This document shows, in pieces, positions 1 to 63,575 of a DNA stretch of 63,575 nt. The notes beneath the pieces are model-generated. The model had not been told where the DNA came from. It made no database searches and saw nothing but the letters and a program-made list of their open reading frames with translations. Position 1 is the stretch's first letter. Every line of letters begins with the position of its first letter. Made by a program: the position numbers and the translations under genes. Origin of the DNA: Selaginella moellendorffii (taxonomy: Eukaryota; Plantae; Lycopodiophyta); NCBI RefSeq assembly GCF_000143415.4, contig NW_003314276.1, positions 319,537 to 383,111 of the forward strand. The letters run 5' to 3'.

Positions 1-189
1 TAGGTGCTCCCCCATGACAAAACAAAGTTGTGTCCTTAAGACAAATGACTTCTTTTTCTCTGGCGAGTTATAGTGGGGTGGAATGATGCCTATAGAAAGA
101 TAGATTTATATATATCTTTTAACCAAGTGGTAGGCACAAAAATTACAAATAAGTGAGTATATACAAGTTCATTTACCTTAGTATTAGGT

Positions 190-2960
190 GGCCCTCTTGT
201 AGTGATGCAGATTAAGCAATTAGCCTATTATGGAATTTTCCAAATCTATGTACTATTTTAAGATTATATTTTTGTAATAGTAAAAACTATTTAGTTAGTT
301 GAGTAGATATATATAGCTTGTTGATGAGATATAAAAGAGCCTTATAGTCAGTAAAGACAATTACTTTTGTTGCTAAAAGATAATGCCTAAATTTTTGTAA
401 GGTTTAAATTATGTTTAAGGCTTCTTATTCAATCGTTATGTAGTTACGTTCAACAGGATTTAAACATCTACTAGCATAGTAGATAGAATGATCCTTTTGA
501 TCACTTTGTGTCTAGGACAATATTGCACCTATAGCAATATTAAAAGTATCTATCTATAAGTGAAACTCTTTTGTCCATTCGGGTTTAATAAGTATAGATG
601 CTTCTTTGAGGCATTGTTTAAGCTTTAAAAATGCTTCTTGACAAAAAAAAATTCCATATAAATGGTGTATCTTTTATTAAAAGATTATTAAGTGGCTTAA
701 CAATCTTTGCATAAGCTTTTATAAATTGCCTATGATAGCAAACTTTACTTAAAAAGAAAGAAAGACTTTTTAAGTTGTGTGGTAGAAACATTGTCTAAAT
801 CACTTGTATACAAAGATGCTCTTTCTGCATATAATATGACCTAGAAGTATGCCTGAATTTATAAAAAAATTACATTTCTCTAGATTAAAAGAAATGCTAT
901 ATTCTCTATATTTTTGGAAATATTTTTGCAAGTATATTAAATGTTCTTTTTTGGAGTTAAAAACACTAAAATCATCCATGAAAACTCTCATAATATCAGT
1001 GAGATATTATTTAAAAGTGTCCACAATAACTTTTGAAATATAAAAAGAGCACTATATATGCCAAAAGGCATTTTGCAATAGACATAAGCTCTTTATGGGT
1101 TTATAAAAGTTGTTTTGTGTTAATTTTTTAGTGTTACTTCCACCTGGCTATAGCCTGAAAATCTATCAAAAAATGAATACATTTCATGATCGACTACTGA
1201 ATCTAAAATTTTGTTTGTGATAGGAATAGGGAACATATCTATTTTTGTTGCATCATTTAGCTTTTTATAATTCACACAAACTTGTAAATTGCTATATTTC
1301 TTATGCACAATTACAAGTGGTGAAAAATATTAAGAATTTTGGATTGGATAGATGAATCCTATATGGGGAAGTTTATTAATTTCCTCCTTGATTTTACCTT
1401 AGTAAATTAGAATTCATTTTATAAAGCATCTACATTTTAGACATATTTCCCGAGTGTATTTCAATATGATGAATATGGAGCTCTGGTATGATGCTTTTTA
1501 AATCTATGAAGACTAGGCAAAAATATCCTTGTAATCTTTTAGTAGATATATGGCTTGATTGCGAAATTCACTTTGCAATCTTTGAGCAATTATAACAGTA
1601 TGCAAATTATCCTTATCTACAAAATTGATTTGCTCAAATGGTTGATCATAAGAAACATGTAAACCATAATTTTTTTATTGATCAATTTTATAAGCAGGAT
1701 CCTCCTTTAGGGAGAAATCTTTTATAGCTGTATCAATCTTTGGTCTAGGGGTTCTTGCTTAGGTACTTCTTTGAGTATTGAATAAAAATTAACTTCTAAA
1801 ATTAACTCAATTTCACGAAAAGTTTCTAAGATTTATTATTCTTGGAAATCATCTATGCCTTCTTCCCAATTATAAAATTGGGTTCAATCTCAACGTGCTT
1901 ATTTGCAGGTTGTATATCCTTAGGAGGCTTATCATTTTTGCCTGATGATTTAACTTAATTGTATAGCCTAAGATAGTGAATAAGAGTCTTTGCTTAATTA
2001 TACTTTTTTGGCATTTTATAATCTTTAGGCCTATTATAGCCTCTAGACTAATCATATTCTCTAGGTTGATTATAGTCTCTAGGCCTACGGTCCTCACGGT
2101 TAGGTGGATAATCTCAAAAATTACCCATAGCGGATAATTTCATGGTCATCTTGCCTTTTAGTATGTGGGTATTCATTTTTGGTATATTGTAATCATTCTT
2201 CCTATAATAACTTCTATTGTCAAATGGATAGCTTTACTTATGTGTTGTTTTATTAACTTGGGCTGCTTGTTGGCCTTCTAGTTGTTTACAAGATTCTACA
2301 CTCGTTATCTAAATTCCCCTCTCTTTCACAAAATTGATATTTGATTAACTAAGGTTTGCATTCTTCCTTGCTATGGCCTTTATTTTTGTATTTGGTACAC
2401 CAAATCTTTTGTTTGATATTAGTTTGTAATTTGAGGCTTCTTTGATGACTAGTTTCTTTGTCTATAGGAGTCGTCTTTTAATCTTACTTCACTATATCTA
2501 TTATGTCATATCGATTTATGAGATTTTAGTATGCAATCATGGCTTTTTTTAAGTCATCAAAATTTACATAAGCTCTTTTTATCACATTTTCATGATAAAT
2601 TTTCTTGAGGCCCTATATGTGTAGGTGTAGGCACATTTTGTCTGACACTAAGTCTTGACAATGTTTATAACGGTTGTTAAATCGAGTTGTATATTCCTCT
2701 TGATGAAAATTTTGTAACTCATCATAGTTTTTTCCTAGGTTTGTTTTTATAAAGAAAGCTTTAAAGAAAAACTTTGTCTGCTCATAAAATGTGCCAAACT
2801 TTTTGACATCATTGTTATAGTACTAGTCTTTGGCTTTGTTTTTGACCATATAGGAGGAAAGATTCTTTTCATGCACATCTACTTGATTGATTTTAATTGC
2901 TTCTGTATATTGCTCAATATGCAATTATGGGTCTTTTCCTTCAATTCTAGAAAAGGATGT
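190..2960 (-). pseudogene. Heavily decayed Ty3/gypsy gag-pol remnant (gag, RT, RNase H fragments)
   Basis: ORF fragments VCVNYKKLNDATKIDMFPIPIT...FSGYSQV (1120-1308) and RVFMDDFSVF...EKCNF (800-991) are RT motifs. A gag-like stretch FSRIEGKDP*LHIEQY...KAKD*YY lies at about 2820-2955. Many stops, AT-rich. Boundaries approximate. Confidence 0.8.
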
Positions 2961-4147
2961 ATATGTGATGATGATGTATATTGCTGTTCCTACAATTGCC
3001 ATTATGCTCATTGCAATTTGACAGAAAATACTCTATTTTGCAATTAATATAAGCCAAACAGATGTTTGGTTATAAGGGAACTTGGATCATAGCCAAAGGG
3101 TAATAGCTGAAGTAGAGGTGTTTTCTATATGCTGATGCTACAAAGGAGGAGTAGTGTATGGATTCATGTATTTTGAATGACCATTAAAGTCGTATTAAGA
3201 TTTTTGATCTCCTCTTCATTGAGATGTACCTAATATGCTTTCAATTTTCTCTCTTTTAAGCTTTTCTTTAGTTTGATTGAGTAATAATTTAGTTTGTTCT
3301 ATAAGGAGGTTAAGATTGTGAATATCACGAGCAAGTGCTCTGTAATCTCGTTTTAGATCTTGTAAATACTTCTTTTCAAACTACCTTTTGTTCACCAAAT
3401 AGTGAGGGAAATGTTATATATCTATTACTTTGTTTAGTATAAACAATAACAATTTTATACATAAGGACTATGCCAACTAACCTTTATAAATAAAATCAAT
3501 TGTTGGTTTATACTTATATATTTCGAGGTCTATTGGCATTGCTATTATGGTAAGCCTAGCTATTATACATCATTTATGGAGTGGAACAAGGTTTTGGTAT
3601 CCAATGTATTCCCCTTGTAAATTGGTATATTAGTCACTCTTAGGAGCAAGCACCTAGTCCTAATCAATTTCAAAATGAAGATGGCTTTCCTCTAGAGGCC
3701 AAATATCTAGGATATTTTTTATATAAAAGTCCCATAAATTTCTTGAGCAACAAATGTTATTTTTCATAGCATATCAATCTTATTAAGATGTAGTCCATCT
3801 TAAGAGATTTTTACTCTATAAAATTTTGTTGCTTATCAATCCAAATTTGGAATTTATCCAACATCTATTAGCCCAATTATCAGCAAGTGTATTTCTGCCT
3901 ATAGCTTTATTATGAACCGTTAAAGTTCCCACAATAGCTTCTTTGCCTATGATTGCATAGAATTTTAGCAATTGTCTAGTTGGTAGAATTTTATAAATCC
4001 TTTATAGGTTATAATACTCAAGATTTATATTTAGCTCGGATAGGCAATCTATCTCTATGTATAGGAAGAATCCTGGTATTATTTTCTTTTTATACAAATA
4101 ACTCCACAAATATAAATTTCACTTACACTATGTACATATAAAGTAAT

Positions 4148-4486
4148 TGTAAGCGACGAAATTTTCCATTCTACTTTAGTCACTTAACCACACCTTTGAC
4201 CACTTGGAGGAGTCTCATTCACAACCTCCTTAAGTCCAATTCAGGACTTGGGACTTGCTAGTCCCGAGAATGGCATCCATGCCACTCATCCCTTGCACTT
4301 GGTCCAAGTGTTCCACGTGTCCAGTCCCAAGACCAACACCCAAAGGTACCACTAACATATCGGCCCGTTACGCTAAGGCCATGCCCATTCACCTTTGTCA
4401 CACTAGTGGTCCAATACCACTTGCATCACAATCCCGTCTCTCGAAGACTAGGCCGTCTGTCCACGAATGGTCATCCCAGATCCACT
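4148..4486 (-). repeat. Truncated 3' LTR of the family A element
   Basis: Matches about 11138-11476 up to CCCAGATCCACT, then joins unrelated sequence. Confidence 0.85.
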
Positions 4487-4765
4487 ATGTGTTTCACAAC
4501 TCCACCACCCATAAACAAAGTTCGATGTCCTCATCGAACGATAAACCGTTTTATAAAGTAACACTAGTATGTATTACCTTCTCCATCTTTGGCACTTAGC
4601 CAATATTCGTCAACAGTTTAACACTGAAGGCTCGTCATGCCTTTGTAAGCAACCAAAGGGAACGACTCGAGAGACGATCCATAGGGGTTCAAATATAGAG
4701 GGAAAGGGCCCATGAACAAGAGTGCACCCCCTTTTCCAATCGGTTAAGGGTCTTGGGATATTTGG

Positions 4766-4821
4766 GGTTAAGCGTCCTTGGGTTTGAATAGTACTGGGAT
4801 GGGTGACCTCCTGGGAAGTCC
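4766..4821 (+). promoter_or_regulatory. 5S rRNA-derived Pol III internal promoter (box A, IE, box C) in Cassandra LTR
   Basis: GGTTAAGCGTCCTTGGGTTTGAATAGTACTGGGATGGGTGACCTCCTGGGAAGTCC closely resembles plant 5S AGTTAAGCGTGCTTGGGCGAGAGTAGTACTAGGATGGGTGACCTCCTGGGAAGTCC (5S recalled from memory). Confidence 0.9.
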
Positions 4822-5127
4822 AAACTCAGGAGGTTACATTTGGTATTAGAGGGGTCTCGGGTCCGACTCTGTTGGTTGGCTAGGGGAATCACACCACATG
4901 TTGATTGACATCTGGCTGGTCCAGTTTGCTCCCGCTGGGCTCGACCTGAGGGGTAGGGTGTCAAGAGAGCGGGGCTCTCGGGAGAGCTGCGGCTCTCAGC
5001 TTCCGTTCACGAGGGCGTGAACTTGCAGGGAAGTGTGGTGGATTGTAAGCAACCAAAGGGAACGACTCGAGAGACGATCCATAGGGGTTCAAATATAGAG
5101 GGAAAGGGCCCATGAACAAGAGTGCAC

Positions 5128-7022
5128 TGTGAGACACAAAATCCCTAGGCCCCAAAGTGGAGCCGGAAGGGCGCCACATGGTAGTGGCCGAAGCGAGAGC
5201 CAAAAGAGCGTAACACGTTTGGACCAAAAGCTCCGACTTGAAAAGTCAAGAGCGGGAGTGGAACTCCCAACGAAGTGCTCGAGGAACGAGCACGAAGCGA
5301 GCAAAAGGCAAGGCTCCAAAAAGGGACCCAAAAGGACCAACACATGACACGTGGGAGTGTCCGAAATGGACTCGAGTTGGAGTCCGAAGTGGAGTCCGAG
5401 ATGGACTCGAGTTGGAGTCCGAAGTGGAGTCCGAGATGGACTCGAGTTGGAGTCTGAAGTGGAGTCCGAGATGGACCCGAGTTGGAGTCCGAAGTGGAGT
5501 CCGAGATGGACCCGAGATGGAGTCCGAGGTGGACCCGAGATGGACCCGAGTTGGAGTCCGAAGTGGAGTCCGAGATGGACCCGAGATGGAGTCCGAGATG
5601 GGACCCGAGATGGAGTCCGAGGTGGACCCGAGATGGACCCGAGTTGGAGTCCGAAGTGGAGTCCGAGATGGACCCGAGATGGAGTCCGAGGTGGACCCGA
5701 GATGGACCCGAAATGGAGTCCGAGATGGAGTCCGAGATGGAGTCCGAGATGGACCCCGAGATGGAGTCCGAGATGGAGTCCGAGATGGACCCAAGATGGA
5801 CCCGAGATGGACCCGAGATGGAGTCCGAGATGGAGTCCGAGATGGAGTCCGAGATGGAGTCCGAAGTCGAGACCGAGACCGCGACCGAGACCGGGACCGA
5901 GATCGGGACCGAGACCGAGACCGAGGCCGAGGCCGAGACCGAGCCCGAGCCCGAGTCCGAGTCCGAATCCGAGTCCGAGTCCGAGTCCGAGTCCGAGTCC
6001 GAGTTCGAGTCCGAGTCCGGAGCCTGAGAGGGTGAAAGCCCAAAGCGTTCGTCTCCCAGACCCTGGGGGGTTTGGTGAGCCCCAAAAGTATAGTAGGGGG
6101 AGGACTGCAGTGGAGCCAGTTTGGCCAGGAAAGGCTAGTTTGGCCCAGGAAGGCCAGACCCAGTGTTGGGTGATGAGCTGCCCACTGGGAAGTCCAAGAC
6201 TAGAGTGAACACAGACCGACAAGGGGGGTAGCTTGGTGAAGTGTTCAAGAGCCGGCTCTAGTTCCCCCGGGAGATCGACTGGCCGATGCTCCCAGTCCAA
6301 GTGTGGGTGGCACTACCTACTTGGATACCTGGTGTGGCTCAACGGAACCCGCTCTAAGCCCATGGCTAGAGCACCTAAAGGCGATAGGTGGGAAGAGTAC
6401 CCAGGTGGCTCGCGTAAGGCCACGGTGTTCCGAAATGTTGTCCCAAAGGCCCAGACTGTGGAAAGGAAGAGGAACAGTCCTCTGGGGTAGTGACCAAGGA
6501 CACAGTCATGTGGTGAGGAAGTCCCAGAGGACCGTGGGACTTAGTGGTCGGGCCTGTGGGCCTCGATCCAGTGGCAGTGTTGGCAAACACGGCCAGGGGC
6601 AGAAAGGGACTTGGTAGGAACTGACAAAGGGACTTTGGGGAAGGCAATTCCCCAGGTCTGTGGGCATCCTAAGGATGCTAAGGAGTGGATCTAGGATGAC
6701 CACTCGTGGACACATGGCCCAGTCTTGGAGAGACGAGGTGGTGATGCAAGTGGTGTTGAACCACTAGTGCAGCAAAGGTGAATGGGCATGGCCTTAGCGT
6801 AACGGGCCGAGATGTCAGTGGTACCTTTGGGTGTCAGTCTCAGGACCGGACACGTGGAGCACTTGGACCAGGTGCAAGTGTGGAGTGGCATGGATGCCCT
6901 TCTTGGGGGTAGCAAGTCCCAAGTCCTGAATTGGACTGATGGAGGTTGTGAATGAGACTCCTCCAAGTGGTCGGAGGTGTGGTTAAGTGACTAAAGTAGA
7001 ATGGAAAATTTAGTCGCTTACA
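5128..7022 (+). mobile_element. Solo LTR of family A (1895 bp)
   Basis: TGTGAGAC...GTCGCTTACA with perfect TSD TGCAC at 5123-5127 and 7023-7027. Reverse-complement homolog of 11138-12809. Confidence 0.93.
5355..6020 (+). repeat. Compound 11/12-mer (GGAGTCCGAGAT / GGACCCGAGAT) and hexamer (CCGAGA / CCGAGT) micro-repeat inside family A LTR
   Basis: Directly visible. Produces low-complexity ORFs in nearly all frames. Confidence 0.95.
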
Positions 7023-7105
7023 TGCACCCCCTTTTCCAATCGGTTAAGGGTCTTGGGATGTTTGGGGTTAAGCGTCCTTGGGTTTGAATAGTACTGGGAT
7101 GGGTG

Positions 7106-7265
7106 ACCTCCCGGGAAGTCCAAACTCAGGAGCTTACAGCCTTGTCCAACCTCTAAGGAGCATAGTGTTTCCAACATAGAGACTCACCTCCCGGGAAGTC
7201 CAAACTCAGGAGCTTACAGCCTTGTCCAACCTCTAAGGAGCATAGTGTTTCCAACATAGAGACTC
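7106..7265 (+). repeat. 80-bp tandem duplication spanning the Cassandra 3' junction
   Basis: ACCTCCCGGGAAG...CATAGAGACTC is present twice back to back. Confidence 0.9.
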
Positions 7266-10200
7266 ATTTGACCATCTTAGATGGTTCTCTCCCTTTTATT
7301 GGGTTTGCTCTCGCTAAACCCATTAGAGACACCTTCTTTAGCTCAATCCCACTACTCATTCTCGAGTAGTCCCAACTTCTATTGACATAACCAATTCACT
7401 TTGGAACTTTTAATTTCGACTTCTCGAAGTTGATTTCTTTGGTGTCTTTGACACCTTTCACTGCACATATTGTGCAACTTCACTTCCCATCCTAGGAAGC
7501 TCCCCACTTGAGGGTGCCATCGTCCTCCTTTCTATTTTATGCCACTTTTGGCACCAAGTTCCAACCATCATAAGTTGTGCTAAAGCTATCCACAGCCCTA
7601 TCCTTTGGCTACTTCACCACTCCCTCCCTTGGAGCTTTCACATTTGCCAACTTGGAGTATTTGGGAATCCATCATTGGAAGCACACTTCCTTTCTCACAA
7701 TCCATTAGCATCCAACACATTAGTGTTCCATGCTTAACTTTGCTATTTGGATTCCTTTTAATGAACTCCATGGCCCACACTTGGCCACTAGTCTTTTGCT
7801 TTTATCCATTGATTGTTGCACTGAGCAACATAGGATCACTACCTCCATTCTCGAGGTATCCTTTTGGTTCTATAGCAAAGGCTCTACTTTGTTAAGTCCA
7901 GCGGGTGCTCACCCCTAGTAGGTCTCTTTAGCAATTTCTACTACGGGCTTCGTCTACGGCCCAACTTTGCGACCCTCGTATAGGTCTCTCCCCGAGGCTA
8001 CTTTCTTGGATTTACTATACCATCGTATTGGCACAACTGATTTCCCTTTAGGTGTCCTTCCCACTTGGTCACCTCGACCAAGCCACACCATTATCAATAG
8101 TTCAAATCAACACTTTAAACTGGGAATCATATTCCTTAACCCAAACAAAGACCTTGTCTTTGTTTAGCCACAAGATCATCTGGTGATCTCATCTTGACCC
8201 CTTAACAGGTTTACCACTAGGAACTAGGTCTTCTAGACCCTTTTAAATTGTTGACTATGACCTCAGGGGCATCCCCCACACTTGGCGGTGTGCCTAAGCC
8301 AGCCCTTCTAGCCAAGGATCCATAGCAATTGAGACTGAGTGTCCCCATCTCATTCACCACGTCCTTGGTGCCTTTTGCACCAAAGTGTTCAAGTTAGATA
8401 TGCCGAGCTTTCACTTTAAACAATCTAACCATGCATCACGACTCCAGGGCATCCCCCACTTGGCGGTGTGCCCAAGCCAATCTCCTCATTGAGAGTCCAT
8501 GACCACCGAAATATAAGTGTCCTCCTATTCCAAACCATCACCGCGCCCTAGTGATTTGGGACTCGAACCCAAGCACTAGAGGGTTGGGACTCAAACCTAA
8601 CCTCCGCATATGCATTTACAGATGGCATCACACAGGATGCCTGGCGTGACTCCCCACGCCAGTGCACCAATATGTACTTAAAGCGTGCTATAGATCACAG
8701 CTTAGGAACCTAGTTCCTCCGCACTCCCAAGTCTTCTCACTTGACAAGTCTGTGATCATGCATGGACTCCTCTATGCTTGGCCCCATGGGCCACCCCTTT
8801 TGAAGTTAGCACCTTCAACTAAGGGATTTGTTCCCTTGACTTGCCACACTTGCTTAACAAGTCATCCGAATGTAACATGGTTTTATGCATAAGCATGAAG
8901 GTCTTTGACCATCGACTTTTGTTCAAAGTTATCCCTTTAAACACTTGGGAACTACTTCCCAAACCTTGGTAGCATTGCCTTAGGGCAAGCTTCAAGACCA
9001 TGCTTTTGCTGTGCCACTCTGATTTCGCGCATTCTATGAATTATTTACACTTGGCTTTCTAGGTACTATACTACCTAGAATTGTCTTTGGGAACCTTGAA
9101 GGAACTCTGTCCCTTAGCTTGCTAAGGCCTCTCCTTTCGCAAGCTTTCCAATTGCCATATGGTCTAGCATAGACAATTTCATGCTTTAAACTCTTCATGG
9201 CACCACGGTTGCTAGTAACAACATGCTCGAGCGCCCACTTGATTCTCCACTCCCAACTGACATAACCACCCTTCGTTATGCTCTTCGATTCCTATGGTTT
9301 GGTTCCATCCCCTTACTACTTGTTTTTGGCCTCACACATTTCCTTCAGTTATTTGCCTCCAAACTAAGAGGATAGTTTTGCACTTTTTACCATGCCTTAG
9401 CAAGTATCCTTGGGGATGAACCTACCCGACAGCCTAGGGAATGGTTCCTTAATCTGGGTATGCTCACCTTATAATCCCACACACCAGGATTAACATTACT
9501 ACATATGGGCCTTTATATGCCCATCACTAGCCTTGCCAAAATTCCATTTTTGGTTTTATCCGAATCGGATAAACGGATTTCTTCTGTCTTTGCAACCTTG
9601 GACATTTGGATAGCACCTTCTATCCATCATTCGCTAGGGACTTAATCCCTTAAGCCTTATCTATTGCCCTTGCGACATCAAACACCACCTTCTAGTGTTC
9701 TAGAGTGTTTGGGTGTCTCAAATGATGGCCTCTTAGACAATGAGCATTCCTTTTTACGATATTGACTTACTATATTGCAACATAAGCAATTTATTCCCCA
9801 TATGGGTATATCTAACTTCCTTATGCCATTAAGAAGTCTTGGGTAGCTACCTTCTACCAGTTTAACCAATTATCTTACACTTTTTGCTTAGTTGCCTCAT
9901 AGTTGTCAAGTCCTGCAACTCATTGTTGGTGCTTTCACACCTCCATCATTTTTTTGGTCACCACACTCTACCACATGCCTTCCAGCTTAGGCTATGCCAT
10001 TCCCATTTCCGTTGGGATTCCCTTGGCAAGGGGTTTTTATGAACCCACCAACATAACCTCAAGGTATCACACTTTGGCACATTTGGTGTCTCCACACCAT
10101 TGGCCCCACGAGCCTATCCTTATGACACTACCTATTAGTGTCTAGGTCTTCGCCAAGACCAATATGGTTGTTCCTCATGCTAACTATCCGTTAGCACCGC

Positions 10201-11122
10201 ACCATAGTGTTTGCACCCAACTCTAGGCCAAAGTTGATTTCTTCTGGGAACATCTTTCCCACAGCTTTAGTATAGCACATTCTACCATCAATGAGATATC
10301 TACTGTTCTCATACTTGGATCTTATAATCCTCCCCATACCTCACGGGGCACCTTACACGTCAGTCCAAATGCTTTAACCAATCCCTTAGAACCATTCCCT
10401 AACTCCACTTGAGTCATCCAGCATTTTGGACTTTGCTAATCCAACAATCTGCGAGGTCTTAATCTTCGAGATGCCAACTCGCTAGAATACAACTTGTTGT
10501 ATTCATGTCCTACTCACAAGGACCATCTTTGCAAATGTTACTCCGACACTTGATGATTTTCTTGGGGCTAACCTTTACCCCTTAGGACTACTTGTCCATG
10601 TGATGAGAATAGCAACTCATCTTTAAGTACACCCATAACTCATTGGGATGTTCTAGCATTTATTAAAGGTAGCCCCAACCACCATTTCAAAGACTCGTGT
10701 CCTCATCTGTATTTGACCTTTCACGATCATTTATTCTGGTCTCAATTTCATAAGCACCAGCCTCACTATATGAGGTTAATCTTGTGACTCCTTTATTGTT
10801 TTGGAGTCTGCATCTTTTCTGTGATCCAAAATATAGTTGTTTACCACAACTATGTTAGCCCGTTTGCTACGTCAAACGTTCATCTAGATCACATCTTCAC
10901 TCAATGAGGAAAGCTTTACACTGTTCCCAAAATCCCAAAGTCGTTCCCTTACTGGCCCTTTTCCATCCACCACATCGTGCACAAGTTCATGCATGAACTT
11001 GAGTGGAGAGCCATGTCCTCTCGACATGCTACTTCTCGAGGATAGGTCCATATTTAGGAACTTCCAATTCCAATACAAGTGGTGATATACTTGGCCACCA
11101 ATAAGAGTCGGACTAAGGAACA

Positions 11123-11134
11123 GCTCTGATACCA
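11123..11134 (-). promoter_or_regulatory. Primer binding site for tRNA-iMet
   Basis: TGGTATCAGAGC on the minus strand, 3 nt after the LTR end. Confidence 0.9.
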
Positions 11135-11137
11135 AAT

Positions 11138-12809
11138 TGTAAGCGACTAAATTTTCCATTCTACTTTAGTCACTTAACCACACCTCTAACCACTTGGAGG
11201 AGTCTCATTCACAACCTCCTTAAGTCCAATTCAGGACTTGGGACTTGCTAGTCCCAAGAATGGCATCCATGCCACTCATCCCTTGCACTTGGTCCAAGTG
11301 CTCCACGTGTCCAGTCCCAAGACCAACACCCAAAGGTACCAATGACATATCAGCCCATTACACTAAGGCCATGCCCATTCACCTTTGTCACATTGGTGGT
11401 CCAATACCACTTGCATCATAATCCTGTCTCTCCAAGACTGGGCCATCTGTCCAAGAATAGTCATCCCAGATCCACTCTTTAGCATCCTTAAGATGCCCAC
11501 AAACATGGGGAATAGCATTCCCCAACATCCCTTTGTTAGTTCCTACCAAGTCCCTTTTCCGTCCATGGCCATGTTCACCAACATTGCCACTAGATCAAGG
11601 CCTGCAGGCATGGCCACTATGTCCCATTGTCCTCTGGGACTTCCTCACCATGTGACCGTATCCGTAGTCACTAGACTAGAGGACTACTCCTCTTCCTTTC
11701 CCCCATTTGGGACTTTGGGATAATATTTCGGAACACCGTGGGCCTACGCGAGCCCCGTGGGTACTCTCCCCACCTTACGCCTTTAGGTGCTCTAGCCATG
11801 GGCTTAGAGCGAGGTTCCGTTGAGCCACACTACGTATCCAAGTAGGTAGTGCCACCCACACTTGAACTGAGAGCATCGGCCAGTTGATCTCCCAGGGGAA
11901 CTAGAGTCGGGTCTTGAACACTTCACCAAGCTACCCCGCTTGTCAGTCCATATTCACTCTAGTCTTGAACTTCCCAGTGGTCAGTTCATCACCCAACACT
12001 GGGTCTGACCTTCCTGGGCCAAACTGGCCTTTCCTGGCCAAACTGGCCTTTCTTAGCCAAACTAGCTCCACTGCATTCCTCCCCCCTTACTATACTTTTG
12101 GAGCTCACCAAACCCCTCAGGGTCTGGGAGATGAACGCTTTGGGCTTTCACCCTCTCAGACTCGGACTTGAACTCGGACTCGGACTCAGGCTCGGGCTCG
12201 GTCTCGGGCTTGGCCTCTGTCTTGGTCTCGGTCCCGGTCTCAGTCTCGGTCTCAGTCCCGGTCTCAGTCTTGGTCTCAGTCCCAGTCTCGGTCTCAATCC
12301 CGGTCTCAGTCCTAGTCTCGGTCTCGACCTTGGACTCCATCTCGGGTCCTTCTCGGACTCCATCTCGGATTCCATCTCAGGTCCATCTCGGACTCCATCT
12401 CGGTCCATCTCAGACTCCATCTTGGGTCCATCTCGGACTCCATCTCGGGTCCATCTTAGACCCCATCTCAGGTCCATCTCGAACTCTATCTCGGACTCCA
12501 TCTCGGGTCCATCTTAGACTCCATCTCGGGTCCTTCTTGGACTTCATCTCGGACTCCACCTCAAACTCCATCTCGGACTCTTCCATGTGTCATGTGTTGG
12601 TCCTTTTGGGTCCCTTTTTGGAGCTTCGCTTATTGCTCGCTCCATGCTCGTTCCTTGAGCACTCCGTTGGGAGTTCCACTCCTGCTCTTGACCTTTCAAG
12701 TCGAAGCCTTTTAGTCCAAACGTGTTACGCTCATTTGGCTTTTGCTTTGGCCACTACCACGTGGCACCCTTTTGGCTCCACTTTGGGGCTTAGGGATTTA
12801 TGTCTCACA
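11138..12809 (-). repeat. 5' LTR of the family A element (~1.67 kb)
   Basis: TG...CA termini, homology to 5128-7022, adjacent PBS. Confidence 0.9.
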
Positions 12810-15800
12810 ATAATCTATGTGTATTATCAAACCTTCTTTGATAATAGATAAGGTACCATGATTCAGACTTTTGTATATCTTAGGTAGAATATTAAAAAAT
12901 ATTTCACTCGATAATTCATCTATTTGTTTAATTAATTTCATTAAATTTATCATTCGCTAGCCTAGTTAGGCACCCAAGATACTTTAGTTTTTATTTTCTT
13001 ATACTTTTGCCTAGTTATATAGAATGGGGATCAACCAACTTCTGTTTGGGTTTATAAATAAAATATATCTTCTGATAGATATGATAGATTGCTGGTAAAA
13101 ATTCTTATTTTGTCTACCTTAATTTCCTCAATGAACTTCTATTAAGACTGTGGAGGGTCATGAATCCTCAATCTCTTCACCTAGGTGTGCAACTGGATCT
13201 TTTCTTTTACCCATGTCTAGTGTTGTTAAGATTAATTTAATGCAAGGTTTCTAGCACTTAATAATTAATTTTAGAGTAGCTTGTCTACTTCACAGTGGGT
13301 CTTACCCTCTAGTTTATATCCAACCTTGCCCTTACAACTGTGAAATTAAAAAAAATAGCTTATTTCTTTTGGTAAATTTTGGGCAAACCTCTTTTAAATG
13401 AATCAACACTATGAACTAATTTAAATGTGGTGTAAAGACCATTTCGTGAAATTGCCTTGTGAAATCAACACAAGGGTCAAATTGTCTAGCACATGATAAC
13501 CTATTCTAGATCAATTTACTTGTGAAATGATGTTAAGTAGTTTTTAAAACATATCATACCTAATTTATGAAAGACTTTGCTTTAGATCTAGATAAAAATT
13601 ACTTTTTAAGGCAAATTTCTCTTTAACTTTTTTGCTAACGAGTGGTTATGGTCAATACAAGTCTTTACTCAAGTTTGTATGACAATTTATTTTTAGCTTT
13701 ACAATGCATATCAAAATTTCTTAGTATCTGAGGCTTGTTTCACTTTTTTAAACAAAAAAAAGTTTGCTTTAGTTCTTTAGAGATCAAAATGATGGTTGCA
13801 ATGTCTCCAAGACTAACACCTACACCTAGCAATAATTTCTACAGCTCTTTGTTCAACATCTATGGCGTGAAGCCTCTCGATTGTTTTGTCTAGCAAAAGT
13901 TTGATTAGCACATAAGGTGATTTGTGTATTCCAAATGTAAGTGGAAATTAAGTTATAACTCTTACTAGAGTTGCTTATATGGAAAATATTCACTAGGTGG
14001 TAATTCTTTCCTATGAAGAGGTATATACACTTGTGGATCACGTCTCACAAAAGGTGGTTCATGCTTTGCAAAGGGTGTTTCACACTTAAAGTGGAGAGTA
14101 TTTCCCCTAGTAATTGAGCATTGCTCAATTAGTTTGAAAGACAGATTTTCATGCTTATTCACTTGTATATTTACTCTTTGTGTATGCCTCACTTCAGAGG
14201 ATATAGGGTATGTTTCACATGATTACCCTTGATTCTTCTCTATAGGGCTAAATGTGATATGAGTGCTCTCATAATATATAGGAGAGTGATATCTTTCACA
14301 CTAAGTAGTGTTTGCAAACTTTCTTATATAAGAGATGAGCCTTGGTTACTTTGCCTATGTGTACTAGATGTAGAGCAGTTTGAATAATTATAGCAATTCG
14401 TGATAACCATTTTCAAATTTTTGACTTGTGAATCTTATTTGAGTTTCATAGGCTCTTACAATATGCATAGGAGACTTAAACTCAAGATAAGTCTACTCTC
14501 AAACTGTATTTGAGTAATTGTCCAAGCTAAATGACCTTGGATCAAAGCCTTGAGACAACACAATGTTCTAATTGTGATTCTACCTTGTTAAAGCTTTGTA
14601 AAATTTGGGTGAATAATTCCTTAATTTGTTTTTCACTAAGGTTGGCTCTAGTTCTCTTTAAGTTGGACTCAAAGATAAAAGTTACAAGTGCCCAATTTTC
14701 TTACTTGTGCATGCTTAGAAAAATTGTGACACATAATAAATATATCATCTAAAAATCCAAGTGAGAACTTGGTCAAAAAAAAAGAATTTTAGATTAGTTA
14801 ATTGTGTTTTCCACATCAAACAAACTCCATTCCTTCTTTTTTTGGATTTTTCTCAAGAAATTGCTAAAAAAACAATTTGAGCTTGAGTTTCTTGGCAATA
14901 TATGTTGAACTCCAATTTCAAACTAGTCCCATACTATATTACTTTGGTGAAAATTGAAAAACTATCCTTTCTGCATTGTCTGGGCACTAAGCCACTACAA
15001 TCGCAAGAAAAATTCCTTCGTTCAGTGTTGTTTAGGCTCAAGGCCTTTGCAATCACTGAAGAGATCTACTTATGATTCCTAGTGCTAGGCATGTTTGGAA
15101 TTCATAAGTAATTTTCTCTAGATTATTTTTCAAGCCAAAAAGTGATAACTTATCCCACTGTGGTCACCAAAGTGACTAAGGCTTTTTTATCTATACTTGC
15201 ATTCTTGCCCCTACTTGCAAAATAGTGACAAACAAACAAAGACAAGAACATAGAGAAGAAAAGAAGAATGAGAAGAGAATAGAAAAAAACTCAGCCTTAA
15301 ACCCTAAAAGTATGAGTAAAGATAAGCATATATCACTTTCTCAACTTTACTTTGCACAAATAGTCATAGGTGGGATAAAAGATGGTTAATTCAATGCAAA
15401 TGCATACAACAATGAGTGGGGGTTGTTTTCCAACACATCTAAGTGCTACTTATATACTACATAATTTTGTAACCATTCTTAACTACTTTTTGCTTATTTA
15501 TGACAAGCGTTACCTAGGTTGGGTCTTTCTTCTTTGGATACCTAAGCTTAAGCATAACTCTATTTCATCTAAACTTCCTTCTTTTGCTATACCTAGAAAG
15601 ATATATAAGATAAAACATTTATCTCTTCATCAAGTACTATGAGGCTCATTGGTCCTTGCTCCTTAAGAAGTTTGGACCTTCCCTTTGGGTTGGAGTTCAG
15701 GATTTGAGTGGGATTTAAAGGGTCTTCTAAACAAGTTTTGTTATATTAAGGAATGTTAAAAATTTAGAGGCTTGGCTAAAGCCTCTAAAGTTTTGTGCCA

Positions 15801-16244
15801 AGTTTTGTGCTTGGCTACTTATATTTCTTAAGAGTGTAGTTGAACCTTAAATCTAGTCTATTTTAGGGAGGGGAATTGAGAAAAAGAGTTTGGGAATTTA
15901 TGAAGATATAGCTAACACTATGTTATTTGTGTAGTAAGTAGTTAAAGCTAAGTAAAACAAAATAGGAGCTAATACTATAGGAAAAGACCTTAAAAATGGA
16001 ATTGAACTATAGAATCCTCCCATATTAAGCATTAGTCCTTCAATATTGCCAAACACCCTATTAGTTATATTTATGGTAAGTGCCTAAATCTTGCAATGAT
16101 GCAAATCTATAGAATAAAGAAAGTGACCTAAACACCATGGTGTTGTTCATGCATCCCGATTCATGATTTTATGTCATTCTATATTTAATATATTTTCAAG
16201 CTTGTCCTAAAGACAATCTTATAGGACTACATCAATGTGAGCTT

Positions 16245-16591
16245 TTATATAGGGGAGGGGGATATGAGGGTTCCAAATGTATAGTAGGGATAGTGGTTGA
16301 AAACATGAGATATTAATTTGGCTCCTATTGGGCCATGTCACTCCTTATTCTACATTTGGCTTAGGTCTAAGCCCAAACTCCATGTTATGCTAGTTAGTGG
16401 GGTGCCCACCTCTTTATGTTAGGCCACTAGTATTTTAAACTTGTGCCAGACTCCATTTGATACCATTTGGGTGTAGGGGTATACAGGGAGGTGGTGCTTG
16501 AAGGGGATTTGAGTGCATACTGAACCCTCATTCCATAGTGTAATAGGCTTGGAATTTGGCTCCAAATTCATGTACACTACATTGGTATCAG
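16245..16591 (+). mobile_element. Decayed LTR 3' part plus iMet PBS, related to family B
   Basis: GGTTCCAAATGTATAGTAGGGATAGTGG and GGTCTAAGCCCAA are shared with 53420-53545. Ends ...CTACA followed by TTGGTATCAG. Confidence 0.65.
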
Positions 16592-19427
16592 AAAAACTGT
16601 CTCAACAATTTCGTTTGTTAGAGTTTCTGACTTCAATTGCATATATAAAGACTTTCCTAGAAGATCTAAATTGACATGTGTACATGGGCAAGGCTAAATG
16701 AAAGAACTATCAAACCAAAACATTTATGAAGCTCTAAGGATATGGTGGTTGACCTAGGATCTTATTTCAGTTCTTGCATGAAAATATAGTAAATGCTAGA
16801 TCGTTAGAACCAATTTAAGTTTCCCATCTATTTGAATTTATGCTATGATTTGATAGGAATTTTCAAAATCTACTATAGGATATTAGTACACTGTCATTGT
16901 GTCTGATTACAACTAACTCAATAGATTGATATGTGTGCCATGCAAAACTTCTTATGCAAATGGTGGTTTTGTTATGGATCAGGTCAAGGTCCTGGCCTGC
17001 CCTGATATTATTAAGGTGTTGACACAATGGCTCAATATTGAGTAGTCTTCTACATCTTCTTATCATCAAGATAGATGTCTTAGAAAAACTTAAATTATAA
17101 AAAAATGATCAAAGTACATAGACCTGCATTTGAAATTTGGATTGGTGGTTGCTATATATGCAATTTGCTTATATGTTAGCCACATAAATGCATTTACATC
17201 TCTCTCTCTTTTGTGCACTATTTGCATAGGAGCTTGTTTTACCTGTTACTGTGGGTTTGATTCCAATCACTCTGCACTATCCAGAGGGGAGAGCATGGTT
17301 GGAGTATCCGGATCAAGTATTACTAGTGTTACATATGCAGTCTTTGGAGTTATGAGTAGGTATAGGGATAAGAGTATCAATAGTGTTTTTTATGATATAC
17401 GGCATAGCTGCCCACTACACTATCAACCAGGTGTGGCAAAGTTTCTACAACTTGGAGATCCGCATTACCTGGCTAGTCGATTGCCTCGGATTCAACCCTT
17501 CCACTAATAATGATACTGGAGGGGGTGGTCTGAGGTCTCTATGTATGGTATACATATATTCTATGTAGGCTAATCTGGGTTGCCATGTTAGTGCAGTCTA
17601 GACCAGTAATTGTCTATCTAAGAATGAGCCTCTGGTAATCTAAAGATACCTCTCTTTTGCCATACTTAGGGTTCTCTCATGCTTGCAACTAGAATGTAAG
17701 TTAGCTACACTGGACCATGTAGAAATGACTATTTATGTTTTGATGGTTAGGAAAATGTTCAAACTGTCTGGGACAGTGCCAATGGCTATCTTGCAAATCT
17801 ATTTGAAATAGTCACAGACATCCGCACTTGACATAAAACAGAAGCAGGACATGTTAATACATGCTACATGCTATTGCATCTTTTCAAGTCATAAGCTACG
17901 ATGGAGCATTGAATTCATCTGGATAATCTACAGGAGGAGAAGAACAGAAAAAAGAGCAATTGCAATCACAAGAGATTTTCTTTTTCTTGTTTACCTCTGG
18001 ATCCACTGCCATCTTTTATGGGGCCTCTCAACCAAAGTTTACAATGTGGCATCGACCTACATCCACTCAAAAAGAAGAAAAAAATGAGAGACTAAACTTG
18101 CCTTGATTTTTCGGAAAGAGAATATGAAGGGGTGCTTCTTATGCTGGGATGGCTTCACCAGGGTCGCTCACCTTCCTATGCACAGAAAATTGCAACAAAA
18201 AATTCCAGGAAATTAATAGAGCTGTCACCAAACAAAAATAAGTGGATGATAAAGGTTTAGTTTCTACCATCTCTTCTTCCTTGTTTTATGCTGCAAAAAG
18301 TAGTTCCAAAACACATGACCGCTTCTCCCAGCACCGTGGTAGATATAGTGCTAGCCCAAGTAGCCACCTGAGCCTAGGGATGCTTATTCGCTAGTGGCTT
18401 GCCCACTCATTGTATCACTGCTAATCAATGATCCGAGGGTGGCTGTGGACGTGGCCAAAGTATTTTGCTCGATTTAGCCACAGACCTGCATAGCATGCAA
18501 ATTTCATGAAATTTAAAAGAAAGAAGACCCAAGATCAACAATGCGAATGAGAAATTAATACGTCAAACTTGAGAGTTCCGAAAGCCCTGCCACTTTCTTC
18601 AAAACTTAGATCCTTTCGCTCTACCAGGAACTTCCCTAAGTGCTGAGTTAAGCGGAGATGGGAAACAAGTATTTGCATAGCTGAGGGGTGAGTGTCTCAC
18701 AACCAAACCCATAACATTCTAAGTGGTGTTAGTATGCAATCACAAGAACTTGAAGAAAATTAAGAAAATGCAAGAGCTTACCATTGCTGTGCAAGCAATA
18801 CACCAGTAAGGAGGCAAACAAGCACAAGTGTGACACTTGGATGGAATACAACACCAACCAGCAGTGTAGAATTGGAAGATGAGAAGCAAGTTTGTTCTTC
18901 TTGTCAAATACCTGCATCTGAAAGCATCATTAACCTCCTTGCAGCAAAATAAATTGTCTGGGAGAACAAAGGGGAAAAGATATATAAGTTTGTGCTCTCT
19001 TGTCCAAAAGTGATAGAAAAGTGAAGTAAATTGATTTGATTAAATTTGCTTCACTAGGTTGCAGGCATGATCAGACTGTTCTGGCTGAAGTCTTTATGGC
19101 CCCAGTTGTGCTGCAAATCTATCCAATGTCAAGATTTTCTGTCACCTCCTTGTGGCTCCCTGGTTTGCTCCCAGGAAGTTCTTCTTAAGATTTTTCAATT
19201 TTGAGTCTCAAAGCTAACGTGCTCAGGCAAGTTTTCAAGATAAAAACACCAAGGGAAATCTTGAAGGTGAAGAGCGTACCATCATCAGATGAGCAGCCTG
19301 CAAGACATAATAATCTATGGCCCCCATTAAAGGCAAAAGGCCTTCTGCTGGAAACACTTTGGAGGGATTGCTTTGGCCAGACCCATCTATAGACCGAAAG
19401 GACTTCTTTCTATTCTGGATGGTAAAG

Positions 19428-19919
19428 NNNNNNNNNNNNNNNNNNNNNNNNNNNNNNNNNNNNNNNNNNNNNNNNNNNNNNNNNNNNNNNNNNNNNNNNN
19501 NNNNNNNNNNNNNNNNNNNNNNNNNNNNNNNNNNNNNNNNNNNNNNNNNNNNNNNNNNNNNNNNNNNNNNNNNNNNNNNNNNNNNNNNNNNNNNNNNNNN
19601 NNNNNNNNNNNNNNNNNNNNNNNNNNNNNNNNNNNNNNNNNNNNNNNNNNNNNNNNNNNNNNNNNNNNNNNNNNNNNNNNNNNNNNNNNNNNNNNNNNNN
19701 NNNNNNNNNNNNNNNNNNNNNNNNNNNNNNNNNNNNNNNNNNNNNNNNNNNNNNNNNNNNNNNNNNNNNNNNNNNNNNNNNNNNNNNNNNNNNNNNNNNN
19801 NNNNNNNNNNNNNNNNNNNNNNNNNNNNNNNNNNNNNNNNNNNNNNNNNNNNNNNNNNNNNNNNNNNNNNNNNNNNNNNNNNNNNNNNNNNNNNNNNNNN
19901 NNNNNNNNNNNNNNNNNNN
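19428..19919. other. Assembly gap (others at 21959-22058, 24847-24946, 29410-29882, 31419-31518)
   Basis: Runs of N. Confidence 1.
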
Positions 19920-20099
19920 ATAGTAAGTGCTGGTCATGCAAGCTCCCTCTACACCTATCCAGAAGCAACTCCAGAGCTGCAGCGTTGAGCCTCAGTCATA
20001 AATACCTGCCCCTCAAAGGAGGGATTAACGCATATGAAAAGCTTCATATGACACTATATGGAAAATACAATCACTTCTATTATCTCTTCTAGCCCTTGA

Positions 20100-21745
20100 G
20101 GCTCTTTATACATGCGTATGATATATCCATGGATCCTGCATTGCACTTGCCTCCAACACTCCCCCTCGATTTGATGGTGAGAAAATCAGAATATCACGGA
20201 AGAGTCTCCTGATCCATAGTGCCTCCTTGACAGCTTCAATCACCACGTTGTACTCTGCCTCACAAGTAGAAAGTGCCACCATTCTCTGTTTCTGACTTCG
20301 CAACAAAACAATCGCATTAGCAAATTTGAAAGCGTACCCTATGGTAGATCTCTGTCATCAAGATCTCCTGCTAGATCTGCATCAACCATCCCGTATGAGA
20401 TAATTGATCCTGCTCCAATTTCCTCAGTGGTTGAACTCCAGAAAGAGGGATGCTGTTTCTTCCACGTAGTTGAAAATCCGTTCTACTGCATACCAATGGC
20501 ACTTACCTGGATTTTGCACAAACTGGCAGACTCGAGAGACTGGCTGCAACGTCAGGACGACTTGCTGTAGCTAGGTACATCAAATCACTGACTACTTTCT
20601 GATATGGCAACCTCCTCGGAACATGGTTCGTCTGCTTTTGAAAGTTTGGAAGCTTGAACAGCTGGAGTAGGAGCTGCTCGCCACTAAAAGAACATCCTGT
20701 ACTCAAGAAAACTTGCAATATATTTATGTTCATTGAATTTTATGCTCACAAGAGATTGTAATCCTAAGCAATAGGAAATCTTACCCAGATCGGTGATCTT
20801 TTAATTGCTGTGATAGCTGCGTTTTCAGCCAATTAAGGCTTACTGTTTTGCCTTTCATAATTAGATTATCCATGAAAACACATACCAGAATAAGTGACCC
20901 ATCAATGATGATACAGATTCCAATCTGCTTTGGTTCTGAAAAAATCAGTTGTTAGAAAAAAAAAATTATTCAATGTGTTGTATGAGATCCTAGGAGATTG
21001 TTTGAGTCAGTAGATGGATAATTTGAGTTCAGAGACATTCCTTGTATTTAGAGTTCATGGGTCCAGTACTAGTAATTCAAGCCTAGGGATGCTTAACTTT
21101 GGAGGTCTGATGGGATCCAGTGCTATAGTCACAATTTGAACCTGAAATTCTGGTGGTTGCTATATAATATTTAGCTTGCTATTTAGGAATGTGTTTTTCA
21201 CATCAATCTGTTCTAAATCAAGATCAAGATGGTTAGCTCTGGCTACAATGAAACGCATTGAAATCTTCACCATGGGAGAAAAAAATCTCATCATAATCAA
21301 TGCCTTCCCTTTGAGTGCAACCTTTGGCTACCAACATGGCTTTGTACCTTTCAATCTCACCATTCTCTTGATATTTGAACTTTTGGATCCATTTCAGGTG
21401 ATTCAGGTACTTTGTCCAGAAAAACCAGCGTCAATGAACCACTATATTCTGCTTGCATTGCTGTTATCCAGTGAAAATGTTGTGGTTCAGTTATCACTTC
21501 ATGTAGACTGCTTGGTTCATGAATGACTTCTGTCTCGTGTGCATGATATAGAAGGATAGCTTGTGTGGGCTTCCAAGATTGCTGTGGCATAGGACTTGTG
21601 ACTGCATACTCTCTACCCTCTAGCTTTTCGTTTGTAAGCTCTTCTTGCTCAAGATCTGTAGAGATATTGTCAAAACTAGATGAGAATGTACTTTCAGTTG
21701 TGGGATTTATAAGTTGTAAGCTTGTGAGTGTGGCAGTTCTTGCAC
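20100..21745 (-). pseudogene. Decayed Ty1/copia pol (RT and RNase H)
   Basis: EPSSLHEVI...WITAMQAEY, PYQKVVSDLMYLATASRPDVA and SQKQRMVALSTCEAEY...EALWIRRL are copia hallmark motifs. Confidence 0.9.
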
Positions 21746-21958
21746 CTGGGGTGAAAGCCAAAAGTGATTGTCTCTCAAACCCTAGGGGGTTTAGCAAGTC
21801 CCTACAGCATAGTGGGGGTGGGGAGGACTCCAGTGGAACCAATGTGACTAAGGAATGTTATACCCATGTGGTGGCTTAAGAAGTAGAACTTCTATGTGAA
21901 AAACTATAGGCAAGGTTGTCATCATTATAGCAAGCTTGGACACTATAAGGTAGTAGAA
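21746..21958 (+). repeat. Fragment of a family A-like LTR
   Basis: GGGTGAAAGCCAAAAG...CCCTAGGGGGTTT...GGGGAGGACTCCAGTGGAACC matches 6030-6120. Confidence 0.6.
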
Positions 21959-22058
21959 NNNNNNNNNNNNNNNNNNNNNNNNNNNNNNNNNNNNNNNNNN
22001 NNNNNNNNNNNNNNNNNNNNNNNNNNNNNNNNNNNNNNNNNNNNNNNNNNNNNNNNNN

Positions 22059-23894
22059 GCATCTTAAGTGATGCTATCTGTAAATGCATATATAGAGGTT
22101 GGGATCGAGTCCCAACCCTTTAGTGCTTGGGTTCAAGTCCTAACTCACTATGGCATGGTGATGGTTTGGAATATGAGGACACTAATTTTTAGGTGGTCAT
22201 GGACTCTCAGTGAGGAGATTGACTTGGGCACACTACCAAATGAGGGATGCCTCAAAGTCATGATGTATAATTAGATTGCTTAGTGTGAAAGCGTGGCATA
22301 TCTAACTTGAATACTTTGGTGCAAGTGGCATCAAGGACGTGGTGAATGAGATAGGGACACCCAATCTCAGTTGTTATGGACCCTTGGTCGGAAGGGATAG
22401 CTTATATGCACTGCTAAGTGTGGGGGATGCCCCTGGGGTCATGGTCAACAAGTTAAAGGTCTAGAAGACCTAGTACCTATTGGAAAACTTGTTAAGATGT
22501 TATGGTTAGATCATTAGGTGATCTTATCGCTAAGCAAAGATGAAGTTCTTGTGACGATAAGGAATACATTTCTTAGTTCAAAGTGTTGATTTGAACTATT
22601 GATAATGATGTGATTTGGTCAAAGTGACAAAGTGGGAAAGACACCTAAAGGAAATGAGTTGTGTCAATGCAATGGCATAGTGAGTCTAAAGAAAATAGTC
22701 TCTAGGAAAGACCCATGGGAGGGTTACAAAGTTAGGCCATGGATAGAACCCACATTAGAAATGCTAAAGAGACTTACTAGGGATGAACACTATCTAGACT
22801 TGGCAAAGCAAAGTCTTTACTATAGAACCGAAAGGATATTTTGAGGATGGAGGTAGTGATTCTATGTTACTTGGTGCAACAATCAAAAGATAGGAGCAAA
22901 AAACTAGTGGCTAAGCAAAGAGCCATGGGAATCATTGAAAGGAATCCAAATGGCAAAGTTAGGCTAGGAATACTAATGTTTTGGATGCTAATAGATTCTG
23001 GGAAAAGCAATATATTTCTAAGGATGGATTCCTACATGCTCCGATTTGGTGAAAATGTAAACTCTAAGGGAGGGAGTGGCAAAGTAGCCAAATGATAGGG
23101 CTGTGGACAAGCTCTAATACAAAATATGATAATTGAAACTTAGTGCCGAAGGTGGCACAAAATAGAAGAAAGGATGATGATGACTTCAAGTAGAGAACTT
23201 CCTAGAATGAGGAAGTGGAGTTTGCATAGTATGTGCCCATGGCTAGAGCACCTAAAGGCGGAAGGTGGGGAGAGTACCTATGAGGCTTGCATAGGGCCAT
23301 GGTGTTCCAAAATATTGTCCCAAAGTCCCAAACTGTGGAAAGGAAGAGGAGTAGTCCTCTAATGTAATAACCAAAGATACGGTCACATGGTGAGGAAGTC
23401 TTAGAGGATAGTGGAACCTAGTGGTCAGGCCTTTGGGCCTTGACCCAGTGATAGTGTTGGCAAATACGGCCATGGACAGAAAGGGACTTGGATGGGGACC
23501 GAAAAAGGGATATTAGGGAAGGTTATTCCCCATGTCTATAGGCATTCTAAAGATGCTAAGGAGTGGATTTAGGATGATCATTGATAAGATGGATGGCCTA
23601 GAGAGACAGGATTGTGATGTAGATGGTGTTGGATCATTGATATGACAAAGATGAATGGGCATAGCATGAGTGTAAGAGGGTGATATGATGGTGGTACCTT
23701 TAGGTGTTAGTCATGGGATCGGGCACATGGAACACTTAGCTAAGTGTAAAGGTTGAGTGGCATGAATGCCATTTTTGGGGCCAGCAAGCCTCAAGTCCGA
23801 AATAGGACTTATGGAGGTTGTAAATGAGATTCTTCCAAGTGGTTAGAGGTGTGGTTAAGTGATTAAAGTAGAATGGAAAATTTAGTTGCTTACA
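22059..23894 (+). mobile_element. Older family A copy: internal fragment fused by deletion to the 3' half of an LTR
   Basis: 22059-23235 is the reverse-complement homolog of about 8640-7465. 23236-23894 matches LTR 6359-7022 and ends GTTGCTTACA. Confidence 0.85.
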
Positions 23895-24291
23895 CTAGGG
23901 AGTTTGATAGCCTTGAATCTTATAAATTAAATAGGATATATTGGATCATAAAAATGAAAGCTAATAGAGTTGACCCTTATATATATCTAAATTTCATGAC
24001 CAATAAGTTTTGCCTAGTCTTTGACAGTGTCACTTTGACCTCTTGTAGTGCACATATTTTGACCCATATCCTATAGTGAATTACCATAAAATAACCACAA
24101 AATAGAACTTAATCTTTAGATATATATACCAAGATAATGGAGTGACTTGAGTTTGGCCACTAAAAGCCAAATTCTTTAGTGTGCAACTAAGAAGTGAAGG
24201 AATAAAAGCATTGAGCACTAACTATAACTATAAATATAAATAAAATTTACTTATAAGAAACCAAAAAGAATAACTCAAAATACAATTCATA

Positions 24292-24429
24292 AGGGTTCAA
24301 ATATAGAGGGAAAAGGGCATCCCTTTTTCCAACCGGTTAATGGTTTTGACGTATTTAGGGTTAAACATCCTTGGGTTTGATAGTACCAATTTGGGTGACC
24401 TCTTGAGAAGTCCAAATTAAGTAGCTTAT
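24292..24429 (+). mobile_element. Degenerate partial Cassandra LTR
   Basis: GGGTTCAAATATAGAGGGAAA...GGTTAAACATCCTTGGGTTTGATAGTAC...GGGTGACCTC...AAGTCC. Confidence 0.8.
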
Positions 24430-25006
24430 AGTAACACTATAACAGTCTCAAAACATCTAAAATCCTAATATCAAGATCATCATGCAAAATAGAGCCAAGT
24501 GGAGTTTCATGCTATTTAGCATGCTAGTGGCTTAACACTAAGATATAAATACTCCACCAACTAGCATGATATGGAGTTTAAGCTTATACCCAAACCAAAT
24601 GCACTAGAAACATAAGAACCCATGTTTTTAGGATTGAACCCTAAGAAAACTTGGGTTGTGTACTAAAGCTAGTTTTTGTGAAGATGTTATCACAAACTTG
24701 GGTTAGTTTCACAACCTACAAATTAGGCATCATCTTTGATGCACTCATTTTAAAATAATTATCTTTCTATATTTTATAAAGTATAACCAAGTCTCATAGT
24801 TCCCACTTCTTAGTCCAAACATTCATACTTGGATACCCTACTAAAANNNNNNNNNNNNNNNNNNNNNNNNNNNNNNNNNNNNNNNNNNNNNNNNNNNNNN
24901 NNNNNNNNNNNNNNNNNNNNNNNNNNNNNNNNNNNNNNNNNNNNNNCTACTAGTATGTCATGAACTTGCATCTATAGTTAATTTTAGTGCAAAAAGCAAA
25001 AGTTAC

Positions 25007-25330
25007 CTTGTTTCTTAGTTAACTTGCTTGTCTTCTTGAAATACTCACCAATCTTTTCCTGTTTTCCTGTTGTATCTGCTGATAAAACTAAAAATATCAG
25101 ATTGAAAAATAATATATATACCTAATGATATCCTGCTTCATCTTGTAATCTTCTTTTTTTTCTTTTGAACATTTTTTGGCACATTTGCCATATTTTCTTG
25201 CATTTTTTGCATCTAACATAGTTAAAGTTACATACCAGTTATAAAAGAAAAAAAAAAAAGAAAATGACTTACATCAGCATTCAATACATCCAATTCATTC
25301 TTCCTTTTCTTCTAGCTATAGCCATGTGTA
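25007..25330 (-). pseudogene. Possible spliced gene remnant with small Lys-rich exons
   Basis: Putative exons at 25007-25078 and 25122-25212 and one starting at 25273, bounded by GT/AG (GTAAGT, GTATAT, GTAACT donors). No family recognised. Confidence 0.3.
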
Positions 25331-28194
25331 TTATGTAAAAGTGATTTCTAATACAGACTATTGTGATTTCAATGGCCAAAATAGAGATGTTTGCCTTGCT
25401 TAGGGATGCATCTTGTTTTGGTGAATCCTACCTACCTCTCTACATAAGCTCTTGTTTTTCCTTCTAGGAAAACAAAGAGATTAGAGCAAAGCTTAAAATC
25501 AAAGCTTTCATCACCTAAACTTCATTTTGCTTGTTGCCACCTTGAATAAGCAAAGAGTGTAGATACATAATAATCCATCCTTGCCAACAACTTTTATATT
25601 CAAGCATGAAGGGAATGGGAGTGGCTTATTAACATATGTGAGATCGACAGAAGTGACTGCCAAATGATGATGACTAAGCTTTTTATAGTGGAGTGTTGCA
25701 TTTGGATCACAAGTGTTGACCACTCCTTTTTCGAGCGCTTGTTTTGTTGTGTTGAAAACAATATCATATCACCTTTATTGAAGCTATTTTTTATTCGGGT
25801 GTCTTTAAGTGTTCTTAGAAAAATGGAAATAATTGGAATATAGCTTTGTGAAATATAGAGCTTACTATTTCTATTGGTTCATCCCTCTATAACTAGTATA
25901 GTGCTAAAAATTAGTCTAACAATTAAAAGGTTTAAAAGAGATATCTTATTGCTATATTGTTTCAAAATGTCATCCCAAAGTCCTTAATGGTGGAAAGAAA
26001 ATGAGTGGTAACCAAAGGTATGGTTATGTTGTGAAAAGTCCTGGAGGTCAATGAAACTTAGTGGATGAGCTTTTTGTGTAGTGCACCCTATCTCTCTCTT
26101 CCATTAAGCTAACTAAACAAGGAGCAAGTGCTTAATAAGAGAAGTTTTAATGGCTATTTTATACCATATATACAACAAAATTTTAAGGATTTTAAGGTGA
26201 TAATATATCTAAGTCTTATCCCATAATCACATGTGTTATACTCACACTTACTCTTTCTAAAACTTCTCTTTTTCCTACTCCTCTATCTTGGTGTGCAAGT
26301 TGACACTCTACAGAAGCATGCAAATGAAACAAAGTGATGAAACAGGCTAGCTACCTTTTCCACAAACTACTCCCTAGTGACTAGCCCAACAGTCTCTTTC
26401 TTGAATACACTGTCCAGAATCTGTGGCAGCGAGTTCCAGTAATCACCTTTGAGAGCAAAAAGTAAAAGAGAGCAAAAAAAATCACCTTCAATGTCTTAGA
26501 GCCAAATTGTAAAAGTCCACCCTGCCATTTAGCTGACTTCCTCTTGAGATCTTGGATGTGTAGTATATTGGAAGGGAAAGTTTTACTTCTCATCTTGTGC
26601 ACTACTCCCACAATAAAATTTTAGCATCTAATATGTTCAATATGAATAAGAGAGAGCATGCACCTATCTAGACAATTATAATAGTGCAAGAAATGATCAC
26701 CACAATTGCTCCAAACATGAAACCCTCAAATACCAATAGCTTTAATAACTGTTTTTTAAGAGTAAGTTACATCTAAGCCATTAATTTTATGAATCTGAGG
26801 ATAAGAGAATATTTGTCCCTTGATGCTAATAGAACTTTTAAATAAAGAAGTACTAGCAAAAGTCCTAGGTATGCTGGGAGAGTCTTGTTTATTTTTTGCT
26901 GTAATTGTAATTGTAATTTATATTATAGCTCTAATATAATATAAATATTTATAAAGTTTGAAATAAACTATATTTTAATTTTTACTTAATATTACATATT
27001 ATTAGTTTAATATTTCAATTCATTAAAACATTTTCTAGTGTATTTTTCAATAGCTTAGGGTTTCATAACTCTTAAGATGAGTTGAAATTACTAAATCATT
27101 ATAAATATTTATATATAATTTACTTTCTACAACATGATATTGTGATTTTGAAAAAGAGTACAGACTTAATATTTTTATTTAAAGGTATAAATTTAATATT
27201 TTAATAGAAAATAAAATTTTAGAATGTTTTATAAATTTATAAGTTTTGAAAATAAATAATAACCAAATAGATAAAATATAAAAATGCAGTAATTTATTCA
27301 GACTGGACTAATATGTAATACTTATCTAAATTTATGCTAATATGTAAGATAATTACAATGATATTATCATATAAATTAATCTTGACACATAAATAACAAG
27401 ACATACCCAATATAGATCCTAGTGTGCTTAGGGGAAAATGTAGGTAGTGCTAATTGAAAGTATGATAAAGTTTTGCCAAGATTAAAGGGGTCTTTTGTTT
27501 AAATGTATGAGTATGATGATTATGATGTTTTGAATATATTTTCAGAGTATCCAAAAGTTGCTCAGCATAGGAAAGACATACACTCTAAAATTCTCAAGGA
27601 TGAATTCAATACGAGTGGTAGCATGAGTGAAAATTCAGAAACCTAATATTCTATAAGAAAAATAAGCTCAAGCTTTAAAAGATCATACATGTATATATGC
27701 TCATGGTGGCAGTAGCAGGGATTTTTGTTTATTCTCTCCTATTTGACCCACCATATCTGCTATGATCTATATTATAAACTAATAGTTTATGAAACAAACT
27801 TATTTTTATATACTAAAATTTGAATAATATTACTAAGTTAAATTTACAGTAACATATTTATATTTCAGTAGTAAATAATAAAATAAAAAAAAACTAAATT
27901 TATGATTAATTAATAATTCATATATTTTTATGTTAAAAATTTATTTATTCAATTTATTATTTGGTAATATTTTCCAATACTTAGTTAATTTAAAAAGTTT
28001 TATTTGTAATTATATACTTTAAAACATTTATATTATAAAAATGAGTTTTTTTATTTCTTCAGTAATTGTATTAGTAATTACTATAAGCTTGTTGACACAA
28101 CTAAAAGTAATTTATGTGATAGAATAACTATTATTATTCATCTCATCTATTTCAATTAATGGAATTAATATTTTTTATTTTAACAAATTCATTT

Positions 28195-28362
28195 TATGAG
28201 TGAATGGAATATGGAAAGGGAATACAAAAAATGTGCATAGCAATTAGCACTAAAACCCTAACAAGAGCGAGTGGTCCAGATTGAAACTAATTTGACAGCT
28301 ATCAATATCCCAGTACGCTGATATTAATATACGGCATTGTAGCCATACACTTGGCCCTCACA
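28195..28362 (-). repeat. 3' LTR (168 bp) lacking the TATA segment
   Basis: Homologous to 41776-41951 and 45526-45700 but reads CTCTTGT-TAGGG where the 45526 LTR has CTCCTGTATATAAGCTAGGG. Confidence 0.85.
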
Positions 28363-31300
28363 TCATCCCCTCCTCTTATAATAATAGAAGACCATCATGG
28401 TTCTATTGTAGACGAGCCGAGATTTGGAGGAACGTTAGGACCTCCCTAACAGGAGCGAGTGGTCCAGATTGAAACTCATTCGACGGCTATCAAAATCCTA
28501 GTACGCTGATATTAGTATATGGCATTGTAGCCATAGTCTTGGCACTCATATCATCCCCTCATCTCATAATAATAGAAGAAAACCATGGTTCTGTTGTAGA
28601 CAGGCCGGGATTTGGAGGAATGTTAGGACCACCCTAACAAGAGTGAGTCGTCCAGATTGAAACTAATTCGATGGCTATCAAAATCAAAATACGCTGATAT
28701 TAGTATACGGTATTGTAGCCATACACTTGGCCCTCACATCATCCCCTCCTCTCATAATAATAGAAGACCATTATGGTTCTGTTGTAGACGGGCCGGGATT
28801 TTGAGGAACGTCAGGAGCACCCTAACAGGAGTGAGTGGTCCAGATTGAAACTAATTTGACGGCTATCAAAATCCTAGTACGTTGATATTAGTATACAGCA
28901 TTGTAGCCATACACTTGGCCCTGACATCATCCCCTCCTCTCATAATAATAGAAGACCATCATGGTTCTGTTGTAGACGGGCCGGGATTTGGAGGAACGTC
29001 AGGACCACCCTAATAGGACTGCGTGGTCCAGATTGAAACTAATTCGACGGCTATCAAAATCCCAGTATGCTGATATTAGTATACGGCATTGTAGCCATAC
29101 ACTTGGCCCTCACATCATCCCCTCCTCTCATAATAATAGAAGACCATCATGGTTCTGTTGTAGACGGGCCAGGATTTGGAGGAATGTCAGGACTAACCTA
29201 ATAGGATTGAGTGGTCCAGATTGAAACTAATTCGACGGCTATCAAAATCCTAGTACGCTAATATTAGTATACGGCATTGTAGCCATACACTTGGCCCTCA
29301 CATCATCCCCTCCTCTCATAATAATAGAAGACCATTGTAGTTCTGTTGTAGACGGGCCGGGATTTGGAGGAACGTGAGGACCACCCTAACAGGAGTGTGT
29401 GGTCCAGATNNNNNNNNNNNNNNNNNNNNNNNNNNNNNNNNNNNNNNNNNNNNNNNNNNNNNNNNNNNNNNNNNNNNNNNNNNNNNNNNNNNNNNNNNNN
29501 NNNNNNNNNNNNNNNNNNNNNNNNNNNNNNNNNNNNNNNNNNNNNNNNNNNNNNNNNNNNNNNNNNNNNNNNNNNNNNNNNNNNNNNNNNNNNNNNNNNN
29601 NNNNNNNNNNNNNNNNNNNNNNNNNNNNNNNNNNNNNNNNNNNNNNNNNNNNNNNNNNNNNNNNNNNNNNNNNNNNNNNNNNNNNNNNNNNNNNNNNNNN
29701 NNNNNNNNNNNNNNNNNNNNNNNNNNNNNNNNNNNNNNNNNNNNNNNNNNNNNNNNNNNNNNNNNNNNNNNNNNNNNNNNNNNNNNNNNNNNNNNNNNNN
29801 NNNNNNNNNNNNNNNNNNNNNNNNNNNNNNNNNNNNNNNNNNNNNNNNNNNNNNNNNNNNNNNNNNNNNNNNNNNNNNNNNNATAATAATAGAAGACCAT
29901 TGTAGTTCTGTTGTAGACGGGCCGGGATTTGGAGGAACGTGAGGACCACCCTAACAGGAGTGAGTGGTCCAGATTGAAACTAATTCGACGGCTATCAAAA
30001 TCCAAGTACGCTAATATTAGTATACGGCATTGTAGCCATACACTTGGCCCTCACATCATCCCCTCCTCTCATAATAATAGAAGACCATTGTAGTTCTGTT
30101 GTAGATGGGCCGAGATTTGGAGGAACGTCAGGACCACCCTAACAGGAGTGAGTCGTCCAGATTGAAACTAATTTGACAGCTATCAAAATCCAAGTACGCT
30201 GATATTAGTATACGGCATTGTAGCCATACACTTGGCCCTCACATCATCCCCTCCTCTCATAATAATAGAAGACCATCATGGTTCTGTTGTAGACGGGCCG
30301 GGATTTGGAGGAACGTTAGGACCACCCTAACAGGATTGTGTGGTTCAGATTGAAACTAATTTGATGGCTATCAAAATCCTAGTATGCTGATATTAGTATA
30401 CGTCATTGTAGCCATACACTTGGCCCTCACATCATCCCCTCCTCTCATAATAATAGAAGACCATCGTGGTTCTATTGTAGACGGGCCGAGATTTGGAGGA
30501 ACGTCAGGACCACTCTAACAGGAGTGTGTGGTTCAAATTGAAACTAATTTGATGGCTATCAAAATCCTAGTACGATGATATTAGTATACGGCATTGTAGC
30601 CATACACTTGGCCCTCACATCATCCCCTCCTCTCATAATAATAGAAGACCATCATGGTTCTGTTGTAGACGGGCCGGTATTTGGAGGAATGTCAGGACCA
30701 CTCTAACAGGATTGTGTGGTTCAGATTGAAACTAATTTGACGGCTATCAAAATCCTAGTACGCTGATATTAGTATACAGCATTGTAGCCATACACTTGGC
30801 CCTGACATCATCCCCTCCTCTCATAATAATAGAAGACCATCATGGTTCTGTTGTAGACGGGCCGGGATTTGGAGGAACGTCAGGACCACCGTAACAGGAG
30901 TGAGTCGTCCAGATTGAAACTAATTTGATGGCTATCAAAATCCTAGTATGATGATATTAGTATACGGCATTGTAGCCATACACTTGGCCCTCACATCATC
31001 CCCTCCTCTCATAATAATAGAAGACCATCATGGTTCTGTTGTAGACGGGCCGGGATTTGGAGGAACGTCAGGACCACCCTAACAGGAGTGTGTGGTTCAA
31101 ATTGAAACTAATTTGATGGCTATCAAAATCCTAGTACGATGATATTAGTATACGGCATTGTAGCCATACACTTGGCCCTCACATTATCCCCTCCTCTCAT
31201 AATAATAGAAGACCATCATGGTTCTGTTGTAGACGGGCCGGGATTTGGAGGAACGTCAGGACCACCGTAACAGGAGTGAGTCGTCCAGATTGAAACTAAT

Positions 31301-34300
31301 TTGATGGCTATCAAAATCCTAGTACGCTGATATTAGTATACGGCATTGTAGCCATACACTTGGCCCTCACATCATCCCCTCCTCTCATAATAATAAAAGA
31401 CCATCATGGTTCTGTTGTNNNNNNNNNNNNNNNNNNNNNNNNNNNNNNNNNNNNNNNNNNNNNNNNNNNNNNNNNNNNNNNNNNNNNNNNNNNNNNNNNN
31501 NNNNNNNNNNNNNNNNNNGATATTAGTATACGGCATTGTAGCCATACACTTGGCCCTCACATCATCCCCTCCTCTCATAATAATAGAAGACCATCATGGT
31601 TCTGTTGTAGACGGGCCGGTATTTGGAGGAATGTCAGGACCACTCTAACAGGATTGTGTGGTTCAGATTGAAACTAATTTGACGGCTATCAAAATCCTAG
31701 TACGATGATATTAGTATACGGCATTGTAGCCATACACTTGGCCCTGACATCATCCCCTCCTCTCATAATAATAGAAGACCATCATGGTTCTATTGTAGAT
31801 GGGCCGAGATTTGGAGGAACGTCAGGACCACCCTAACAGGAGTGAGTCGTCCAGATTGAAACTAATTCGACGGCTATCAAAATCCAAGTACGCTGATATT
31901 AGTATACGGCATTGTAGCCATACACTTGGCCCTCACATCATCCCCTCCTCTCATAATAATAGAAGACCATCATGGTTCTGTTGTAGACGGGCCGGGATTT
32001 GGAGGAACGTTAGGACCACCCTAACAGGATTGTGTCGTTCAGATTGAAACTAATTTGATGGCTATCAAAATCCTAGTATGCTGATATTAGTATACGGCAT
32101 TGTAGCCATACACTTGGCCCTCACATCATCCCCTCCTCTCATAATAATAGAAGACCATCGTGGTTTTGTTGTAGACGGGCCGGGATTTGGAGGAACGTTA
32201 GGACCACCCTAACAGGATTGTGTGGTTCAGATTGAAACTAATTTGACGGCTATCAAAATCCTAGTACGCTGATATTAGTATACAGCATTGTAACCATACA
32301 CTTGTCCCTTACATCATCCCCTCCTCTCATAATAATAGAAGACCATCATGGTTCTGTTGTAGACGGGCCGGGATTTGGAGGAACGTCAGGACCACCGTAA
32401 CAGGAGTGAGTCGTCCAAATTGAAACTAATTTGATGGCTATCAAAATCCTAGTATGATGATATTAGTATACGGCATTGTAGCCATACACTTGGCCCTCAC
32501 ATCATCCCCTCCTCTCATAATAATAAAAGACCATCATGGTTCTGTTGTAGACGGGCCGGGATTTGGAGGAACGTCAGGACCACCCTAACAGGAGTGTGTG
32601 GTTCAAATTGAAACTAATTTGATGGCTATCAAAATCCTAGTACGATGATATTAGTATACGGCATTGTAGCCATACACTTGGCCCTCACATTATCCCCTCC
32701 TCTCATAATAATAAAAGACCATCATGGTTCTGTTGTAGACGGGCCGGGATTTGGAGGAACGTCAGGACCACTCTAACAGGATTGTGTGGTTCAGATTGAA
32801 ACTAATTTGACGGCTATCAAAATCCTAGTACGATGATATTAGTATACAGCATTGTAGCCATACACTTGGCCCTGACATCATCCCCTCCTCTCATAATAAT
32901 AGAAGACCATCATGGTTCTATTGTAGATGGGCCGAGATTTGGAGGAACGTCAGGACCACCCTAACAGGAGTGAGTGGTCCAGATTGAAACTAATTCGACG
33001 GCTATCAAAATCCAAGTACGCTGATATTAGTATACGGCATTGTAGCCATACACTTGGCCCTCACATCATCCCCTCCTCTCATAATAATAGAAGACCATCA
33101 TGGTTCTGTTGTAGACGGGCCGGGATTTGGAGGAACGTTAGGACCACCCTAACAGGATTGTGTGGTTCAGATTGAAACTAATTTGATGGCTATCAAAATC
33201 CTAGTATGCTGATATTAGTATACGGCATTGTAGCCATACACTTGGCCCTCACATCATCCCCTCCTCTCATAATAATAGAAGACCATCATGGTTCTGTTGT
33301 AGACGGGCCGGGATTTGGAGGAACGTTAGGACCACCCTAACAGGATTGTGTGGTTCAGATTGAAACTAATTTGATGGCTATCAAAATCCTAGTATGCTGA
33401 TATTAGTATACGGCATTGTAGCCATACACTTGGCCCTCACATCATCCCCTCCTCTCATAATAATAGAAGACCATCATGGTTCTATTGTAGACGGGCCGAG
33501 ATTTGGAGGAACGTCAGGACCACTCTAACAGGAGTGAGTCGTCCAGATTGAAACTAATTCGACGGCTATCAAAATCCAAGTACGCTGATATTAGTATACG
33601 GCATTGTAGCCATACACTTGGCCCTCACATCATCCCCTCCTCTCATAATAATAGAAGACCATCATGGTTCTGTTGTAGACGGGCCGAGATTTGGAGGAAC
33701 GTCAGGACCACCCTAACAGGAGTGAGTCGTCCAGATTGAAACTAATTCGACGGCTATCAAAATCCAAGTACGCTGATATTAGTATACGGCATTGTAGCCA
33801 TACACTTGGCCCTCACATCATCCCCTCCTCTCATAATAATAGAAGACCATCATGGTTCTGTTGTAGACGGGCCGGGATTTGGAGGAACGTTAGGACCACC
33901 CTAACAGGATTGTGTCGTTCAGATTGAAACTAATTTGATGGCTATCAAAATCCTAGTATGCTGATATTAGTATACGGCATTGTAGCCATACACTTGGCCC
34001 TCACATCATCCCCTCCTCTCATAATAATAGAAGACCATCGTGGTTTTGTTGTAGACGGGCCGGGATTTGGAGGAACGTTAGGACCACCCTAACAGGATTG
34101 TGTGGTTCAGATTGAAACTAATTTGACGGCTATCAAAATCCTAGTACGCTGATATTAGTATACAGCATTGTAACCATACACTTGTCCCTTACATCATCCC
34201 CTCCTCTCATAATAATAGAAGACCATCATGGTTCTGTTGTAGACGGGCCGGGATTTGGAGGAACGTCAGGACCACCGTAACAGGAGTGAGTCGTCCAAAT

Positions 34301-36528
34301 TGAAACTAATTTGACGGCTATCAAAATCCTAGTATGATGATATTAGTATACGGCATTGTAGCCATACACTTGGCCCTCACATCATCCCCTCCTCTCATAA
34401 TAATAAAAGACCATCATGGTTCTGTTGTAGACGGGCCGGGATTTGGAGGAACGTCAGGACCACCCTAACAGGAGTGTGTGGTTCAAATTGAAACTAATTT
34501 GATGGCTATCAAAATCCTAGTACGATGATATTAGTATACGGCATTGTAGCCATACACTTGGCCCTCACATTATCCCCTCCTCTCATAATAATAAAAGACC
34601 ATCATGGTTCTGTTGTAGACGGGCCGGGATTTGGAGGAACGTCAGGACCACCCTAACAGGAGTGTGTGGTTCAAATTGAAACTAATTTGATGGCTATCAA
34701 AATCCTAGTACGATGATATTAGTATACGGCATTGTAGCCATACACTTGGCCCTCACATTATCCCCTCCTCTCATAATAATAGAAGACCATCATGGTTCTG
34801 TTGTAGACGGGCCGGGATTTGGAGGAACGTCAGGACCACCCTAACAGGAGTGAGTTGTGCAGATTGAAACTAATTCGACAGCTATCAAAATCCTAATACG
34901 CTGATATTAGTATATGGCATTGTAGCCATACACTTGGCCCTGACATCATCCCCTCCTCTCATAATAATAGAAGACCATCATGGTTCTATTGTAGATGGGC
35001 CGAGATTTGGAGGAACGTCAGGACCACCCTAACAGGAGTGAGTCGTCCAGATTGAAACTAATTCGACGGCTATCAAAATCCAAGTACGCTGATATTAGTA
35101 TACGGCATTGTAGCCATACACTTGGCCCTCACATCATCCCCTCCTCTCATAATAATAGAAGACCATCATGGTTCTGTTGTAGACGGGCCAGGATTTGGAG
35201 GAACGTTAGGACCACCCTAACAGGATTGTGTGGTTCAGATTGTAACTAATTTGATGGCTATCAAAATCCTAGTATGCTGATATTAGTATACGGCATTGTA
35301 GCCATACACTTGGCCCTCACATCATCCCCTCCTCTCATAATAATAGAAGACCATCGTGGTTCTATTGTAGACGGGCCGAGATTTGGAGGAACATCAGGAC
35401 CACCCTAACAGGAGTGAGTCGTCCAGATTGAAACTAATTCGACGGCTATCAAAATCCAAGTACGCTGATATTAGTATACGGCATTGTAGCCATACACTTG
35501 GCCCTCACATCATCCCCTCCTCTCATAATAATAGAAGACAATCATGATTCTGTTGTAGACAGGCCGGGATTTGGAGGAATGTTAGGACCACCTTAACAGG
35601 AGCGAGTGGTCCAGATTGAAACTAATTTGACGGCTATCAAAATCCCAATACGCTGATATTAGTATACGGCATTGTAGCCATACACTTGGCCCTCACATCA
35701 TCCCCTCCTCTCATAATAATAGAAGACCATCATGGTTCTGTTGTAGACGGGCCGGTATTTGGAGGAATGTCAGGACCACTCTAACAGGATTGTGTGGTTC
35801 AGATTGAAACTAATTTGACGGCTATCAAAATCCTAGTACGATGATATTAGTATACAGCATTGTAGCCATACACTTGGCCCTGACATCATCCCCTCCTCTC
35901 ATAATAATAGAAGACCATCATGGTTCTATTGTAGATGGGCCGAGATTTGGAGGAACGTCAGGACCACCCTAACAGGAGTGAGTCGTCCAGATTGAAACTA
36001 ATTCGACGGCTATCAAAATCCAAGTACGCTGATATTAGTATACGGCATTGTAGCCATACACTTGGCCCTCACATCATCCCCTCCTCTCATAATAATAGAA
36101 GACCATCATGGTTCTGTTGTAGACGGGCCGGGATTTGGAGGAACGTTAGGACCACCCTAACAGGATTGTGTCGTTCAGATTGAAACTAATTTGATGGCTA
36201 TCAAAATCCTAGTATGCTGATATTAGTATACGGCATTGTAGCCATACACTTGGCCCTCACATCATCCCCTCCTCTCATAATAATAGAAGACCATCGTGGT
36301 TTTGTTGTAGACGGGCCGGGATTTGGAGGAACGTTAGGACCACCCTAACAGGATTGTGTGGTTCAGATTGAAACTAATTTGACGGCTATCAAAATCCTAG
36401 TACGATGATATTATTATACGGCATTGTAGCCATACACATGGCCCTCACATCATCCCCTCCTCTCATAATAATAGAAGACCATCATGGTTCTATTGTAGAC
36501 GGGCCGGGATTTGGAGGAATGTCAAGAC
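28257..36528 (-). repeat. Tandem array of about 44 or more 188-bp units (3' internal tip + PPT + 5' part of U3)
   Basis: Period of 188 is seen directly. The unit reverse complement reads ...GAGAGGAGGGGATGA|TGTGAGGGCCAAGTGT..., matching the LTR start at 45526. Two N-gaps lie inside the array. Confidence 0.97.
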
Positions 36529-38424
36529 CATGTGTTTGAATGTCCGAATGAGCCATTCGACCAGATCGTTTGATTGTTGATGATAAGCACTTGTGAATGT
36601 GTGGTGTATCCCCAATTGAGACGTCAAAACATGAAGTGCCTCAACTATAAATATGGGACCATTATCTGAAAGAATCCACTCTGGACAAGAATGCTAGAAT
36701 ACCACTCGAATGAGGAGGAAGTATCCAACAACAATTGTAGAAGCGCTAGCAAGAGCACCAACTTCCACCCAACGAGTTAAGTAGTCAGAAGCAATAATAA
36801 CATACTCATTGCCAGTAGTCGACTGTGGAAAAGGTCCTATAAGATATAATGCCACCAACTCAAATGGACAGGAAATTGCAATTGACTCCAACCGTCCTTC
36901 CGCAGCACGAGGGGGAGTATTATAAGCTTGGTACCAAACGCAGCTATGCACATACCGGATAATATTGTGTCGCATCTCTGGCCAAGAAAAAGACTTGCGC
37001 AGCTTCTCGATTACACGATGATGTCCCATATGCCCACCTAGAGCAGGAGAATCATGGTAGGCATGGAGAAACTGTGGAATAAAGACAGAAGGCACCACCA
37101 ACGTTAAATGATCATCAGGATTTGTCCCCACAAAATAAAGAAGGCCGTCTTCAAGGCGATATTGAGAATGTCAATGCCGGAAAGGTAAGTCATCAGCAAG
37201 TGATGCAGAATCCTCAAACCCCTCTCAAAGCCTTCAAATCCACGGCTCAATCTTTTGAGCCTCATAAACCTCATCAAGAGAAGGTAGATCTTGCTTTGCG
37301 TCTTGTGGACATTGAACATCAAGTACAGCAACCGCTGACGGCATAGAATCCTCATCTAGAAAATCTACAGATGCTAGAACAACAGGTTCGTCAGAAACAT
37401 GAGAAGAGAGTGGAGAAGGAAGAAGAGCTCGAGAAAGGGCATCAACATCAGGTCTAAAACTCCCTAGGTGATGAACAACATCAAAATCATATATCTTAAG
37501 CTTTAAAGTCCACCGAGCAGTATGACCAACCAGGTCCTTCCGCTTCAATAATGAAATAACGGTAGCATGGTCACCTTCAAGTAACGTTTGAGAACCACGT
37601 AAATATACATGAAGTTTTTCGAAACCCCAGACTGCTGCTAAACACTCCTTCTCTATCGTGGAATAGTTCATCTTCGTTGGCTATAACGTATGGCTTATAT
37701 ACGCAATGGAATGGCATTGACCAAGCACACTTGAGCTTTCTTGCATCAACACTCCTCCAACACCAATGTTAGAAGCATCCACGCACAAAATAAAAGGTTG
37801 AGTGTAGTCAGGATATGCCAAAACCGGAGTAGTCATCAATAGCTCTTTGAGATCCACGAATGCCCACTCACAATCTAGAGACTAGATGAAAGATGACACT
37901 GATGACTTCAACAACGCTCGCAATGATGCAGTGCAATCCGAAAGATGATTCACAAAGTGACCGAGATATTGCACCTTGCCCAAGAAGCACTGCACATCAT
38001 TTAGACATTTCGGAGTAGGGAACTTTAGAACAGCCATAAGTTTGTTGAGATCAACTTGCAAACCTTCACGAGAAATATAGTACCCAAGATAAGTTGTGTT
38101 CTTGGACCCAAACACACACTTCAACCGCTTCAGCTTTAAACCAACGTCCCGTCTCGTAGCCGATCCAACACTTTACGAACATCACGAACATGCTCCTCCC
38201 ACGTCCCCTCTGAGTGGATCAAAACATCATCAATGAAGTTAGCAGTTAGCTCCGGCATATCACAAAGAACCTCGTCCATCATCCACTAGACAGTTTCTGG
38301 AGCATTGTTCAAACCAAATGGCATCACCAAGAATTTGTACAATCCAAGTGGCATACAAAAAGTAGTCTTAGGAATATCTTCTTCGGCCATTGGTACTTGC
38401 TAGTACCTAGAAGCAAGATCTAGC

Positions 38425-39019
38425 TGTAAGCAACCAAAGAGAACAACTTGAGAGGCGGTCCATAAGGTTCAAATATAGAGGGAAAAAGGCCCATGAATAA
38501 GAGTGCACCCCCTTTTCCAATCTGTTAAGGGTCTTTGGATATTTGGGGTTAGGTGTCCTTGGGTTTAAATAGTACTGAGATGGGTTACATCCTGGGAAGT
38601 CCAAATTCATGAGCTTACATTTGGTATTTGAGTGGTCTCAAGTTCGACTTTGTTAGTTGGCTAGGGGAATCACACCACATGATGATTGACATTTGGCTGG
38701 TTTAGTTTGCTCCCGCTGGGCTCGACCCGAGGGGTAGGGTGTCAAGAGAGCTGGGCTCTCGGGAGAGCTGTGGCTCTCAGCTTTCGTTCACGAGGGCATG
38801 AACTTGTAGGGAAGCATGGTGGATTGTAAGCAACCAAAGAGAACGACTTGAGAGACGGTCCATGAGGTTCAAATATAGAGGGAAAAGGGCCCATGAATAA
38901 GAGTGCACCCCTTTTTCCAATCAGTTAAGAGTCTTGGGATATTTGAGGTTAAACGTCCTTGGGTTTAAATAGTACTGGGCTGGGTGACCTCCTGGGAAGT
39001 CCAAATTCAGAAGCTTACA
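38425..39019 (+). mobile_element. Full-length Cassandra TRIM (595 bp)
   Basis: LTRs at 38425-38619 and 38825-39019, PBS-like TGGTATTTGAG, perfect TSD CTAGC. Inserted in the RT region. Confidence 0.93.
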
Positions 39020-39041
39020 CTAGCTTGGTAAACCAACGACT

Positions 39042-39645
39042 TGTAAGCTCTTGAATTTGGACTTCCCGGGAGGCCACCTAAGGAAGTGCTCAAGAACAGC
39101 TCCCACTCCCGAAAGGGAAACCAACTGCGGTGCTCCTGGCTCTTGTGGAGTGGTGCCCCACTTGAGTACCTTGTGGCTCATTGGTCCTCGCCCTTCCTAG
39201 GGGCTTGGGCCTTCCCTTCGGGATAGAAGTGGGAGGGTAGAGGTACCCATACCGAGCTGTTAGGCCACAGTGTTTTGCCCTGGTGTCCCGAAGCAAGTGT
39301 TGCACCCAAGGTTTAGAGGGTCCCATGATCAAGTCTTGTTATACCAAGGGGTGTTAGGAACCTGGAGGCTTGGTGTGCTTGGCTGCTTGTGCCTGCGGGG
39401 AGTGTAGTCGAACCTTAAGTCCAGTCTAACCCGAGGAGGGGGATTGGGAGAGATTTGGGAATCCGTATATGGATGGCTAACGCTCCATTGCTTGTGCAGT
39501 GAGTAGCTGAAACCATGTAAGACTAAGTAGTAACTGGTACAATAGGCAGGAACCTTGGCGAGGGAACTTAGCAAAACCCAAGGCAGTGTTGGTTGGATAG
39601 ACGAGGTAAGCTGGCAAATTGGAAATGAAATATTTGTGGCTTACA
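39042..39645 (-). mobile_element. 604-bp solo LTR-like insertion whose 3' terminus matches Cassandra
   Basis: TGTAAGC...GCTTACA termini and perfect TSD CGACT. 39042-39078 is the reverse complement of the Cassandra LTR end. Confidence 0.85.
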
Positions 39646-41775
39646 CGACTTCACCCTAGATGATCCAAGAGCCCTAGACAATCCAAGAGATCAGCAGTGT
39701 GAAGAAGAGGGTACACATTCAGGATCGTCACTTCATTTAATAGACGATAGTTGATGCAGAAATGAATACTCCCATTAGGCTTCGTCACAAGATGAGGTTC
39801 ACATGCACAAGGACTCTGCAACTTTTGAATAATACCCTTCTCCAACATCTCCTTAACGTTTACACGTAAAATCTTGATCTCTTTGGATGACTGACAACGA
39901 ATAGGAACCTTGATTGGACGAGCATTCCCGGTTAGAATCGGATGACATGTGGCAATCTTGGCCCTAGATGATAGGTCAAAGTCAAAGAGATCAAAATACT
40001 CCTTCATGAGCTGGTTAACCTCTGCAACACAAAGATTGTCGGAGGGATCGGAAAAGGGAAGATCAGAACATGATAGAAACATAGGAGGTAATAGTGGGAG
40101 ACAAAAGTAATGGAAGCAAAGGTAGAAGTAGAGGGACTAAAACATACAGAAGTGAGAGGAATGAATGAAACATAAGGAAATATGAGACAAAGGGGAGAAG
40201 CCTCAAAATCACACTTGGCATGATTGCGCTGCAACTAATCCATACCAAGGATGAGGTCAAAAGCTTGACTCGGCACCACCCACAAGGACTGCAACTCAAG
40301 CGCGAGATCGCCCATATGCACAACCAGGTCCACCTAATCCCGTGCATATGCATGTGTACGGTTGTTGCCATATAGAATGAAAACTAGTTCTGCCGCATGA
40401 CGCAAATGTAAACGGTAACGTGTAGCAACAGGTTGAGCAATAGAAGATAAACTCGAACCTGTATCAACTAACACGGAGAGAATAATAGAAGACTTCTTGT
40501 TATAAAAATGAACTTAGAAAGTAAATACTGGATGAACCGGTGCCAAGTGAACCCCTTGATGATACTCCTAAAAGAAAGATGGAGGGGTCACTGACTTATT
40601 CGCGCAAGGTCCCTCCATTACTCACACGACTCCTTGTTTCTCTGATGCATCGTGGTGTCTAGACCTTCTATTGCAGCAGCACCAATACGACATTGTTGAT
40701 GCCAAGGTCTTAACCTAGGAAATGGAGGTCACCAATCTAGAAAATGCTGATAATGCCGATAAGTGTGCCCAACTTCATCACATGCCCAACAGCAAATGTC
40801 ACGGCCAGGACCATGTCCTTGCCTTTGTCCTTAAACTTGAGCAGCAGCAGCATCAACCTCCATTGGAACGGGACCATCGCGTACAAAAAGAGGAGCAGAA
40901 GGATAGGCAGCAAATAGTGGAAGAGGCAACGTCTCATAATGTTGTGCCAAGTGAAGAGCATCGTCAAGGGTGGCTAGAGCAAGTGCATGCACAAGTCCGA
41001 CAAGATCTTGACGAAGTGCTAGCCAAACATTCTTAGCTTGATCTGCTCTAATATATTTGGCTTCAAACGAAGCAAAAGACTTCGGAAACAAACACCAAAT
41101 TTCATCACCAACTCAGATGGCCTTTGGCAAAGACGATGCAATTGTTGGAACGCATCATCACAATCATCAGCATGTCCGAATGTGCGTTTAAAGACGTTCG
41201 GGAGAACACTCCAATCCCCACGAGTGGCTGCACTCAAACCATTGTACCATTGCAACGCTATCCTTTGGAGACACATCGTAAACTGACGCAAACGTTGAGC
41301 ATCATCCCAAGAATGATATGTGGCAATCACTGTGAAGTGATCGAACATATGGTACACATCATCCCCAAGATTCCGGCAAAAAAACGCTGGTTGAACGCGA
41401 GGATTGGCACTAAGAGCAGGAGGAGTTGTACCACATGCCATGAATGCCACCATCAACTGAGTTTGGTTGTTCAATTGCAAACACATAACATTAAACAATT
41501 GTACCAATTGCTACTCCAGAGTCAAAGGAGGAGATTGCTACCATAAAGATGAACGAAAAGAAAAGAATGAAAGAAGAAGAATGACAAAAGCTAAAAGGAA
41601 ATGGAGACCTAGACAATGCAAAAAGTTATATCTAAACCAAAATCCTAAAGGGAAAGAATAAAAGAAAGAAAATGGAAAAAGTTAGATCTAGATGATGCAA
41701 AAGTTAGATCTCAACCAAAATCCCAAATCCAAGCACTCCTTAGGGACAATCAAAGGTGCCCTTTATCTCCACTAA

Positions 41776-41951
41776 TGTGAGTGCATGGAATATGAAAAGG
41801 GAATATAGAAAATATGCATATCAATTAGCCCAAAAACCCTAATTTATATATAAGAGTGAGTGGTCTAAATTGAAACCAATCCGACAGCTATCAAAATCCT
41901 ACTATGCTAATATTAGTATACAGCATCGTAGCTGTACACTTGGCCCTCACA
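41776..41951 (-). repeat. 5' LTR (176 bp) of the minus-strand gypsy
   Basis: TG...CA termini, followed on the minus strand by TAGTGGAGATAAAGGG (decayed PBS). Confidence 0.9.
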
Positions 41952-43079
41952 ATTTTAATTTTACTCTAAATTAAGTATTTTATACCTTTATACTATATTT
42001 TATATTTTTTAAAATTTCTTACTGAAATTTCATATCTCAAATTGCTTTATTTCAAATTCATCTTTAAAACATACAGAATTTGAGTTTTTCAATATTCCAT
42101 CTGATTTAGTTATGTTTATATAAATATTTTTCTCAGCTGTACTTTTATTAAAACTTTTATTCTTATTTAATTTTATAAATTTAAATTATCACAAACTTAT
42201 TTTATATACATATATTTATTCACTACATACAATTATCTAGATTTGTTAGCATGTAATTATAAGATATATATAGACATAAAATTTAAACTGGTAAATTTTA
42301 TTAGAACACTGGTATATTGGAAACTGAGTTTTGATGTGTCATGAGTCCATCATAATGAATTAATGATGTTTATCTAAGATCATAATTATCATTAATAATA
42401 AATATTTTAGTTGTGTTATTCTATAACAAATATATATTTCACAGGCACATATATTTTGCAAAAGGAGATATCTCAGAAGATGAAACTAGGAGATTATAAT
42501 TATAAGATAATATTTTGTATATAATTTTAATGGTCACAGAATTCCACTATAGTATATTTATATAATAAGTATAAATAGTATAATTATGGGTAATCTATAG
42601 TTTACCTATTATTGCTAAAATATTCACTTTTAGCAGTATACTTTCCATTACTCACACATCTTACTGATGGTCTAAAAGAAAAGTATTTTGTATTTAAATA
42701 ATTTAAGATGTTTTAGATATTTCAAATATATATTAAGGTAAAATAAATGAAACCTTTATGATAAGACTAACATCAGTTGTTGTAGTGCTTTAAATTTATA
42801 TATTTTTTATAATATTTAAGGAAATATCAGAAGATAAATGTGGAAGTTTCATGTGTATTTCAATTGTCAGCTTTTCATTTTTATTGTTTCTTTATATTAA
42901 GAATAAATATTTAAGAATGAGATTTCATAGGTGGCAAAGTTCTTGATTGTAGGAAGAAGTTCCTACAATTGAACTTCTTAGATTTGTAGGAAGCAGAATC
43001 GAAGACACTTCTTCGATTCTTCTGTATAGAAGAATTGATATTATTGTGGTATTATGATTTTTAAATATATATTCTATAA

Positions 43080-44159
43080 TTACATTAACCTCAAAAGACA
43101 TGTACTTTGGTGTTCATTGGATCACGAATAAAAGGCACATTGAGATTGTAAACATCTATCACTTTGGCTTCACTTCCATCATCTTGGATCATTGACAGAA
43201 CTTTACAATCTGTAGAGACAGACCAGATATTCCTCTAGCTGCTTGCTGTGTGGAACATTAACTTGTAGTTATATACATGAGTACAATCCATGAGTTGTTG
43301 TCACGATCATGCCTCAACAATCTATACATGATGGGCTTATAGATTTGGTTGGAGTGTACAAAGCAGTGTGGCCCACACAATGCAATTATATGCATCTCTT
43401 TCAGGAAAGATCTTGTGCTAATAAAACAAGTGATGATTTGGAAAACCGACCACCAGCTATCATAATCATCTCATGGTCATTGATGATGAGCACAAGGTGA
43501 AGACTTAGAGGATCCCATCAATCATCCACCGGAGTGTACATCTCAGCTATTGGATACATCCCCACATAAATGTCACCCACTACGTAGAGTCAGCCATCCA
43601 TAACCACAGAGGCACACAACGTTCAAGGACACAGTATTAATGCTAAGGAACTCCATTGATTCATGTATAGTTTGAAGATGCTTAATGTTGTCATATAATC
43701 CCATCCACTAATAAGATAGTCAACTATAATATTATACACTCTATTAAAATTGTAGTTGAGTGGGCGTATGGTCATGCTGTGAAGAGCTTGACACACAAAT
43801 CCTCCCGTGTTCTGATGTGGAATAATGATCCACTCTTTCTTGGTACTTTTGGGATTGAATGCCATGATCAAGACCTCTTTCCCATCATTAAGAAACACTG
43901 TTGCCATGAGTATGTCTTCATTCAACCCTTGCATAGAACAATCATCGTAGAACTTGGCACTAGAGACAAGATTCCTCCATGCACTACTCACTTTACACAT
44001 CTGCCCATGGGCTGATAGTGGCACTCGCAAGAGGCACTGATATGCGGCATCATCATCTAATCTGGGAATCAGTGTTGTTGTTGCCATGGTTGAGGGACCT
44101 ATTTGTCTTAGGCAGATCTTGTTTGTCCCATCACCATTCCCGCCCATTGCACACTTCAT
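43080..44159 (-). pseudogene. F-box/kelch-repeat protein pseudogene
   Basis: F-box LIPRLDDDAAYQCLLRVP...VSSAWRNLV. Kelch repeat P*TLCASVVMDG*LYVVG...AEMYTPVDD*WDPL contains three in-frame TGA stops. 3' end approximate. Confidence 0.88.
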
Positions 44160-45525
44160 AGATGATGCCCCATTAACCTCAAAGGAAAGCCACACTTGAT
44201 CTTTGCTCTAGCTTTCTTGGTGTTGATTTGCTCCTGACTATGACAACCTTCCTCTTGCTCTTGCAATTCCTAGCACCACCTACCTCTATTCATTGTATCT
44301 CTCACATTCTTCATGATGCCCATACCCAAGAATCAGTACCCGTGCTATTTGCTGCATACTTGATGGATTGCACCCCAACACCAAGAAAAACCTCATACCT
44401 GGTGGATGCCCTCTGCTCCTTGGCACTGACTTTCTTCTCTTAGCTATGGCATAAACCCTACTCACACAATCTGTCCCTTCTCAAGCAGGTTTTTATAAGG
44501 AATTTATACCGCACATTTTTTTTTTGTGAAAATGAACTCCAGAACATGGTCTTACTGCTGGAACGTTCAAATAGACAGGGTGAAAACCTTGCCCCCATTG
44601 ATAATTCCCATACAAAACAATCCAGGCTCTTGCATGGGCACCAAGTAATATGCCCACATGAATCTAAACCACAAGAGAATGGATAAGGGCACTTCTACTT
44701 TTTTATTGAAGCTTGTATAACTGTAGTGATGTACGAGGTGAATAAACATTTGTTGTGTTTGTTTGATTGTGAAGAAACATTGTTTTCTTGACATATAAAT
44801 AGAATGATAACTGATTTGTTTTATATATATTCATCATCTGGTTGTATACTGTTTCTAAATTTCACACCTGTTTACTTAATTCACTTGTATTTCATTCATA
44901 TTTGACGTATAACATCATGACATTATATTAACTAACTAGTCATTGTACGTTACAAAACTCATCTCCCTTTTTCACAAAGTTAGCTTTTGGGAAAAAAGTG
45001 TTTTTTTTTTTTGAGTCATAGTATTGTTTACATGATTGCAATGTGCTTACTCTTTTTCTTCTTACCCACTTAGATTTTTACATGGAAATATGGTTAGGGA
45101 TATGATGATTGTCAAGTTCAAGATGCCAACATGTTGTGTTTCCAGGGTAGTGAGCTGATTAGCTTTTTTGGAGCTTAATAGTGATGAGGGCCTGATAGAG
45201 ATTCAAGATGTAATGCAACCACAATGTTGTATATGAAGGAAGGGTGTCAGTGCCAACTTGCCAAGGAGAAAAAAGGTGATATATGCTCATATCCAAGTTA
45301 TTAGGGTGACACCATCTAGCCAGCAATATTGCAAGCTAGCATTAGATAATAAGAGTGATGCACATTTATTTCTTGATGATCATATAGGTAGAATAGGAAA
45401 TCTATTTATATTCCACACTTTGACAATGCATGCATGGGCTTTTGGTTACACAAATACTACTATAAATTATAATTTAAGATTTTTATAACTTATTCTATAT
45501 TATTTTAATATCATAAAAATCATGA

Positions 45526-45700
45526 TGTGAGGGCCAAGTGTACGGTTACAATGCCATATACTAATGTTAGCGTAGTGGGATTTTGGTAGCCGTCGGATTA
45601 GTTTCAATCTGGACCACTCGCTCCTGTATATAAGCTAGGGTTTTTGGGCTAATTAATATGCATATTTCTGTATTCCCTTTCCATATTCCAAGCACTCACA
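45526..45700 (+). repeat. 5' LTR (175 bp) with TATATAA box
   Basis: TGTGAG...CTCACA 6-bp terminal inverted repeat. Confidence 0.92.
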
Positions 45701-45701
45701 T

Positions 45702-45712
45702 TGGTGGAGTTG
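45702..45712 (+). promoter_or_regulatory. Primer binding site, tRNA-Ala type
   Basis: TGGTGGAGTTG here and TAGTGGAGATA in the other copy give a consensus TGGTGGAGATG, complementary to the tRNA-Ala 3' end (CAUCUCCACCA). Confidence 0.7.
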
Positions 45713-45933
45713 AAGGGCACCTTTGATTGTCCTTGAGGAGTGCTTGGATTTGGGATTTTGATTTAGATCTAGCTTTTGCATTGTCTAGATCTAGCTTTTT
45801 CCATTTCCTTCTTTTTGTTCTTTCCTTTCAGGATTTTGGCTTAGATCTAGCTTTTTGCATTGTCTAGATCTACCATTTCCTTCTAGCTTTTTGTCATTTC
45901 TCTTCTTTTGCTCTTTCTTTTTCATTTGTCTCC

Positions 45934-46866
45934 ATGGCAGATCAACAATCTCCTCTTTTGACTCTCGAGCAGTAGTTGGTCCAATTGCTTGATGCTATGC
46001 GCTTGCAATTGAACAACCAAACTCAATTGATGGCGGCATTCACGGCACGTGGTCCACCTCCTCCTGCTCTTGGTGCCAATCCTTGCGTTCGGCCGGAGTT
46101 CTTTCGTGGGAATCCTGGGGATGATGTGTACCATTGGTTTGATCACTTCATGGTGATTGCCACATATCATTCTTGGGATGATGCTCGACGGTTGCGTGAG
46201 TTTCCCATGTGTCTTCAAAGGACGGCATTGCAGTGGTACAATGGTTTGAGTGCAGCCATTCGTGGGGATTGGAGTGTTCTCCCAGACGTCTTCAAACGCA
46301 CCTTTGGACATGCCGATGATTGTGATGATGCTTTCCAACAATTGCATTGTCTTCGCCAAGGGCCATCTGAGTCGGTGATGCAATTTGGCATTCATTTCCG
46401 AAGTCTTTTGCTTCGTGCGGAGCCAAATATGTCGGAGCGGATCAAGCTAGGAATGTTGTGGCCAGCACTTCGTCAAGATCTTGTCGGACTTGTGCATGCA
46501 CTTGCTCTTGCCACCCTTGACGATGCTCTTCACTTGGCACAACGTTATGAGACGTCGCCTCTTCCACTTCTCGCTGCACGTCCTTCCACTCCACTTCCTA
46601 TGTGTGATGGTCCTGTTCCAATGGAGGTTGATGCTGCTGCTGCTCGAGTCCAAGGACAAGCGCGAGGACGTGGTCGTGGCCGTGATGTTCGCTGTTGGGC
46701 GTGTGATGAAGTTGGTCATACTTATCGGCGTTGCCATCGTTTTTCGGATTGGCGACCTCCATTTCCTGGGTGGAGACCTTGGCGTCAGCAACGTCCCGTG
46801 GGTGCTGCTGCAGTGGAAGGTCTAGACACCGAGATGAATCTGGGAAACGAGGAGTCATGCGAGTAA
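45934..46866 (+). pseudogene. gag: Gag with CCHC zinc knuckle and one premature TAG
   Basis: ATG at 45934, TAG at 45973 (likely from CAG). Motifs ALQWY, GPVPMEVD and CWACDEVGHTYRRC. Confidence 0.92.
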
Positions 46867-46905
46867 TGGAGGGACCTTGCGCGAATAAGTTAGTGACCCC
46901 TCCAT
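46842..46905 (+). promoter_or_regulatory. -1 programmed ribosomal frameshift signal (G GGA AAC plus H-type pseudoknot)
   Basis: The heptamer is in the correct gag phase, followed by a 7-nt spacer. Stem 1 pairs 46856-46863 with 46876-46883 and stem 2 pairs ATGGAGGG with CCCTCCAT. The -1 frame leads into the protease. Confidence 0.8.
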
Positions 46906-49900
46906 CTTTCTTTTAGGAGTATCATCAAGGGGTTCACTCGGCACCGGTTCATCCAGTATTTACTTTCCAATCTCGTTTTTATAACAAGAGGTCTCCTATT
47001 ATTCTCTCCGTGTTGGTTGATACAGGTTCGAGTTTATCTTCTATTGCTCGACTTGTTGCCACACATTGTCGTTTACACTTGTGTCGTGTGGCAGAACCAG
47101 TTTTCATTCTTTATGGCAACGGCTGTACACATACATGTGCACGGGATGAGGTGGACCTGGTTGTGTGTGTGGGTGATCTCGAGCTTGAGTTGCAGCCGTT
47201 GCGGGTGGTGCCGAGTCAAGGTTTTGACCTCATTCTTGATATGGATTGGTTGCAGCGCAATCATGCCAAGTGTGACTTTGAGGCTTCTCCCCCTTGTTTC
47301 ATACTTATGTTTCATCCATTCCTCTCACTTCCATACCTCTTCGTCCCTCTACTTCTACCTCTGCTTCTATTACTTTTGTTCCCCCACTCTTTCCTTTTGT
47401 GTTTCCATCTTGTTCTGCTTTTCCCTTTTTCGATCCCTCCAACGATCTTTGTGTTGCAGTAGTTGACCGGCTTATGAAGGAGTATTCTGATCTCTTTGAA
47501 TTTGACTTATCGTTTGGGGCCAAGATTGCCACACGTCATCCGATTCCAACCGGGGATGCTCGTCCAATCAAGGTTCCTGTTCGTCATCGGTCACCTAAGG
47601 AGATCAAGATTTTACGAGCAAACGTCAAGGAAATGCTGGAGAAGGGTGTTATTCGGAAGTCGCGGAGTCCTTGGGCATGTGAACCTCATCTTGTGACGAA
47701 GCCTGATGGGAGTATTCGTTTTTGCATCGACTATCGTCTGTTAAACAAAATGACGATCCCAGATGTGTATCCTCTTCCTCACACTGCTGATCTCTTGGAT
47801 CGTCTGGGGTGAAGTCGTTGGTTCACCAAGCTAGATCTTGCTTCTGGGTATTGGCAAGTACCGATGGCCGAAGAAGATATTCCTAAGAATGCTTTTCGTA
47901 CACCATTTGGTTTGTACGAGTTCTTGGTGATGCCGTTTGGTTTGAACAATGCTCCAGCAACTTTCCAGCGGATGATGGACGAGGTTCTTTGCAATATGCC
48001 AGAGGTGACTGCTGACTTCATTGATGATGTCTTGATCCACTCGGAGGGGACGTGGGAGGAGCACGTTCGTGATGTTTGTAAAGTGTTGGATCGGCTACGC
48101 AACGTTGTTTTAAAGCTGAAGCGGTCAAAGTACGTGTTTGGGTCCAAAGACACAACTTATCTTGGGTACCATATTTCTCGTGAGGGTTTGCAAGTTGATC
48201 CTGACAAACTTGTGGCTGTTCTAAAGTTCCCTACTCCAAAGTGTGTGAGTGATGTGTAGCGCTTTTTGGGTAAGGTGCAGTATCTCGGTTGTTTTGTGGA
48301 TCATCTTTCCGATCGCACTACACCATTGCGAGCGTTGCTGAAGTCATCAACGTCATCTTTCATCTGGTCTCCAGATTGTGAGCGAGCGTTCGTGGATCTC
48401 AAAGAACTATTGACGACTCCTTCGGTTTTGGCATATCCTAATACACTCGACCTTTTATTTTGCACGTGGATGCTTCTGACATTGGTCTTGGAGGTGTGTT
48501 GATGCAAGAGAGCTCGAGTGTGCTGGGTCAGTGCCATCCCATTGCATACATAAGCCGTACATTACAACCAGCGGAGATGAACTACTCCACGACGGAAAAT
48601 GAGTGTTTAGCAGCAGTCTGGGGTTTCGAGAAACTTCATACCTATCTACATAGTTCTCGGACGTTACTTGAAGGTGACCATGCTGCTGTTACTTCATTAT
48701 TGAAGCGGAAGAACCTGGTTAGTCGTACGGCTCGATGGGCTTTGAAGCTTCAGATATATGATTTTGTTGTTGTTCATCGCCCAGGGAGTTCTATGGCTGA
48801 TGCTGATGCCCTTTCTCGAGCTCCTCTTCCTTCTCCACTCACTTCTCATGTTTCTGACGAACCTATTGTTCCAGCATCTATGGATTTTCTAGATGAGGAT
48901 TCTGTGCCATCGGCGGTTGCTGTCCTTGACGTTCAGTGTCCACAAGTTGCAGAGCAAGATCTACCTTCTGTTGATGAGGTTCGCGAGGGTCAAAAGATTG
49001 AGCTGTGGATTCGAAGGCTTCGAGATGGGTTTGAGAATCCTACATCCCTTGCTGATGACTTGCCTTTCCAGCATTTACATTCTCAATATCGCCTTGACGA
49101 TGGCCTTCTTTATTTTGTGGGGACGGATCCTGATGATCATTTACGGCTGGTGGTGCCTTCGGTGTTTATTCCACGGTTTCTCCATGCCTACCATGATTCT
49201 CCTATTCTAGGTGGGCATATGGGACACCATCGTGTCACCGAGAAGTTGCGTAGGTCTTTCTATTGGCCGGAGATGCGACGTGATATTATCCAGTATGTGC
49301 GTAGCTGCGTTTGGTGCCAAGCTCGTAATACTCCCCCTCGTGCTGCAGAAGGACGGTTGGAGTCAATTGCGGTTTCCCGTCCGTTTGAGTTAGTGGCATT
49401 TGATCTTATGGGACCTTTTCCACGGTCGACTGCTGGCAATGAGTATGTTATTATTGCTTCTGACTACTTGACTCGTTGGGTGGAAGTTGGTGCTCTTGCT
49501 AGCACCTCTGCAACTGCTGTTGGATACTTCCTCCTCAATCGAGTGGTGTTCCAGCATTCTTGTCCAGAGCAGATTCTTTCGGATAATGGTCCGGCATTTA
49601 TGGCTGAGGCATTTCATATTTTGACGTCTCGGTTGGGGATATGCCACACTTTCATGAGTGCTTATCATCCACAATCAGATGGTCTGGTGGAACGGCTTGT
49701 TCAGACATTGAAAGGGATGATTGCGAAGTATGTGAACTTTCAGCATTCGGATTGGGATGGTTATTTGCCGTCTCTTCAGTATGCATATGTTACAGAGGTG
49801 CAGAGTTCTGTTGGTGCTTCACCATATAAACTCCTATATGGTCATGATCCAATATTACCAACGGAGCTGGGTTTACCTTCACGATTGCCACGTGCTACCG

Positions 49901-50060
49901 ATACTAGATCATGGGATCAATATTTGACAAGCATTCTTCCACTTGTCCGAGCAGAGTCTACCGAACACTTAGGCCGCGTACAAGTGGGACAACAACGGCA
50001 CTACAACTCCCATCATCGTCCACCTGCGGAGTACAAAGTGGATGATTTTGTGTTAGTTGT
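46848..50060 (+). pseudogene. pol: Pol: aspartic protease, RT, RNase H, integrase, with a few stops and frameshifts
   Basis: LVDTGSS; [28 protein letters not shown]; VDASDIGLGGVL, NYSTTENECLA; HHCC finger and D-D-E (FDLMGP, SDNGPAF, GLVER). Confidence 0.95.
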
Positions 50061-50300
50061 GCAATCACTAGTGGGGGAGTCATGGATGCCAATAATCCCT
50101 CCAAAGTAGATTGTGTTGTTATTAAGAGAGGGCTTGTGATTCATAAACTCCAAGAACTCTTAGATAAAAACACCAGCCTTCACAAAGTCCACAAAGAGTT
50201 GGAGCTGTTGATGAAATTATAGGTAATCAAACTTTAAAAGGTTACAAAATATTTTTCTTTGTTTAACATAGCAATTACATAAAGAGAAACACAAGTAAGA

Positions 50301-51733
50301 TGTAGGTGGTTAAAATTTTGCATTCTACTTTAGTCACTTAACCACATTTTTTACCACTTGGAAGAGTCTCACTTACAACCTGTATAAGTCCCATTCCAGA
50401 CTTGGGGACATGCTAGTCCCATGAATGGCACCTATAGAACTTAGCCTTTGCATGTACTCTAAATGCTCCACATGTTTAATCCCATAATAAACACCCAAAG
50501 GTACCATTGACATATCAACCTATTATGCTAAAGTTATATTTGTGCATCTTTGTTTCATGGGTACTCCAAGACCACCCATTCTTAGGATGCTTAGAGACAT
50601 CGAGAACACCCTTTCTTAATATCCCTTCTTTGGTCCCCATTAAGACCTTTTTTATTCATGACCATGCTTGCTAACACCACCACTAGGTCAAGGCCCAAAG
50701 GCCCGACCATTAAATCCTATTGACCTCTAAAACTTCCTTATCATATGACCATATCCTTGGTCACTACACAAAAGGATTGCTCCTTTTCTTTTCCATAGTC
50801 CAGGAATTTAGGATAACATTTTGAAACATTGCAGCCCAATACGAGCCTTATGGGTACTCTCCCCACCTTCTGCCTCTAAATTCCCTAGCCATGTGGCTAG
50901 AGCAAGGTTTTGATGAACCACACCAGATAGGTAATGCTACACACACTTGGATTGGGAGCATTGAGCATTCGATCTCCCGAAGAAGGTAGAGCTGACTCTT
51001 GAACATTTCACCCATTTATCTATCCATATTCACTCTTCAGTGGTTATATTATAACTTACCATGTGGATATAACTTTCCTTGGTCACACTAGCCTTTCTTA
51101 GCCAAACTGGTTTCATTGGAGTCTTCCCCCTACTATCCTTTTGGAGCTCACCAAACCCCCCAAGGTTTGAGAGATGATTGCTTTGGGCTCTCACCCTTAG
51201 GCTTGGACTCAGAGTTGGACTTAGACTAGGACTTAGACTTGGTCTCGAACTTGGTCTTGGACTTAGTCTTAGACTCGACCCGGTCTTAGTCCTGGTCTTA
51301 GTCTCGGTCTTTGTCTCGGTCTTTGTCTCGGTCTTAGTCTCACTCCCCATCTCAGACTCCATCTTGGACTCATTCTTAGACTCCATCTTAGACTTCTTGG
51401 ACTTCATCTTAGACTCCTTCTTGGACTCTTTCTCAGAATCCATCTCAGACTCCTTCTCAAACTTTTTTTTAGACTCTATCTCAGACTCTTTCTCAAGCTC
51501 GGTCTTGACACTTCCATGTATTAATCCTCCTTGTGTCCCTTTTTAGAAACTCATTCACCGATAGCTTTGTACTCATTTTTCAAGCACTTTTTTTGGAGTT
51601 TCACTTCTGCCCTTAACTTTATGAGTCAGAGCTTTTTGTCCAAATATGTTACACTTGTTGGACTTTCGCTTCAACCACTGCAATATGCCACACTTTCAGC
51701 TCCACTTTAGGGCTTAGGGATTTGTATTTCACA
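50301..51733 (-). mobile_element. Old solo LTR of family A
   Basis: Homologous to 11138-12809 with TG...CA termini. Flanks TAAGA/CAAGA. Confidence 0.85.
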
Positions 51734-52039
51734 CAAGAGTCTCTCCTAAACCAATAGAAAGCAAACAATGAGCTCAAACTCTCCTTATATTTATTTCATA
51801 TTATATATTTTCAAGCATGTGATATATCATCTTAGCATACATCCTTTATAATTCTTACTGTAATTTCATGATCATCCTCAATTGTGAATCTGCAAGTATC
51901 ACCAATCTCACTCTAGTAATTTTTTAAAAATCTTTGTCAATCATTGTTTGTTTCAAATGTGCTATCTCTTTTACATCATTTTTGAGATGGAAAGTAAAAT
52001 TATCTACTATAAGATTTATATATCTACAAATTCCCTTGA

Positions 52040-52240
52040 CAAAACACAAGCACATAGTTGTTTCCGCCCAATTGGAATCCATCTATGAGCATAGAAGAAT
52101 AAAAAACCAGTTTGAGGTATTCTTTCAAGAAGTTGTCCTTACTGATATCCATGACCCTCAACAGAAGTTAAACGGCTGTAAAATAAATTCAATTATCATA
52201 TTTGAGAACCCTACAAATGACCTAAATGCCATCAAAGTTT
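52040..52240 (-). pseudogene. Possible copia RT / RNase H remnant
   Basis: Minus-strand peptides FRSFVG and MDSNWAE resemble copia YRSLVG and DSDWAG. Confidence 0.35.
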
Positions 52241-52821
52241 GTTTCTGAAGATCTTGCAGATCTCTTATGGGAGATTATTATAAGGATTGTAAAGTCTCAT
52301 GGATTTTCAAATGCTTTGACATCTTGTGCATCAAAAGATATTTACCTATAGTGTAAATGCAGCACATGTGGGTTTTACCCTTTATCCTATGGTGATTTAC
52401 CATAGAATAACTACAAAGCGGAACCTAAACCCTCCATGTACCATGTCATATGCCATGTGTCACATGCCACGTGTCTAAAGGACAGTGGTGTGGGACCCAA
52501 GTTTTAGGGCCTTGGGCCATTGAATGAAGAAACTGTGCTAAACTCCTAAGCATGGAGCCAAGGAATGATGGAACCGGACCACAGAGCAACTCCTGAGCAT
52601 ACAGCCCAAGGAGCGAAGGGATAGGAGCACGAAATGACTTGGATCAATCCTAGAGCAACCAGCATCCCAATGCCAGGACCAACATGCAAAACAGAGCCAG
52701 ATAGGGTCTGGTGCTATTTCAGCATACTGGTGGTCTAACACGAGGATATGGGTACTCCACCAGTTAGCAATTAGCATAGTGTGGAGCTTGGGCTTAGACC
52801 CAAGCCAAACGTAGAACAAGG

Positions 52822-55800
52822 TGTCGCGAATGTGACTTCGGGTATCGAAAGTTACCTGTCGGCCAGTCCTTACGGACACTCTTACCTTACTGCCACGACG
52901 GCAGGAGGTCGGTATTGCTGGACCCGTTATTAGTCTCCGCCTAAGCTAGTTGAGAAACTGGTCCTCGCATGTGCACTTGACCAGATGGGCATAAGGATGG
53001 AATTCCTAAGTGCTATTAGTCAAGCATACTTGACCTGGTTAGAGAAACTCATTCATTGACTTGCACTTGCTAGTGTTGGGAACCCCCGCGATATTGAGCT
53101 TGGTCCCTCAATATCGCTAAATGATAGCTTACCGTGTCTGCCAAACACCCTCGCTATCATGCCCTTTGTGTTAGTCTCATTTTGGTCCCAAATGCTATTT
53201 ATGGAAAGTGTCCAGATTTGCTCATTTGGCATATCTACGGAATGTAGAGATCGTCCTGAACACAATGGTGTTCGTCCCATGTCCAAATTCGCAATCTAGG
53301 GACATTCCATATTTAGTAAGTTTCGAGCTTGTCCCAGAGACTAACTCCTGATACTAAGGGAGGCTTGGGGTGAAAGCCCAAAGCGTGTGTTCCTCAAGGG
53401 GGGGGGGGGCTATGGGGGGTTCCAAATGTATAGTAGGGATAGTGGGTAGGTCGGGCATGGCCGACCAACCTGAGGCATAGTCTAGCTCCCGCTTGCGTGC
53501 CTGTCCTTGTTCTACGTCCGGCTTGGGTCTAAGCCCAAGCTCCATTCCATGCTAGTTGGTGGAGTACCCATGTCCTTGCGTTAGGCCACCGGTATGCCGA
53601 AATAGCGCCAAACTCCGTTTGGCTCCGTTTTGCGTGCTGGTCCTGGCATTGGGATGCTGGTTGCTCCAGGACTGTTCCAAGTCGCTCCGGGCTCCTGTCC
53701 CTTCGCTCCTTGGGCTATATGCTCAGGAGTTGCTTCGTGGTTCGGTTCCATCACTCCTTGGCTCCATGCTTGGGAGTTTGGCACCGTTCCTTCGTTCAGT
53801 GGCCCAAGGCCCTGGACCTTGGGTTCCTATGGACACGTGGCATGGACACATGGCATGTGACACATGGCATCTGTCACATGGCATAAGGAGGGTCTAGGTT
53901 CCGCTTCGTGGTGTTATCCTATGGTAAATCACCATAGGATAAAGGGTTAAAACCACGTGCGCTACATTTGGTATCAGAGGATGAGTCTCAGCGAGTACTA
54001 TCCAATGAGATTGGGCAACTAGTCTCGTTGCATACGCAGAGATGAAAACGATGATCCGAGTGGGTACACGTTTGGGTGCAAAGACTTCGCATTGGTTCCT
54101 TGGGATAGGTTTTGGTTACCTTTTTGTTCCATATTATGTGAGTTTGCACTTGGGCTCGTGAGTGAGGCGCATTAGCAACTCGAGGTTACACTTTGAGTTG
54201 GCAGGATTAATGTTAACCTATCGGTGGTTCCGTAAGTTGTTCCATGTACCATGGGTGAAAAGCAAACCTCCCTGGGTTTGCTATGAGTGGCAAATAGGCT
54301 GGTCCGTAGCTGTTTAGCGCGGCACTAGTGGATCCTTCCTAGGCATGATTACAAGTGGATCAATCAAGACTGTAGGGATGAGTCTATTGATTCAAGTAAT
54401 CATTGCCGTGCTCTCTCATAAACTTTTCTTCGATTGAACTGAAGGCAGTGTGAAAGCAAACTTGAGGTTTGGTCAAAGATGAGACCGAAAAGAGAGTCAT
54501 CGGGGACGGAGGATCAAACACGTAAATCATCTTCTTCTTGGAGAGACGATTTGCAACAAGGTGTTAACTCATTGCTTGTGTTCACATTATGCAATCAAGA
54601 GTCCCTACCTTGATGCATGTTGGAAGTGATGGTCTTACAAGTGGTGAGTTATGGGATGGATAGTGGTGAAACACTAAACCATTTTGTCTAGGCTTGCTAT
54701 TGGAAGACTTGGGTTGCAATGCTCAATTCTTTTCCGGAGAACCTTGCTATTGCTCCTTGAGTAGGTTAGTGTTGGATTAGTGTTGAGTTTGGTCGGAAAG
54801 AGAGTGGCATGAGCTTGTCCGTGTTGTGAACAAAAGTTAGTGGTGTTGGGTGTTGTAAACCTCTATTGGTGGAGTGTGGCATTTATGTTGCATTTTGTCG
54901 AATCGAGTTGGCATTTGATACTCACATAAACGTTTGAAGTAATGACATAGGCATTGCTCATTGCGTTACTCAATTGATGATCAAGTCATTGTGATGCTTA
55001 TATCATATCCATGTGATAAAGAGTAATGCGTTTACGAAGTTGCTTGGGTAAATGATGATCAACCCCAAAGTGGTTGATGGAGAAGCTAGTCTACTTGCAT
55101 GAAGTAGCATTGTAGTAGCTTTGACTGGATTCTCTATAGTGGTCCATTATGCTAAGCTTAAGTTGGTACCTTGTTTCCTTAAGTTTGCCCACTAAGGTGT
55201 TGGAAAAGGGTTGTAGCATTCATTTGCTATAGCTTGTCGGTTGATCCGTTAGCACTTGGAGTAGATTGTTGGATGGAGAAGATGTGGAGTTGGGGCATTG
55301 ACGTCACTAGCACTTGTGTTAGTGAAAGTGGCATTGTTATTTCAAGTGATGAGGAATTTTCCTTGGACCTTGATTTTTCCATGTCATTTTTCTTGTTAGT
55401 GTTTTGGCTTCACATTGGATCTTGAAGGTGATTGAAGAAGAGTGTTAGTGCAATATGGATATCCGAAGATGTGGTCTTCGTGATCAAGCCTTGGATGTTC
55501 ATTTTGCATTTTGCAGATGTCGGAGTTGGATATCGGAAATATGGGCAAAAAGATGTTCGATGCTTAAGCATATTATGGATCATAAGAATCTGTGTTGAGG
55601 TGAACCTATGTGAAGTTGTTTGTAGGAGGAAGTTGGTTGAGTCTTGAAAGTTTGCAATCCTGGACTAAGAGTCATTCTTTCTCTAGGATGGAAATTTTCC
55701 ACAAATTTTCTTAGACTTCCCCAATGGCTGATCTGTTGATCACTTTGCCGAAAACCATTCCATTTTTCGTAAGCCAGTACAAACTAGTGAAGGGGTTCGA

Positions 55801-58800
55801 GTTAACCTTGGTTAACTTAGACCTTAGTATATAGTTTGTATGATGCGACCCGAAAGGGATGCTGACTTTTGGGGCTAAAGCAATTGAGTTGGATAGAGTC
55901 TGGAGTTAGTGTAGAAAAGTGGCCGTTGCACTTTTCTAAGAAGGGTGACTCTTGTGCCTTTCTTTTGTAGCATTATGTTTGGTGGCAGGTTGCACCTTGC
56001 ATTTCGCTAAGACTCTATGAGAGTAGTGAGCTCTCACTGATCTTGACTTAGTCTTGGTAGCCCTGCACCTTGGCTGAGGATGGTGATGTCCAACTTAGTT
56101 GTTTGAGGTTGAGATGTTGGTACCCATACTATAGCTTTGTCTATGAGGAGGTTGTGTACCGATATGAGTCCATCTCATGGTCTTCACTTTAGTTTTGATT
56201 GAGTGTTGATCATGCATAGCTAGCCTCTTCAAGGCATGCTCAGAACTATTGACTAGGTGTGTTGGTGAGCTTATCGCAGTTGAGTTGGATTTGAGTGGTC
56301 ATTTTGTTTGTGCTTGTCTATGAACTTTTATCTTGTACCTGAGGTATCACGTTCATGTTGGACAAGTATATAACTTGATGACAAGAGTTAGTGTTCGGGT
56401 CTTGTGAAGGCAAGTTAAAGGGTGATTGTTAGTTGCTTTGCGACTAGTGATTACTTGTAGACTTTGTCAAAAAGACTGTTGATACTTGCTTTGCTCGATG
56501 ATAATTTAGCAGTGATGGGCTTGCTTTACCGGATGGTGTTGTGGAGGATCGTGTCGTTAGACTTACATGAGTTTTTCATGTTGGCATGTCGACTCTACCT
56601 CTGTTGATATCATTTGGTTACATTTCGTCCGTAGTGTTAGATTTCATTGAGTCTTGGATGTGGTGATTCACTCCTTGAGGAAGTGTTATCTGTGACTGAG
56701 TATTGTTGAGAGATTGGTCTTGGATACTGAGTAAAGTATCTCCGACTTTGGTTAGCTTGGTTGCTAGAGAGCTTTGAGTGGTGATACACTCGTGCTTTCT
56801 TCTAGCTTTGTTTTAGTGTTGGTGGCACTGAGGTGATGCTTTGTCGTTGACATTGTTGATATTGAGATTTCAGTGAAATGAGATGTCTCTCTGCAAGATT
56901 GATGTCGAGTTTCATTAGTCTTAATGAAGATAGTGTTGATGATTTGGCTATGGCTTTGTGTTATTGGCATTCGTACATTTGCTAGTTCGCAACTATGTTG
57001 ACGTTCAAATGAACTGAGTGGCAAGTTTGAGTTAGTTGTGTTCTAAACGAGGTTATTTAGTAGGGGTTGAGCTTCAGCTTTTCCTTGAAAAGTGATTTAG
57101 TCGTGGATAACACTAACTTTACGAGATGAAGAGTTAGTGATTGATATTGGAATATTTGAATCCTTATTGGATTTGAGTTGGAATATATCGATCATTGATG
57201 ATTCTTCTTGTGCTTGTTATGATGTGAGTTACGTCTTGCTATAGATGGATTCATGGAGGATCGTTTGATGATCACTTGTTGAGCATAGCTTTGTTATGTT
57301 TAGCTTTTGGATTGATGCAGACATGCTCTTCATTAGCTTTGCATTATAAAGTTTAGCTTATGGAAGTGTTGAAGAGGATATTGTGGGTTGTACCATGATT
57401 TCTTTTTAGCATTGACGTTAATTCATGCAAGACTCGTGATCATTATTAGGCAAGACTTGGCTATAAACTTCTTTGAACTTTTGGTTCTTTGAGTTTTCAT
57501 GCTCATTGTTCCATTTGTTAGAAGTTGTTGGGGAAGGCATTTTGGCTCATTAGCTTCAGTGTTGAAGTTAGTATTTGCATCTGGCAGTCATTGGTGATGA
57601 TTGACTATCATCTGGGATAGTTGATTATCCTTGTCAAAAAGGCTTTACTTGATTATTGTTGGTATAGAATGATTTACCATTCTTTAGGATGGTGGATTTC
57701 TTCTTCAATGATGATTATGCATCTTTTTGTTGATAGGATGATTGATGATCTTTCATGATAGTTAGTTGTTCTCTTTGATGGCTTATGGCTTTTTGCAATA
57801 CCACATGTTCTTTGTGGTTTGCTCTGGATTAGTCTCTTGGGTTTGAGACATCAATAGGATGTTGCTAACACTTGCTTGAGCAACTCTGGTTCCTTGGTAT
57901 TGTTGATTGAGATCTATTTAGATTTGCTAGTGCAATAGTTGATATGAACAAGTGTTTGTTTGCTTTGCAACATTCATTTTGATCTGTTGATTATTGCTCG
58001 AGTTAGTTCTCATAGATTCGGATGTTATGGCCTTCGGGTGCAACATTCGCGAGCATTGTGCTTGTTACTCAATAATACTTTGTGTTCTTTGAGTTGTGTT
58101 TTGTGAGTTGTTTGGCATACTATCTGCCATTTTCGATAGTTAAGTTTCATCATTGAGTTTCCTTGATGATCTACTTGCTATTGAATTTTGTTGGATGGTG
58201 ATTCCTATGTTTACCAATTATGATGATCTTGGTGGTTCCTATCTACAATACTACTAGTTTATTGGATGATAACTTGCTTAGAATACTTTTATGTTCTACT
58301 CTAAGATATAATCACTAGTAATTAAGCTTCTCAGATATCATTGTCTCTGACTTTGATATTGTCCATCCATTAATCTTTGAGTTTGGGCCAATATAGGCAG
58401 ACTGGCTTCGGCACTTCGTGTGCATCGTGAAATCTCTAGTCATGGGGTAGCTACTGTCGACTGGTCACATCACCCCCCTCTCTGTCGATGTTCCTTATTT
58501 TGTTGAAAGGGCGTGACCGTGTAAACAACTCTAACTGCCTGTTTACAGTAGTCTATCTAAACCTTACCGACGGGTTTGGTTTCTTTGCTCAGGAGGGTTG
58601 GGGCCTCTGGCTTCTCTCTCTATGTCCCTGCGGGCAGGGCATATCACACTTTTGTAAGCTGGGTGACTCCCAGAGTAGCAGAGGTGGCTGACTCCATTGG
58701 TCATTTCCTTGTCAGCGACGGCTGGAAGGTGTCTGAGTGGGTAGCGCATCTGCGTTAGACAAAGAGGTTGTCCCCTAACTCATTTAAGTTGATGCATTTC

Positions 58801-61800
58801 TCACATAGTGCGAGTACCGTGAACTTTTTCTGGAGTTGTTTCCTTGGCGGTATTCTAGACTCGAGTATGCATCGACGAGGACGTCGATCTTCCCCAAGGG
58901 GGGGAGAGTGTCGCGAATGTGACTTTGGGTATCGAAAGTTACCTGTCGGCCAGTCCTTACGGACACTCTTACCTTACTGCCACGACGGCAGGAGGTCGGT
59001 ATTACTAGACCCATTATTAGTCTCCGCCTAAGCTAGTTGAGAAACTGGTCCTTGCGTGTGCACTTGACCAGATGGGCATAAGGATGGAATTCCTAAGTGC
59101 TATTAGTCAAGCATACTTGACCTGGTTAGAGAAACTCATTCGTTGACTTGCACTTGCTAGTGTTGGGAACCCCCGCGATATTGAGCTTGGTCCCTCAATA
59201 TCGCTAAATAATAGCTTACCGTGTCTGCCAAACACCCTCGCTATCATGCCCTTTGTGTTAGTCTCATTTTGGTCCCAAATGCTATTTATGGAAAGTGTCC
59301 AGATTTGCTCATTTGGCATATCTACGGAATGTAGAGATCGTCCTGAACACAATGGTGTTCGTCCCATGTCCAAATTCGCACTCTAGGGACATTCCATATT
59401 TAGTAAGTTTCGAGCTTGTCCCAGAGACTAACTCCTGATACTAAGGGAGGCTTGGGGTGAAAGCCCAAAGCGTGTGTTCCTCAAGGGGGGGGGGGGGGGC
59501 TATGGGGGGTTCCAAATGTATAGTAGGGATAGTGGGTAGGTCGGGCATGGCCGACCAACCTGAGGCATAGTCTAGCTCCTGCTTGCATGCCTGTCCTTGT
59601 TCTACGTCCGGCTTGGGTCTAAGCCCAAGCTCCATTCCATGCTAGTTGGTGGAGTACCCATGTCCTCGCGTTAGGCCACCGGTATGCCGAAATAGTGCCA
59701 GACTCCGTTTGGCTCCGTTTTGCGTGCTGGTCCTGGCATTGGGATGCTGGTTGCTCCAGGACTGTTCCAAGTCGCTCCGGGCTCCTGTCCCTTCGCTCCT
59801 TGGGCTATATGCTCAGGAGTTGCTTCGTGGTTCGGTTCCATCACTCCTTGGCTCCATGCTTGGGAGTTTGGCACCGTTCCTTCGTTCAGTGGCCCAAGGC
59901 CCTGGACCTTGGGTTCCTATGGACACGTGGCATGGACACGTGGCATGTGACACATGGCATCTGTCACATGGCATAAGGAGGGTCTAGGTTCCGCTTCGTG
60001 GTGTTATCCTATGGTAAATCACCATAGGATAAAGGGTTAAAACCACGTGCGCTACATTTGGTATCAGAGGATGAGTCTCAGCGAGTACTATCCAATGAGA
60101 TTGGGCAACTAGTCTCGTTGCATACGCAGAGATGAAAACGATGATCCGAGTGGGTACACGTTTGGGTGTAAAGACTTCGCATTGGTTCCTTGGGATAGGT
60201 TTTGGTTACCTTTTTGTTCCATATTATGTGAGTTTGCGCTTGGGCTCGTGAGTGAGGCGCATTAGCAACTCGAGGTTACACTTTGAGTTGGCAGGATTAA
60301 TGTTAACCTATTGGTGGTTCCGTAAGTTGTTCCATGTACCATGGGTGAAAAGCAAACCTCCCTAGGTTTGCTATGAGTGGCAAATAGGCTGGTCCGTAGC
60401 TGTTTAGCGCGGCACTAGTGGATCCTTCCTAGGCATGATTACAAGTGGATCAATCAAGACTGTAGGGATGAGTCTATTGATTCAAGTAATCATTGCCATG
60501 CTCTCTCATAAACTTTTCTTCAATTGAACTGAAGGCAGTGTGAAAGCAAACTTGAGGTTTGGTCAAAGATGAGACCGAAAAGAGAGTCATCGGGGACGGA
60601 GGATCAAACACGTAAATCATCTTCTTCTTGGAGAGACGATTTGCAACAAGGTGTTAACTCATTGCTTGTGTTCACATTATGCAATCAAGAGTCCCTACCT
60701 TGATGCATGTTGGAAGTGATGGTCTTACAAGTGGTGAGTTATGGGATGGATAGTGGTGAAACACTAAACCATTTTGTCTAGGCTTGCTATTGGAAGACTT
60801 GGGTTGCAATGCTCAATTCTTTTCCGGAGAACCTTGCTATTGCTCCTTGAGTAGGTTGGTGTTGGATTAGTGTTGAGTTTGGTCGGAAAGAGAGTGGCAT
60901 GAGCTTGTCCGTGTTGTGAACAAAAGTTAGTGGTGTTGGGTGTTGTAAACCTCTATTGGTGGAGTGTGGCATTTATGTTGCATTTTGTCGAATCGAGTTG
61001 GCATTTGATACTCACATAAACGTTTGAAATAATGACATAGGCATTGCTCATTGCGTTACTCAATTGATGATCAAGTCATTGTGATGCTTATATCATATCC
61101 ATGTGATAAAGAGTAATGCGTTTACGAAGTTGCTTGGGTAAATGATGATCAACCCCAAAGTGGTTGATGGAGAAGCTAGTCTACTTGCATGAAGTAGCAT
61201 TGTAGTAGCTTTGACTGGATTCTCTATAGTGGTCCATTATGCTAAGCTTAAGTTGGTACCTTGTTTCCTTAAGTTTGCCCACTAAGGTGTTGGAAAAGGG
61301 TTGTAGCATTCATTTGCTATAGCTTGTCGGTTGATCCGTTAGCACTTGGAGTAGATTGTTGGATGGAGAAGATGTGGAGTTGGGGCATTGACGTCACTAG
61401 CACTTGTGTTAGTGAAAGTGGCATTGTTATTTCAAGTGATGAGGAATTTTCCTTGGACCTTGATTTTTCCATGTCATTTTTCTTGTTAGTGTTTTGGCTT
61501 CACATTGGATCTTAAAGGTGATTGAAGAAGAGTGTTAGTGCAATATGGATATCCGAAGATGTGGTCTTCGTGATCAAGCCTTGGATGTTCATTTTGCATT
61601 TTGCGGATGTCGGAGTTGGATATCGGAAATATGGGCAAAAAGATGTTCGATGCTTAAGCATATTATGGATCATAAGAATCTGTGTTGAGGTGAACCTATG
61701 TGAAGTTGTTTGTAGGAGGAAGTTGGTTGAGTCTTGAAAGTTTGCAATCCTGGACTAAGAGTCATTCTTTCTCTAGGATGGAAATTTTCCACAAATTTTC

Positions 61801-61945
61801 TTAGACTTCCCCAATGGCTTATCTGTTGATCACTTTGCCGAAAACCATTCCATTTTTCGTAAGCCAGTACAAACTAGTGAAGGGGTTCGAGTTAACCTTG
61901 GTTAACTTAGACCTTAGTATATAGTTTGTATGATGCGACCCGAAA
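52822..61945 (+). mobile_element. Young non-coding LARD-like family B element in tandem: LTR-internal-LTR-partial internal
   Basis: LTRs at 52822-53966 and 58909-60056 (roughly 15 substitutions by eye) are both followed by PBS TGGTATCAGAG. PPT AAGGGGGGGAGAG precedes 58909. 60057-61945 repeats 53967-55855. Confidence 0.92.
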
Positions 61946-63002
61946 ATATCATCTAGCGATATTGAGGGACTAAACTTAATATCACGAGGGTTCTTGATAC
62001 TAACAAGTGCAAACCAACGATACATATTTATCAAAACAGGCCGAGTATGCTTAGCAAGAAACATATAGGGTTCCTACCTTATGTTTATCCAATTTAAGTG
62101 CATGTTCATTGACCAATTTATCAACTACCTTAAGTGGGAACTGATAATGGGTCCAGCAATACCAACCTTTTGCCGTCGTGGCAGTAAAGAAAGAATATTC
62201 GAAAGGACTAACTGATAGGTAACTTTCGATACCCAAAGTCACATTTGCAACACTCTCCCCCCCCTTAGGGAAAATTGACATCCTCATTGATGTATACTCG
62301 AGTCTAAACCACCAACAAGGAAACAACTCCAGAAAAAGTTCACAGTGATCACACTATGTGAGAAATGCACCAACTTAAATAAGTTAAGATAACCTCTTTG
62401 TCTAACACAGATGAGCTACCAACTCAGACACCTTCTAGCCATCACTGACAAGGAAATGACCAATAAAGTTAGCCACCCTTGGTACTCTAAGTGTCACCCA
62501 ACTTACAAAAGTGTGATATGCCCCTGCCTACAGGGACATAGAGAGAGAAGCCAGAGGCCACAACCCTCATGAACAAAGAAACCAAACCCGTCGGTAAAGT
62601 TTAGATAAACTACTGTAAACAGACAATTAGAGTTGTTTACACGGTCATGCCCTTTTGAACAGAATAAGGAACATTGACAGAAAGGTGGGTTATGTGACCA
62701 ATTGACAGTAGCAACCCCATGACTAAAGATTTCACCATGCACACAAAGTGCCGAAGCCAGTCTGCCTAAATTGGCCCAAACTCAAAGATTAATAGATGGA
62801 CAATATCAAAGTCATAGACAATGATATCTTAGAGGCTTAATTATCAGTGAATAAATCTTAGATTAGAACACAAATGTATTCCAAGTAAGTTATCATCCAA
62901 TAAACCAGTATTAGAGTACAAGAATCACCAATATCATCATAATTGGAAAACATAGGATTCATCATCCAAAAAAAATCAATAGCAAGTGTATCATTAAGAA
63001 AC

Positions 63003-63147
63003 TGTAAGCTCCTGAGTCTGGACTTCCTAGGAGGTCACCCAACCTAGTACTATTCAAACCCAAGGATGCTTAACCCCAAGTATCCCAAGACCATTAACCA
63101 ATTGGAAAAGGGGGTGCTTATCCTAAGTATCCCTTTGATTGCTTACA
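63003..63147 (-). mobile_element. Cassandra solo LTR, internally deleted
   Basis: TGTAAGC...GCTTACA with 5S boxes on the minus strand and perfect TSD GAAAC. Confidence 0.9.
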
Positions 63148-63575
63148 GAAACTCAATAATTAAACATAACTACCAAAAATTGTAGATAGTATGCCAAACA
63201 ACTTACCAAAAATAACTCAAAGAACACAAAGTACTATTAACTGACAAGCACAATGCTTGTGAATGTATCACCTGAAGAAAATAACATCCTAATCTATCAA
63301 AATTAACTTGAACAATAATCAACAGAATAAAATGAATATAGTAAGACCAACAAACACTTAATCATCAACCATTGCACTATCCAATCTGAATAAATCCTAG
63401 TTAAACCATAAAGAACATGTGGTATTGTGAAAAGCTATAAGCCATCAAAGAGAATAACTAACTATCAGGAAAGATCATCAATCATTCCATCAATAGAGAG
63501 ATGCATATGTAAACAACAAATTTTTCTTTCCTTCAAGACTGTTTCCTGAACTGCCATAAGCTTATCACATGCGAG

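Follow-up and report, generated by a model that had tools for sequence, protein, structure and literature searches.

How did a tandem repeat come to lie inside the very retrotransposon from which its unit was taken? The question is raised by a stretch of Selaginella moellendorffii DNA of 63,575 nucleotides (contig NW_003314276.1, positions 319,537 to 383,111; hereafter the window), for which a preliminary description had reported a long run of 188-bp units and had offered reverse-transcription template switching, rolling-circle amplification and unequal crossing-over as possible sources. The evidence favours an origin in place. To the account as a whole, in which a segment was duplicated at the DNA level after integration and then multiplied by unequal exchange, leaving the array as a by-product, we assign a probability of roughly 0.7.

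TRF detected a 188-bp period at 28255-29409 (6.1 copies, 90% matches, 0% indels) and again at 29883-36530 (35.4 copies, 91% matches, 0% indels). A 30-nt LTR-start probe yielded 38 minus-strand matches in the array against 0 expected from shuffles, while a looser anchor located 41 PPT/LTR-start junctions that are read in the array, spaced at exactly 188 bp throughout, N runs excepted. The TRF period, the read junctions and the constant spacing bear out the array of about 44 x 188 bp claimed earlier, a figure that comprises the 41 read junctions and approximately 3 units inferred from the estimated length of a gap.

Each unit runs, on the minus strand, from LTR nt 1-108 (starting TGTGAG) through a 65-nt 3′ internal tip to a closing 15-nt PPT block, GAGAGGAGGGGATGA; the PPT itself, GAGAGGAGGGGA, is followed by TGA, placing the tract 3 nt ahead of the LTR start. 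The parent contributes 108 of 176 LTR nucleotides and 80 internal nucleotides to the unit, in agreement with the earlier reading of the repeat as a reiterated segment of 3′ tip, PPT and U3 start. Adjacent units meet at …TTAGGGT/GGTCCTGACG…, a non-homologous junction whose two sides overlap by at most 1 nt (T). As expected of a tandem repeat derived from a transposable element (TE), many near-identical units lie head to tail, the monomer is homologous to a defined part of the TE (unit nt 1-108 match three family LTRs at 86-94%), and the tip and PPT continue straight from the element's internal region. The low variability of the PPT (1% versus 3-5%) was discounted as a sign of selection, the counts representing inherited variants rather than independent events. 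No RNA family or tRNA was detected in the window by Rfam and tRNA scans.

The element enclosing the array (Table 1) is, by its sequence features, a decayed Ty3/gypsy LTR retrotransposon. The domain order between its LTRs is gag-PR-RT-RH-INT, as in Ty3/gypsy, and the Pfam families RT_RNaseH and Integrase_H2C2 are matched on minus-strand ORFs, corresponding in the parent to RNase H and the integrase zinc finger. The LTRs have the terminal inverted repeat TGTGAG...CTCACA, PBS-like sequences (TTGGTGGAG and TTAGTGGAG) follow the 5′ LTRs, and the PPT precedes the 3′ LTR. A second element of the same family, with its 5′ LTR at 45526-45700, is colinear with the parent's internal region at 86-89%; it stops short in the C-terminal region of the integrase and hence has no 3′ end, and the integrase C-terminus (chromodomain site) is missing from both copies. 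The extra DNA that interrupts this colinearity in the parent includes a 195-nt direct repeat (D3).

Table 1. Features of the parent element, its array and its surroundings (positions within the window).
Feature	Position	Strand	Remarks
AT-rich flank at 3′ LTR end	26801-28194		GC about 18%
Complete terminal 3′ LTR, 168 bp	28195-28362	minus	TGTGAG...CTCATA; 8-bp TATA box, present in both 5′ LTRs, deleted
Tandem array of 188-bp units	28363-36530	minus	head-to-tail, zero indels; array length 8.2 kb
Assembly gap 1, 473 N	29410-29882		inside array; about 3 hidden units if the length estimate is correct
Assembly gap 2, 100 N	31419-31518		inside one unit of the array
749-bp block	31520-32268	minus	recurs at 35656-36404, 1 mismatch, lag 22 units
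971-bp block (about 5 units)	31801-32771	minus	recurs at 33681-34651, 1 mismatch, lag 10 units
Decayed internal region of parent	36531-41775	minus	gag, protease, RT, RNase H, integrase zinc finger and start of core
Extra DNA within parent, about 1.25 kb	38425-39672		missing from sister element; colinearity break between I6 and I4
Parent 5′ LTR, 176 bp	41776-41951	minus	TATATAAA intact; PBS-like TTAGTGGAG next
AT-rich flank at 5′ LTR	41952-42446		GC about 19%, like the 3′ LTR-side flank
Second element of same family	45526-50109	plus	head-to-head with first; gag, PR, RT, RH, INT; Pfam matches in order

Base composition reveals how the parent entered this locus. GC of 19% or less occurs in only 0.6% of 495-bp windows across the 63.5 kb, all of them at about 26801-28296 or 41951-42446. 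Because both ends of the parent adjoin these stretches, the only ones of their kind in the window, flank composition demonstrates, at the sequence level, one insertion on the minus strand, running from 41951 down to 28195. A candidate target-site duplication (AAAAT on the 5′ side, AAATG on the 3′ side) was rejected as proof of a single insertion on account of its ambiguity, the flank composition being the stronger evidence. LTR similarity alone does not prove partnership: identity between the parent's two LTRs is 83.8%, and the array consensus resembles its own 5′ LTR (86%) no more closely than that of the sister element (90%).

The array is continuous with the parent on both sides. The integrase breaks off at about 36535, where it is fused directly to the 65-nt tip; the first unit follows unbroken from this remnant, and the last unit passes unbroken through the complete LTR to the flank. 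The array matches the register of the parental sequence perfectly at either end, with approximately 43 surplus units preceding the original PPT/LTR junction. The integrase-side end (36530/36535) and the terminal LTR (28195-28362) are each read within contigs, which upholds the earlier placement of the array inside its own parent, between a truncated integrase and the full 3′ LTR.

Evidence on the time of origin comes from derived characters of the LTR. The 8-bp TATA-box deletion is common to every unit and the terminal 3′ LTR, as are 4-5 substitutions (one transversion); these shared changes are absent from the parent's own 5′ LTR and from the sister's 5′ LTR. The two LTRs of an element are identical at integration; the shared changes, and the duplication that copied them, would therefore post-date it. 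The first duplication thus most likely took place at the DNA level after integration. In a small outside sequencing run, the only one containing part of the window and available as short contigs only, most family contigs show an ordinary single-copy 3′ end; contigs of other family members have the same tip-PPT-LTR order and carry TATATATAAGC at the site of the deletion, with the TATA box intact.

The anatomy, the single insertion, the shared derived characters and the block structure are shown by the sequence, and from them we infer both an order of events and a molecular mechanism. A single insertion placed an old, already immobile copy of Ty3/gypsy type in very AT-rich DNA; after integration its 3′ LTR would have shed the 8-bp TATA box. 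A DNA-level, non-homologous event may then have duplicated the 188 bp that begin 65 nt ahead of the PPT and end at LTR nt 108, template switching in replication and illegitimate recombination being the candidate mechanisms. On the tip side this duplication breaks at the same place, to within 0-3 nt, as the deletion of the integrase C-terminus, so that the two may stem from one complex rearrangement. Once two units were present, out-of-register recombination or slippage could have raised their number to the present estimate of about 44 copies, recent multi-unit duplications included.

The internal structure of the array matches such growth. Monomer types repeat in the set order E-B-A-F-C-D, and nested block duplications differ in age, with divergence from 0.1% to about 5%. 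Similarity reaches 94.6% among core units and 90.6% among the five LTR-adjacent units. Recurring, near-identical blocks and diverged edge units fit the pattern expected of unequal exchange, in which the edges are poorly homogenized, and speak against both reverse-transcription switching and rolling circles.

Among the three mechanisms put forward in the preliminary description, unequal exchange is thus the one favoured, with a DNA-level duplication preceding it, whereas template switching and rolling-circle amplification are both disfavoured. Reverse transcription would have built the array through repeated minus-strand template switches from the tip to U3 nt 108, one of them into integrase, and the element would have integrated with a pre-made array that later only drifted and was reshuffled. 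Repeated jumps from one donor site fit the tip-side breakpoint (0-3 nt) shared by the integrase-deletion and unit junctions, and this mechanism was proposed for Tat/Ogre 3′UTR repeats (Macas 2009, as cited in PMC7004042). We nevertheless consider it unlikely, because the units share with the 3′ LTR a post-integration TATA-box deletion that the 5′ LTR lacks: the 5′ LTR would have been copied from the same U3, yet it keeps the TATA box and the 4-5 bases changed in the units and 3′ LTR. For conversion to have carried the deletion into the terminal LTR, the exchange would have had to fall in the 6 nt that separate the deletion from the end of the unit, and 43 consecutive jumps in a single round are implausible, so that growth at the DNA level is required in any case. 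An extrachromosomal circle of 188 bp or several units, amplified by rolling circle and reinserted at the parental site by homologous recombination, would account for the perfectly constant monomer length and zero indels in the read units, and rolling-circle amplification is a recognized proposal for satellite growth (PMC7004042). A single burst should produce star-like units, however, whereas the observed ordered monomer types, recurring and nested multi-unit blocks, divergence gradient toward the edges and in-register ends make this origin highly improbable. A transposing, TATA-less family variant that already carried the repeats retains a small residual probability as the source. Post-integration duplication followed by unequal exchange remains the preferred reading.

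It is very unlikely that assembly error accounts for most of the array's length or for its placement, whether because the true number of units is much lower or much higher or because different loci were scaffolded together. The array does contain two N gaps, the LTR-side contig is joined to the integrase-side contigs by scaffolding only, and the sole outside run has only short contigs; because near-identical blocks of 750-970 bp exceed a typical Sanger read, the copy number may err in either direction. Against an artefact stand the individual variant patterns of the 41 read units, the end junctions lying within contigs, and the rare composition of about 18% GC common to both outer flanks. Both gaps are flanked on each side by array units of the same orientation, and register is preserved across them to 1-2 nt: anchor spacing is 753 over gap 1 (4 x 188 = 752) and 190 over gap 2 (188). 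One outside-run contig also extends 12 nt past the unit junction specific to the array, at 3 mismatches in 107. A broader proposal, that the locus belongs to, and perhaps preserves the birthplace of, a 188-bp satellite present at many spikemoss loci, possibly centromeric or heterochromatic and with a chromatin or small-RNA role, appears improbable. The monomer size is typical of satellites, and TE-derived arrays have become centromere-associated elsewhere (CRM1TR, PMC3648361; Ogre-derived FabTRs, PMC7004042). The depth of the array-junction contig (10.8) is of the same order as that of ordinary family LTR contigs in the outside run, but is equally explained by the 44 or so local copies. No second array locus was found elsewhere in the window or in a 21.6-kb stretch of another scaffold, both weak tests. 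Satellite DNA in the strict sense forms long, genome-wide abundant arrays at one or more heterochromatic loci; the array described here is 8.2 kb long. The units have no TATA box, and Selaginella moellendorffii is reported to have no prominent 24-nt siRNA class and no CHH methylation (PMC5569507), which counts against the proposal; the readings as a nascent centromeric satellite and as an siRNA source, both put forward in the preliminary description, thus find no support here, and no function is indicated for the array. If the birthplace reading were true, founder element, founding junction and expanded satellite could be studied together in one small genome.

In protein searches the RNase H-integrase ORF retrieved only relatives of at most 38% identity, mostly arthropod Ty3 elements, and the gag ORF retrieved none. 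An exact-pattern scan for the PPT/LTR junction gave the expected 0 matches in a metagenome collection, which is not plant DNA. GL377724.1, considered as an allelic scaffold on the basis of a neighbouring F-box ORF, proved to be a paralogue (87.6% over 510 nt) with no LTR or unit.

TE-derived arrays of this sort are already well documented (Ogre 3′UTR arrays, CRM1TR/CRM4TR, RPCS), and the present array leaves knowledge of satellite origin unchanged. Its value lies in an unusually legible birth of a tandem repeat, in which 14 kb preserve the parent, the two array ends, the junction that founded the array and, in the TATA-box deletion, a datable marker. These features permit an argument for a post-integration, DNA-level origin that is rarely possible, and the locus extends the phenomenon to a short lycophyte element.

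The closest structural parallel is provided by CRM1TR and CRM4TR of maize, whose proposed history is one of illegitimate recombination and subsequent local growth by recombination, with variants specific to each locus (Sharma et al. 2013, PMC3648361). The parent in that class is a centromeric (CR) chromovirus. In those repeats, as here, the unit derives wholly from one Ty3/gypsy parent, combining part of the LTR with an adjacent non-coding internal segment across a non-homologous junction. The composition is a mirror image, however: CRM1TR/CRM4TR units join the LTR to the downstream 5′ UTR, whereas the present unit joins the 3′ internal tip and PPT to the start of the 3′ LTR. Their monomers measure 0.7-1.4 kb in pericentromeric arrays of more than 100 kb, compared with 188 bp and 8.2 kb here, and their arrays have no surrounding parent, whereas this array still lies inside its parent copy.

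The hypervariable 3′UTR repeats of Tat/Ogre/Retand elements (Macas 2009; Vondrak 2020, PMC7004042; PMC11963269) likewise occupy the interval from pol to the 3′ LTR in Ty3/gypsy elements. Satellites are documented to arise from them, short arrays occurring within elements and expanded ones elsewhere (PMC7004042; PMC11963269). Tat/Ogre repeats are confined to a long 3′ UTR that precedes the PPT, whereas the present unit holds the PPT and LTR nt 1-108, which sets it outside that class. They also occur on many transposing copies, whereas the evidence here points to a post-integration event in one copy. The parent is short and, unlike Tat/Ogre, almost devoid of a 3′ UTR, so that the unit had to take in the PPT and the U3 start.

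A similar combination characterizes the RPCS satellite of Ctenomys rodents, whose monomer matches a retroviral U3 region and includes a polypurine tract (as summarized in PMC3648361 and PMC9659126). As presented there, RPCS is an animal, retrovirus-derived repeat with a 348-bp monomer, forming a major genome-wide satellite with no parent provirus around the array. In tandem LTR-element arrays that share whole LTRs, such as those of Cassandra (PMC7215508), LTR-derived and internal segments also alternate head-to-tail through recombination. Each such unit, however, comprises an entire LTR together with an entire internal domain and is produced by homologous LTR-LTR exchange, whereas the array described here combines a partial LTR (108 of 176 nt) with a non-homologous junction.

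The 188-bp array belongs to a minus-strand Ty3/gypsy element (the parent), and its presence, unit make-up and coordinates agree with the preliminary description. Tandem Repeats Finder resolved a 188-bp period at 28255-29409 (6.1 copies) and 29883-36530 (35.4 copies), both tracts having no indels and 90-91% matches. A 30-nt LTR-start probe matched 38 times within the array (minus strand) and once at 45526 (plus strand), while shuffled sequence gave no matches; a looser anchor identified 41 junctions, spaced exactly 188 bp apart except in the two intervals spanning N runs. The polypurine tract (PPT) block (nt 174-188 of each unit) varies least, differing from the consensus by about 1% per site compared with 3-5% in the rest of the unit; this low variability is no evidence of constraint, because the counts are of inherited variants. 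In the LTRs at 41776-41951, 45526-45700 and 28195-28362, TTAGGGTTTT directly follows the TATA-box position, and its opposite strand includes AAACCCTAA, which we take to be the plant telo-box motif. The unit junction interrupts this telo-box-like site.

Both assembly gaps are flanked on each side by array units in the same orientation. Anchor spacing is 753 across gap 1 (473 N) versus 752 expected for four units, and 190 versus 188 across gap 2 (100 N, within one unit), so unit register is held within 1-2 nt over both gaps, an unlikely outcome if the N lengths were arbitrary. These lengths are estimates, and the count of 44 units combines 41 read junctions with about three inferred. Only scaffolding links the contig on the LTR side (up to 29409) to those on the integrase side.

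Features of the array, its parent element and the surrounding window
Feature	Position	Strand	Remarks
Array unit, part 1	LTR nt 1-108	minus	TGTGAGGGCC... to ...GTTAGGGT
Array unit, part 2	65-nt tip (3' internal end of the element)	minus	starts GGTCCTGACG
Array unit, part 3	after 65-nt tip	minus	GAGAGGAGGGGA + TGA
Complete 3' LTR of parent	28362 down to 28195	minus	168 bp; continuous with last array unit, then flank
Foreign DNA in parent	38425-39672		about 1.25 kb; absent from sister copy
5' LTR of parent	41951 down to 41776	minus	176 bp; TGTGAG...CTCACA
PBS-like TTAGTGGAG	directly after parent 5' LTR	minus
F-box ORF	43623-44195	minus	190 aa; between the two elements
Sister copy (same family)	45526-50109	plus	head-to-head with parent, about 3.5 kb apart, 86-89% identical
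Direct repeats	52821-53697 and 58908-59787		98% identical; about 6.09 kb apart
12-bp minisatellite (GTCCGAGATGGA)	5359-6019 and 12316-12580	opposite orientations

The parent internal region is colinear with the sister copy at 86-89% identity; it carries many stop codons and ORF fragments for RNase H and the integrase zinc finger (Pfam). Homology to the sister integrase ends at 36535, where the 65-nt tip is joined directly, and the integrase C-terminus, with anything between it and the tip, is deleted. Within the foreign DNA, a 195-nt sequence is directly repeated (38425-38619 and 38825-39019, 91%).

Identity between the two parent LTRs is 83.8%; of 173 sites, 28 carry substitutions (21 of them transitions), giving a calculated Kimura two-parameter divergence of about 0.19 per site. 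LTR similarity does not prove that they are partners, because the array consensus is nearer the sister's 5' LTR (90%) than the parent's own (86%). The target-site duplication candidates, AAAAT versus AAATG, match ambiguously. Base composition is decisive. Across the 63.5-kb window, only 0.6% of 495-bp windows have GC ≤19%, and all of them fall in the parent's two outer flanks, at 26801-28296 and 41951-42446. The 5' LTR, internal region, array and 3' LTR thus interrupt one very AT-rich stretch and are taken as one old insertion; the shared flanks also support the scaffolding across the array.

The timing of the founding duplication can be read from changes in the LTRs. An 8-bp deletion removing the TATA box is common to all units and the terminal 3' LTR, as are four or five substitutions, one a transversion; the 5' LTRs of parent and sister lack all of these and read TATATAAA at the deleted site, where other family members in outside-run contigs read TATATATAAGC. 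As both LTRs of a retrotransposon are identical at integration, these changes arose in the resident 3' LTR, which supports the origin in situ proposed earlier. That the array later converted the terminal LTR is unlikely, because the complete terminal LTR has the deletion as well, although only 6 nt separate the deletion from the unit end. In the simplest order of events, the resident 3' LTR would have lost its TATA box after integration and a 188-bp segment would then have been duplicated, which dates the founding duplication to after integration and makes it a DNA-level event. This dating argues against template switching during reverse transcription, one of three mechanisms in the preliminary description, as the source of the repeats. 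The sequences meeting at the unit junction (...TTAGGGT/GGTCCTGACG...) have at most 1 nt in common, which makes the founding event non-homologous. Its tip-side breakpoint coincides within 0-3 nt with that of the integrase deletion (...ACACATGGTC... at 36535 versus ...GGGTGGTC... between units; ordinary members in outside-run contigs read ...CCTCCTCC...). Given this coincidence, the integrase deletion and the first duplication may both stem from a single complex rearrangement (break repair or replicative template switching), a suggestion drawn from very few bases.

How the array grew shows in its units. Unit types recur in fixed succession, the plus-strand order E-B-A-F-C-D being seen repeatedly, and long blocks are duplicated with one mismatch each (971 bp, 31801-32771 at 33681-34651; 749 bp, 31520-32268 at 35656-36404). 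Core units have a mean similarity of 94.6%, and the five LTR-adjacent units are 90.6% alike among themselves and 92.3% similar to the core. A single rolling-circle product, also proposed earlier, is expected to be star-like, whereas the ordered types, nested duplications of different ages and diverged edges indicate no uniform burst. Such a pattern, with duplications nested at differing ages and edges left poorly homogenised, is the expected outcome of unequal exchange between sister chromatids or of slippage between units out of register; the third proposal, unequal crossing-over, is therefore favoured for the expansion. We put the probability that a non-homologous DNA-level duplication was followed by unequal exchange at about 0.7. 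Unit differences from consensus are mostly C-to-T and G-to-A, a bias that would fit silent, probably methylated DNA.

Outside data came from one small contig-only run containing part of the window, compared over 27300-29409, whose contigs give no copy number and, in that interval, do not cover the single-copy flank. In these contigs, ordinary family members show an LTR with a TATA box, the LTR end leading into the PBS, and the LTR start, PPT and tip followed from the unit boundary on by unrelated upstream sequence. A 113-nt contig spans the array-specific junction by 12 nt (3 mismatches/107), so the junction is present in reads outside the assembly, or in its source data. A metagenome pattern scan for the PPT/LTR junction, in a collection that is not plant DNA, gave no matches, and no array copy occurs in a stretch of another scaffold (GL377724.1) reached via a paralogous F-box gene. 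The suggested roles as centromeric satellite or siRNA source are unsupported, and the latter loses weight because S. moellendorffii reportedly has neither a prominent 24-nt small-RNA peak nor CHH methylation (PMC5569507).

Birth of tandem repeats from LTR retrotransposons is already well documented. Ogre/Tat/Retand elements carry short arrays in their 3' UTR, from which satellites have expanded (PMC7004042; PMC11963269); the present array is not of this type, since its unit takes in PPT and LTR. Nor does it belong with shared-LTR tandem element arrays, as only 108 of 176 LTR nt fall within each unit. Maize CRM1TR and CRM4TR, whose monomers join part of the LTR to the adjoining 5' UTR and whose authors proposed illegitimate recombination followed by local growth (PMC3648361), show similar workings, mirrored here to the 3' side. 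The rodent RPCS satellite, as cited in that paper, contains U3 and a polypurine tract, and further cases, among them a soybean minisatellite located between 3' UTR and LTR, are tabulated in a review (PMC9659126). The present array is notable mainly because founder element and array are preserved together.

No close relatives of the parent's family emerged from protein searches, and the sister gag ORF (45976-46866, plus strand) had no matches; judged from these sequences, the family seems lineage-specific. The element is short and its coding sequence extends nearly to the PPT, which recalls the Selaginella-specific lineage "Selgy" (Neumann et al. 2019, PMC6317226), to which the family possibly belongs, although this is only a lead. 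Among 5.8 billion protein clusters, the RNase H-integrase ORF (48460-50109, plus strand) had no relative above 38% identity, its best matches being spider and tick Ty3 elements.

The sister copy retains the order gag, aspartic protease, RT, RNase H, integrase zinc finger and integrase core (Pfam); it stops abruptly at about 50110, within the C-terminal region of the integrase, and no 3' LTR of it was seen within the window. The F-box ORF, which may be a gene fragment or pseudogene, has only two database relatives, both S. moellendorffii F-box/kelch proteins; the gene of one, on GL377724.1, was rejected as the same locus and is a paralogue (87.6% identity over 510 nt). The direct repeats resemble the two LTRs of an LTR retrotransposon that would be much younger; inverted fragments related to them occur at 57.7-59.1 kb and 62.1-63.5 kb. 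The GTCCGAGATGGA minisatellite probably belongs to some other repeated element, and a related piece occurs at 51348-51455.
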